Part shown: piece by piece, positions 1-32,000 of the stretch
Layout of the letters: every line of letters starts with the position of its first letter
How positions within the stretch are numbered: the first letter of the stretch is position 1
NCBI RefSeq assembly: GCF_000015585.1
Contig: NC_008789.1
Coordinates: forward strand, 2,100,001 to 2,132,000
Direction of reading: 5' to 3'
From: Halorhodospira halophila SL1
GTDB taxonomy: Bacteria > Pseudomonadota > Gammaproteobacteria > Nitrococcales > Halorhodospiraceae
DNA length: 32,000 nt
Made by a program: the position numbers and the translations under genes
Notes under the pieces: model-generated
Seen by the model: the letters and a program-made list of their open reading frames with translations, nothing else
Told to the model about the DNA's origin: nothing
Databases searched by the model: none

Positions 1-2032
1 GAATCTGCCACTCGTCGTTCTCCTCCACCGCCAGGGAGGTGTGCTCGGCGTACTGCTCGTCGAAGAGGTTGTTCACCGCCAGCGCCAGGGTCAGGCGGTC
101 GTCGGCCCACGGCTGCCACTCGGCCTGCACGTCGTGGAGTTGGTAGCCGTCGCGCTCCGGCTCGTCGTCGGGGACGTCGGTGTGATCCCCCACCCAGGTG
201 AGCGTGTAGCCCAGGGTCAGGGTCTCGTGGGCCGCCCAGCGCTGATCGAAGACCAGACGGTCACCGCCGCCCCCACCCAGGCGCCGGATCACCCCCACCG
301 GGTCGCCGTCGTCGTCCACGGCCTCGGCGCTGAGGAACGAAAGCCGGGCGTCGTAGGGGCCCACGCCCCAGGCGGCGCGCAGTTCGTAGCCGCGCAGGCG
401 GACCGGATCGGGGCGGTTGCGGACGCCCCCAACCAGCGGGGCGTCCTCATCCCAGAACGCGTCATGTCGCCTATCGGGCGGCAGGTTGTGCTGGTGCGGT
501 GTGCCCCACGGGTCATCCCGCTCAACACTGTTTTTGATCCGCGTCTCGAAGAGCGTCGCCTCGAAGTCGAAGCGGTCCCGGGCCGTGATCAGATCCCGCC
601 CCTGGTAGCGCAGGCCGCCCTCGCGCCGGCGGGACTCCTCGGCCTCGAACGGCTCGCCGTCATTCAGATTGGTCTCTTCGTCGTCGATGTAGGCCAGCCA
701 GCCGATCGGCAGGATCCCGGCGCCACTGACCGCCTCGCCGTAGCCGGCGAAGGCGGTCCACCCGGCAGTCAGGTCGTACTCCGCACTGAAGTTGGGCGAG
801 ACGGCATCGCCTTGGAGGGTCTCCTCCTGCAGGTCGGTGACATAGTCGTCGTAACGCAGCCCGGCGGAGAGGCGCAACCGCTCCCAGGCCATGCGGTTCT
901 GCACGAAGGCGCCGAAGTTGCGCGACTGGTGACTGAGCCTCGAGCCGCCTCCGTGGGGGTCGCTGCGCCCGTCCTCGGTGTAGTAGTCGAAACCGGCGGT
1001 GAGCCGGTGACGGGTCGGCCCGGCGTCCAGGGTGAAGGTGTTGCGCAGGTCGCCGCCTTGCTCGACGGCGCGGGTGGTGGTGTTGTCGTCCTGGCGTTCC
1101 AGGCGGTTGTCGTTGCGGTAGACCCGGGCCTGCCAGTCCACGTGGGGGTCGGCCGGGCGGTAGCGGTGCTCGGCGGTCCAGGTGTCGCGGCGCTGCTCCT
1201 GGCCCACCGGGTCTTGGCGTGTCGTCTCGCTCGGATCACCGAAGTCACTGCCCCAGGAGCCGTAATGGTGATCCCCCTCGAAGGTGTTGCGCTGCACGCC
1301 GAGACGCAGCTGATGGCCCGATGCCGGCACGCGGCTGATGCGCGCCAGGTAGTCGCGATCGCGCCCGCCGGAGTACGGCATGGTGTCGCCGCCGCCGACC
1401 CGGTAGTCGTCCCGGTTGACCGCACCGATATGGGCCAGGGCGCCCCAGTCGCCGCCCAGCCGGCCGAAGGCGGTGGCCGAGCCGCGCTCGGCCTCGTCGG
1501 CGCTGGCGTAGCCGGCGCGCAGGCGGGCCCCAGTCTCTTCGTCGGGGTCGAGCAGATCCTGGGCGTCCACCGTCTCGAAGCGCACCGAACCGCCCAGCGC
1601 ACCGGGGCCCTGGTCCGCCGCCGGACGCGGGTCGAGATCGGCCGCCCGCAGCAGATCCGGGTCCAGACCGGTGAGGCCGCCGCGGTGCTGGTGGAGGTCC
1701 CGCCCCTGGCGGGCCCCGTCCACGGTGACGTTGAGGTTGTTGGACTCGACACCGCGCAGGTAGAGCCGCTGCGCGTTGCGGCTGCCACCGCCGACCCCGG
1801 CCGAGGCCTCGCCGCGGAAGATCTCGGCGCTGCTCGAGGCCTGGCGGCGCTGCAGGGCTTCGCTGGCCACGCCGCGGCCCAGGGGATCGCCGCCGGCCTC
1901 GATGCGCACCGGCGAGAGGCTGGTGGAGGACGCGTGCTCATCGCCCTCCTCCGCGGCCCCGGCCGGTACCGAGACCGCCGCAGCCAGCAGGGCGCCTAAC
2001 AGGCGCACAGCCGTTGGTTCATGGGTGTTCAT
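1..2032 (-). CDS. TonB-dependent outer-membrane receptor. The 3-prime end runs off the left edge of the window, and it is absent from the ORF track because there is no in-window stop.
   Basis: Manual translation of the minus strand from the ATG at 2032-2030 (GAGGAG SD about 8 nt upstream). It gives a signal peptide MNTHEPTAVRLLGALLAAAVSVPAGA, a plug-like LYLRGVESNNLNVTVDGARQ, GALGGSVRFETVDAQDLL, and a C-terminal-type NNLFDEQY. The frame stays open to base 1. A cobalamin riboswitch lies directly upstream. Confidence 0.8.
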   Translation of the reverse strand, partial: MNTHEPTAVRLLGALLAAAVSVPAGAAEEGDEHASSTSLSPVRIEAGGDPLGRGVASEALQRRQASSSAEIFRGEASAGVGGGSRNAQRLYLRGVESNNLNVTVDGARQGRDLHQHRGGLTGLDPDLLRAADLDPRPAADQGPGALGGSVRFETVDAQDLLDPDEETGARLRAGYASADEAERGSATAFGRLGGDWGALAHIGAVNRDDYRVGGGDTMPYSGGRDRDYLARISRVPASGHQLRLGVQRNTFEGDHHYGSWGSDFGDPSETTRQDPVGQEQRRDTWTAEHRYRPADPHVDWQARVYRNDNRLERQDDNTTTRAVEQGGDLRNTFTLDAGPTRHRLTAGFDYYTEDGRSDPHGGGSRLSHQSRNFGAFVQNRMAWERLRLSAGLRYDDYVTDLQEETLQGDAVSPNFSAEYDLTAGWTAFAGYGEAVSGAGILPIGWLAYIDDEETNLNDGEPFEAEESRRREGGLRYQGRDLITARDRFDFEATLFETRIKNSVERDDPWGTPHQHNLPPDRRHDAFWDEDAPLVGGVRNRPDPVRLRGYELRAAWGVGPYDARLSFLSAEAVDDDGDPVGVIRRLGGGGGDRLVFDQRWAAHETLTLGYTLTWVGDHTDVPDDEPERDGYQLHDVQAEWQPWADDRLTLALAVNNLFDEQYAEHTSLAVEENDEWQI

Positions 2033-2174
2033 GGTCAGCGCTCCTCGTCTTGCGACGGGCGCTGGCGACTTCTGCTGGGGGAGGCCCGACGACGAAACGC
2101 CGCCGCGCCAGAAGGCGGGTCAGACCGACTGTTGCCCCCCAGGCGCGCCGCCCGCACGCCGTTTCATGGGTTGC

Positions 2175-2392
2175 TGTGGGCCGGTCTCCGGGCTCGTGGG
2201 GGGCGCTGGACGCGCCGGTGCGGACCGCCTTCCCACGAGGGCCGCCGGATGACGGCTGTCTCGCAGTGGCCTGTGATCCGCAGGCCCCACCTACCGTTGC
2301 GGGGGCAGCGCCGGCTTCACTGCAGCGAGGCAGCTGGACCGGACTTCCCGTTTAACCCGCCGACGATCCGATCTCGCCGACGGGCACCCACA
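2175..2392 (-). promoter_or_regulatory. Cobalamin (AdoCbl) riboswitch a, leader of the receptor at 1-2032
   Basis: Minus-strand read: tgtgggtgcc...gggttaaacgggaagtccggt...gccggcgctgcccccgcaacggtaggtgggg...GCCACTG (B12 box, plus-strand cagtggc at 2264-2270)...gggaaggcgg...agcccggagaccggcccaca. The 5-prime tgtgggtgcc and 3-prime ggcccaca can close P1. Confidence 0.85.
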
Positions 2393-2404
2393 TCGAAGGG
2401 GCGG

Positions 2405-2434
2405 AGTCTAGGCGGGCCGAACGGGCGGTTGCAA
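2405..2434 (-). promoter_or_regulatory. Putative sigma70-type promoter for riboswitch a (TTGCAA-N18-TAGACT)
   Basis: Minus-strand TTGCAA (2434-2429) and TAGACT (2410-2405) with an 18-nt spacer. The predicted TSS falls a few nt before the P1 5-prime strand. Confidence 0.35.
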
Positions 2435-2512
2435 ATCGATGAGCCGGACAGTTCGTCGCAGCAGACAGTCCTCGTACCCCCGTCGGGGAGGAACCACGGA
2501 CGGGACGAGCGC

Positions 2513-3964
2513 CTAGGTCGACGGCCGCGCAGGTACGCCCAGCGCCTTTAACCAGCCCGGCTCGAGGGCCTGCTCCAGGGTGTCGGCGAGCCGGTCCAGC
2601 TCCGCCTCGATGCGCGCCTGCTCGTCGCCGCCCTCGCCCTCCAGGGCGAACCACTCCACCAGCAGGGCACGGCGGAACGGTCCGCTGTCGAACAGCCGGT
2701 GGAGGTAGCTGCCGAGCACGCGACCGTCATCGGAGCGCGCCACGAAGGGGAAGAGCCCCTCTTGGGCGCCGGTTACGCCGTGGTGGATCTCGTAGCCGGT
2801 GACCGCCACGGGCGCCGGCCACTCGGCGTGGCCGTGCACCTCGGCGAGCTGCTTGGTCGGCGCCAGACGGGTGTGCACCGGCAGCAGACCCAGCCCCGGT
2901 GCGCTGCCGCCGCCCTCGACGCCTTCCGGGTCTTCGATGCCCTCGCCGAGCATCTGCAGCCCGCCGCAGAGGCCGACCACCCGACCCCCATAGCGGCAGT
3001 GGCGATAGAGCGCCTCGGCCATGCCCGACTCGCGCAGCCAGGCCAGATCCGAGAAGACGTGCTTGGACCCGGGCAGGACGATGAGATCGGCGCCGTCGAG
3101 CTCCCGGGGCTGGCGGGCGAAGCGAACGTGCACCCCGGACTCGGCGTCCAGGGCGTCGAGATCGTCGTGGTTGCTCATCCGCGGATAGGCCACCGCCACC
3201 ACTTGCAGGGCGCCGCCGGAGCCGCGCGGCCCGGCCATCCGGTACGGGGCATCCTCCTCGGGCAAGTGCAGATCGGGCACGGCGGGGACGACGCCGATCA
3301 CCGGCACCCCGCCCCGGGCCTCCAGCTGGGCTGGCGCCTCGCCGAGGAGTTCGGGGCTACCGCGGAAACGGTTGATGATCAGCGCCTCCACCCGGCGCCG
3401 GTCGGCGTCGTCGAGCCACTCCAGGGTGCCGAGCAGGGAGGCGAAGACCCCGCCGCGATCGATGTCGCCGACCAGCCAGACCGGCACATCGGCCGCCTCG
3501 GCAAAGCCCATGTTGGCGATATCCCCCTGGCGCAGGTTGGGCTCCGCCGGCGAACCCGCCCCCTCCACCAGCACCACGTCGTAGGCGGCGCACAGGCGCT
3601 GGAAGGACTCGAGCACCGGCGGCAGCAGCGGCTGGCGGGCCTCGCGGAAGGCGCGCGCCTCCAGCCGCCCGGTGACGTGGCCCTGGACCACCACCTGGGC
3701 GGTGCGCTCGGCCTCGGGCTTGAGTAGCACCGGGTTCATGTCGGTGTGCGCCGGCAGCCCAGCAGCCAGGGCCTGAAGCCACTGACCGCGCCCGATCTCG
3801 CCACCGTCGGCGGTGACCGCCGCATTGTTGCTCATGTTCTGCGGCTTGAACGGCGCCACGCGGACGCCGTGGCGGGCGAGCAGCCGGCACAGCCCCGCCA
3901 CCAGCGCCGTCTTGCCGGCGCCGGAGCAGGTGCCCTGGAGCATCAGGGTGCGGGCTCTCACCAC
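2513..3964 (-). CDS. cobQ: Cobyric acid synthase (CobQ/CbiP)
   Basis: 483 aa. N-terminal LMLQGTCSGAGKTALVAGLCRLL...APFKPQNMSNNA, and a C-terminal glutamine amidotransferase-like GLCGGLQMLG. Overlaps cobO by 7 nt. Confidence 0.92.
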   Translation of the reverse strand: MVRARTLMLQGTCSGAGKTALVAGLCRLLARHGVRVAPFKPQNMSNNAAVTADGGEIGRGQWLQALAAGLPAHTDMNPVLLKPEAERTAQVVVQGHVTGRLEARAFREARQPLLPPVLESFQRLCAAYDVVLVEGAGSPAEPNLRQGDIANMGFAEAADVPVWLVGDIDRGGVFASLLGTLEWLDDADRRRVEALIINRFRGSPELLGEAPAQLEARGGVPVIGVVPAVPDLHLPEEDAPYRMAGPRGSGGALQVVAVAYPRMSNHDDLDALDAESGVHVRFARQPRELDGADLIVLPGSKHVFSDLAWLRESGMAEALYRHCRYGGRVVGLCGGLQMLGEGIEDPEGVEGGGSAPGLGLLPVHTRLAPTKQLAEVHGHAEWPAPVAVTGYEIHHGVTGAQEGLFPFVARSDDGRVLGSYLHRLFDSGPFRRALLVEWFALEGEGGDEQARIEAELDRLADTLEQALEPGWLKALGVPARPST

Positions 3965-4578
3965 TCGATCCCCGGCTGGGCGCGGACCCCGGCCTCGAAG
4001 GCGTGACGGGCCGAGGCGATCTCGCTGACCGTATCCGCGGCGTCGATCAGCGGCTGCGGGGCGTAGCGCCCGGTGACTACCACGTGCTGCCCGTAGGGCC
4101 GCCGGGACAGATCATCGAGCACCTCGCCAAGCTCCAGGTACTCGTAGCGCAGGACGGTGCACAGCTCGTCGAGCACCACCAGCGACGGGCCCTGCTCGCA
4201 CAACCACCCCCGGGCAGCCCGCCAGGCTGCCTGGGCCGCCGCCACATCCCGCTCGCGATCGGCGGTCTCCCAGGTGAAGCCCTCGCCCATCACCTGCCAG
4301 TCCACCCCGGGCTGATCGCGGAAGAAGGCCTCTTCGCCGGTGGCCTGCCGTCCCTTGATGAACTGCATCACTCCGGCCGTGCGGCCGTGACCGAGGGTAC
4401 GCGCGACCATCCCCAGCGCCGAGGAGCTCTTGCCCTTCCCGGAACCGGTGAGCACCAGCAGCACACCCCGATCCTGCTGGGCGCGGGACCGGCGCTCTTC
4501 CATCACCGCTCTCTTGCGCTCCATGCGCGCGGCGTGGCGTTGCGGATCCTTCGCATCTTCACGCATCGCTTCTCTCAC
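3958..4578 (-). CDS. cobO: Cob(I)yrinic acid a,c-diamide adenosyltransferase, CobA/CobO/BtuR type
   Basis: 206 aa. P-loop LVLTGSGKGKSSSALGMVAR, then MQFIKG and LVVLDEL, which are typical of CobO. Confidence 0.88.
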   Translation of the reverse strand: MREAMREDAKDPQRHAARMERKRAVMEERRSRAQQDRGVLLVLTGSGKGKSSSALGMVARTLGHGRTAGVMQFIKGRQATGEEAFFRDQPGVDWQVMGEGFTWETADRERDVAAAQAAWRAARGWLCEQGPSLVVLDELCTVLRYEYLELGEVLDDLSRRPYGQHVVVTGRYAPQPLIDAADTVSEIASARHAFEAGVRAQPGIEW

Positions 4579-4627
4579 CTCCTTACCTTCGGGGGACCAC
4601 CGGGCACCGGCGGCAGATCGACGTAGC

Positions 4628-5890
4628 CTAACGACTGAACAGGCCGGCGACGACCTCGGGAGCCGAGGGGAAATAGGCGTGGAAGTAGGTGGCCGTCAGC
4701 GACCCGACCCGATAGACCGCCTCGGCCGGGCTGCCACTGCGCCGGGTGGTAGACTCCGCCGGCTCCAGGGCGGTCTCCAGCCGGGAGTGGTGGAAGGTGT
4801 GGCCGCGCAGCTCGCCGTCCGGTCGCGCCAGGCTCTGCAGGCCGATCCCGGTCAGGCGACCGGCCATCTCGACGCGCCCGGGCAACAGCCCAAGCATCGG
4901 GTGCGTCACCCCCTCGCCGTCCACCAGGGACTCGGCGCAGTACATCAGCCCGCCGCACTCGGCGAGGATCGGCTTGCCGGCCTGGTGGTGCGCGTGGATC
5001 GCCGCCCACAGCCCGCTGTTGGCAGCCAGGGTGGCGGCGTGGAGCTCCGGGTAACCGCCGGGTAGCCACAGGGCGTCACAGGCCGGCAGCGCAGTGTCGT
5101 GCAGCGGCGAGAACGGCACCACCTCCGCCCCCATCGCTTCGAGCAGCTCCAGATTGCCACGGTAGATGAAGGCGAAGGCCGCATCCCGGGCCACGGCGAT
5201 CCGCTGACCGACCAGCCGTCGCGGCGGTGGCGGCAACGGATCGGCCTCCAGGGTGACCGCCGGGGGCAGTGCACCGAGCCCGGCATCGGCCAGCACGGCC
5301 GCTGCCGCATCCAGACGCGCATCCAGGTCGGCCACCTCGTCGGCCTGGACCAGCCCCAGATGGCGATCGGGCAGATGCATGGCGTCGTCGCGGGGCACCG
5401 CCCCCAACCAGGCCACCCCCTCGGGCAGACTGCCGGCGAGCATGCGCGCGTGGCCAGGGCTGCCCACCCGGTTGGCGATGGCGCCGATCACCTGCACATC
5501 CGCGCGGTGCCGGGCCAACCCACCGACCACGGCGCCGAAGGTCTCGGCCATGGCGCGGGCGTCGATCACCAGCGCCACCGGCAGACCGGCCAACGCCGCC
5601 AAGTCGGCACTGGAAGGGTCCCCGTCGAACAGCCCCATGGACCCCTCCACCAGCACCACGTCGGCCTCGCGGGCCGCGGCGGCCAGGCGGTCGCGGCACT
5701 CGGCAGCCCCGGTCATCCACGGGTGGAGCTGATACACCGGAGCCCCGGAGGCCCGTTCCTGGATCATCGGATCCAGGTAGTCCGGCCCGTGCTTGAACAC
5801 CCGCACCCGCCGTCCGGCGTTGCGGTGCAGCCGGGCCAGGGCTGCCGTGATCATCGACTTGCCCTGCCCCGAGCCGGGCGCGGCGAGCAT
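4628..5890 (-). CDS. cbiA: Cobyrinic (or hydrogenobyrinic) acid a,c-diamide synthase (CbiA/CobB)
   Basis: MLAAPGSGQGKSMITAALARLHR...FKHGPDYLDP and C-terminal ILAECGGLMYC. Start set at the ATG at 5890, because the 6058 start in the track would overlap the usp gene by about 140 nt. Confidence 0.88.
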   Translation of the reverse strand: MLAAPGSGQGKSMITAALARLHRNAGRRVRVFKHGPDYLDPMIQERASGAPVYQLHPWMTGAAECRDRLAAAAREADVVLVEGSMGLFDGDPSSADLAALAGLPVALVIDARAMAETFGAVVGGLARHRADVQVIGAIANRVGSPGHARMLAGSLPEGVAWLGAVPRDDAMHLPDRHLGLVQADEVADLDARLDAAAAVLADAGLGALPPAVTLEADPLPPPPRRLVGQRIAVARDAAFAFIYRGNLELLEAMGAEVVPFSPLHDTALPACDALWLPGGYPELHAATLAANSGLWAAIHAHHQAGKPILAECGGLMYCAESLVDGEGVTHPMLGLLPGRVEMAGRLTGIGLQSLARPDGELRGHTFHHSRLETALEPAESTTRRSGSPAEAVYRVGSLTATYFHAYFPSAPEVVAGLFSR

Positions 5891-5916
5891 CAGCGCGGGC
5901 GTGCCCACGGCCGCTC

Positions 5917-6768
5917 CTAACGCAGGATGAGCAGCGGCGTGCTCGAACGCATGATCATGTGCGTCGTGGTACTGCCGACAAAGAACCGGCGCAGCCGCGA
6001 GTGGCCGAAGGCCCCCATGGCCATCAGGTGAATGTCCTTCTCCTTGCGGTAGTTGCACACGGTCTCATCGATGCCGCCCGGGCGGACCTCGGCGTGCACG
6101 GTATACCCGGCTTCCTCCAGCTGCTGGCGCGGCCCCAGCAGGCGCTCACGGTTGACCGCCGTATCGGCATCCACCAGCAACAGGTGCGCCTCGAGGCCCT
6201 GAAGCAGCGGGCTCTCGGTGATGCGGTCCACCACCTTCTGGGCTGCCGGGCTCCCGTCGTAGGCGATCAGGAAGCGTTCCGGCTCCCGGAAATCCAGGGG
6301 GGCAACGAGGATCGGCTTCTGCACCCGGCGGATGGTGCTCTCCAGATGGCTGCCGATGTGCTGCGCCAGGGCGTCGCCGTCCTCGCCCTGCTTGCCAAGG
6401 ACCAGCAGCCGCATCTCGTCCTGGGCGTCGGCCAGCACGTCGGTAACCTCGCCGTTGCGCAGCAGCCGGCCGGGATTCTCGATGCCCTGCTCGCGGGCCC
6501 GGGCCATGGCGTCCTCCAGGATGGCACGCGCCTGTTCGCGGGCGAGTTTGCCGCGCTGCTCCTCGAGCGTAACCATCTCGTCGAGGAGATTCTCGCGCAC
6601 CCCAAAGGTCAGATTGCCGCTGAGATCCCGATCGCGCTCGCCGTGCGGGTTGCGGAATGCGTGCAGAAAGGTCAGGGGCGCATCCAGCCGTTTCGCTGCC
6701 CAGACCGCATGATCACAGACGGCCGGCGACGAGCGGGACCCGTCGACACTGGCAATGACTTTGCTCAT
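5917..6768 (-). CDS. Universal stress protein, tandem Usp domains
   Basis: MSKVIASVDGS...LTFLHAF in the first domain and FLIAYDGS...MGAFGHSRLRRFFVGSTTTHMIMRSSTPLLILR in the second. The ATG at 6768 has a GGAG 9 nt upstream. The alternative ATG at 6783 adds 5 aa. Confidence 0.8.
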   Translation of the reverse strand: MSKVIASVDGSRSSPAVCDHAVWAAKRLDAPLTFLHAFRNPHGERDRDLSGNLTFGVRENLLDEMVTLEEQRGKLAREQARAILEDAMARAREQGIENPGRLLRNGEVTDVLADAQDEMRLLVLGKQGEDGDALAQHIGSHLESTIRRVQKPILVAPLDFREPERFLIAYDGSPAAQKVVDRITESPLLQGLEAHLLLVDADTAVNRERLLGPRQQLEEAGYTVHAEVRPGGIDETVCNYRKEKDIHLMAMGAFGHSRLRRFFVGSTTTHMIMRSSTPLLILR

Positions 6769-6790
6769 TCGTTCGGACTCCATTGCGTGC

Positions 6791-8284
6791 TCAGTGGCCC
6801 ATCAGCCGCTCGACGGCGTCCGGCTCGTTATGGACCGCGTAGCGATCAACGATGGTGGCCGTCGCCTCATTCATGCCGACGATCTCCACCTCAACGCCTT
6901 CGCGGCGGAAGTTTATGACGACCCGGTCAAGCGCTGCCACCGACGTAATGTCCCAGAAGTGCGCCCGGGTCAGGTCGATGGTGACCGTATCCAGGTCCTC
7001 GCCGAAGTCGAAGGACTCCCGGAAGCGCTCGGCGGAGGCGAAGAAGACTTGGCCGACCACCTCGTAGCGCCGGTGCAGAGTCTGGTCATCGGGCAGCGAC
7101 TGCACGTCGGAGCGGACGTACATAAAGCGACTGACCTTGTTGGCGAAGAACAGCGAGGCGAGGAGCACGCCGGTGAGCACGCCGATGGCCAGATTGTGGG
7201 TGAACACGGTCACGCCCACCATGCTGACCATGACGATGTTGGTACTCAGCGGGTGGTCCTTCATATCGCGAAGCGACCGCCAACTAAAGGTACCGATGGC
7301 CACCATGATCATCACGGCAACCAGGGCGGCCATGGGGATCATCTCCAGCAGCGGGGTGAGGAAGACCACCAGGACCAGCAGGACGACACCGGCCACCAGC
7401 GAGGACAGCCGCCCCCGGCCACCGGATTTCACATTGATGATGGACTGACCGATCATCGCGCAGCCGGCCATGCCGCCCACACTACCGGCGGCGATGTTGG
7501 CAATGCCCTGCCCCTTGCACTCGCGGTCGCGGTCCGTCTCCGTATCGGTCAGGTTGTCGACGATCCCCTGGGTCATCATCGACTCGAGCAGCCCCACCAC
7601 GGTCAGCGCCAAGGCATAAGGCAGGACGATCCACAACGTCTCTAGGTTCAACGGGACGTCGGGCCAGAGGAAGACCGGCAGGGTATCCGGCAACTTGCCC
7701 ATATCACCGACGGTGGGGACGTCCATACCGAGGAACCAGGCGATCGTGGTCAGCACCACGATGGTGACCAGCGGCGACGGCACCAGCCGCGTCAGGTAGG
7801 GGAGCAGATAGATCAGCGCCAGGCCACCGGCGACCATGGGGTACACCGCCCAGGGGACATCGATCAGCTCGGGTAGCTGCGCCATGAAGATGAGGATCGC
7901 CAGGGCGTTCACGAACCCGGTCATCACCGAGTTGGAGATAAAGCGCATCAACTGCCCGACCCGCAGGTAGCCGGCGATGATCTGCAGCACGCCGGTCAGC
8001 AGCGTAGCGAACAGCAGGTACTCCAGCCCGTGGTCCTTGACCAGGGTGATCATCAGCAGCGCCATCGCCGCCGTCGCCCCGGAGATCATGCCGGGCCGGC
8101 CGCCGGTGAAGGCGATCACCACGGCGATGCAGAACGAGGCGTAGAGCCCCACCTGCGGGTCGACGCCCGCCATGATCGAAAAGGCAATCGCCTCAGGGAT
8201 CAACGCCAGCGCAACGATGATGCCCGCCAGCACGTCGGCCCGCACGTTGCCGAACCACTCCCGTTGAATCCGATCCCAGTTCAT
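6791..8284 (-). CDS. SulP-family anion (sulfate/bicarbonate-type) permease with C-terminal STAS domain
   Basis: [41 protein letters not shown], multiple TM segments, and a STAS-like [23 protein letters not shown]. Start at the ATG at 8284 (AGGGGA SD). The longer start in the track adds 20 aa. Confidence 0.85.
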
Positions 8285-8536
8285 CACTTCCCCTGATTGC
8301 GTGAAGCCAATGGCCCGATGGTGGCGAGCTGCCCATGAGGACATGACTGCCGTGCGGCGCCGAAGAGACGGCGCGCTCAGGACAGCAATGTGCTCGTAAA
8401 GGGAGACCCAGGCCGAGAAGAGACCGGGGCGAAGCCTACGCAGTGAAGCATCGGCCGCCGGCCGCGAAGGGTGCGGATCCTAGCAGACCATTGAAGGAAA
8501 TGATAGTGAGAGCCCTCAGGATCAGGTGCCCGCGGA

Positions 8537-8566
8537 TTGACGCCGGGCAACCATCAACCCGATACT
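8537..8566 (+). promoter_or_regulatory. Putative sigma70-type promoter for the ParA-like gene (TTGACG-N18-GATACT)
   Basis: Hexamers read directly at 8537-8542 and 8561-8566, about 55 nt upstream of the GTG start. Confidence 0.3.
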
Positions 8567-8620
8567 TGCGAGCGCTCCCGCGATCTCTAACCGGTTGGCC
8601 AAGCGGGGCAGGAGGCAAGC

Positions 8621-9412
8621 GTGAATCGCGTGATCTTCAACCAGAAAGGCGGGGTGGGCAAATCCACCATCACCTGCAATCTGGCCGCCATCAGTGCTGC
8701 CAGCGGGTTACGGACCCTGGTGGTCGACTCCGATCCGCAGGGCAACTCCTCGCAGTACCTGCTCGGCGGTGCCGCAGAGACCTGCGAACACACCATCGCC
8801 GACTTCTACGCCTCGACGCTGGGCTTCCGGCTCGGGCCACGCAAGCCCGCCGACCTGGATCAGTTCATCACCGAGACCCCGTTCGAGAACCTCTCCATCC
8901 TGCCGGCCAACCGGGAGCTGGAGGCACTGCAGAATAAGCTGGAGGCGCGCTACAAGATCTACAAGCTGCGCGACGCCCTCTCCAGCCTGCAGACCCCCTT
9001 CGATGCCATCTACATCGACACCCCGCCGGCGCTGAACTTCTTCAGCCGCTCGGCACTGATCGCCGCACAGCGCTGCCTGATCCCCTTCGATTGCGACGAC
9101 TTCTCCCGTCGAGCGCTCTACGAGCTGGTCGAGCACCTGGAGGAGATCCGCGAGGATCACAACGAGGCGTTGCGGGTCGAGGGGATCGTGGTGAATCAGT
9201 TCCAGCCCAGCGCCAACCTCCCCCGGCAGCTGGTCGAGGAGCTGATCAATGAGGAACTGCCCATCCTCGCCCCGCACCTGAACAGCTCCGTCAAGGTCCG
9301 CGAGTCGCACCAGAACGCCCAGCCGCTGATCCACTGGGCGCCAAAGCACAAGCTGACCGGGCAGTTCCGCGAGCTCTACGAGAACCTCAACGGCGCGACC
9401 GTCACCTCCTAG
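8621..9412 (+). CDS. ParA/Soj-family deviant Walker-A ATPase, with no parB-like partner in the window
   Basis: 263 aa. GTG start with an [25 protein letters not shown] (KGGxxGKS with the signature lysine), then VVDSDPQGN and IYIDTPPAL. Confidence 0.85.
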
Positions 9413-9424
9413 CCCGCCCGACGC

Positions 9425-9880
9425 TCAACCCTGCGACGGGCGGCGGGCCAGGATGCGGTCGAGTTCGTTGGCAAAGGCCTGCCGATCGCGCTGGCTCAGG
9501 GCGGCCGACCCCCCGGTATCCACGCCGCTGGCGCGCAGGGTATCCATGAAGTCACGCATGTTCAGCCGCTCACGGATGGTCTCCGGCGTATAGCGCTCAC
9601 CGCGGGGGTTGAGGGCCTGCGCGCCGGCCTCGATGACCTCGGCGGCCAGCGGGATATCGCCGGTGATCACCAGGTCCCCGGCCGCTACCCGGCGGACGAT
9701 CTCATGGTCCGCCACATCGAACCCAGCCGCCACCTGAACGGAGCGGATGACCGGCGACGGCGGGACGCGGATCGGGTGATTGGCCACCAGGGTCAGTTCC
9801 ACCCCGGTGCGCTGGGCGGCGCGAAAGAGGATCTCCTTGATGGCTCCCGGACAGGCGTCCGCGTCGACCCAGATTCTCAT
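9425..9880 (-). CDS. yaiI: UPF0178/YaiI (DUF188) family protein
   Basis: [24 protein letters not shown]...[14 protein letters not shown]. Start moved to the ATG at 9880. The extension in the track would overlap crcB. Confidence 0.75.
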
Positions 9881-9930
9881 GATGCGCCCCCAGATTGCCT
9901 CGGTAACGGTCTCAGCGCGACGGCCGCTGA

Positions 9931-10320
9931 TCAGCCACCGAGCCGTCGCTGCGTCACAGCGTAACCGATCGCCACCGCTCCCAGGCAGAGGACCGTGGTG
10001 GCCAGCACGTTGGCGCCGGCCCACGCGGGGGCCCGTTCCAGGAGCGCCAGGGTCTCCAGGTTGAAGATCGAGAACGTGGTAAACCCGCCGCAGAAGCCGT
10101 TCACGGCGAACTGCCGCCAGTGGACGGGTAACGCCCGCTCGCCCGGATCCGACGCCGCCCAGGCGGCCACGATACCGATCAACAGCGAGCCGATCGTGTT
10201 CACCAACAGCGTGCCCCAGGGGAAGGCGACCCAGCCGGCCGCCACCATGACCCCATCGACGCCGTAGCGGCTCACCCCGCCCAGCGCGCTGCCGGCGGCC
10301 ACCCAGAGGGTGATCCTCAT
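9931..10320 (-). CDS. crcB: Fluoride channel CrcB/FluC, copy 2 of a tandem pair
   Basis: 129 aa with 4 TM segments. [23 protein letters not shown] and [11 protein letters not shown] motifs. Confidence 0.88.
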
Positions 10321-10721
10321 ACGCCGCCCCCCGGGATCAACGCACCCGCCTGCAGCCCGAGCCAGGCGCCGGACAGAGTCAGCGCCAGGGTGGCGAAGAC
10401 GTTACCGACCGCCCGGGGCCAGCCCCCGGCCTGAACAAGGGTGAAGGTCTGCAGGGCGAAGGAGGAGACCGTGGTGTAACTGCCGCAGAAGCCGATCAGC
10501 AGCAGCCCCTCGAGCGTGGCCAGGCCACCTGTGGCCGCCAGCACCGCCGCCAGCAGGCCGGCCAGCAGCGCGCCGGAGGCGTTGACGACCAGCGTCCCCC
10601 AGGGGAAGGCCTCGCCCAGCCGCCGATTGACCAGCGCCGCCACCCAGAAGCGGGCGACACCCCCCAGGGCACTGCCCGCGGCCACCGCCAGGCCGCCTGC
10701 AAAACCAGCCATCATCGCCAT
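10317..10721 (-). CDS. crcB: Fluoride channel CrcB/FluC, copy 1 of a tandem pair
   Basis: 134 aa. [23 protein letters not shown] and [11 protein letters not shown]. Has a 4-nt ATGA overlap with the downstream crcB. Confidence 0.88.
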
Positions 10722-10854
10722 GGGTCAGTTGGCCACCCGGGTGTACGCACCCACTTGTCGGACCTCTTTCACCGCTCGCTCCCCGTGAACCAAGCCCGGC
10801 TAGACTAGGGATTTCCGGTTCATCGGACAATGCTCGCAACCGCGCCTTGCGCGG

Positions 10855-12060
10855 TCAGCGGCGCACCTCCAGGCGGTCGCCGTCGCCGAGTTCCCGGGGC
10901 GGATGCACCACCACGGCCTCCCCGTCCTCCAGGCCGGAACGGAGGCGGGTCTGGCGGGCACCCCGCTCCCCGATCTCCACCGACCGCAGCCGCGCCCGCC
11001 CCTGCTCTGCGACCAGGACCGCCCAGCCGTCATCGTGGCGGAACAGGGCGCTGGTCGGCACCCGCAGCACGTCCTCCGCCGACCAGAGCACGAAGACGGC
11101 GTTGACCCGATAGCCGTCGCCGAGGCGCTCCCAGGCTTCCCGCGGCGATGCCAGATCGGCAATGACCCGCACCCGCCGCTCTTCCACGCCGAGGGCGGTA
11201 ATGTACTCGAAGCCGTAGGGCTCCACCCGGCGTACGACCGCCTCCAGGGGGGCCTCATCGCCCCAGCGCTCCAGCCGCACCGTCATCCCCGGCGTGATAC
11301 GCACCGCATCCGCCGAACGCACCTCCACCTCGACCTCCAGCCGCCCGAGATCGGCCATCTCCAGGATCGGCTCCCCGGGCTGCACCACCCGGGCGCTATC
11401 GAAGTGGCGCTTAAGGATCGCGCCATCGATCGGGGCGCGCAGACGGATCGGCTCGATGTCCCCGGGCGCCAGGGCGTCCTCCCCCTCCCAGCGCAGGACG
11501 GCCTCGGCCTGGTCGCGCTGCGCCTCGGCGGTGGCCACCCGGAACTGCGCCGAGCGCCACCCGGCCAAGGCCCGCCGTCGCTCGGCATCGGCACGCTCCA
11601 CCTCCCGCTCCGCGACCACTCCCTCCTCACCCAGAGCCGCCAGCCGACGGTACTCGTCGGCCGCCGACTCCGCTGCTGCCTGCGCCGCCTCGGCCTCCTC
11701 GCGGGCCGCCCCCAGCGCCGAGTGCGCCGCTTCGAGCTGGGCCCGGGCCTGATCCCGGGCACGGGCATCGAGCACCGGCACCGCCATCGGATCAAGGGTG
11801 GCGAGCACCTCCCCGGCCTCGACCCGGTCACCCGGTTCCAGGGTGATCCGGCGGGCCTGGGCCGCGGCCGGGGCCGAGAGGACGTACCGGTCCGCCACGC
11901 GGGTCTTGCCCTCCTCCTCGAGGGTGACCTCCAGGGGGCCACGGCTGACCGTCTCGGTATCGACGAGGATCGGCGCCGGCCGCAGCAGCAGGACGAGCAG
12001 CCCGAGGACCGCGAGACCGGTCAGTGCCCAGCCGATGATGGGCTTCCAGCGTGGATGCAT
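10855..12060 (-). CDS. HlyD/MacA-type periplasmic adaptor (membrane fusion protein) of an ABC efflux system
   Basis: MHPRWKPIIGWALTGLAVLGLLVLLL anchor, a lipoyl-like EAGEVLATLDP, and a long Ala/Glu/Arg coiled-coil segment. Start at the ATG at 12060, 2 nt after the permease stop. Confidence 0.8.
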   Translation of the reverse strand: MHPRWKPIIGWALTGLAVLGLLVLLLRPAPILVDTETVSRGPLEVTLEEEGKTRVADRYVLSAPAAAQARRITLEPGDRVEAGEVLATLDPMAVPVLDARARDQARAQLEAAHSALGAAREEAEAAQAAAESAADEYRRLAALGEEGVVAEREVERADAERRRALAGWRSAQFRVATAEAQRDQAEAVLRWEGEDALAPGDIEPIRLRAPIDGAILKRHFDSARVVQPGEPILEMADLGRLEVEVEVRSADAVRITPGMTVRLERWGDEAPLEAVVRRVEPYGFEYITALGVEERRVRVIADLASPREAWERLGDGYRVNAVFVLWSAEDVLRVPTSALFRHDDGWAVLVAEQGRARLRSVEIGERGARQTRLRSGLEDGEAVVVHPPRELGDGDRLEVRR

Positions 12061-12062
12061 CG

Positions 12063-14426
12063 CTACTCCCTCGATTTCAGGGCCTCGACCATGTCCAGCC
12101 GGTCCAGCCGGCGCCGCACCACCCACGCCGAGAGGCCGGCAACGGCGAGGATCACCAGGGTCGCCAGGGCCATGCCCGCCGGCGACGGGATCATGGGGAC
12201 CCGATAGAGCTCCGACTCCGCCGCCTGGACGATGATGGCGTAAAGGTAGTGGCCGATGACGAACCCCACCGGCAGGGCAGCGGCGATCAGCAAAGCCTGC
12301 TCGCCGAGCAGCAGGTAGGCGATCTCGCGGCGGGTGAAACCGAGCACCCGCAGGCTGGCCAGCTCCCGGGAGCGCTCCGCCAGCGCGATCCGCGCATTGT
12401 TATAGACCACCCCGAAGGCGATGGCTCCGGCAAGCAGCGTGGTCATCGCCGCGGTGACCATCATGGTCCCGGCCACATTCTCCTCGAAGTTGCGCATGGC
12501 GGCGTCGGCCTCGGTCGCCCCGGCGACCCGCGGACGGCGGTCGAGCTCGCGCAGCAACGCCCCGCGCTCCGGCCCGGCGAGGCCCAGCCAGGCGCCGGAG
12601 ATGGCGTCGCCGTCGCCGAGCAGCCGGTTCAGGGCATCCAGATCCATGTAAACGGACACCCCCAGGTACTCGGCGATCACCCCGCTGACCGGCACCTCCA
12701 GGGTCTGCCGCCGGCCCTCAAGCACCCGGATCTCCAACGTATCGCCGGGTCCGACCTGAAGCTGATCGGCCAGATAGTCGGTGAGCACCACCCCTTCCTC
12801 GGGCAGCGGCACCGTGCGCAGGTCGGTATCCAGCAGGCGGCGCAGGTCCGCACCGGGCTCCAGGCCGAGCACCGCCATCCGGTGACGACGATGGCCGAAG
12901 GCGACCTCTGCCGCCACCTGCCGGAACGGTTCGGCGCGGTCCACCCCCGGCAGACCGGCGAGCTCGTGCAACGCCTTGCGCGATGTCGGCTCGTAGAAGG
13001 AGACGGTCACGTCATCCCGCTGCACCAGGTTGAACTGGACGTCGATCATGGTATTGAGGGCGTTGCGCTGGTAGGGGCCGATCATCAGCACCGCTACCGC
13101 CAGGGCGATCCCCAGGGTCGCCAGCACCGCCCGCAGCGGACGCCGCTCGATGCCGCGCAGGATCATCCGCGTGGGCTGGCTGAACCAGCGCTGCAGACCG
13201 AGGCGCTCGACCACCGTAGGCCGGTAAGTCGGGGGTGGCTCCGGGCGCATCGCCTCCGCGGGTGGCAGTCGGGCGGCGCGGCGGACCGCCATCCAGGTCC
13301 CCAGCAGCGCCGAGGCCGCGGTCACCCCGGCGGCGATGGCCACCACCGGCAACTGCAGCCGGAACTCGAGGAATGGGAAGCGGAAGAATTCGGCGTAGAG
13401 CTCGGCCAGGTGCCCCCCCAGCCAATACCCGACGGCCACACCGACGGCCACGCCGAGGCCGACGATGAGCAGCACCAGCCGCATGTAGTGCGTAGCGATG
13501 GCCAGGCGCGAGTAGCCGAAGGCCTTCAGGGTGCCGATGATCTCGCGCTGGGTGGCGATCAGGCGACCGACCACGACATTGAGCAGGAAGGCCGCCACAC
13601 CGAGGAAGATCGCCGGGAGCACATAGGCGAGGTTGGCGAGCTGCGTCAGCTCATCCTCCAGCAGTGCGTGGGAGAGCTGATCCGCCCGGCCGTAGGCACC
13701 GCGCCCGCCCCAGGGCTCGAGCAGACGGTCCACGGCGTCGATCACGTCACCCGGCCGGGCTCCGTGCTGCAGCGTGAGCAACAGGTCGTTGAAGGCGCCG
13801 TCCATGTCGTAGGCGGCGGCCAGGGCCCGGCGATTCATCCACAGGATGCCGTAGCGCTCATAGTCCGGGAGGATCTCCCCCGGCCGGATCTGGTAGATGA
13901 ACTCCGGCGAGACCGCGACACCGACCACCTCCAGGCGCTGGTAACGGCCGCGGACGACCGCCGCCAGCCCGTCACCGGGGCGCAGCCCGTGGGCCTCGGC
14001 GAAGGCATCGCTGACCACCGCCTCCTGCTCCCGACCGGGCTCCGGCAGCCGACCGTGGCGCAGGTGGAGGCGGTTCATGTCCGGCTGCCGACCCTCGGGC
14101 AGGGAGAGGATGCGCCCGGTCACCGGGTTGTCGTAGCCGGGGACGTCCAGGTTGGCCGCCGCGACCACGCGGTCCTCGACCCGCTGGACGCCGTCGATGC
14201 CCCCGATCTCCTCCACCAGACCCCGCGGCGCCCGTTCGGCGGCGGCGAAGAGATCGGCGAAGCGGTACTCCTGATAGAAGGCGTCGCGGGTGTCGGTCAG
14301 GGCGAAGAGCGCGGTGAGAAACATCATCAGCGTCGCCACCCCGCCGGCGATGACCACCGCGATGGCGATCACCTGGCCGCGCATGAGCCCCAGTTCGCGC
14401 AGCAGCTTGCGGGTCAGCGCGGTCAC
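12063..14426 (-). CDS. ABC transporter permease with duplicated FtsX-like domains (YbbP/MacB-permease-like)
   Basis: 787 aa with two blocks of 4 TM segments, each preceded by a large extracytoplasmic domain. The GTG start overlaps the ATPase stop (GTGA). Confidence 0.8.
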
Positions 14427-15133
14427 CAGGAGAGCTCCGCCGCCCGACGCCGCTGATCGTTGGTGCGCACCGAGTCGATCAGGCCGTCCTTGAAGTCCAC
14501 CACCCGGTGAGCCATGGCGGCGATATCCGCGTTGTGGGTGATCAGCGCGGTGGTGGTGCCCAACTCCGCGTTGATGCGCTCGAGGACCTCCAGCACGGTC
14601 ACACCGGTCTTCGAGTCGAGGGCACCGGTGGGCTCATCACAGAGCAGGACCTGCGGGCGCTTGGCCACGGCGCGGGCGATGGCCACCCGCTGCTGCTCGC
14701 CCCCGGAGAGCTGGGAGGGAAAGTGATCCAGGCGGGCACCGAGGCCAACCAGCTCGAGTGCCTCCTCCGGGCGCATGGGGTCGCGGGCGATCTCGGTGAC
14801 AATGGCCACGTTCTCGCGCGCCGTGAGGCTCGGGATCAGGTTGTAGAACTGGAAGACAAAGCCGACGAAGTGGCGGCGGAACGCCGTCAGCTCCGCCTCC
14901 CCGGCTCGGGTGAGATCGCGCCCCTGGACGATGACCCGACCACTGGTGGGCGTATCGAGCCCACCGAGGATGTTCAGCAGCGTCGACTTGCCACTGCCCG
15001 ACGGCCCAAGGAGCACCACCAGCTCCCCGGCGTAGAGGACCAGATCCACCCCGCGCAGGGCGTGCACCGCCACCTCGCCCATGCGGTAGACCTTGGTAAT
15101 GCCCTCGGCACGGAAGACTTCTTGGGGGGACAC
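14423..15133 (-). CDS. ABC transporter ATP-binding protein (MacB/LolD-like)
   Basis: [25 protein letters not shown], Walker [10 protein letters not shown], signature [14 protein letters not shown], Walker [13 protein letters not shown]. The GTG at 15133 has a GAGGG SD. The TTG at 15163 in the track has none. Confidence 0.88.
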
Positions 15134-15234
15134 CAACCCGGGGCCCTCGCAACGGCGCAGCAACGGTTAGTGTCCAGTCTAGGCCGCTGACGCGGACACC
15201 ACCGCCCCCGGGGCGAGAGACCTCGCCGGTGCTT

Positions 15235-15951
15235 TTAACCCTCCGGCCCGCCGCTGGCGCCTCGCCGACGCAGCCGCGCCGCGGCGAGGCTGGAGAGCAG
15301 GGGCAGCGCGCCCAACGCCACCAGCGAGGCGATCATCCCAGTGCTCATCAGCTCCGCCGGGGTGTGGACCGCCTCCAGATGCGCCCCGGCGTTGGTGAGG
15401 ATGGTCACGCCAGGGAGCATGCCCAGCAGGCTCACCCAGAAGTAGGTCCGCGCCGGCATCCGGGTCAGCGCAAAGAGCGCGTTGATCAGGAAAGTGGGGA
15501 ACGGCTCGGCGATGCGCAGCAGGAACAGCGCACTCGGCCCGTGATCGGCACAGTGCCGGTCCACACGCTGCAGGGCGTCCGGGAACCGGCGGCGCACCGC
15601 ATCGTGGAGGGCGTAGCGGGTGAGCAGGAAGATCGCCAGCGCGCCGGTGCTCACCGCCACCAGGACCAGCGCCAGCCCCGCCCAGAACCCGAACATGACC
15701 CCGCCGGCAACGGTCAGCACCCCGCTGCCGGGCACCGAGACCACCGAGAAGAAAAAACGCAGGGCCAGGAAGGCGAGCGCCGCCTGCACCGGCTGCGACT
15801 CGGCCAGCTGCCGGAGCTGCTGCAGCTGGCCGTGCACCCAGGCCCACTCGGGGGCACTCCCGGCCCACAGGGCCCCGAGCAGCGCCACCAACAGCATCGC
15901 CAGAGCGGCGCGGGCGCCGAGGGTGGTCCAACGCAGGGTCGTTCCGTTCAC
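15235..15951 (-). CDS. TVP38/TMEM64 (DedA-superfamily, SNARE-associated) membrane protein
   Basis: 238 aa, multi-TM. VPGSGVLTVAGGVMFGFWAGL is typical of the family. The ATG overlaps the upstream stop by 4 nt (ATGA). Confidence 0.75.
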   Translation of the reverse strand: MNGTTLRWTTLGARAALAMLLVALLGALWAGSAPEWAWVHGQLQQLRQLAESQPVQAALAFLALRFFFSVVSVPGSGVLTVAGGVMFGFWAGLALVLVAVSTGALAIFLLTRYALHDAVRRRFPDALQRVDRHCADHGPSALFLLRIAEPFPTFLINALFALTRMPARTYFWVSLLGMLPGVTILTNAGAHLEAVHTPAELMSTGMIASLVALGALPLLSSLAAARLRRRGASGGPEG

Positions 15952-16513
15952 AGGTTCACCGGTGCCGGGTGGAGAAAGAGCTCGGTGCGATCGAAGGTCG
16001 GCATCCGGTGCCGGCAGCTACCCGCCACCGACTCGCCGACCAGCGGGCCCCCGTACTGACCCTCCAGGCCGGGCCGGGGCAGACGAAAGAGCACGCGCGC
16101 CGGCGCACGCTGGCGGCGGATATTGGCAAGGATCGGACCGCGCGGACAAGCCTGCAGAGCGATCAGGGCCACATCGATCTCCGGCAGGGGGTCGGCCGCC
16201 GCATCGGCACACACGACACGGACCCGGCCGGGCCCCGCCCCCGCCATCCCGAGATGGGCCACAACCGCCTGAGCCCCGGCGACCGCCGCGGCCGAACGGT
16301 CCACGGCGGTGACCCGGGCACCACTCAGTCGCGCGGCCAGCACTGCGGTGAACGGCAGGGCCCCGCAACCGACATGCAGGAGCCGCTCCCCCGGCACCAC
16401 CCCAGCCAGCCGCAGTTCCCGGGCCACCAACCGGCGGTACGGCAGGGCGTAGAGGTGGAACAGGAGCGGCCACCGGGCACTCCAGCGTTCCAGCCTGGCC
16501 ACGCAGGGGGCGA

Positions 16514-16523
<10 letters not shown>
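15948..16523 (-). CDS. Small class-I SAM-binding-fold protein with nicotianamine-synthase-like motifs
   Basis: YALPYRRLVARELRL...RLLHVGCGALPFTAVLAARL...VTAVDRS...VVCADA...IDVALIALQA. Start is the GTG at 16523 or the TTG at 16517 (TTGA overlap with the btuD stop). The 244-aa form in the track would overlap btuD by about 170 nt. Confidence 0.6.
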
Positions 16524-17290
<767 letters not shown>

Positions 17291-17298
17291 GACGCGAC

Positions 17299-18360
17299 CT
17301 ACCGACTCCGGTGCAGCAGATAGAGGAACAGCGGGACGCCGAGCATCGCCGTGATCACGCCCACCGGCAACTGCTCCGGGGCGATCAGGGTGCGCGCGAA
17401 GACGTCCGCCAGCGCCAACAGCGCGCCGCCGGCCAACGCCGCGGCGGGCAGGATCAGCCGCTGGTCGTTGCCCAGTACCAGGCGGAGCATGTGCGGCACC
17501 ACCAGACCGACAAACCCGATGCTCCCCGCGGTGGTCACCGCCACCGCGGTCAGCACGCTCGCCGCCACGTAGACCCCCCACTCCAGGGGCCTCACGGCCA
17601 CACCGAGGGCCGCCGCCTGGAGCGGCCCGCGGGCGAGGACGTTGAGGCTGCGCCCCAGGGGGACCGCCACCGCCACGGCCACCGCCAGCGCCGCCAGGGC
17701 CAGCCACGGGCTGCGCGCGTAGGCCAGATCCCCCATGAGCCAGTAGAGCATCCCGGGCAGCTGCTCGGTGGGGCCGACGGCGAGCATGAAGGTCACCAGC
17801 GCCCCCCAGCCGGAGGCCACCACCACCCCGGTGAGCAGCAGCCGGGTCGGCGTCCAGCTGCCGGTGCCGTGGGCCAGGCCGAAGACCAGCAGGGTTGAGA
17901 AGAGCGCCCCGACAAAGGCGGCCCCGGAGACCAGCGCCATCCCCAGGCCGGCGAGCATCGCCGCCAGGGCCCCCACGGCGGCACCGCCGGAGAGCCCCAG
18001 CACATAGGGATCGGCGAGCGGATTGCGCAGCAGCACCTGCATCAGCGCCCCGGCCACCGCCAGCAGGCCGCCGACGGCGAAGGCGGCCAGTGCACGGGGG
18101 AGGCGCAGCTCGAGGACCAGGGTGCGGTGCAGGGGCTCCCCGCCACCGGTGAAGACCGCCAGCACCTCCCCCGGGGTCAGCGGCACGCTGCCGATAGCCA
18201 CCGCAGTGGCCACCGCCAGCAGCGCCGCCCCGGCCAGCACGGCCAGCGGCACCAGGAAGCGCACCGGCGACCCGATGCGACTCGGCTGGGCCAAAGCGCC
18301 GCCCTCCTCACTCACCGCGCCGGCGCGCGCCCGCTGATCGGCTGTGCGCTCAACCCCCAT
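17299..18360 (-). CDS. btuC: FecCD/BtuC-family ABC importer permease
   Basis: 353 aa. LRLPRALAAFAVGGLLAVAGALMQVLLRNPLADPYVLGLSGGAAVGA is typical of the family. The start overlaps the btuF stop by 1 nt (TGATG). Confidence 0.85.
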   Translation of the reverse strand: MGVERTADQRARAGAVSEEGGALAQPSRIGSPVRFLVPLAVLAGAALLAVATAVAIGSVPLTPGEVLAVFTGGGEPLHRTLVLELRLPRALAAFAVGGLLAVAGALMQVLLRNPLADPYVLGLSGGAAVGALAAMLAGLGMALVSGAAFVGALFSTLLVFGLAHGTGSWTPTRLLLTGVVVASGWGALVTFMLAVGPTEQLPGMLYWLMGDLAYARSPWLALAALAVAVAVAVPLGRSLNVLARGPLQAAALGVAVRPLEWGVYVAASVLTAVAVTTAGSIGFVGLVVPHMLRLVLGNDQRLILPAAALAGGALLALADVFARTLIAPEQLPVGVITAMLGVPLFLYLLHRSR

Positions 18361-19247
18361 CAGCGATTGCGCCGGGCCTGCTGGAGCTTGTCACACAGCA
18401 CCCGCGTCCCCTCCAGGATGCGTGGCGTCGGGCGCTGGATCGTGGACGGCTCGACAAAAAAGAGGTTGTCCTTGGCGGTGGCCTCGAGGATGTCATAGCG
18501 CCGCCACTCCTCCAGCCACGAGTCATCCGCCTCGCCCATGCCGCCGGCGACGATCGCCTCCGGGTCGGCCGCAAGGATGGACTCGGTGTCCAGCCGCGGG
18601 GTCAGGCTGTCGAGATCACCGAAGACGTTCTCGCCGCCGCAGATGCGGATCGACTCGCTGATGATCTGCTCGTCGTTGACGGTCATCACCGGGTCCGGCC
18701 AGATCTGGTAGAAGACCCGCACCGGATCGCGGTCGGCGTACTCGGCCTCCAGCTCGTCCCGCGCATCGCGGAAGCGGGCGGCCTCGGCGTCGGCCTCGTC
18801 TTCAGTGCCGGCCAGGGTACCCAGACGCTCCAGGGAGGTGGCGATCTCGTCGAGGACCTTCGGATCGCTGCGGTAGAGCGGCAGGCCCAGCGCCTCGATC
18901 CGCTCCAGCTGGCTGCTGGAGTTGCCGCTGGTCCAGCCCACCACCAGATCCGGATCCTTCGCGAGGATCGACTCCATATCGAGCCGGTCGTAGGTGCCGA
19001 CCCGGGGCAGTTCCTCCGCCGCCTCCGGATAATCCGCGTGACTGACCGCGGCCACCACATGGTCCCCGGCGCCGGCGGCGAAGAGCAGTTCCGTCGCCCC
19101 GGGCGAGAGGGCCACAATCCGCTCCGCCGGGGCCTCCAGGCAGACCTCGCGGCCGGCGTCGTCCTCCACGCAGCGTTCACCAGCATGCACCGGCGACCAC
19201 GCCGCCAGCAGCACCAGAAATCCGGCTGCGATGCCCCCTAGCGCGGT
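18360..19247 (-). CDS. btuF: Periplasmic cobalamin-binding protein BtuF (start codon unresolved)
   Basis: RIVALSPGATELLFAAG...DYPEAA...DPDLVVGW...RVFYQIW...ICGGENVF...RPTPRILEG aligns by eye along E. coli BtuF. A signal-peptide-like ARTALGGIAAGFLVLLAAWSPVHA precedes it. The first roughly 290 aa of the 582-aa ORF in the track are a shadow over Uma2 and pduO. Confidence 0.8.
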   Translation of the reverse strand, partial: TALGGIAAGFLVLLAAWSPVHAGERCVEDDAGREVCLEAPAERIVALSPGATELLFAAGAGDHVVAAVSHADYPEAAEELPRVGTYDRLDMESILAKDPDLVVGWTSGNSSSQLERIEALGLPLYRSDPKVLDEIATSLERLGTLAGTEDEADAEAARFRDARDELEAEYADRDPVRVFYQIWPDPVMTVNDEQIISESIRICGGENVFGDLDSLTPRLDTESILAADPEAIVAGGMGEADDSWLEEWRRYDILEATAKDNLFFVEPSTIQRPTPRILEGTRVLCDKLQQARRNR

Positions 19248-19840
19248 TCGGGCCCCGGCGGGGCGTCCTCGAAGACCTCGGCCCCGATGAGCCGGGCCTC
19301 CAGGCTGGCCAGCACCACTTCTTCGTGGGCCTCGTGCGGGTACAACACCCAGTGGCCCTGACCGTCCGCCCGGTAGAGCTCCAGGCTCCCGATCTCCGGG
19401 TCGATGAGGAGATACTCCCGGAGCGAAGGGAGTTTGCGGTAGGCGGCAAACTTGGCACCCCGGTCGTACGCCGCCGTGGAGGGGGACAGCACCTCCACCA
19501 CGAGGCACGGCGCCTCCTTGTGCTGGGACCGCTGATGATCGGCCGGATCGCAGGTCACCAGCACATCCGGGTAGAAGAAGGCGTCGGCAGCCGCCACCCG
19601 CACCTTCATGTCGGCCATGTACGTACGGCAGCCACCCCCGCGCAGCTGCTGGCGCAGCGCGCTGGCCACGTTCAGCGTCACGGTCACGTGGCGGTCCGAG
19701 GCCCCGCCCATGGCGAAGATCTCCCCCGCCACGAACTCGTGCTTGAGGGGTTGCTCCGCCTCCCAGGCGAGGTACGCCTCGGCGGTCATCCCGGCGGGCT
19801 GCGGATCGGCCATGGCTGGAACCTCGGGATACACAGTCAT
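19238..19840 (-). CDS. Uma2-family (DUF820) restriction-endonuclease-fold protein
   Basis: 200 aa. AEAYLAWEAEQPLKHEFVAGEIFAMGGAS..HVTV..N, FFYPDVLVTC and PCLVVEVLSPST...DRGAKFAAYRKLPSLREYLLID match the Uma2 pattern (D...EVxS...K core). The alternative ATG at 19813 has a GAGG SD. Confidence 0.8.
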   Translation of the reverse strand: MTVYPEVPAMADPQPAGMTAEAYLAWEAEQPLKHEFVAGEIFAMGGASDRHVTVTLNVASALRQQLRGGGCRTYMADMKVRVAAADAFFYPDVLVTCDPADHQRSQHKEAPCLVVEVLSPSTAAYDRGAKFAAYRKLPSLREYLLIDPEIGSLELYRADGQGHWVLYPHEAHEEVVLASLEARLIGAEVFEDAPPGPEPR

Positions 19841-19971
19841 CGTCAGTGTAGCAGCGCTGCCCCGCCTTCCCGATCCTCTTCAGCCGGCAGAGCCGAACCA
19901 CAGGCCGGCACACCACACACCCTGCTGTCATGACCCGCTTCCCCCCTGCCGCCGAGAAGCTGATCGTCACG

Positions 19972-20541
19972 CTAAGCGCCCTCATCCGCCGCCCGCTGAC
20001 CCGCCGGACGCCAGAGCACCTCGCCGCCGTTCTCGTAGCGGGAGAGAACCCGGGCAACGACGAAGAGCAGGTCGGAGAGGCGGTTGAGGTAGGCCATAGA
20101 CTCGTCACGCACCGCCTCGTGATGGCTCAGGGCCACCAGCTTGCGCTCGGCCCGGCGACAGACCGCCCGGGCGATATGGCAGTCCGCCGTGGCCTTGCCG
20201 CCACCGGGGAGGATGAACTCCTTGAGGTGCGGCAGGGAATCGTTGAAGTACGCCAGCGCCCCATCCAGCCGTTCCACGGCCTCGAGGGGCAGCGCCGAGT
20301 GACCGGGCACAGCCAACTCGGCGCCCAGGTCGAAGAGCTCGTTCTGGACCTGGGCCAGCACCGGCGCCACGTCTTCTGGCAACTCATGGGCCAGTAAGCG
20401 GCCCATGAAGCTGTTCAGCTCATCCACCTCGCCGAAGGCCTCGACCCGGTGGCTGTCCTTGTCCACCCGCGAACCGTCGCCGAGGCCGGTCCGGCCCTCG
20501 TCCCCGGTGCGGGTGGCGATCTTTGATAGACGGTTTCCCAT
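19972..20541 (-). CDS. pduO: ATP:cob(I)alamin adenosyltransferase, PduO/MMAB type
   Basis: MGNRLSKIATRTGDEGRTGLGDGSRVDKDSHRVEAFGEVDELNSFMG...LPGG...AVCRRAER...YLNRLSDLLFV. The ATG at 20541 has a GGAGGAA SD. Confidence 0.88.
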   Translation of the reverse strand: MGNRLSKIATRTGDEGRTGLGDGSRVDKDSHRVEAFGEVDELNSFMGRLLAHELPEDVAPVLAQVQNELFDLGAELAVPGHSALPLEAVERLDGALAYFNDSLPHLKEFILPGGGKATADCHIARAVCRRAERKLVALSHHEAVRDESMAYLNRLSDLLFVVARVLSRYENGGEVLWRPAGQRAADEGA

Positions 20542-20644
20542 GGTTCCTCCGTGCTCCGGTCTTGATCCATTTCCTGCCCGAGGCGGCGGCTGAAGATGCC
20601 GGCTCTCCAGCCGCGCGCTGAGCACTGCTCCAACTGCCTACCTG

Positions 20645-22528
20645 CTACTGCTGATTGAAGTGCAGCGAGACGTACACCGCCCGCCCCGGCTGGTTGTAGC
20701 CGCCCACCGTCTCGTACTCCTTGTCCAGGGCGTTCTCCAGCGTCCCGCGCAGGGTCCACTCCGGGGTGATGGCGTAGCTGGTGCGGAGATTGAGGAGGCC
20801 GTAGCCGGAGAGGCGCACGCGTTCCGACTGACTGGTAGCCATATCAAAATCGGTGTCATAGCTTCGCCCCCGCAGCAGGCCAGTGGCCCCCAAGGAAAAA
20901 TCCCCCAGCTCGCGATCGATTTCCAATCGGAACGACTCACTCGGGCGCCGAAGCAACTCCTCACCCGTCTCCCGGTCCTCGTGATCGAGGTAGGTGAACG
21001 CGCCAGAAAACTGCCATTCCTGCCAGTGCGCCCCCGCCTCCAGCTCGGCACCGCGGATGCGGGCCTCTTCGACATTGCCAGGCTGCGTCCAATCCTGCTG
21101 ACCATCCACTGGCTTATCAGCGATCAAATTGTCGATGTCCGTCCGGAACAGCGCTGCATCCACATAGCCCCTTCTGACCTGCCAGCGTGCACCCACCTCC
21201 GCAGAAGCGGACGTCTCGGCCTCAAGGTCCGTATTTCCTCCGGCAAGCAACCAATTCGGGTTTTCAGGTGCATACAGGTCGTTGAATGTCGGCGCCTTGA
21301 AAGCCGTGCCGTAGCTCGAACGCAGCCGAAGTCGATCCGTTGCGTCAAAGCCCCAGGCGACCTGACCGGTCACGTTGTCACCGTAAGCCTCGTTGTCGTC
21401 GTAACGCAGGCTGGCACCGAGGTCATGTCGGCCTAAATCCAACTCGAGCTGCGAATACGCACCGGCGTTGTACCGGCTGGTTTCGTCATAATCGTCGGCG
21501 GTGTCGACTTTCTCATCTCGCCAGTCACCGCCAAAGGCCCAGACATGCCCGGCGCCCCAATACAGCTCATTCCGCCAACTTACCTCGTGGCGTTCAGTGT
21601 ACTGCCATGTCTCTCCCCGGCTATCGACGTTATCCTGCTCATCCTTCGCCTGGGAGACCGCCAGCTCGCTGAACCAGCGCTCGGTGAGGTCCCCGCGGAC
21701 GCCGCCACGGAGGGCCTGGAAGTAGTGATCCGTCCAGTCCTCTTCGCCAAGTCTTGTCCCGTCGAACTCGTTTGTACCCTCTGAGCGGAACCCCGTCGCG
21801 AAGAGTTCGGCACCGCCGGGTAGCCGATGGCTGAAACGGCCGCTGAAGCTGGTGTTCTCAAAGCCGTCGGGGTCCTCATCTCCCTCACCGTCCTGGACGT
21901 TGATCCCGTCCGTCTCGTAGTGGCTGGCCGAGAGGGCGTAGCGGCTAGCCGCAGTCCCGCCAGAGACACCCAAACCGAATTCGTGGGTGTTGAACGACCC
22001 GGCGCCGCCGAAGGCACGGAAGCGCGGAGGGCCCTCCTCCCCCTGGCGGGTGAAGACCTGGACCACACCGCCGACGGCGTCGGCGCCGTAGACGCTGGTG
22101 CGCGGCCCGCGCACCACCTCGATGCGGTCAATCTCGGCAGGAGGCAGATATTGCCAGGCGGCCCCTCCTTGCGTCGCCGAATTCATCGGCACCCCATCGA
22201 CCAGCAACAGGGTATGGTCAGAGTTGGTACCGCGCATGAACAGACTGGTGCTCTTGCCGAACGGACCCGACGTCGTCAGGCTCGACCCCGCCTGACCCTG
22301 CAGCAGATCCGAGACCTGCCGAGGCTGCTGGCGGTCGATCTGCTCGCGGTCGATGACGGAGACGGAGGACAGGGACTCATCGACGGTCTGGGCCATTCGA
22401 GTTGGCGTGACCACGAGGGGCGCGAGTTGTGCGGACTCCCCGTCGGTATCGGCGATCGCCGGGCCGGCACTTACGGCAAGACCGGCCGCCACACCCGCGG
22501 CGACCCGGCTGGTGGTGTTGCTGGGCAT
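20645..22528 (-). CDS. btuB: TonB-dependent vitamin B12 outer-membrane receptor BtuB
   Basis: From the ATG at 22528: signal peptide, then LAPLVVTPTRMAQTV (TonB-box region), VSVIDREQIDRQQPRQVSDLLQGQAG, SLFMRGTNSDHTLLLVDGVPMN and RIEVVRGPRTSVYGADAVGGVVQVFTR, which parallel E. coli BtuB. The C terminus ends in HFNQQ. The 88 N-terminal residues in the track lie in the riboswitch leader. Confidence 0.9.
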   Translation of the reverse strand: MPSNTTSRVAAGVAAGLAVSAGPAIADTDGESAQLAPLVVTPTRMAQTVDESLSSVSVIDREQIDRQQPRQVSDLLQGQAGSSLTTSGPFGKSTSLFMRGTNSDHTLLLVDGVPMNSATQGGAAWQYLPPAEIDRIEVVRGPRTSVYGADAVGGVVQVFTRQGEEGPPRFRAFGGAGSFNTHEFGLGVSGGTAASRYALSASHYETDGINVQDGEGDEDPDGFENTSFSGRFSHRLPGGAELFATGFRSEGTNEFDGTRLGEEDWTDHYFQALRGGVRGDLTERWFSELAVSQAKDEQDNVDSRGETWQYTERHEVSWRNELYWGAGHVWAFGGDWRDEKVDTADDYDETSRYNAGAYSQLELDLGRHDLGASLRYDDNEAYGDNVTGQVAWGFDATDRLRLRSSYGTAFKAPTFNDLYAPENPNWLLAGGNTDLEAETSASAEVGARWQVRRGYVDAALFRTDIDNLIADKPVDGQQDWTQPGNVEEARIRGAELEAGAHWQEWQFSGAFTYLDHEDRETGEELLRRPSESFRLEIDRELGDFSLGATGLLRGRSYDTDFDMATSQSERVRLSGYGLLNLRTSYAITPEWTLRGTLENALDKEYETVGGYNQPGRAVYVSLHFNQQ

Positions 22529-22674
22529 GCTTTCCTCCCTTCCGCGCGCCACCCGCACGCGCGTCGGTCCGGTTACACCGCAGGGAGGAAGACAGGGATG
22601 GGGGAAGGGTTCGCGCTTGCGCCCGGCAAACGGTGGCCTGCCCCGGTCTGCCGCCTCCCGCGGCACCTGGGTTC

Positions 22675-22887
22675 CCTCAGGCCGGTCTCCGGGCTCGTGG
22701 GTGGGGTCGGGTGACCCCGGGCGGATCGCCTTCCCGCAGGGCCCGCCGCCGAACGACGACGCCTTGCAGTGGCCTTCTGATCCGCCCCCCACCTACCGTT
22801 GCGGGGGCAGCGCCGGACTCGCCGCTGGGTGCGGCTGTACCGGTCTTCCCGTTTCACCCCGCCGCTGCTCGCGCGGGGCACCTGAGG
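22675..22887 (-). promoter_or_regulatory. Cobalamin (AdoCbl) riboswitch b, leader of btuB
   Basis: Minus-strand read: CCTCAGG...ggggtgaaacgggaagaccggtacagccgcacccagcggcgagtccggcgctgcccccgcaacggtaggtgggg...GCCACTG (plus-strand cagtggc at 22767-22773)...gggaaggcg...agcccggagaccggCCTGAGG. P1 is closed by CCTCAGG/CCTGAGG. Confidence 0.88.
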
Positions 22888-22895
22888 AAGTTGGT

Positions 22896-22924
22896 ACTCT
22901 AGGCAGCTCGCTCACCGGCGTCAA
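22896..22924 (-). promoter_or_regulatory. Putative sigma70-type promoter for riboswitch b/btuB (TTGACG-N17-TAGAGT)
   Basis: Minus-strand TTGACG (22924-22919) and TAGAGT (22901-22896) with a 17-nt spacer. The predicted TSS is about 2 nt before the P1 strand. Confidence 0.45.
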
Positions 22925-23009
22925 ACCGCCACCGACCCGGACCACTGGAGCCGCTGCCGAGACGCCATGACCTGTTACCCGCCACTACGGGCCCCTGTGC
23001 GCCGCCGCC

Positions 23010-23771
23010 ATGACGCCTGAGCCGCTGCGCGTGCTGCTCCTCGGCGGCACCGGCGAGGCGCTGACGCTCGGCCAAGCGCTGGAGCAGGAGCCCGGGATCG
23101 CCGCGGTCTACTCCGTGGCCGGGGTGACCCGCCACCCACGGCTACCTCAACTGCCGGTGCGTCGCGGCGGCTTCGGCGGCGCTGTCGGCCTGGCCGCGTA
23201 CCTGCAGCAGCACGGCGTGCACTGCCTGGTCGATGCCACCCACCCCTTCGCTGCCGGCATCTCCGCCAACGCAGCGGCGGCCGCCCGGCAAACGGGGACA
23301 GCCTTGCTGGCGGTGCGCCGGCCGGCGTGGCAGCCGGGGCCGGATGAGCAGTGGCATCGGGTGGCCGACATGGCCGCCGCCGCCGAGGCGCTGGGGCCAC
23401 AGTCGAGCCGGGTACTGCTGACCATCGGCAATCAGGAGGTCCCGGCCTTCTGCGCGGCACCCCACCACCGCTACTGGATCCGCTGCCTGGAGCAGCCGGC
23501 GCAGACCCCGCCCGGGGCGGAACTGCTCTTCCAGCGCGGGCCGTTCCGTTACGCCGACGAGTGCCGCCTGCTCCGCGCGCACGGCATCGACACCCTGGTC
23601 ACCAAGAACGCCGGCGGGGCCGCCACCCGCAGCAAGCTGGATGCGGCTCGGGACTGCGGGGCCCGGATCGTGATGGTCGAGCGCCCGCCGGACCCGCCCG
23701 AGGCGGAGGTGGCCACCGACGTCGGGCACGCACTGGCGTGGCTCCGCAGCTACCTTCAAGGGCGCTGGTGA
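23010..23771 (+). CDS. cobK: Precorrin-6A / cobalt-precorrin-6A reductase (CobK/CbiJ)
   Basis: 253 aa. VLLLGGTGEA, LVDATHPFAAGIS, TKNAGGAAT and KLDAARDCGARIVMVERP are typical of CobK. Confidence 0.85.
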   Translation: MTPEPLRVLLLGGTGEALTLGQALEQEPGIAAVYSVAGVTRHPRLPQLPVRRGGFGGAVGLAAYLQQHGVHCLVDATHPFAAGISANAAAAARQTGTALLAVRRPAWQPGPDEQWHRVADMAAAAEALGPQSSRVLLTIGNQEVPAFCAAPHHRYWIRCLEQPAQTPPGAELLFQRGPFRYADECRLLRAHGIDTLVTKNAGGAATRSKLDAARDCGARIVMVERPPDPPEAEVATDVGHALAWLRSYLQGRW

Positions 23772-23794
23772 CGCTTTGCTGCATCATGGATTCA

Positions 23795-23823
23795 TTGAAT
23801 CTAATTTGCTCGCCTGCTAACGT
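23795..23823 (+). promoter_or_regulatory. Putative sigma70-type promoter for riboswitch c (TTGAAT-N17-TAACGT) in a locally AT-richer patch
   Basis: Hexamers at 23795-23800 and 23818-23823. The riboswitch P1 begins about 10 nt downstream. Confidence 0.4.
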
Positions 23824-23832
23824 CCGACCCGC

Positions 23833-24060
23833 CAATGGGTGCCCGCCGAGGCCACTCCGCCTCGCGGGTTAAACGGGAAGACCGGTTCAGCCGCACCCAG
23901 CGGCGAGTCCGGCGCTGCCCCCGCAACGGTAGGTGGGTGGCGGCAGACCCCGAGAGCCACTGCGGATCGCACGTCCCCTGGGCGGCATCCGCGGGAAGGC
24001 AGTCTGCCGCCCGGAGGTCTTCTCACCTCCGCCCCACAAGCCCGGAGACCGGCCCATGGC
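23833..24060 (+). promoter_or_regulatory. Cobalamin (AdoCbl) riboswitch c, leader of the receptor-cbiD unit
   Basis: aatgggtgcc...gggttaaacgggaagaccggttcagccgcacccagcggcgagtccggcgctgcccccgcaacggtaggtgggt...GCCACTG (23956-23962)...gggaaggcag...agcccggagaccggcccatgg. Confidence 0.88.
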
Positions 24061-24216
24061 CAACCGGAAGACCGCGGGAGGCGGTGCGCCGGGATCGGTC
24101 TCCAGTGCGCGCGGCATCCTGCCGGGCGTCGCCTCGGCTAGCCGAACCCCGCCCCACTGACTCCCCGCGGTACACGCAACCGCAATCGCGCACGGGCGGT
24201 GCGCAGAGGAGTCAGC

Positions 24217-26247
24217 ATGGCTACAGGACAGCCCATCGCCAGGGCGCTGCTGAGCGGCGCCGCGGCCCTCCCCCTGATGGCAACACCGAAGGCTGGATCG
24301 GCCGAGGAACACCCCACCGTCCTCCCCGACCTGACCGTCACCGCAGCCACGCGCACGGAGCGCCAGGTGGAGCGGACACCGGCGGCCACGGAGATCCTAT
24401 CCGGAGACGACATCCGGCGCAGCGGTGCTGCCATGCTCGATGAGGCGCTTCAGGCAGAGTCGAGCATCTACACCGGGGTAGACGGCAACACCTTCTCCAT
24501 CCGCGGCGGCAACCGCGATGACATGCTCTATCTCATCGATGGCCGCCGCATCGCCGGCACCTCATCCCGTAGCAACGAACTCAACCGGATCCCGGTGAGC
24601 CATGTCGAGCGTATCGAGATCGTTAAGGGGCCCGGCAGCGTGGTCTACGGGGCGGACGCTGTGGCCGGTGTCATCAACGTGATCACGCGGCGGCCGGAGC
24701 CCGGCCTGGAAGGCGGCGTCTCCGCCCAGGCCGGAACGCCAACCGACGCGGAGGGCGGTGAGCAGTACCAAGGGGGCCTCTACCTGGGCGGTGGCACGCA
24801 AGATACGCGCTTTCGGCTCTTCGCCGACGCCCTCGAGCGCGAGGCGTACTCGGAGGAGACAACCACTCAACCCGACGAGGGTGGCGCTCCATCTTCCCAG
24901 ACCTTCGATCGGGATCTCCGCCCATCCGCCGATGTGTACACCCTCCGCGGCGGAGTGACCCACTGGTTCACCGATCGCTTCCATATCGATCTCGAAGCCG
25001 GTTTCCTGACCGAGGAGCGGCAAGAGCGCCTCGTCCAAGGCAGCGGCCCGGGCAATATTGAAGACTTTGCAGCTGTGGAGACCGAGGAGAGCGACCGGCG
25101 CGACCTGGCGGCGACGGCGGAGTGGCTGGCCACCGAAAACCTGGAGCTGCGCTACCAGGCCTACGAGAGCCATTATAAGTTTGACCGTGTCCGGTCGCAC
25201 CTTGCTCCGCAGGACTTCGCCTCGGACGCAGCAGATCGAGACTTCGGCTTCCGCGAGGCGACCTTCACCGAGCGCGTCAACGACTTCCTGGCACAATGGC
25301 AGCCGGCGCCCCGCCACACCGTGCTGACGGGCCTCGAGCACAAGCAGCAGATCTACCAGGACCTCCAGCCAGAAGACGAACCCGAGCACGACCAGTGGGT
25401 AGGCGGCGGCTTCCTGCAGCACGAGTGGCAAGCCACGGACCGCCTGGATCTGGTCTACGGCGCTCGGCATGACGAGACCTCCACGGAGGCGGACAGCACC
25501 TCGCTTCAGGCCGGAGCTGTTTACCGCCTGGCCCCCGAGGTCCGACTGCGCGCCCAGTACGCTGAAGGCTTCAAGCTGCCCGAGCTGCGCTCCTTTTACG
25601 TCGATACGGAAGATGGCCAGGGGCGCGAAGTTCGCGGCGCCTACGTCATTGACCCGGATGTTGGTAAGGACGAGACACACGAACTCGATCCCGAGAGCAG
25701 CCGCAACTACGAGTTCGGCATCGCCGGCGACCTGAATCTGCAAAGAGATATCACGGCGTTCTACGACATCGGACTCTTCTACACCGAGTACGATGATCGC
25801 ATCGGGCGGGCACCGGGGAACGGTTACCAAACCTTCAAAAACGTCGACAGCGCCCGCGCCCAGGGGGCCGAGCTCAAGCTCGGCGCCGCCTTCGACCCGC
25901 AACTCGAGCTGACGCTGGCCGCCACCTACCTCGACGCCATCGACCGCGACAGCCGGGAGACCCTCACCGATACGCCTGAATGGACAGCGGTAGCCAAGGC
26001 GCTGTGGACGCCCACGGACCCGCTGGAGGTGCAATTACGCACCCGATACGTGGATGAAGTGCGCGTTGGCGACGACTGGGACAGCGCCTACACCCTCACC
26101 GGCCTGGATGTCGCGTATGCCCCTGCGGCCTGGGATGGGCTCAGGCTCCAGGGCGGTATCGAGAACCTGCTGGATGAGGGCAACGACTCCTCCCTTCGAG
26201 CCGACCCCGGGCGCTTCGCCCGTGCAGGTGTGCGGTATGATTTCTAG
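24217..26247 (+). CDS. TonB-dependent outer-membrane receptor (cobalamin-riboswitch controlled; substrate unknown)
   Basis: MATGQPIARALLSGAAALPLMA signal peptide, LPDLTVTAATRTE, TFSIRGGNRDDMLYLIDGRRI and IEIVKGPGSVVYGADAVAGVINVITR, with a C-terminal ...ARAGVRYDF. The ATG at 24217 has an AGGAG SD. The GTG at 24199 in the track adds 6 aa. Confidence 0.88.
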   Translation: MATGQPIARALLSGAAALPLMATPKAGSAEEHPTVLPDLTVTAATRTERQVERTPAATEILSGDDIRRSGAAMLDEALQAESSIYTGVDGNTFSIRGGNRDDMLYLIDGRRIAGTSSRSNELNRIPVSHVERIEIVKGPGSVVYGADAVAGVINVITRRPEPGLEGGVSAQAGTPTDAEGGEQYQGGLYLGGGTQDTRFRLFADALEREAYSEETTTQPDEGGAPSSQTFDRDLRPSADVYTLRGGVTHWFTDRFHIDLEAGFLTEERQERLVQGSGPGNIEDFAAVETEESDRRDLAATAEWLATENLELRYQAYESHYKFDRVRSHLAPQDFASDAADRDFGFREATFTERVNDFLAQWQPAPRHTVLTGLEHKQQIYQDLQPEDEPEHDQWVGGGFLQHEWQATDRLDLVYGARHDETSTEADSTSLQAGAVYRLAPEVRLRAQYAEGFKLPELRSFYVDTEDGQGREVRGAYVIDPDVGKDETHELDPESSRNYEFGIAGDLNLQRDITAFYDIGLFYTEYDDRIGRAPGNGYQTFKNVDSARAQGAELKLGAAFDPQLELTLAATYLDAIDRDSRETLTDTPEWTAVAKALWTPTDPLEVQLRTRYVDEVRVGDDWDSAYTLTGLDVAYAPAAWDGLRLQGGIENLLDEGNDSSLRADPGRFARAGVRYDF

Positions 26248-26249
26248 GC

Positions 26250-27371
26250 ATGAGCGAGGATACCTCCCAGCCGACTGATCAACAGGCCGGCACCGCCCTG
26301 CGCCGGGGCTGGACCACCGGCGCCTGCGCCGCCGCCGCGGCGCGGGCGGCCTTCACGGGCCTGGTCAGCGGCAGCTTCCCCGACCCGGTCACCATCCGCC
26401 TGCCGCGGGACCGGAGCCCGGCCTTCGCCCTGGCCGTTCACGCTTGCGGCGACGGCTGGGCGCGGGCCGGCGTCATCAAGGACGCCGGCGACGATCCCGA
26501 CGTCACCCACGGCGCGCTGGTCTCGGTGACCGCCCGCCCCGGGGCCCCGGGGCGCGGGGTGCAGCTCCGCGCCGGCCCCGGGGTCGGTACCGTGCGGCGC
26601 AGCGGCCTGCCCGTCGCGGCCGGTGAGCCGGCGATCAACCCCGGGCCGCGGGGCTATATCGAGCAGGGCATCGCTGAGGCCGCCGCGGCGCTGTCAGCCC
26701 CGACGGACGTCACACTGGAGCTCGCCATCGAGGACGGCGAGCGCCTGGCAGCGCAGACCCTCAACCCGCGCCTGGGGATCGAGGGCGGGCTCTCGGTGCT
26801 CGGCACCACCGGGTTGTTGGTGCCGTTCTCCTGCGCCGCCTGGATCGACGCGATCCAGCGCGGCATCGACGTGGCCCGCGCCGCCGGCATCGAGCACGTA
26901 GCCGGGAGCACCGGGCGCACCTCGGAGCAGGCCGTGCAGGCTTACCACCAACTCCCCGACGAGGCGTTGATCGACATGGGCGATTTCGTCGGCGGGATGC
27001 TCAAGTACCTGCGCCGCTATCCGGTGCCGCGGGTCACCATCGCCGGCGGTGTGGCCAAGATCACCAAGCTCGCCCAGGGCTTCCTGGATGTACACTCGCG
27101 CCGCGGGCAGGCCGATCTGGCGGCGTTGGCCGAGACCGCCGGACGACTCGGCGCGGACGCCACCTGCCGGGAGGTTATGGCCACCGCCAACACGGTGGCC
27201 GAGGCGTTCGATCGGGCGCAGGCGGCCGGCCTGCCCCTGGGGGACGCGGTGGCGCGGGAGGCGCAGCAGACCGCCCTGAACCTGATCGACCCGGCGTGCA
27301 GCGAGGTGGAGGTCCTCCTCTTCGACCGCCGCGGCCAGCGGGTTGGCCGCGCCGGCTGGGCCCGGGACTGA
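26250..27371 (+). CDS. cbiD: Cobalt-precorrin-5B (C1)-methyltransferase CbiD
   Basis: 373 aa. LRRGWTTGACAAAAARAA, DAGDDPDVTHG, GEPAINPGPR and GLSVLGTTGLLVPFSCAAW are CbiD hallmarks. The ATG lies 2 nt after the receptor stop. Confidence 0.88.
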   Translation: MSEDTSQPTDQQAGTALRRGWTTGACAAAAARAAFTGLVSGSFPDPVTIRLPRDRSPAFALAVHACGDGWARAGVIKDAGDDPDVTHGALVSVTARPGAPGRGVQLRAGPGVGTVRRSGLPVAAGEPAINPGPRGYIEQGIAEAAAALSAPTDVTLELAIEDGERLAAQTLNPRLGIEGGLSVLGTTGLLVPFSCAAWIDAIQRGIDVARAAGIEHVAGSTGRTSEQAVQAYHQLPDEALIDMGDFVGGMLKYLRRYPVPRVTIAGGVAKITKLAQGFLDVHSRRGQADLAALAETAGRLGADATCREVMATANTVAEAFDRAQAAGLPLGDAVAREAQQTALNLIDPACSEVEVLLFDRRGQRVGRAGWARD

Positions 27372-27374
27372 GGC

Positions 27375-28070
27375 CTACCAGCGGCGGACCGCCTCCTCGG
27401 CCTCGGCGTTGGCCGGTCGGGCAACGAGACCACTGCGGGTCACCGCCACCCGGTACTCGGCGCCGTCGGCCATGGGCAGATAGGCGGCACTGCCGTAGGC
27501 CGCATCCACCCACGGCAGGCGATCGCCGTGGCGCTGCCCCAGCAGCCACGGATCGATACCCCGTTGGGGAGACGCCAGGGCGTGCACCGTGCGCGGGGCC
27601 GCGCGCTCCGCCTCCAGATCGGCGTAACGACCGCTGATCCGCTCCAGCCGATAGCGGGTCTCCAGCCCCAGCAGGGCCGCGAACCCGCTCCAACGCAGAA
27701 CCCGGGCATCCACCTGCCATTGATCCCCGGCCAGGGGCAGAGCGACCGTCCCCCCGTCGGGATAGGCCAACCGGGCGACGTAGCGCTGCTCATCCACCTG
27801 CTGGAAGTGGAGGGCGAGCGCCGGACGCTCCTGCTCCAGCCGCTCGTAGGCCAGCACACCCAGTGCCAGGGCGCCGGCGGTCCCCAACCCGCCGAGCAGG
27901 ATCAGCCCACCGGCCAGCCCCGAGGCACCACGGAGCAGACGACCGCGCAGCAGCGCCGCCCCGCCGGCAACGGTCAGCCCGAGGGCGAGGGCCAGCAGCA
28001 GTGCCCCCAGGGCGAGCCCCGCCCAGCCGAACCCACTGATCGGAGCCGCCGCTTCCAGCCACCCGTACAT
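27375..28070 (-). CDS. Hypothetical membrane protein (2-3 N-terminal TM segments plus a roughly 150-aa soluble domain), family not recognised
   Basis: 231-aa ORF. The ATG has a GGGGGAGA SD. Gly/Ala/Leu-rich TM segments are followed by non-repetitive sequence (YVARLAYPDGGTVALPLAGDQWQVDARVLRW...). No competing credible ORF. Confidence 0.6.
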   Translation of the reverse strand: MYGWLEAAAPISGFGWAGLALGALLLALALGLTVAGGAALLRGRLLRGASGLAGGLILLGGLGTAGALALGVLAYERLEQERPALALHFQQVDEQRYVARLAYPDGGTVALPLAGDQWQVDARVLRWSGFAALLGLETRYRLERISGRYADLEAERAAPRTVHALASPQRGIDPWLLGQRHGDRLPWVDAAYGSAAYLPMADGAEYRVAVTRSGLVARPANAEAEEAVRRW

Positions 28071-28258
28071 GCGGTCTCCCCCGCGAACCCGCGACGCTGT
28101 AACCTATGCGGGATGATACGCTGAGTGATTGCGTATATGGTGTCCGGAGCGCTCGGCCGGGGCCGTCGCGGCCGGGCTCGCGGTATAAGCGCGCACCCTG
28201 TTCCGCGCAACAATTGGTTTGGTACAAAGTAGCCGATGAACTAATCGGGAGGTCCGGT

Positions 28259-28936
28259 ATGGAAGCGTTTGATCCTATCCTGCTACTCGTCGTCGGTGCC
28301 GTGGTCGGCGCCGCTGTGGGTGCCTACGTCGGGCGCGCCTCGTCGCCCAACACCCAGGAGATCCGCGACGCCGAGAGCGTGGCCCGTCGCAACCGCGAGG
28401 AAGTGCGCAACGTCCGCAGTGAAGTGGACCAGCACTTCGAGCAGACCGCCCAGATCATGGGTGAGGTCACCAAGGCGTATCGTCGTCTGTACGAGCACAT
28501 GGCCACCAGTTCCCAGCGCCTGGCCCCGCGCCGCACTCAGGACCTGGTGAAGTCCCTGGGCGACCAGCGCCTGCTCTCCCAGGACGTGGTCGAGCAGTCC
28601 GCGCGGCGCATGAGCGAGATGAAGGCCAAGGAGCAGCGTGAGGCCCAGGCCCGCCGCCAGATCAGCCAGGAGCGTTCCGAGCGTTCTTCCGGCCAGCAGC
28701 AGCGGTCCGCCTCGGCCAGCAGCAGCCGCAGCAGCGATTCCTCCGAGTCCGCTATCGGCTCCTCCACCCGCTCCTCCGAGTCCGCCATCGGCCGTCGTCC
28801 GACGCGCAGCCGCTCCACCACCTCCTCCTCCCGGTCCCGCAGCAGTGCCCCGGAGCGCACCCGGAGCACGGCCACCGAGGAGCGGGGCAGCGGTAGCACC
28901 GAGAAGCGGCGCCGGCGCCCCGGCATCTTCAGCTGA
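28259..28936 (+). CDS. YhcB/ZapG (DUF1043)-like inner-membrane protein with a roughly 95-aa Ser/Arg-rich C-terminal tail
   Basis: The ATG at 28259 has a GGGAGG SD. N-terminal TM ILLLVVGAVVGAAVGAYVG. HFEQTAQIMGEVTKAYRRLYEHMATSSQRL parallels E. coli YhcB HFARSAELLDTMAHDYRQLYQHMAKSSSSL. The tail is low-complexity S/R/T. Confidence 0.7.
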   Translation: MEAFDPILLLVVGAVVGAAVGAYVGRASSPNTQEIRDAESVARRNREEVRNVRSEVDQHFEQTAQIMGEVTKAYRRLYEHMATSSQRLAPRRTQDLVKSLGDQRLLSQDVVEQSARRMSEMKAKEQREAQARRQISQERSERSSGQQQRSASASSSRSSDSSESAIGSSTRSSESAIGRRPTRSRSTTSSSRSRSSAPERTRSTATEERGSGSTEKRRRRPGIFS

Positions 28937-28984
28937 AGAGCCGCACGGGACGCCGGATGGTCAACTGACCGTCCAGCGCACGAT

Positions 28985-29017
28985 GACCCCGGGGCCTCGG
29001 GCTCCGGGGTCTTTTTT
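28985..29017 (+). terminator. Rho-independent terminator after the yhcB-like gene
   Basis: Perfect 8-bp stem gaccccgg/ccggggtc (28985-28992 and 29004-29011) with an 11-nt loop, followed by TTTTTT (29012-29017). Confidence 0.75.
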
Positions 29018-29146
29018 ATGGGCACGATTCGACTCTGACTTATTCCACTTCTTATCTCTTTCGAGATATAGCACCCCGCCGAGTATCCGCCATCCTTGCC
29101 GAAAAGGCGGACATTTTGTCGCACCCAAGGAGGTAGGAGACCGGCC

Positions 29147-30358
29147 ATGCTCGATACGCTCAAGACCGCCTGGACCCCCGCCGTCGCCTGGGAGCAGCTG
29201 CTCGGCGGCGGACCGCTGTTCATCCTGGACGTGCGCAACCCCGACGAGTTCGAGCGCTGGCGCGTCGAGGGCCCGCACGATACCCCGACGCTCAACGCCC
29301 CCTACTTCGAGCTGCTCGACCTCGACGACGAGGACGAAGACGTGAATGCCGCCGTTCTCCGGGGCGTTCGACAGCAGCTGACCCACCAACTCCCCAATGA
29401 CCGCACCATCCTGACGGTCTGCGGCGAGGGCCACACCTCGGAGCACCTGGCCGATGGCCTGCGCGAACTCGGCTACCCGGCCCTGAACCTCGAGGGCGGC
29501 ATGGAGGCCTGGGGCGACTTCTACTACCACCGGGTGGTGGGTAACCACGAACGCTACACCGTCTACCAAGTAGTCCGCCCCGCCCGCGGTGATCTCAGCC
29601 ACGTGGTCATCAGCGACGGAGAGGCCGCCGTCGTCGACCCGAACCGCCACGTGGAGGTCTACGAGGAGCTGGTCCACGCACGGGGCGCACGCATCACTCA
29701 GGTTCTGGATACCCACGCCCACGCCGACCACATCAGCGGCGGCCCGGAGCTGGCCCGACGCCACCGCGTGCCGTACTACCTGCACCCCTACGACGCCATC
29801 CACCCCATGGACATGCTGCCGGCACGCATCGACTTCGCGCCGCTCTACGCTGAACAGCACGTACCCGTCGGCGGGATCACCCTGCGCGCCCTGCACGTCC
29901 CCGGCCACACCCTGGGCATGGTCGCCTTCCTGGTGGACGGCCAGTACCTGATCGCCGGGGACAGCATCTTCCTGGAGTCCATCGCCCGGCCCGACCTCGG
30001 CGGTGCCGCCGAGGCGTGGACACCGCTCTTCCACGAGTCCCTCCAGCGCCTGCTGGCCCTGACCGAGGACACGGTGGTCCTGCCCGGTCACGCCACCGAC
30101 GCCGGCATCGCCGACGAACGCGGGCGCTTCAGCGCCGAGCTCGGCGCCCTGCACCGCAGCAACCCCGGTCTCCGCCAGGTCGATGCCGGCCTGGAGTCGT
30201 TCCGCAGCTACATCCTCGGCAGCCTGCCCCACTTCCCCGAGGCGTATATCGAGATCAAACGGGTGAACATCGGCCTCGCCCACCCCGACGAGACCGAAGC
30301 CCGGCGCCTGGAGGTGGGGAAGAACGTCTGTGCCCTGAGCGAGGCCGCGGCCGCCTGA
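29147..30358 (+). CDS. Rhodanese domain fused to an MBL-fold metallo-hydrolase (persulfide-dioxygenase/ETHE1-like)
   Basis: Start at the ATG at 29147 (GGAG SD). The rhodanese part has LDVRNPDEF and the active-site loop VCGEGHTS. The MBL part has LDTHAHADHISGG, HVPGHTLG and VLPGH. Confidence 0.8.
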   Translation: MLDTLKTAWTPAVAWEQLLGGGPLFILDVRNPDEFERWRVEGPHDTPTLNAPYFELLDLDDEDEDVNAAVLRGVRQQLTHQLPNDRTILTVCGEGHTSEHLADGLRELGYPALNLEGGMEAWGDFYYHRVVGNHERYTVYQVVRPARGDLSHVVISDGEAAVVDPNRHVEVYEELVHARGARITQVLDTHAHADHISGGPELARRHRVPYYLHPYDAIHPMDMLPARIDFAPLYAEQHVPVGGITLRALHVPGHTLGMVAFLVDGQYLIAGDSIFLESIARPDLGGAAEAWTPLFHESLQRLLALTEDTVVLPGHATDAGIADERGRFSAELGALHRSNPGLRQVDAGLESFRSYILGSLPHFPEAYIEIKRVNIGLAHPDETEARRLEVGKNVCALSEAAAA

Positions 30359-30458
30359 GGGCGGCCCGGCCAACGGTACCCCGTTGGGGATATTTGCATG
30401 ACATATGCGCGCGTCATGATGGACGGCGCATCTGCAAAGACCAGCAGGGGACCCCGCG

Positions 30459-31946
30459 ATGGATCACTACCCGATCTTCCTCAACCTCCACGGCCGGCAC
30501 TGCGTGGTGATCGGCGGCAACGAGACCGCCGCGCGCAAGGGCGAAGACCTGCTCGACAGTGGCGCGATCATCACCCTGATCGCCCCGGATCTCGGCGGAG
30601 ACTGTGAGGATTTGCTGCAGCGCTACCCCGACCGGGCCCACCACCGCGCCGAGGACTACAAGCCCGGCATGGAGCAGGGGGCCGCGCTGGTGCTCAGTGC
30701 CAGCGGCCACGACGCCACCGACCGGCTGGTGTACCGGCAGTGCACCCGGCTGGGCATCCCGGTTAACACCGTGGACCGCCCCGAGTACTGCAGCTACATC
30801 ACCCCAGCGGTGGTCGACCGCTCTCCCCTACAGGTGGCCATCACCAGCGGGGGCGCCGCCCCGGTGCTGGCCCGTCAGGTGCGCAGCCAGATAGAGACGC
30901 TGCTGCCCACCGCCTACGGGCGGCTGGCCGCCCTCGCCGGGCGTCTGCGCGAGCGCGTGGCCGCCGTCCTGCCCACCGGCCGACAACGGCTGCGCTTCTG
31001 GGAGCAGGTCTTCGACGGCCCGGCCGCCGAGTCGATGCTGGCCGGACGGGAACGGGAGGCCGAACAGGCCATGCTGGAGCTACTGCGCCGGGAGCAGGCG
31101 CGCCGCGACGAGCGCGGCGAGGTCTATCTGGTCGGTGCCGGCCCCGGCGACCCCGACCTGCTGACTTTCCGCGCGCTGCGCCTGATGCAGCGGGCCGATG
31201 TGGTGCTCTACGACCACCTGGCCGCACCCGGCCTGCTGCGCCTGGTGCGCAAGGATGCCGAGCGGATCCCCGTCGGCAAGCGCCGCGGTCAGCACACCCT
31301 CCCCCAGGAGGCGATCAACGACAAGCTCATCGAACTGGCCGCCGCCGGCAAACGGGTACTGCGGCTCAAGGGCGGCGATCCGTTCATCTTCGGTCGCGGC
31401 GGCGAGGAGATCGAGGGGCTGATCGAGCACGGCATCCCCTTCCAGGTCGTGCCCGCGGTGACCGCTGCCCAGGGCGCGGCGGCCTACGCCGGCATCCCCC
31501 TGACCCACCGGGACCACGCCCAGAGCTGTCGCTTCCTGACCGGCCACCGCCGCCACGGCGCCCTGGAACTGGGCCAGTGGGCGCCGTTCCGCAGCGACGA
31601 GACGCTGGTGGTCTACATGGGGCTGACCCACCTGGAGACGGTGAGTGCCCAGCTGCAGGCGGGGGGGCTACCGCCGGACCAGCCGGCCGCCGCCGTCGAT
31701 CAGGCCACCACCCCGGCCCAGCGGGTGATCACCGCCCCCCTGGCCGAGCTGCCGGAGCGGGTCCGCACGGCCCGCCTCCAGGGCCCGGCGCTGATCGTGG
31801 TCGGCGCCACGGTCACCCTCCAGCCACAGCTGGGCTGGTACCACAGCTCCCCCAACGCCGAACCCGCCTTCCCGGAGCACGGCTGCCTGCGCGGCGAGCC
31901 GCGGCCGACCCGCCACCCGGCACCGGCAGACACCGAGCAGGCCTGA
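30459..31946 (+). CDS. cysG: Siroheme synthase (precorrin-2 dehydrogenase / sirohydrochlorin ferrochelatase / uroporphyrinogen-III C-methyltransferase)
   Basis: 495 aa. N-terminal YPIFLNLHGRHCVVIGGNETAARK (Rossmann fold). SUMT domain VYLVGAGPGDPDLLTFRALRLMQRADVVLYD and LKGGDPFIFGRGGEE. Confidence 0.9.
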   Translation: MDHYPIFLNLHGRHCVVIGGNETAARKGEDLLDSGAIITLIAPDLGGDCEDLLQRYPDRAHHRAEDYKPGMEQGAALVLSASGHDATDRLVYRQCTRLGIPVNTVDRPEYCSYITPAVVDRSPLQVAITSGGAAPVLARQVRSQIETLLPTAYGRLAALAGRLRERVAAVLPTGRQRLRFWEQVFDGPAAESMLAGREREAEQAMLELLRREQARRDERGEVYLVGAGPGDPDLLTFRALRLMQRADVVLYDHLAAPGLLRLVRKDAERIPVGKRRGQHTLPQEAINDKLIELAAAGKRVLRLKGGDPFIFGRGGEEIEGLIEHGIPFQVVPAVTAAQGAAAYAGIPLTHRDHAQSCRFLTGHRRHGALELGQWAPFRSDETLVVYMGLTHLETVSAQLQAGGLPPDQPAAAVDQATTPAQRVITAPLAELPERVRTARLQGPALIVVGATVTLQPQLGWYHSSPNAEPAFPEHGCLRGEPRPTRHPAPADTEQA

Positions 31947-32000
31947 CCCCCCGGCGGCTCCGCCGGTGCCCACCCCCAACGCAGGCACCGAAGCCCCGGA

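Follow-up and report, generated by a model that had tools for sequence, protein, structure and literature searches.

A shortened nicotianamine synthase-like protein paired with a VTT/DedA membrane protein in a cobalamin uptake operon of Halorhodospira halophila

In Halorhodospira halophila SL1, the genes of a cobalamin (B12) importer are followed by two overlapping genes, the first for a small protein that databases list as a SAM-dependent methyltransferase (NCBI name) and the second for a membrane protein, raising the question of what such a pair contributes to a B12 uptake operon. The original prediction, made from the letters of the DNA, had likened the small protein to nicotianamine synthase (NAS) and CntL, enzymes of metallophore synthesis, and had proposed that the pair may make or export a cobalt-binding small molecule. 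Judging by its sequence, the 191-aa protein is a member of an uncharacterised family of shortened NAS-like enzymes, here termed mini-NAS (A-type). A full-text literature search returned nothing relevant on nicotianamine synthase with FeoA or soda lakes, or on NAS-like proteins with FeoB.

The gene pair and the B12 uptake operon

The analysed window is a stretch of 32,000 nucleotides (NC_008789.1, positions 2,100,001 to 2,132,000), and all coordinates given here are window positions. Its relevant features, all on the minus strand, are as follows, in the direction of transcription.

22896..22924, minus: sigma-70-like promoter site just upstream of the riboswitch (consensus scan, 9/12 matches; pattern match only)
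22663..22900, minus: cobalamin riboswitch aptamer ahead of the operon (Rfam RF00174, 72.8 bits, E 2.5e-16)
20645..22660, minus: TonB-dependent receptor (TBDR, BtuB-like), first gene of the operon (Pfam Plug and TonB_dep_Rec_b-barrel)
19972..20625, minus: PduO-type ATP:cob(I)alamin adenosyltransferase (Pfam Cob_adeno_trans, 191 bits)
19238..19840, minus: Uma2-family putative endonuclease within the operon (Pfam Uma2, 131 bits; kept in the second strain)
18360..19217, minus: BtuF-like periplasmic binding protein, start approximate (Pfam Peripla_BP_2, 84 bits; NCBIfam BtuF, E 2.7e-49, under the curated cut-off)
17299..18360, minus: BtuC/FecCD permease (Pfam FecCD, 277 bits; NCBIfam BtuC, E 3.8e-67)
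16514..17275, minus: BtuD-like ABC ATPase (Pfam ABC_tran, 114 bits; NCBIfam matches to heme, corrinoid, and BtuD ATPases)
15948..16523, minus: A-type mini-NAS, a NAS/CntL-like SAM-fold protein of 191 aa (ORF, family profile, AF2 model, Foldseek)
15235..15951, minus: VTT/DedA (TVP38/TMEM64, YdjX-like) membrane protein of 238 aa (Pfam VTT_dom; coupled to the mini-NAS gene)
10855..15163, minus: ABC ATPase, MacB/FtsX permease, and HlyD-type adaptor (Pfam; same order in the second strain)

The two overlapping reading frames that had been predicted to encode a SAM-fold protein of roughly 190 aa and a TVP38/DedA protein were both confirmed (191 and 238 aa), and all motifs quoted for the former (YALPYRRLV, LLHVGCGALPFTAVLAA, AVD, VCADA, and DVALIALQA) are found in the 191-aa protein. 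The mini-NAS gene (16523 to 15948) begins with a GTG codon and has an overlap of 10 nt with the preceding ABC ATPase gene, whose stop is at 16516-16514. This start is supported by the homologues, which begin at the same MRxI...VA..LE sequence. A longer version, for which the ORF is open to 16682, was rejected, as the 53 extra residues are of low complexity, overlap btuD, and occur in no homologue. At the other end, the TGA stop of the mini-NAS gene and the GTG start of the membrane protein gene share the tetranucleotide GTGA, which fits the translational coupling proposed for the two genes at the end of btuFCD. The 238-aa protein matches VTT_dom (PF09335) with an E value of 1.8e-22 (80.6 bits vs. 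a cut-off of 33.9), and among named proteins it is closest to the YdjX-type TVP38/TMEM64 group. The relatives retrieved were few, distant, and uninformative, with one adjoining a DtxR-type regulator and one in a non-metal context.

The mini-NAS and VTT genes are the last two of a btuB-pduO-btuFCD operon behind a cobalamin riboswitch, in which TBDR, binding protein, permease, and ATPase lie on the same strand with short gaps, apart from a gap of 131 nt ahead of the Uma2 gene. The start of the BtuF-like gene was set from a 285-aa orthologue in a second Halorhodospira strain (L074), which has the same synteny, a mini-NAS with 87% identity, and the same VTT pairing. We infer that the pair is co-transcribed with the operon from the riboswitch ~6 kb upstream. 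On its downstream side, the VTT gene is separated by 72 nt from the ABC ATPase/MacB/HlyD block, and this gap has no T-tailed hairpin on the minus strand; the block may be co-transcribed with the VTT gene, and a function of it as an exporter is speculative.

Relationship to nicotianamine synthase and CntL

The kinship of the 191-aa protein is most apparent at the level of the family. A profile of 103 members, compared with solved structures, retrieved NAS of Methanothermobacter thermautotrophicus (MtNAS; PDB 3FPE, 3FPG, 3O31) with an E value of 6e-22 and CntL (PDB 7C7M, 7C9M) with 2.4e-19, followed by CbiT with 3.7e-8, so that both stand more than 11 orders of magnitude ahead of any other solved structure; with a profile of 30 members, the values were 1e-16 and 4e-11, with CbiT again next (1e-7). 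The claim that the protein is NAS/CntL-like rather than a corrin methyltransferase is thus upheld, and since the family profile reaches MtNAS and the synteny recurs in the second strain, the resemblance is not due to chance. A corrin or corrinoid-protein methyltransferase was rejected, as matches to CbiT and CpaM reach 15-25 bits in the motif region only and are at least 11 orders of magnitude worse than NAS/CntL in the profile search. Azetidine-carboxylate synthases do not occur among the best 60 profile matches and the best 50 Foldseek matches, and spermidine synthases were discarded as Spermine_synth is matched by only seven of the 103 members.

Structure comparison gave the same ranking. 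The first Foldseek match of the AF2 model (pLDDT 92.3) is MtNAS (E 1.4e-11, 193 aligned columns), with a TM score of 0.75 normalised to the query and 0.56 normalised to the target, vs. 0.64 or less (query-normalised) for the best methyltransferase. The predicted likeness to MtNAS and CntL is therefore corroborated for the fold, but does not extend to the ~80 N-terminal residues that close the chamber. The outcome of the profile HMM comparison was similarly divided. For the Halorhodospira protein, the Pfam NAS match (PF03059; 12 bits, E 0.13) is below the gathering threshold of 27.1, as is the match to the CntL NCBIfam (NF033601; 20 bits vs. an equivalog cut-off of 350), whereas 76 of the 103 A-type members match Pfam NAS at an E value of 0.01 or better (best 1.1e-9) and the B-type paralogue of Natroniella scores 64 bits. 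The Natroniella A and B proteins reach 38-39 bits with the CntL model, and CntL is the top NCBIfam match for low-GC family members. The only cut-offs that the Halorhodospira protein passes are those of Methyltransf_25 (31.1 vs. 27 bits; matched by 84 of 103 family members) and Methyltransf_11 (24.8 vs. 21.2 bits), both confined to residues 49-127; these matches show the fold, not methyl transfer.

Seven residues (E12, E36, G52, G54, P57, R147, and Y157) are invariant among the 103 A-type members, and Y29 is conserved in at least 90% of them. In the profile alignments, Y29 corresponds to MtNAS Tyr107, the tyrosine of "YPRY", and to AtNAS1 Tyr106 (numbering checked against the AtNAS1 sequence), while E36 aligns with the conserved glutamate that follows this catalytic tyrosine in MtNAS. 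The mini-NAS motif GxGxxPxT (GCGALPFT) aligns with GGGPLPLT of NAS, acidic residues (D75/D77) follow strand 2 of the Rossmann core, and R147 and Y157 align with the C-terminal "R[ST]...LY" motif. In MtNAS, Tyr107 and Glu81 activate the acceptor amine (PMC10491745), and their AtNAS1 counterparts are essential (PMC10248798). The invariant E12 sits one helix upstream of Y29 in the AF2 model, and in the profile alignment of the B-type paralogue the invariant N-terminal glutamate aligns with a glutamate of CntL without gaps; the profile alignments begin at MtNAS residue ~95, and neither those to MtNAS nor those to AtNAS1 reach the helix of Glu81 (AtNAS1 Glu77), the residue to which E12 may correspond. 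Outside the SAM-binding part, the residues specific to NAS show little or no variation across phyla, and those used for catalysis in NAS are invariant in both the A and B paralogues.

Set beside its best profile and structural match, MtNAS, and the plant and fungal NAS (PF03059), mini-NAS shares the Rossmann core with GxGxxPxT, the catalytic tyrosine and the following glutamate, and the C-terminal R...LY and PT..S motifs. It has ~190 aa vs. ~265-320 in NAS and lacks the VGMD insertion of the plant enzymes. The ~80 missing residues correspond to three helices of the N-terminal helical lid domain, and only two helices (residues 4-40 in the AF2 model) precede strand 1. In NAS, the helical domain closes a buried reaction chamber. 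As this lid is missing, the substrate and even the type of reaction could differ. Furthermore, mini-NAS comprises two paralogues (A and B) in contrast to the single iterative NAS enzyme, and, unlike NAS, it is associated with flippase-like proteins and with FeoAB, CbiMQO, or BtuFCD. The second-best solved relative, CntL, is the D-histidine 2-aminobutanoyltransferase of staphylopine, pseudopaline, and yersinopine synthesis and is likewise encoded beside metal-uptake genes. Mini-NAS is shorter, its members score 20-39 bits against the CntL cut-off of 350, and its carriers are free-living haloalkaliphiles, whereas those of CntL are pathogens.

Genomic context and habitat of the family

A pattern-based census in GTDB species genomes yielded 63 loci, which have FeoA (n = 49), an MprF-type flippase-like protein (n = 48), FeoB (n = 46), and a B-type mini-NAS (n = 46) among their neighbours within 5 kb. 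The usual cassette, found in most genomes, has an operon-like order of mini-NAS A, the flippase-like protein, mini-NAS B fused to FeoA, and FeoB. Among 29 well-flanked loci, 25 have FeoAB and six have no flippase-like gene nearby. Translational coupling between the A gene and the membrane gene is seen in many loci. To our knowledge, canonical feo operons contain neither SAM-fold enzymes nor flippase-like genes. Further natural fusions join A, B, and FeoA, A and FeoA, FeoA and B, or the flippase-like protein, B, and FeoA; in the last type, found in Spirochaetaceae, a flippase-like transmembrane region at the N-terminus precedes a cytosolic B-type mini-NAS and FeoA. With 128 vs. 43 bits, the usual partner lies above the curated cut-off of TIGR00374 ("flippase-like domain"), and it has weaker matches to MprF flippase and GlcN-PG flippase. 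Its layout with the B-type enzyme resembles the flippase-plus-synthase layout of MprF, whose enzyme domain is an aminoacyl-PG synthase instead of a NAS-like protein.

Compared to this cassette, the Halorhodospira arrangement is atypical. The window contains no feo genes, the partner is a VTT/DedA protein where MprF-type systems use PF03706/TIGR00374, and a word-limited search found no B-type paralogue among 24 clusters. Other contexts include a Fur gene directly upstream of the Natroniella locus, an A-type gene with an HMA metallochaperone-like gene, and an A-type gene with Peripla_BP_2-FecCD-ABC plus FeoAB. A cobalamin riboswitch (124 bits) also occurs in an uncultured Desulfovibrionaceae genome, where it is followed by an A-type gene and CbiM-CbiQ-ATPase; this locus and the HMA loci have no membrane partner. 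Ahead of the typical Feo cassettes, no riboswitch was found in nine loci by Rfam or in any of the loci by a purpose-built nhmmer model, whose sensitivity is lower than that of a covariance model. An occurrence mostly in non-metal settings, which would have spoken against a role in metal supply, is not what we observed, as the family is found almost exclusively in metal-uptake contexts. The proposed binding of cobalt fared less well, being matched by the Desulfovibrionaceae locus, but not by the main partner of the family, the ferrous iron transporter Feo. An opine-type, CntL-like metallophore system found no support, with no CntM-type opine dehydrogenase, CntK, or Cnt-type importer or exporter among the annotated genes of the window or the homologous loci.

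The family hardly occurs outside soda-lake bacteria and archaea. At least 48 of the 63 loci derive from MAGs of soda lakes or from haloalkaliphiles in culture, spread over many bacterial and archaeal phyla. Cultured carriers of the family include H. halophila, Natroniella, Fuchsiella alkaliacetigena, and Alkalispirochaeta alkalica. A search of plasmids for the family gave no match. At a pH of ~10, free Fe, Co, and Ni would be very scarce.

Possible functions of mini-NAS and its membrane partner

As the family sits in soda-lake microorganisms next to iron and cobalt importers, mini-NAS probably helps to provide a metal-binding compound. It keeps the SAM-binding Rossmann core and, as far as can be judged from the alignments and the model, the catalytic constellation of NAS/CntL without the N-terminal helical domain, and most likely moves the 3-amino-3-carboxypropyl (aminobutyrate) group of SAM onto an amine acceptor, releasing methylthioadenosine. 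The product would be a nicotianamine-type polyaminocarboxylate ligand for divalent metals, which the VTT/DedA partner most likely carries over the inner membrane, either free or on a lipid headgroup. Expressed together with the riboswitch-preceded btuB-pduO-btuFCD operon, the Halorhodospira pair would make the ligand when cobalamin is scarce and may serve the acquisition of cobalt or of a corrinoid-related metal, while in most other carriers the same enzyme would serve FeoB-dependent uptake of ferrous iron. To this reading as a whole, an aminocarboxypropyl transferase with a translocated metal ligand, we give an even chance.

It is not obvious how a classical secreted metallophore cycle would be served, since the substrates of FeoB and CbiMQO are free ions instead of chelates. 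Both partner membrane families (PF03706/TIGR00374 and VTT/DedA) have known or proposed roles in moving lipids rather than in metallophore export. As the usual partner resembles lipid flippases, what the enzyme makes may differ from a free, secreted metallophore. An alternative is a lipid-anchored chelator formed in the manner of MprF, with mini-NAS adding aminocarboxypropyl units to an amine lipid headgroup (e.g. phosphatidylethanolamine) at the cytoplasmic face and the flippase-like protein, or VTT/DedA in Halorhodospira, flipping the lipid outward to place a metal-binding headgroup beside the importer. The TIGR00374 assignment and the weaker flippase matches of the usual partner, the MprF-like layout of the Spirochaetaceae fusions, and the frequent coupling of the A gene to a membrane gene argue for this alternative, as does the exchange of the partner in Halorhodospira for VTT/DedA, an unrelated family for which lipid translocation has likewise been proposed; judging from the model, an acceptor site without the NAS lid would be accessible to bulky substrates. 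We nevertheless regard it as rather unlikely, given the six well-flanked loci without a flippase-like gene nearby, the Desulfovibrionaceae and HMA loci without any membrane partner, and the missing precedent, as we know of no aminocarboxypropyl-modified amino-lipid produced by a NAS-like enzyme. The known lipid ACP transferase, BtaA, is unrelated (PMC10491745).

The remaining explanations dispense with a metal ligand. That mini-NAS is an ordinary class I SAM-dependent methyltransferase acting on a small molecule, lipid, or protein, with its NAS likeness reflecting shared ancestry only, would agree with the database name, the generic Methyltransf_25 and Methyltransf_11 matches, the methyltransferase fold of NAS itself, and the missing N-terminal domain that defines the chamber. 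These generic matches span the Rossmann motif region only, however, and the conservation of the catalytic tyrosine, the following glutamate, and the R...Y motif across phyla, together with searches by profile and structure that place two aminobutyrate transferases far above any methyltransferase, makes this explanation unlikely. The near restriction to soda lakes across domains and the lipid-flippase-like partners might also reflect an adaptation of the envelope to high pH and salt, such as a headgroup change tuning surface charge, with the transporter genes as incidental neighbours. This we consider very unlikely, as the linkage to metals is too tight and too varied (FeoA fusions, FeoB in 25 of 29 loci, Fur, the riboswitch with CbiMQO, BtuFCD, and HMA). 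Finally, FeoA is a small FeoB-interacting domain, and its fusion to a mini-NAS paralogue could point to a subunit without catalytic activity, SAM-binding or regulatory, through which adjacent transporters are modulated; with NAS catalytic residues beyond those for SAM binding invariant in both paralogues and stand-alone genes adjoining unrelated transporter types, this is extremely unlikely.

If mini-NAS is indeed such an aminocarboxypropyl transferase, it represents a distinct shortened NAS-like enzyme family in at least eight bacterial and archaeal lineages, bound to one extreme habitat with hardly any soluble iron, cobalt, or nickel. Plants, a few pathogens, and one methanogen are the known sources of nicotianamine-type ligands, and the mechanism and partners of Feo are still poorly understood. 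The family would provide a first biochemical handle on trace-metal supply in haloalkaliphiles, an unexpected accessory module for Feo, and a new gene class in the cobalamin-riboswitch regulon. A bolder and rather doubtful version describes an as yet undescribed, horizontally spread soda-lake module for metal acquisition, in which two mini-NAS build a nicotianamine-like lipid headgroup, an MprF- or DedA-type translocator flips the lipid outward, and the membrane-anchored metallophore passes its metal directly to FeoB, CbiMQO, or BtuFCD-type importers at pH ~10; this metal would be Fe(II), except in Halorhodospira and the Desulfovibrionaceae genome, where it would be Co(II). A lipid-anchored product would constitute a new kind of metallophore.

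The mini-NAS/VTT gene pair and the neighbouring B12 uptake genes

The btuFCD genes of Halorhodospira halophila are followed on the minus strand by two overlapping genes, in a window with a G+C content of approximately 70%. The 5' end of the shortened nicotianamine synthase (NAS)-like gene, hereafter mini-NAS, overlaps the stop codon of the preceding ABC ATPase gene by 10 nt, and its TGA stop shares a GTGA with the GTG start of a gene for a VTT/DedA-family membrane protein. These overlaps, the ORFs and Pfam assignment listed below, and a second Halorhodospira strain that retains the entire gene order with a mini-NAS of 87% identity confirm the predicted pair at the end of btuFCD.

Features of the gene pair and the TonB-dependent receptors
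16523 to 15948, minus strand: mini-NAS, 191 aa, ORF with a GTG start
15951 to 15235, minus strand: VTT/DedA-family membrane protein, 238 aa (Pfam VTT_dom, E 1.8e-22)
22663-22900, minus strand: cobalamin riboswitch, directly preceding the btuB-like receptor gene
20645-22660, minus strand: TonB-dependent receptor 2, btuB-like
1 to about 2100, minus strand, extending past the left window end: TonB-dependent receptor 1
24199-26247: TonB-dependent receptor 3, followed by cbiD

Upstream of mini-NAS, the same strand encodes a BtuD-like ATPase, a FecCD/BtuC permease and a BtuF-like binding protein, and farther upstream an Uma2-family protein, a PduO-type adenosyltransferase and the TonB-dependent receptor. 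A sigma-70-like site lies immediately upstream of the riboswitch, and a scan of the minus strand from the receptor to the VTT gene found no terminator-like site except a hairpin at 16111-16090, within the mini-NAS coding sequence. The pair is probably co-transcribed with the riboswitch and would be produced in Halorhodospira under B12 limitation. The Uma2-family (putative restriction endonuclease-like) gene (19238-19840, minus strand) is part of the B12 uptake operon and sits between the adenosyltransferase and btuF genes, also in the second strain. A 72-nt interval, in which the minus strand has no T-tailed hairpin, separates the VTT gene from downstream genes (10855-15163, minus strand) encoding an ABC ATPase, a 787-aa double-FtsX MacB-type permease and an HlyD-type adaptor. 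Their order is kept in the second strain; they could form an export system acting with the gene pair or be unrelated to it.

The window contains three cobalamin riboswitches within 32 kb (2162-2406, minus; 22663-22900, minus; 23820-24071, plus), each directly 5' of a TonB-dependent receptor gene; the substrate of one of these receptors could be a cobalt chelate or a corrinoid precursor. The window forms a cobalamin island that also encodes (2513-6058, minus; 26250-27371, plus; 30459-31946, plus) CobQ-like and CbiA/CobB-like amidotransferases, CobO, CbiD and a CysG-type sirohaem synthase, with a probable CbiJ at 23010-23771. As biosynthesis and uptake genes occur together, the organism makes corrinoids as well as importing them.

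Relationship to nicotianamine synthase and CntL

The original prediction placed the protein near NAS and the staphylopine-type aminobutanoyltransferase CntL, while allowing for an ordinary methyltransferase. Searched alone, the target exceeds the thresholds of only the generic Methyltransf_25 and Methyltransf_11 families, remaining far below the cut-offs of Pfam NAS (12 bits) and NCBIfam CntL (20 bits), and an H. halophila protein 99% identical to it is named "SAM-dependent methyltransferase" by NCBI. At the family level, however, 76 of 103 diverse members individually match Pfam NAS. A profile built from the 30 nearest homologues ranks thermonicotianamine synthase (MtNAS, E 1e-16) and CntL (4e-11) ahead of the next structure, CbiT (1e-7), and the profile of all 103 members widens this distance (6e-22, 2.4e-19 and 3.7e-8, respectively). 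A confident AlphaFold2 model (pLDDT 92.3, pTM 0.87) has MtNAS entries as its best PDB matches (E 1.4e-11, TM 0.75, 193 columns), compared to TM ≤ 0.64 for methyltransferases. Profiles and model thus largely bear out the predicted resemblance and indicate that the target is a true, truncated NAS/CntL relative lying below curated membership thresholds.

In alignments, Y29 of the family falls on MtNAS Tyr107, E36 on the next conserved Glu, the GCGALPFT motif of the target on GGGPLPLT of NAS, and the invariant R147 and Y157 on the NAS "R[ST]...LY" motif. The acceptor amine is activated by Tyr107 and Glu81 in MtNAS (PMC10491745), and the equivalent residues are essential in AtNAS1 (PMC10248798). 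An invariant E12, one helix upstream, is a candidate counterpart of Glu81: it occupies the place expected for that residue and aligns with a CntL Glu. Only two helices precede the first strand in the target, so that approximately 80 residues of the lid domain present in NAS are missing.

Genomic context and habitat of the family

When 1.84 billion representative proteins were searched exhaustively with a family profile, 94 family representatives were recovered at E < 1e-30, nearly all of 177-215 aa. Scanning one genome per GTDB species with two peptide patterns from the family alignment identified 63 loci, which were annotated with exemplar-derived HMMs; this census is biased toward sequences keeping the scanned motifs. 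Within 5 kb of the target-type (A) gene, FeoB is found at 46 of 63 loci, FeoA at 49, a PF03706/TIGR00374 flippase-like membrane protein at 48, and a paralogous B-type mini-NAS at 46; FeoAB is present in 25 of the 29 loci with enough flanking DNA. The A and B profiles match each other (hhalign probability 100%, E 2.7e-46) and share the invariant residues, and the best PDB matches of B are again MtNAS and CntL. The usual cassette order is A, flippase-like, B-FeoA, FeoB, and natural fusions include A+B+FeoA, A+FeoA, FeoA+B, and flippase-like+B+FeoA. Natroniella has a Fur gene immediately upstream, and its B-type protein exceeds the Pfam NAS threshold (64 bits).

The arrangement BtuFCD-A-VTT is unique to Halorhodospira among the loci examined (VTT partner 0/63, FecCD 1/63), and a word-indexed search found no B-type paralogue from this genus. 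Three other gene contexts of the family likewise relate to metals. The sole further locus with a BtuFCD-type importer is from Halanaerobiaceae (L070, 4152-10879), where Peripla_BP_2-FecCD-ABC genes and an FmdE-domain protein directly precede A-FeoA-FeoB. An uncultured Desulfovibrionaceae genome (L072, 7456-10775) independently shows the family behind a B12 riboswitch for a second time: a strong cobalamin riboswitch (124 bits) precedes A, which is immediately followed by the cobalt/nickel ECF-type importer genes CbiM-CbiQ-ABC ATPase. The closest non-Halorhodospira homologue (56% identity), from soda-lake Spirochaetaceae (L001/L002/L011, 8001-8866), precedes an 86-aa heavy-metal-associated (HMA) domain gene at loci without flippase-like or Feo genes. 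At some other Spirochaetaceae loci (L006, 5730-8069; L007, 5540-7879), which lack FeoAB in the vicinity, A is followed by the flippase-like gene and then by a gene for a distinct class I methyltransferase of 212 aa, an order resembling the BtaA/BtaB logic of betaine-lipid synthesis (aminocarboxypropyl transfer, then methylation). Outside Halorhodospira, the closest relative of the VTT protein (41% identity; L076, 3974-5729) is encoded divergently beside the gene for a DtxR-type iron-dependent repressor, one faint indication that metals may regulate this VTT subfamily elsewhere.

PLM2, DLM2 or GEM2 labels, which we take to denote Cariboo Plateau soda lakes, account for five of the 63 loci. Kulunda Steppe soda-lake MAG labels account for 38 (CSSed and CSBr denote Cock Soda Lake, pH 10; PMC6704655). 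Cultured haloalkaliphiles contribute five (Alkalispirochaeta alkalica, Natroniella, Fuchsiella alkaliacetigena, Ca. Methanocrinis natronophilus, and Halanaerobium polyolivorans), a single co-assembly group ten, and remaining sources five. The latter include Methanocalculus chunghsingensis, not known to be a soda-lake isolate, which carries a complete cassette (A, B-FeoA, FeoB, flippase-like; L029), so that the family is strongly but not exclusively confined to this habitat. Carriers comprise Spirochaetes, several Firmicutes orders, Thermoplasmata, Methanomicrobia, Actinomycetota, Bacteroidales, Thermotogae, a Mollicutes MAG, and a CPR bacterium, which points to horizontal spread within one habitat.

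Possible product and role

Based on the conserved NAS catalytic constellation and the intact SAM site, mini-NAS is proposed to transfer the 3-amino-3-carboxypropyl group of SAM to an amine, and the product would be a nicotianamine-type ligand. A role in metal acquisition or handling is the best-supported function, given the family's persistent linkage to Fe(II), Co(II)/Ni(II) and corrinoid importers and its links to Fur and cobalamin riboswitches. The predicted metal link is plausibly right. The wider family context moves the focus away from cobalt and towards iron, perhaps also towards lipids. A serious alternative to a secreted metallophore is a ligand anchored in a lipid or held close to the membrane: the partner proteins are of lipid-translocator types (VTT/DedA, and the MprF-like PF03706, which in some cases is fused in the order seen in MprF), the NAS lid is missing from the enzymes, and FeoB and CbiMQO take up free ions rather than chelates. 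Against this alternative, a membrane partner is absent at some loci.

Among characterised enzymes, MtNAS and CntL come closest; the family differs from both in its truncation, A/B paralogue pairs, FeoA fusions, flippase-like partners and distinct habitat, and no CntM (opine dehydrogenase) is among the annotated genes at the loci examined. In a search covering mainly open-access journals, we found no literature linking NAS-like genes with Feo or soda lakes. The NAS homology itself is not entirely new, as some members are automatically named "nicotianamine synthase (family) protein" in NCBI and UniRef.

Follow-up and report, generated by a model that had tools for sequence, protein, structure and literature searches.

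The btuF operon

Where does translation of btuF begin in Halorhodospira halophila SL1? The gene follows closely on a gene of the Uma2 family, and the frame ahead of its mature region reads as a signal peptide with no obvious start codon in front of it. The question was addressed in the window, as the whole 32,000-nt stretch of DNA that was analysed is called here. The features of the operon that bear on it are as follows.

22663..22900, minus strand: cobalamin riboswitch heading the btuB-ATR-Uma2-btuFCD operon (Rfam RF00174, 72.8 bits, E 2.5e-16)
19972..20541, minus strand: ATR, PduO-type ATP:cob(I)alamin adenosyltransferase gene (Pfam PF01923, E 1.9e-56)
19238..19813, minus strand: Uma2 family gene (PD-(D/E)XK fold), 191 aa, stop TAG 19240-19238 (Pfam PF05685, E 3.8e-38)
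18360..19214, minus strand: btuF from GTG, 284 aa, predicted periplasmic vitamin-B12-binding protein (Pfam Peripla_BP_2 PF01497, E 9.5e-24)
17299..18360, minus strand: btuC (FecCD permease), whose ATG overlaps the btuF TGA by 1 nt (ORF list; Pfam FecCD on orthologous genes)

The exact BtuF sequence is that of ABM62687.1 / WP_011814709.1 (A1WYC5) from H. halophila SL1, and its domain and its matches to the solved structures 5ysc (E 1.4e-47) and E. coli 1n2z (E 1.4e-37) place it with the BtuF / Peripla_BP_2 class III substrate-binding proteins. The likeness to BtuF of BtuCD-F (E. coli 1N2Z/1N4A/2QI9; 5YSC) extends from Peripla_BP_2 homology (E 1e-37 to 1e-47) to an operon shared with a FecCD permease, an ABC ATPase, a cobalamin riboswitch and a TonB-dependent receptor; btuF is followed directly by FecCD and ABC_tran genes, as for a partner of BtuC and BtuD under B12 regulation. 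The difference is at the N terminus, where the H. halophila presequence would comprise 11-12 uncharged residues, against a median of about 24 in close homologues.

Start codons at the Uma2-btuF junction

Reading the minus strand codon by codon reproduced the codon string of the preliminary description and bore out the lack of ATG, GTG and TTG that it had claimed upstream. The only canonical starts in the btuF frame near the gene are GTG 19508-19506, which lies 89 codons upstream and deep within Uma2, and GTG 19214-19212, rightly taken as the first canonical start after the Uma2 stop, which it is in any frame. Between these two GTG codons the frame holds CTG 19352-19350 (previously given as 19350-19348), ATC 19232-19230 and CTG 19217-19215, the last of which had been overlooked. 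This scarcity of starts is structural and expected from the arrangement of the frames, since within Uma2 an NTG codon in the btuF frame is possible only at a TGN (Cys/Trp) codon of Uma2; the five such codons give CTG 19766, 19631, 19553 and 19352 and GTG 19508.

19212..19214, minus strand: GTG, most likely the btuF start in this strain
19215..19217, minus strand: CTG immediately before the GTG; TTG, the likely start, in 6/6 other clade assemblies (junction alignment)

The junction was compared in seven assemblies of the H. halophila clade (the window, L001, L002, L003, L008, L013 and L093), which derive from one complete genome, one draft isolate, MAGs and metagenome contigs from ENA and JGI; in a metagenome scan for further junctions with GGNGARCGNTGYGTNGARGAYGAYGC, two of five loci were relevant. 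In all seven assemblies the junction has the same length, with no indels and no upstream canonical start. Since the assemblies are independent, the junction is not a sequencing error: an error in sequencing or assembly that conceals an ATG or GTG, which had been entertained at the outset, found no support across the seven and is effectively refuted.

The codon pair at 19217/19214 reads TTG-GCA, TTG-GCG, TTG-GTG or, in the window, CTG-GTG. A canonical start at one position or the other is thus kept in every lineage of the clade, a pattern that comprises four lineages only, one of which has both. GTG at 19214 is found also in L003 and L093, the other lineages have GCA or GCG with TTG one codon upstream, and the sole lineage without TTG at 19217, the present strain, has the adjoining GTG. 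TTG is a rare codon, with a 5.9% share of Leu codons in the window's genes. In five of the seven assemblies no canonical start in any frame comes between the Uma2 stop and the one at 19217/19214; in L002 and L013 an out-of-frame ATG lies 4 nt ahead of the TTG and would compete with it. GTG 19214 is also the start given in GenBank and RefSeq, and this annotation, together with the canonical start kept in every lineage, makes the codon, previously dismissed, the best supported one. Judged from sequence, TTG or GTG is most likely the codon actually used. Gene callers return btuF products of 276, 282, 283, 284 and 285 aa, a disagreement for which a displaced 5' end accounts.

Probable displacement of the btuF 5' end

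Gene order differs between the clade and its sisters. L004-L007 and H. neutriphila L098, relatives whose BtuF is 65-76% identical, have no Uma2 gene, and in them ATR directly abuts btuF, whereas in 7/7 H. halophila-clade assemblies Uma2 stands at the ATR-btuF junction and the 5' end of btuF is truncated. The earlier suggestion that this end was damaged by acquisition of Uma2 is supported by the comparison. The sister loci share the order btuB-ATR-btuF-btuC-btuD, the mature protein at the identity given and the same signal-peptidase site (PAHA↓GERC in L004). They differ in that ATR abuts or overlaps btuF, with gaps of 34, 8 and -1 nt, and, where read (L004, L007), in that btuF has a canonical start, ATG or GTG, behind a Shine-Dalgarno sequence (SD) at a good distance. 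Signal peptides in L004 and L007 are 21-32 aa, and the annotated N-terminus of H. neutriphila is longer still.

The explanation probably lies in a displacement of the btuF start by Uma2, followed by use of a replacement TTG or GTG start inside the old signal sequence, with the short presequence serving for export. In the H. halophila lineage the Uma2 gene, along with its own upstream region, would have come to separate ATR from btuF, and the same event would have cost btuF its ribosome-binding site, start codon and charged n-region. Of the old signal-peptide coding sequence the 20-nt spacer (GGIAAGF) and 11-12 codons would be left, and a Leu or Val codon in the hydrophobic core would have become the new start: TTG in most strains, and in SL1, where the TTG would have mutated to CTG, GTG 19214. 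The product would be an uncharged presequence of 11-12 residues (MLLAAWSPVHA or MASLAAWAPVHA) with the normal signal-peptidase site VHA↓G at its end. Initiation would probably be weak, proceeding by de novo 30S binding with a poorly spaced AGGGGG or by a remnant of coupling to the end of Uma2 translation 20-23 nt upstream, and a low yield of BtuF may be tolerable for B12 scavenging. The 'full-length' signal peptide would not be translated as such, its n-region being the Uma2 tail in another frame. If the GTG/TTG start is used, the case would show how a gene recovers once its 5' end is lost, the hydrophobic core offering, in its Leu and Val codons, ready material for replacement starts (CTG to TTG, GCG to GTG). 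The displaced start is most likely an evolutionary curiosity rather than a new mechanism.

A putative short export signal

19182..19214, minus strand: presequence MLLAAWSPVHA, 11 codons, with predicted cleavage VHA↓G between 19182 and 19181 (translation)
19218..19237, minus strand: 20-nt spacer from the Uma2 stop to the TTG/CTG codon, reading (L)GGIAAGF in the btuF frame

The c-region of the presequence is of the usual kind: P-V-H-A↓G has small residues at -3/-1 and a helix breaker, and the same site, within a common PxHA↓GERC end, closes the full-length signal peptides of the relatives. Neither MLLAAWSPVHA nor MASLAAWAPVHA contains Lys or Arg, so the charged n-region of a Sec-type signal is absent; about 10% of homologues' annotated presequences likewise have no charge in their first half. 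The apolar core spans 5-7 residues (LLAAW or ASLAAWA), and von Heijne's analyses reportedly put the hydrophobic core at about 7 or more apolar residues. Length (11-12 aa vs a median of 24) and best 8-mer hydrophobicity (1.4-1.95 vs a median of 2.79 and a 5th percentile of 2.23) are both below the 5th percentile of 114 homologues. Nothing directly useful was found in a literature search on minimal signal-peptide length. We infer that a peptide of 11-12 aa would be sufficient for Sec export. If the GTG/TTG start is used, the export signal of H. halophila BtuF would be among the shortest natural bacterial ones, with no charged n-region, and would offer a natural test case for the lower limits of Sec signal peptides.

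The preliminary description saw an intact signal peptide here, and part of that view stands. The spacer sequence GGIAAGF is probably what is left of the ancestral hydrophobic core; the R-T-A-L that precedes it is an alternative-frame reading of the native Uma2 tail, FEDAPPGPEP. As this tail is native to, and conserved in, Uma2 orthologues of other genera (Thiohalospira, Thioalkalivibrio), the btuF-frame string RGRPAGARTAL is a by-product of it. On the same ground the converse idea, that the Uma2 tail is a relic of the btuF n-region, was ruled out, for all that RGRPAGARTAL resembles RGRAAGLRAAL of L004 (8/11 residues, 74% nt identity). The case carries a caution, in that the alternative-frame sequence of a GC-rich upstream gene can be misread as an n-region.

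With the spacer residues included, hydrophobicity reaches 2.70-2.79, the family norm, which hints that these residues may still matter. The restored value (2.70 vs the median of 2.79) favours a reading in which translation starts upstream of the TTG/GTG with no canonical start, at ATC 19232 or by restart after the Uma2 stop, and GGIAAGF forms part of a signal peptide of 17-20 residues.

Initiation across the spacer

19234..19239, minus strand: AGGGGG, SD-like motif overlapping the Uma2 stop (duplex -9.3 kcal/mol with an assumed 16S tail, ACCUCCUUA)
19230..19232, minus strand: ATC, proposed non-canonical start, 1 nt after AGGGGG

The spacer is of constant length in 7/7 assemblies and differs at 1-3 positions between lineages, vs 20-36% divergence in the ATR-Uma2 spacer; 2/20 of its sites differ, vs 55/152 plus gaps in neighbouring non-coding DNA. 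Conservation above that of the surrounding non-coding DNA fits a role in initiation. It can be counted in favour of a start upstream of the TTG/GTG, but the role in initiation explains it equally well. The spacer is also purely apolar, and only 0.2-0.9% of random frames would be expected to give an all-apolar 7-mer. The four variable spacer sites are all synonymous or hydrophobic-to-hydrophobic in the btuF frame, although four conservative changes are statistically undistinctive (estimate about 0.1).

The ATC is the only near-cognate codon in frame between the Uma2 stop and the TTG. It resembles the starts of genes such as infC, which begins with AUU, in being a near-cognate codon in frame upstream of the hydrophobic core, and differs in being neither conserved nor workably spaced. 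In L003 and L093, which form one lineage, it is replaced by GTC, and an SD 1 nt from a start codon is too close. The non-canonical ATC start put forward at first is not sustained on either count. AUC can initiate at 0.02-3% of the AUG level in E. coli (bioRxiv 10.1101/063800), and small amounts of BtuF may suffice. Taken together, a start ahead of the TTG/GTG is unlikely. That the GGIAAGF relic (19237-19218) is still translated, through very weak ATC/GTC initiation or resumption in the btuF frame after Uma2 termination, is judged quite improbable; if it were, BtuF would retain a working signal peptide, about 17-20 residues long, with its production mechanically coupled to the translation of Uma2, and the operon would provide a natural bacterial example of restart that is independent, or nearly so, of a start codon.

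The junction also bears on whether the TTG/GTG start is used only by strict termination-reinitiation from TAG 19240, 20-23 nt on, which would make BtuF dependent on Uma2 translation. As in translationally coupled gene pairs, the co-oriented Uma2 gene ends shortly before the btuF start and has an SD-like motif at its end; the distance from its stop to the TTG codon is 20 nt in 7/7 assemblies, and in five of these no other canonical start comes first. AGGGGG is invariant in the 4 lineages scanned but is separated by 16 nt from the TTG codon and by 19 nt from the GTG, and no well-spaced SD serving TTG or GTG independently was found at the junction. In the predicted fold AGGGGG pairs with GCCCC of the Uma2 tail, so that translation of Uma2 would unmask it. 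The local fold is, however, no stabler than shuffled sequence (MFE -67.2 kcal/mol vs a shuffle mean of -65.4, z = -0.44), and a conserved RNA structure at the junction is unsupported. A scanning ribosome would, moreover, meet the out-of-frame ATG of L002 and L013 first. Distance is a further obstacle: coupling is typical at stop-start gaps of -8 to +10 nt, and in reporters with native E. coli and Haloferax pairs it fell by 40-80% at 14 nt and was all but lost from about 20 nt upwards (PMC10666635), whereas the gap here is 20 nt (TTG) or 23 nt (GTG). Reinitiation from the Uma2 stop, as originally proposed, therefore stands as a possible but weak contribution, and an obligatory dependence on it is a doubtful, secondary prospect. 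A -1 frameshift fusing Uma2 to BtuF was rejected, inspection of the Uma2 end revealing no slippery heptamer and the fusion being biologically senseless.

Candidate starts within and upstream of Uma2

19929..19947, minus strand: orphan SD AGGGGGGAAG with ATG 19931-19929, in the ATR-Uma2 spacer and the btuF frame (duplex -10.2 kcal/mol, spacing 6-8 nt)

A long N-terminal extension of btuF overlapping Uma2, from GTG 19508 or from the SD and ATG at 19931, would turn the hydrophobic segment into an internal signal. Upstream, 296 codons of the btuF frame are free of stops in 7/7 assemblies, in all of which the ATG recurs about 229-231 codons upstream of the junction; strong SD-like motifs precede both starts (AAGGAGG and 4 nt before GTG 19508), and the chance of a fully open frame across Uma2, given the same protein and the codon usage of the window, is about 0.05. 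The frame is, however, equally open in Uma2 orthologues with no downstream btuF (L009, L012, L015-L017), and its openness is for this reason compositional (GC3 about 0.9). Nor does the alternative frame show constraint at the protein level: 44 of the 62 variable sites fall at first positions of its codons, most changes being radical, and in the ATR-Uma2 spacer alignment substitutions downstream of ATG 19931 have no codon periodicity. The extension would set 98-233 Arg/Gly/Pro-rich residues ahead of the signal peptide, and the reading is highly improbable. A start at CTG 19352, which had also been suggested, would likewise add about 45 residues of this unconstrained frame and is not supported.

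Selection on btuF

The odd 5' end might instead mark loss of function, btuF being a decaying or non-exported remnant in the clade. The presequence falls well beyond the range seen in the family, and the window contains genes for de novo cobalamin synthesis (CbiD, CbiJ, CobQ, CobB, CobO), so that salvage could be dispensable. Purifying selection, however, acts on the mature region (dN/dS 0.09-0.24, with dS reaching 0.40, in four lineages), whose 273 codons are intact in 7/7 assemblies, and the conserved Cys-x9-Cys motif and signal-peptidase site are retained; btuC and btuD are intact and overlap-coupled. The motif, the cleavage site and the selection are also indirect signs that BtuF may be exported to the periplasm. 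With its mature part under purifying selection and btuC and btuD intact, btuF is in use, and decay is very unlikely. A gene under such selection therefore most likely starts at the new TTG/GTG site.

The Uma2 gene and its upstream region

Uma2 scores 131.1 bits against PF05685 (cut-off 27) over 158/172 model positions, which makes it a member of the family; it is 100% identical to H. halophila protein P0121 and has a dN/dS of 0.10-0.27. A search for a direct repeat or target duplication flanking the gene (left ATG GCA GCC GGG, right ATC GCA GCC GGA), by local alignment, was not significant: compared with 500 shuffles, p lay between 0.01 and 0.58 depending on the strain.

19845..19853, minus strand: TGcTACACT, extended -10-like box upstream of Uma2 (conserved in 5/5 aligned clade sequences, while the rest of the spacer diverges)

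A simple scan of 19000-20200 for sigma-70 promoters and terminators returned no full promoter and no terminator. The TGcTACACT box may be an internal promoter, and similar boxes (TGCTACAAT, CTACTAT, CTATGAT, TGATAGACT) precede B12-linked Uma2 orthologues.

The Uma2 family (PF05685, formerly DUF820) is described as 'putative restriction endonuclease', and the present protein matches two of its solved members (PDB 9y1l, 6okh). A full-text literature search found no link between Uma2 and cobalamin, nor experiments on nuclease activity or another function of Uma2. The clade to which this Uma2 belongs (at least 68% identity, FEDAPPGPEP tail) differs from more distant members in lying in cobalamin clusters: it travels with cobalamin genes in three genera and adjoins the corrinoid adenosyltransferase gene in all but one locus. 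The association may matter more for B12 biology than the btuF start.

Operon context and start annotation

BtuF is ordinary by sequence, structure-family match and operon context; the out-of-the-ordinary feature of its locus is a remodelled 5' end. Ordinary evolution most likely explains it: the insertion of a gene, Uma2 (PD-(D/E)XK-fold family), would have remodelled the 5' end of btuF, a replacement start would have been taken from inside the hydrophobic core, and the apparent n-region would be an alternative-frame artefact.

Elements of the btuB-ATR-Uma2-btuFCD operon, in minus-strand order
22900-22663, minus: cobalamin riboswitch, first element of the operon
minus: TonB-dependent receptor, after the riboswitch and before ATR
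minus: PduO-type adenosyltransferase (ATR), between the receptor and Uma2
19813-19238, minus: Uma2, between ATR and btuF
18360-19214, minus: btuF, between Uma2 and btuC
minus: btuC, its own ATG overlapping the btuF stop
minus: btuD, last, after btuC

The product of Uma2 shares 100% identity with a protein of Halorhodospira halophila, and BtuF translated from GTG 19214, already the database-annotated start, exactly matches the strain SL1 entries ABM62687.1, WP_011814709.1 and UniProt A1WYC5. Divergent annotations show this start to be ambiguous to automated tools: gene callers give btuF versions of 276, 282, 283, 284 and 285 aa across strains, and one H. halophila BtuF carries two database starts (WP_011814709.1, 284 aa; WP_242463944.1, 283 aa). 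The window holds three cobalamin riboswitches, at 2162-2406 (-), 22663-22900 (-) and 23820-24071 (+), which head a cobQ-side operon, btuB-ATR-Uma2-btuFCD, and a second TonB-dependent receptor with cbiD; CobB, CobO, CobQ, CbiJ, CbiD and a CysG-like gene also lie within it.

Start codons in the btuF frame

Codon-by-codon translation gave the same codon string as the preliminary description, and the missing upstream start that it reported is real: ATG, GTG and TTG are absent from the btuF frame between GTG 19508 and GTG 19214. Its caution was justified. ATC 19232-19230 and the Uma2 stop (TAG 19240-19238) lie where it placed them; its upstream CTG is at 19352-19350 rather than 19350-19348, and a second CTG (19217-19215), immediately preceding GTG 19214, had been missed. 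Sequencing error is excluded as the cause, the junction being common, without indels, to seven independent assemblies (the window and the H. halophila-clade loci L001, L002, L003, L008, L013 and L093). Given the arrangement of frames, the scarcity of upstream starts is no surprise. Positions 2 and 3 of btuF-frame codons are positions 1 and 2 of Uma2 codons, so that inside Uma2 an NTG can arise in the btuF frame only at Uma2 TGN (Cys/Trp) codons; the five TGN codons are exactly the five in-frame NTG (CTG 19766, 19631, 19553 and 19352; GTG 19508).

Codons at 19217 and 19214 in the seven assemblies
Window (SL1): CTG, GTG
L001, L008: TTG, GCA
L002, L013: TTG, GCG
L003, L093: TTG, GTG

By this pattern every lineage has at least one canonical start at 19217/19214: the sole lineage without TTG at 19217 has the adjacent GTG, and one lineage has both. 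TTG makes up 5.9% of Leu codons in the genes of the window, and use as a start accounts better than chance for its persistence at 19217. In five of the seven assemblies no canonical start of any frame lies between the Uma2 stop and the 19217/19214 start; in L002 and L013 an out-of-frame ATG 4 nt ahead of the TTG counts against this argument. That ATG (L002 ~2511-2513, L013 ~1217-1219; GGATGCTTGG) arises from a T-to-G substitution, which turns Phe into Cys in the btuF frame, and opens a 14-codon ORF whose terminal TGA overlaps the first mature btuF codons.

Three parts of the apparent signal peptide

The signal peptide had been called intact, which is true only in part: it is made of three parts of different origins. 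R-T-A-L and the preceding R/G/P-rich residues are the C-terminal tail of Uma2 read in an alternative frame; this tail, FEDAPPGPEP, is conserved in Thiohalospira and Thioalkalivibrio orthologues and is therefore native to Uma2, not btuF. The 20 nt from the Uma2 stop to codon 19217 encode GGIAAGF, and since an all-apolar 7-mer occurs in just 0.2-0.9% of random frames of the same composition, GGIAAGF probably survives from the hydrophobic core of the ancestral signal peptide. The third part, (L)VLLAAWSPVHA, lies 3' of the first canonical start and ends at a PxHA|GERC site as in relatives with full-length signals. The likeness of RGRAAGLRAAL, the n-region of a sister btuF (L004), to the tail reading is coincidental, the tail belonging to Uma2.

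The resulting presequence is uncharged and 11-12 residues long, and the hydrophobicity of its best 8-mer is 1.4-1.95, whereas the BtuF family has medians of 24 residues and 2.79 and 5th percentiles of 14.7 residues and 2.23. Export through it is plausible at low efficiency only, and is the weakest link of the explanation; low efficiency may suffice for a B12 scavenging system. The interest of the locus is modest, and would be higher if an 11-residue signal works or the spacer is translated.

A probable arrival of Uma2

Sister lineages, represented by BtuF homologues of 65-76% identity from two lineages (L004-L006; L007) and H. neutriphila (L098), have the order btuB-ATR-btuF-btuC-btuD without Uma2, with ATR and btuF 34 nt or 8 nt apart or overlapping by 1 nt. 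The btuF genes of L004 and L007 begin with a canonical ATG or GTG and have a well-placed SD and a signal peptide of 21-32 aa; the annotated H. neutriphila N-terminus is longer still. Uma2 lies between ATR and btuF in all seven H. halophila-clade assemblies, and by parsimony its arrival in this lineage would have removed the btuF ribosome-binding site, start codon and n-region. A search for duplications flanking the insert gave no significant result. To judge from a mature dN/dS of 0.09-0.24, with dS reaching 0.40, and intact copies in 7/7, btuF is clearly in use.

Divergence between the window (19238-19971) and L002 (1759-2495) is mosaic: dS is 0.098 in Uma2, the last 60 nt of which are identical, and 0.257 in btuF, with gaps and 36% divergence in the ATR-Uma2 spacer. 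This suggests that Uma2 recombined or was gene-converted between strains.

Initiation and upstream alternatives

AGGGGG, invariant across the four lineages scanned and overlapping the Uma2 stop, pairs strongly with the assumed anti-SD, at -9.3 kcal/mol. Its distance is 16 nt to the TTG codon and 19 nt to GTG; no better-placed SD was found at the btuF junction. The 20-nt spacer has 1-3 differences between lineages, against 20-36% in the ATR-Uma2 spacer, which fits a role in initiation and would also fit a translated spacer. Because 20-23 nt is close to the limit for reinitiation in reporter experiments (PMC10666635), termination-reinitiation coupling is taken as a possible contributor and not as the main mechanism; by distance, the locus falls outside such pairs.

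Starts further upstream are unlikely. In 7/7 assemblies the btuF frame stays open over 296 codons; a long extension through it is opposed by Uma2 orthologues without a downstream btuF, in which the same frame is just as open, and by 44 of the 62 variable Uma2 sites being alternative-frame first codon positions, with radical replacements. Non-canonical initiation upstream of 19217/19214 is kept as an improbable, minor option because spacer residues would bring the presequence to a family-typical hydrophobicity of 2.70. L003 and L093 have GTC in place of ATC 19232, which follows AGGGGG at a distance of 1 nt, and initiation at AUC and CUG in E. coli amounts to only 0.02-3% of that at AUG (bioRxiv 10.1101/063800); compared with bona fide non-canonical starts, the locus is wanting in both conservation and spacing.

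The Uma2 frame from the third codon position is stop-free in all six high-GC orthologues (window, L009, L012, L015-L017), has a ~5% chance of being open in the window gene by synonymous resampling, and contains 3-7 stops in lower-GC homologues. Its openness is probably compositional, with an excess not fully accounted for. At 19929-19947 (-), 40 nt past the ATR stop, an orphan strong SD (AGGGGGGAAG, -10.2 kcal/mol) precedes an ATG in the btuF frame; 7/7 assemblies have an ATG ~229-231 codons upstream of the junction, even L002 and L013, where the spacer is otherwise 36% diverged. The pair may be what is left of the initiation region that btuF once had, or a small ORF ahead of it.

A B12-linked Uma2 clade

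Uma2 orthologues of at least 68% identity, with the FEDAPPGPEP tail, all lie in cobalamin clusters (Halorhodospira, Thiohalospira, Thioalkalivibrio).

B12-linked Uma2 genes
Window: 19238-19813, minus
L009 (related MAG): 3001-3579
L012: 3001-3582
L014: ~2578-3159
L015-L017: 6001-~6600

The order is BtuB-PduO ATR-[Uma2]-BtuFCD in H. halophila, CobN-ExbB-DUF2149-CobO-[Uma2]-CobB-CbiL-CbiD in Thiohalospira and Thioalkalivibrio, and CobD, CobQ-like GATase, [Uma2] in L009; except in L009, the gene lies just 3' of a corrinoid adenosyltransferase gene (CobO or PduO type). Of 75 more distant Uma2 loci, only 2 lie within 6 kb of any B12 gene, and a 67% homologue adjoins JetB/MksE-family genes, not B12 genes. 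Uma2 is here no stray selfish gene, and this clade may hold more interest than the btuF start itself; a full-text literature search for a Uma2-cobalamin link returned nothing relevant.

A -10-like box, often extended (TGnTACAAT or TGnTACACT), precedes each B12-linked Uma2 and is kept even if the surrounding spacer has diverged. In the window it lies at 19845-19853 (-), and in L009 and L012-L017 at the corresponding place, 30-45 nt ahead of Uma2; it reads TGcTACACT, TGCTACAAT, CTACTAT or CTATGAT, and may be a riboswitch-independent internal promoter for Uma2 and, in SL1, btuFCD.

Follow-up and report, generated by a model that had tools for sequence, protein, structure and literature searches.

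What two cobalamin riboswitches with almost the same core are doing on either side of a single gene is the question raised by a locus of Halorhodospira halophila SL1. The riboswitches, here called b and c, lie in inverted orientation around cobK, and a sequence-only reading proposed that their similarity reflects recent duplication or gene conversion and that recombination between them could invert cobK. The whole stretch of DNA analysed, referred to as the window, comprises 32,000 nucleotides and contains three cobalamin riboswitches (a, b and c), all above the Rfam RF00174 gathering score of 31.5 bits (Table 1). The b/c core identity is best read from the sequence comparisons as non-reciprocal interlocus gene conversion from b into c, repeated and without crossover, with a probability of about 0.85.

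Table 1. Positions of the riboswitches, repeat arms, genes and promoter-like sites in the window
Feature	Position	Strand	Basis and context
Riboswitch a	2162-2406	-	Rfam RF00174, 73.7 bits
Riboswitch b	22663-22900	-	Rfam RF00174, 72.8 bits, full model 1-189; leader of btuB-like TonB-dependent receptor operon
Riboswitch c	23820-24071	+	Rfam RF00174, 63.5 bits, model 1-189; leader of TonB-dependent receptor 2 and cbiD
Inverted-repeat arm in b	22782-22859	-	J3/4, P4, L4 insertion hairpin, P5/L5, 5' strand of P6
Inverted-repeat arm in c	23866-23943	+	Reverse complement of the b arm; repeat search
L4 insertion hairpin of b	22821-22835	-	Mirror copy of the c hairpin
L4 insertion hairpin of c	23890-23904	+	Stem GCCGC/GCGGC, loop ACCCA
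Largest possible b-to-c tract	23871-23937	+	Site-by-site comparison with unconverted c (L004, L026, L023) and b of L004
TonB-dependent receptor 1 (TBDR1; btuB-like)	20645-22528	-	Pfam Plug and TonB_dep_Rec_b-barrel; downstream of b
cobK (precorrin-6A reductase)	23010-23771	+	Pfam CbiJ, PF02571, E = 6e-70; between the arms and two divergent riboswitch promoters
TonB-dependent receptor 2 (TBDR2)	24217-26247	+	Pfam; downstream of c
cbiD	26250-27371	+	Directly after receptor 2
Promoter-like site for b/TBDR1	22896-22924	-	TTGACG-17-TAGAGT
Putative promoter for c	23795-23823	+	TTGAAT-17-TAACGT after TG (extended -10); read from the sequence

Both b and c are located in the 5' leaders of cobalamin transport or biosynthesis genes. 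Receptor 1 is followed on the minus strand by genes for a cobalamin adenosyltransferase, a Uma2-family protein, a periplasmic binding protein, a FecCD permease and an ABC ATPase; receptor 2 is 100% identical to a Halorhodospira halophila protein. The B12 box and core (GCCACUG ... AGCCCGGAGACCGGCC) are invariant in 14/14 aligned a, b and c sequences, and an anti-SD:SD helix is predicted in the expression platforms of both b and c. Orthologues of b were found in seven related loci (L002, L003, L004, L010, L013, L020 and L022). A sensitive Rfam search around a revealed no divergent partner like those at L009, L012 and L015. The promoter-like site of b is the only sigma-70-type match in 22400-24300 (0.0 expected from shuffles); both its hexamers are invariant in six aligned loci, and the intergenic region of L004, aligned separately, has corresponding GTCAAA and TATAG elements. 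The candidate promoter of c falls below the threshold of the scanner and was assigned by eye, with TTGA and TGCTAA conserved in six loci including L004. The proposed transcription starts are ~22889 for b and ~23830 for c. As the sequence-only reading had said, cobK has no riboswitch of its own, nor an obvious SD, no purine-rich sequence being found before its ATG here or in five relatives.

The arms of the inverted repeat, obtained by repeat search and direct comparison, are 78 nt long, identical at 75/78 positions (96% complementary) and 1006 nt apart, the three mismatches falling at 22787, 22838 and 22855 of b and the longest exact stretch being 50 nt. The 66/68 identity claimed for 22787-22854 and 23871-23938 was reproduced by direct comparison, and b and c do carry the same hairpin, cagccgcacccagcggcgag. 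Riboswitch a shares less with either, as claimed, with a different hairpin (CAGCTGCCTCGCTGCAGTGAAG) and a core that is 81-83% identical to those of b and c. For such RNAs the null was functional constraint rather than random sequence, and its baseline was taken from the unconverted b and c cores of the outgroup L004, which are 57/70 (81%) identical. Against this baseline, the window core (67/69) has a binomial P of 1e-4.

The comparison was extended to relatives with the same b-cobK-c layout, which is common to five independent assemblies (the window, L002, L013, L020 and L022). Sampling amounts to only six independent lineages, with a single origin of the cobK spacer. References for the c-type core were L004 and, for this purpose only, stand-alone homologues of receptor 2 from L023-L026. 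Ectothiorhodospira cobK loci (L016-L019) were rejected as outgroups for b and c, as their cobK lies among cbi methylase genes, with no receptors. When b and c were compared by segment (5' flank, core, P6 extension and 3' end), identities were 37, 97, 52 and 68% in the window, 35, 100, 56 and 74% in L002, 39, 97, 94 and 68% in L013, and 42, 81, 52 and 74% in L004. Between the window and L002, flanks are 91-97% identical for b orthologues and 82-97% for c orthologues; the exception to such flank similarity is the P6 extension of c, overwritten in one of the two copies, which is 53% identical between the window and L013. Thus, identities and alignments delimit a bounded tract in which paralogues within a genome are closer than orthologues between genomes, whereas the flanks keep orthologous relationships. 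In the window, c is a mosaic with a b-type core, the 5' flank, P6 extension and 3' P1 strand being c-type. The c core is b-type in all five assemblies, tracking the b of its own genome. A maximum chi-square breakpoint test with 2000 permutations gave p = 0.0005-0.0015 in 5/5 genomes (p = 0.0015 for the window c), and the long tract of L013 has a binomial probability of 9e-19 under the constraint baseline.

The L4 hairpin, which the Rfam alignment shows as 16 nt inserted into loop L4 of the family consensus, reflects this tracking. In a set of 15 distinct a, b and c sequences, pairing holds at 98.7% over its five base pairs, and one C-G pair is replaced by a compensatory U-A. The loop is ACCCA in both b and c of the window and CTGCT in both b and c of L002, another Halorhodospira; it therefore differs at 5/5 positions between these genomes, yet matches within each. 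In L013 and L020 the loops are ACCCA in b and AGCCA in c, in L022 ACCTA in b and ACCCA in c, and in L004 b has TGCTGA and c a different stem and loop (GCCGCC-CGAC-GGCGGT). The co-variation within genomes that the sequence-only reading had proposed to look for is thus present, and the hairpin differs between genomes instead of being common to all cobalamin riboswitches of the lineage.

The direction of transfer, b to c, follows from the unconverted state of the outgroup L004, together with the c-type cores of L026 and L023. All a-type aptamers and all unconverted c-type ones (L004, L026, L023) carry GGGAAG-T-CC, and GGGAAG-A-CC is found in every b and in the converted c copies. Sites diagnostic of b span 23881-23908 in the window, bounded by c-type sites at 23870 and 23938. 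The T at 23887 differs from the window b and matches b in L003 and L022; it breaks the tract internally and would need either a later mutation or a T-carrying donor b as in these two loci. In L013, L020 and L022, c has a b-type P6 extension, and in the window, L002, L004, L026 and L023 a c-type one; the tract measures ~67 nt in the window and L002 and ~170 nt, through the whole P6 extension, in the sister clade. Nucleotide identities of cobK and cbiD give the grouping ((L003, L013, L020, L022), window), L002, L004, and the long tract is confined to the clade of L003, L013, L020 and L022. In L003 itself, a deletion junction with ~90 nt of unalignable filler gave no informative alignment across it. 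The loops of L002 and the window differ, as does the 5' boundary of their tracts (column 59: G vs T). Together, these differences suggest at least three separate conversion events, the short tracts holding few informative sites (10-12 in the best block). Proximity alone does not explain conversion, because the L004 cores are closer together, ~190 nt apart, yet unconverted.

Other explanations of the shared core have to be weighed against gene conversion. Purifying selection or a lineage-wide consensus, with no transfer between b and c, would be consistent with the 51/76 core columns that are the same in every copy of a, b and c, and it does account for a second, short inverted repeat (22680-22701 vs 24033-24054), which is the invariant B12 box. 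However, the identity expected under constraint is 81%, both for b and c of L004 and for a with b or c, not 97-100%; the loop changed completely between the window and L002 while matching within each genome; and in L013, L020 and L022 the P6 extension of c, a poorly conserved region, matches b at 94%, whereas c orthologues elsewhere are ~50% identical to it. A genome-specific trans factor acting on both loops is also argued against by a, which lacks the loop common to b and c. Constraint by itself is hence highly improbable. The sequence-only reading was right to consider gene conversion, to which the hairpin co-variation points, but its other suggestion, recent duplication, did not hold. Inverted, near-identical 78-nt arms 1 kb apart, both upstream of TonB-dependent receptors, are what would be expected if c, alone or with its receptor, were a young inverted copy of b starting to diverge; yet the identity ends abruptly inside the aptamer, with the 5' flank and P6 extension at 37 and 52%, and the receptors are ~30% identical over partial alignments (BLASTP). 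Moreover, c with receptor 2 and cbiD already has a distinct c-type core in L004, where b and c have separate orthologues, and stand-alone units of c and receptor 2 exist in L023-L026, making a young origin of c very unlikely. A repeat collapsed, or a core copied, during assembly is scarcely credible: short-read contigs do break at the repeat, but the structure recurs in a 2.68-Mb contig, in assemblies of two further isolates, in a MAG and in a metagenome contig, all with lineage-specific substitutions of their own.

A further possibility is that the repeat serves the flipping of cobK and both promoters between two expression states. The arms are inverted, include the 50-nt exact stretch and flank cobK together with both promoters. 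In addition, contigs from short-read de Bruijn assembly end exactly at this repeat (L001, corresponding to window 22808-23917, and L021), and those assemblies could therefore not show a minority isoform. Logan contigs were rejected as evidence on inversion, since the 50-nt exact repeat exceeds k = 31 and both isoforms give the same k-mers. The inversion raised by the sequence-only reading is nevertheless unsupported, as the window, L002, L013, L020 and L022 (5/5 assemblies) all have cobK in the same orientation with unswapped b-type and c-type 5' halves; at assembly level, the orientation is unchanged even where the repeat is ~170 nt long. A crossover in the core would join the 5' P1 strand of b to the 3' P1 strand of c, and the reverse, for which in silico P1 duplex energies are -3.6 and -7.0 kcal/mol in the hybrids vs -16.5 and -13.8 kcal/mol in the native forms. 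Because the hybrid P1 would be mispaired, inversion should disable both switches and not merely exchange their promoters. Pfam scans of 13 of the ORFs between 16.5 and 31.9 kb, two of which match no family, detected no recombinase or invertase family. Inversion of cobK is possible on paper and would be predicted to mispair P1 of both riboswitches, and an invertible cassette carries very little probability.

The preferred reading, gene conversion, can be set out as a sequence of steps. Riboswitches b and c would be old paralogues, each with its own promoter and TonB-dependent corrinoid receptor operon. In L004, the outgroup, b and c are back to back and the gene order is receptor 2-cbiD-cobK; in the lineage of Halorhodospira halophila, cobK would have come to separate the two divergent promoters, leaving the aptamers inverted and ~1 kb apart. 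A 3' remnant of cbiD upstream of cobK, a trace of a duplication-deletion route, was sought and gave no alignment beyond noise. After that, a patch of b would have been written into c on repeated occasions by homologous recombination without crossover. A run of 29 consecutive invariant bases, CCGGCGCTGCCCCCGCAACGGTAGGTGGG, is common to the unconverted b and c cores and identical in every riboswitch of the lineage because of functional constraint. We infer that conversion starts in this 29-nt block, which matches the shortest length of identity reported to support recombination in Escherichia coli; the minimal efficient processing segment in this species has been reported as 23-90 bp (PMC3758752). 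From this block the copied tract would extend into the variable L4 hairpin (~67 nt) or through the whole P6 extension (~170 nt), each tract ending within the P1/P2 frame, so that c keeps matched P1 strands, its promoter and its expression platform and is still scored as complete; in L013, the chimeric c matches the full RF00174 model at 63.2 bits. By analogy with the tuf system (PMC5485169) and from the reported homology requirements (PMC3758752), RecA-type recombination, modulated by mismatch repair, probably lies behind the conversion, and selection presumably acts against the crossover outcome, inversion. As conversion between functional RNAs, the process would leave the inverted repeat as a side effect of concerted evolution, with no role as a device for flipping cobK.

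Gene conversion is a known process, of which this locus is a new example; what the alignments establish here is the mosaic structure, the b-to-c direction and the tract ends that differ between lineages. A literature search of a limited collection found no paper on riboswitch gene conversion, concerted evolution, or duplication with recombination. The locus is a clean natural case of mosaic evolution in a structured regulatory RNA, in which an internal module of one riboswitch overwrites that of its paralogue while the closing helix, promoter and expression platform stay each copy's own. For riboswitch phylogenies and duplication histories, similarity of cores within a genome can mean conversion and not recent duplication. 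The near-identical cores also explain why short-read Halorhodospira assemblies break here. It could be proposed that the homogenization is itself adaptive and modular, the 29-nt ligand-binding core being a built-in recombination seed that moves L4 hairpin and P6 modules, with selection keeping the b-type module in c. This is unlikely, but if true, the two corrinoid receptors would answer to one ligand with a common threshold and, should the reading apply beyond this locus, gene conversion would offer a way for the ligand selectivity or tuning of riboswitches to pass from operon to operon within one genome. Altogether, no new regulatory mechanism is revealed: conversion is an ordinary process in an unusual place, with no flip-switch.

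Compared with known systems, b and c resemble other btuB-type leaders of RF00174 in their full model match, invariant B12 box and position before genes for TonB-dependent receptors, B12 transport or cbi functions. They differ in the lineage-specific 16-nt L4 insertion, in a core common to 2/3 of the window copies through conversion, and in that no intrinsic terminator was found for their leaders by sequence scan. The invertible promoter switches fimS and hin likewise have inverted repeats bracketing a promoter-carrying segment, but here no recombinase family occurs among the scanned neighboring ORFs, a single orientation is seen in five assemblies, and the repeats themselves are functional RNA, which inversion would break. 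Another parallel is provided by the tuf genes, coding sequences of ~1.2 kb that are nearly identical throughout and far apart on the chromosome; their copies are inversely oriented, and inversions between them are rare. In Salmonella, tufA and tufB co-evolve by non-reciprocal transfer with variable tract length (Paulsson et al. 2017, PMC5485169), a precedent in bacteria for conversion between inverted duplicates. The riboswitches share this non-reciprocal transfer between homologues with variable tracts, but the partners here are RNA leaders of ~240 nt, 1 kb apart, with only 37-52% identity away from the functionally invariant 29-nt block, and the tracts of 67-170 nt run from b to c in every case seen. 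Copies within a genome are closer than orthologues between genomes, as also holds for rRNA operons and other bacterial repeat families; here, however, only an internal module is homogenized while the flanks keep their orthologous identity, and the outcome is a mosaic functional RNA, not a uniform family.

The window (G+C about 70%) holds three cobalamin riboswitches, a, b and c. Two of them, b and c, face away from each other across cobK and lead the TonB-dependent receptor genes TBDR1 and TBDR2. TBDR1 is followed by genes for a cobalamin adenosyltransferase, a Uma2-family protein, a periplasmic binding protein, a FecCD permease and an ABC ATPase. The Uma2-family gene (19238-19840, minus strand), annotated as a putative restriction endonuclease, lies inside this B12 transport operon and keeps its place between adenosyltransferase and binding protein in L003, L020 and L022 (loci of related strains). 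A 231-aa ORF without a Pfam match (27375-28070, minus strand), directly beyond cbiD on the opposite strand, is also kept at this position in these three loci and is missing from the outgroup locus L004. G+C drops to 0.62 at 21001-22000, within the TBDR1 gene, compared with ~0.70-0.74 in neighbouring sequence, and a like dip (0.64-0.66) occurs at 6001-9000.

Positions of riboswitches, promoter-like sites and genes (window numbering unless a locus is named)
Feature	Position	Strand	Remark
Riboswitch a	2162-2406	-	full-length Rfam cobalamin riboswitch match
Riboswitch b	22663-22900	-	full-length Rfam match; leader of TBDR1
Riboswitch c	23820-24071	+	full-length Rfam match; leader of TBDR2 and cbiD
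TBDR1	20645-22528	-	downstream of b
cobK	23010-23771	+	between b and c
TBDR2	24217-26247	+	downstream of c
cbiD	26250-27371	+	c-led, 3' of TBDR2
b promoter-like site	22924-22896	-	TTGACG-17-TAGAGT, conserved
c putative promoter	23795-23823	+	TTGAAT-17-TG-n-TAACGT, conserved; under scanner threshold
Partial riboswitch partners of a	L009:1460-1631, L012:3397-3566, L015:1448-1617	-	model positions 45-169, 33-41 bits

Riboswitches b and c share an inverted repeat (22782-22859 and 23866-23943; 75/78 identical, exact stretch 50 nt), and direct comparison confirmed the 66/68 core identity reported in the sequence-only reading. P4, P5/L5 and the beginning of P6 lie in the repeat, as does a 16-nt hairpin inserted in L4 that the Rfam consensus lacks. 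Judging from its pairing, this hairpin is a genuine helix: across 15 distinct a, b and c sequences its five base pairs can form in 98.7% of cases, and one compensatory change from C-G to U-A occurs. The architecture of riboswitch a is the same, with a different hairpin. A second short repeat (22680-22701 and 24033-24054) is the B12 box, invariant in all copies examined. Logan short-read contigs (L001, equal to window 22808-23917, and L021:1-203) stop exactly 30 nt (k-1) into the riboswitch repeat, so that public short-read assemblies of these strains break here and leave cobK alone on a 1.1-kb contig; such ends confirm the repeat, and a minority isoform would not be visible in them.

Homologous loci were gathered by way of CobK and TBDR2 homologues and by scanning for a DNA pattern; from the nucleotide identity of cobK and cbiD, their order is ((L003, L013, L020, L022), window), L002, L004.

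Layout, L4 hairpin loops and within-genome b/c identity (5' flank / core / P6 extension / 3' end)
Locus	Source	Layout	b loop	c loop	b vs c
Window	H. halophila	TBDR1(-) b / cobK / c TBDR2 cbiD	ACCCA	ACCCA	37% / 97% / 52% / 68%
L002	Halorhodospira MAG	as window	CTGCT	CTGCT	35% / 100% / 56% / 74%
L013	metagenome contig	as window	ACCCA	AGCCA	39% / 97% / 94% / 68%
L020	another H. halophila	as window	ACCCA	AGCCA	
L022	Halorhodospira sp. 9622	as window	ACCTA	ACCCA	
L003	Halorhodospira isolate assembly	without c and TBDR2; cobK abuts cbiD	ACCTA	no c	
L004	uncultured outgroup, CobK 71% identical (also L005, L008, L011)	b/c back to back; TBDR2-cbiD-cobK	TGCTGA	different stem and loop	42% / 81% / 52% / 74%

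The sequence-only reading had offered recent duplication or gene conversion as the origin of the shared core. Recent duplication was rejected: between b and c of the window, identity is just 37% across the 5' flank (P1/P2) and 52% across the P6 extension, and between the receptors it is ~30% over partial alignments. Outgroup cores are 81% identical, the same level as a vs b or c, which on these comparisons is the level from constraint alone. Gene conversion is strongly supported as the source of the core identity, since the loop tracks genome rather than paralogue and the identity is bounded and above baseline (binomial tests against the baselines: window core 1e-4, L013 long tract 9e-19). Breakpoints were significant in each of five genomes (max-chi-square, 2000 permutations, p = 0.0005-0.0015). 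The window tract, in c coordinates, is minimally 23881-23908 and maximally 23871-23937. The c-type P6 extension, quite unlike that of b, is common to c of the window, L002, L004 and the stand-alone c-TBDR2 units L023 and L026; in L013, L020 and L022 it is wholly b-type and matches b of its own genome at 85/90 positions. The 5' flank and 3' P1 strand of c are c-type in every case. GGGAAG-T-CC is present in every unconverted c-type and every a-type aptamer, GGGAAG-A-CC in every b and in the converted c copies; the long tract is plainly b sequence, so transfer ran from b to c. The long tract is restricted to one clade, and window and L002 differ in loop sequence and 5' boundary; from these patterns we infer at least three conversion events. 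In b of L020 (~3460-3470, alignment column 238), CCCACAAGCCC carries the c-type A where all other b have G, which may be a single-site trace of reverse transfer (c to b) or have arisen by separate mutation.

Unconverted b and c cores have 29 consecutive identical bases in common, CCGGCGCTGCCCCCGCAACGGTAGGTGGG, inside the range of 23-90 bp reported for the E. coli minimal efficient processing segment (PMC3758752). This functionally frozen block might seed recombination between b and c, from which the tract would extend into variable adjoining sequence. The outgroup pair is closely spaced yet unconverted, possibly because long inverted repeats with a ~190-nt spacer are unstable.

Crossover in the core would flip cobK along with the two promoters and the 5' halves of the two aptamers, an inversion that the earlier reading had raised. 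The 5' P1 strand of b would then face the 3' strand of c, and vice versa. The native P1 duplexes are predicted at -16.5 (b) and -13.8 (c) kcal/mol and the hybrids at -3.6 and -7.0 kcal/mol, so both switches should fail and inversion is predicted to be harmful. The idea found no support: no inverted order or swapped 5' halves occurred in any assembly, including the clade with a ~170-nt repeat, and neighbouring ORFs scanned gave no recombinase family match.

Placement of cobK differs by lineage: in the outgroup (L004:1918-6768) it lies 3' of cbiD with an 11-nt overlap, at the end of the operon controlled by c, and in the window (22528-27371) between divergent riboswitch promoters. Intergenic comparison places its insertion in a ~35-nt gap separating two divergent -35 boxes; no cbiD remnant was found upstream. 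As noted earlier for the window, cobK has no riboswitch or SD-like sequence, and the same holds in relatives; relocation presumably took it out of B12 control. In L003:9533-10800 (GCA_022227925), compared with window 22528-26250, riboswitch c and TBDR2 are absent, cbiD starts 10 nt after cobK, the CobK C-terminus is changed and ~90 nt at the junction have no alignment to L022, which suggests that part of a rearrangement-prone locus was deleted or replaced.

The c promoter is proposed from conservation. No intrinsic terminators were found, and the expression platforms are predicted to fold with anti-SD:SD helices (CUGACUCC pairing GGAGUCAG in c, UCUUCCUCCCU pairing GGGAGGAAAG in b). Shuffled sequence folds overall at least as stably, so translational control by b and c can only be inferred.

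In relatives (L009, L012, L015), the a orthologue has a second, partial cobalamin riboswitch match facing away ~170 nt upstream; the window's a has no such partner, even by E-value search. The a-type riboswitch at L014:428-502 (minus strand) carries the loop ACCCA, as b and c of the window lineage do, in a hairpin otherwise a-type with one pair broken (GCTGC-ACCCA-ACAGT); chance might explain this, as might a very short b to a conversion.

Salmonella tufA/tufB are a documented case of non-reciprocal transfer between duplicated genes in bacteria (PMC5485169), and the literature searched gave no precedent for a mosaic riboswitch with recurrent conversion tracts. Cobalamin riboswitches and gene conversion are both known already; this clearly mosaic riboswitch, with recurrent tracts of differing lengths, is a tidy new example.
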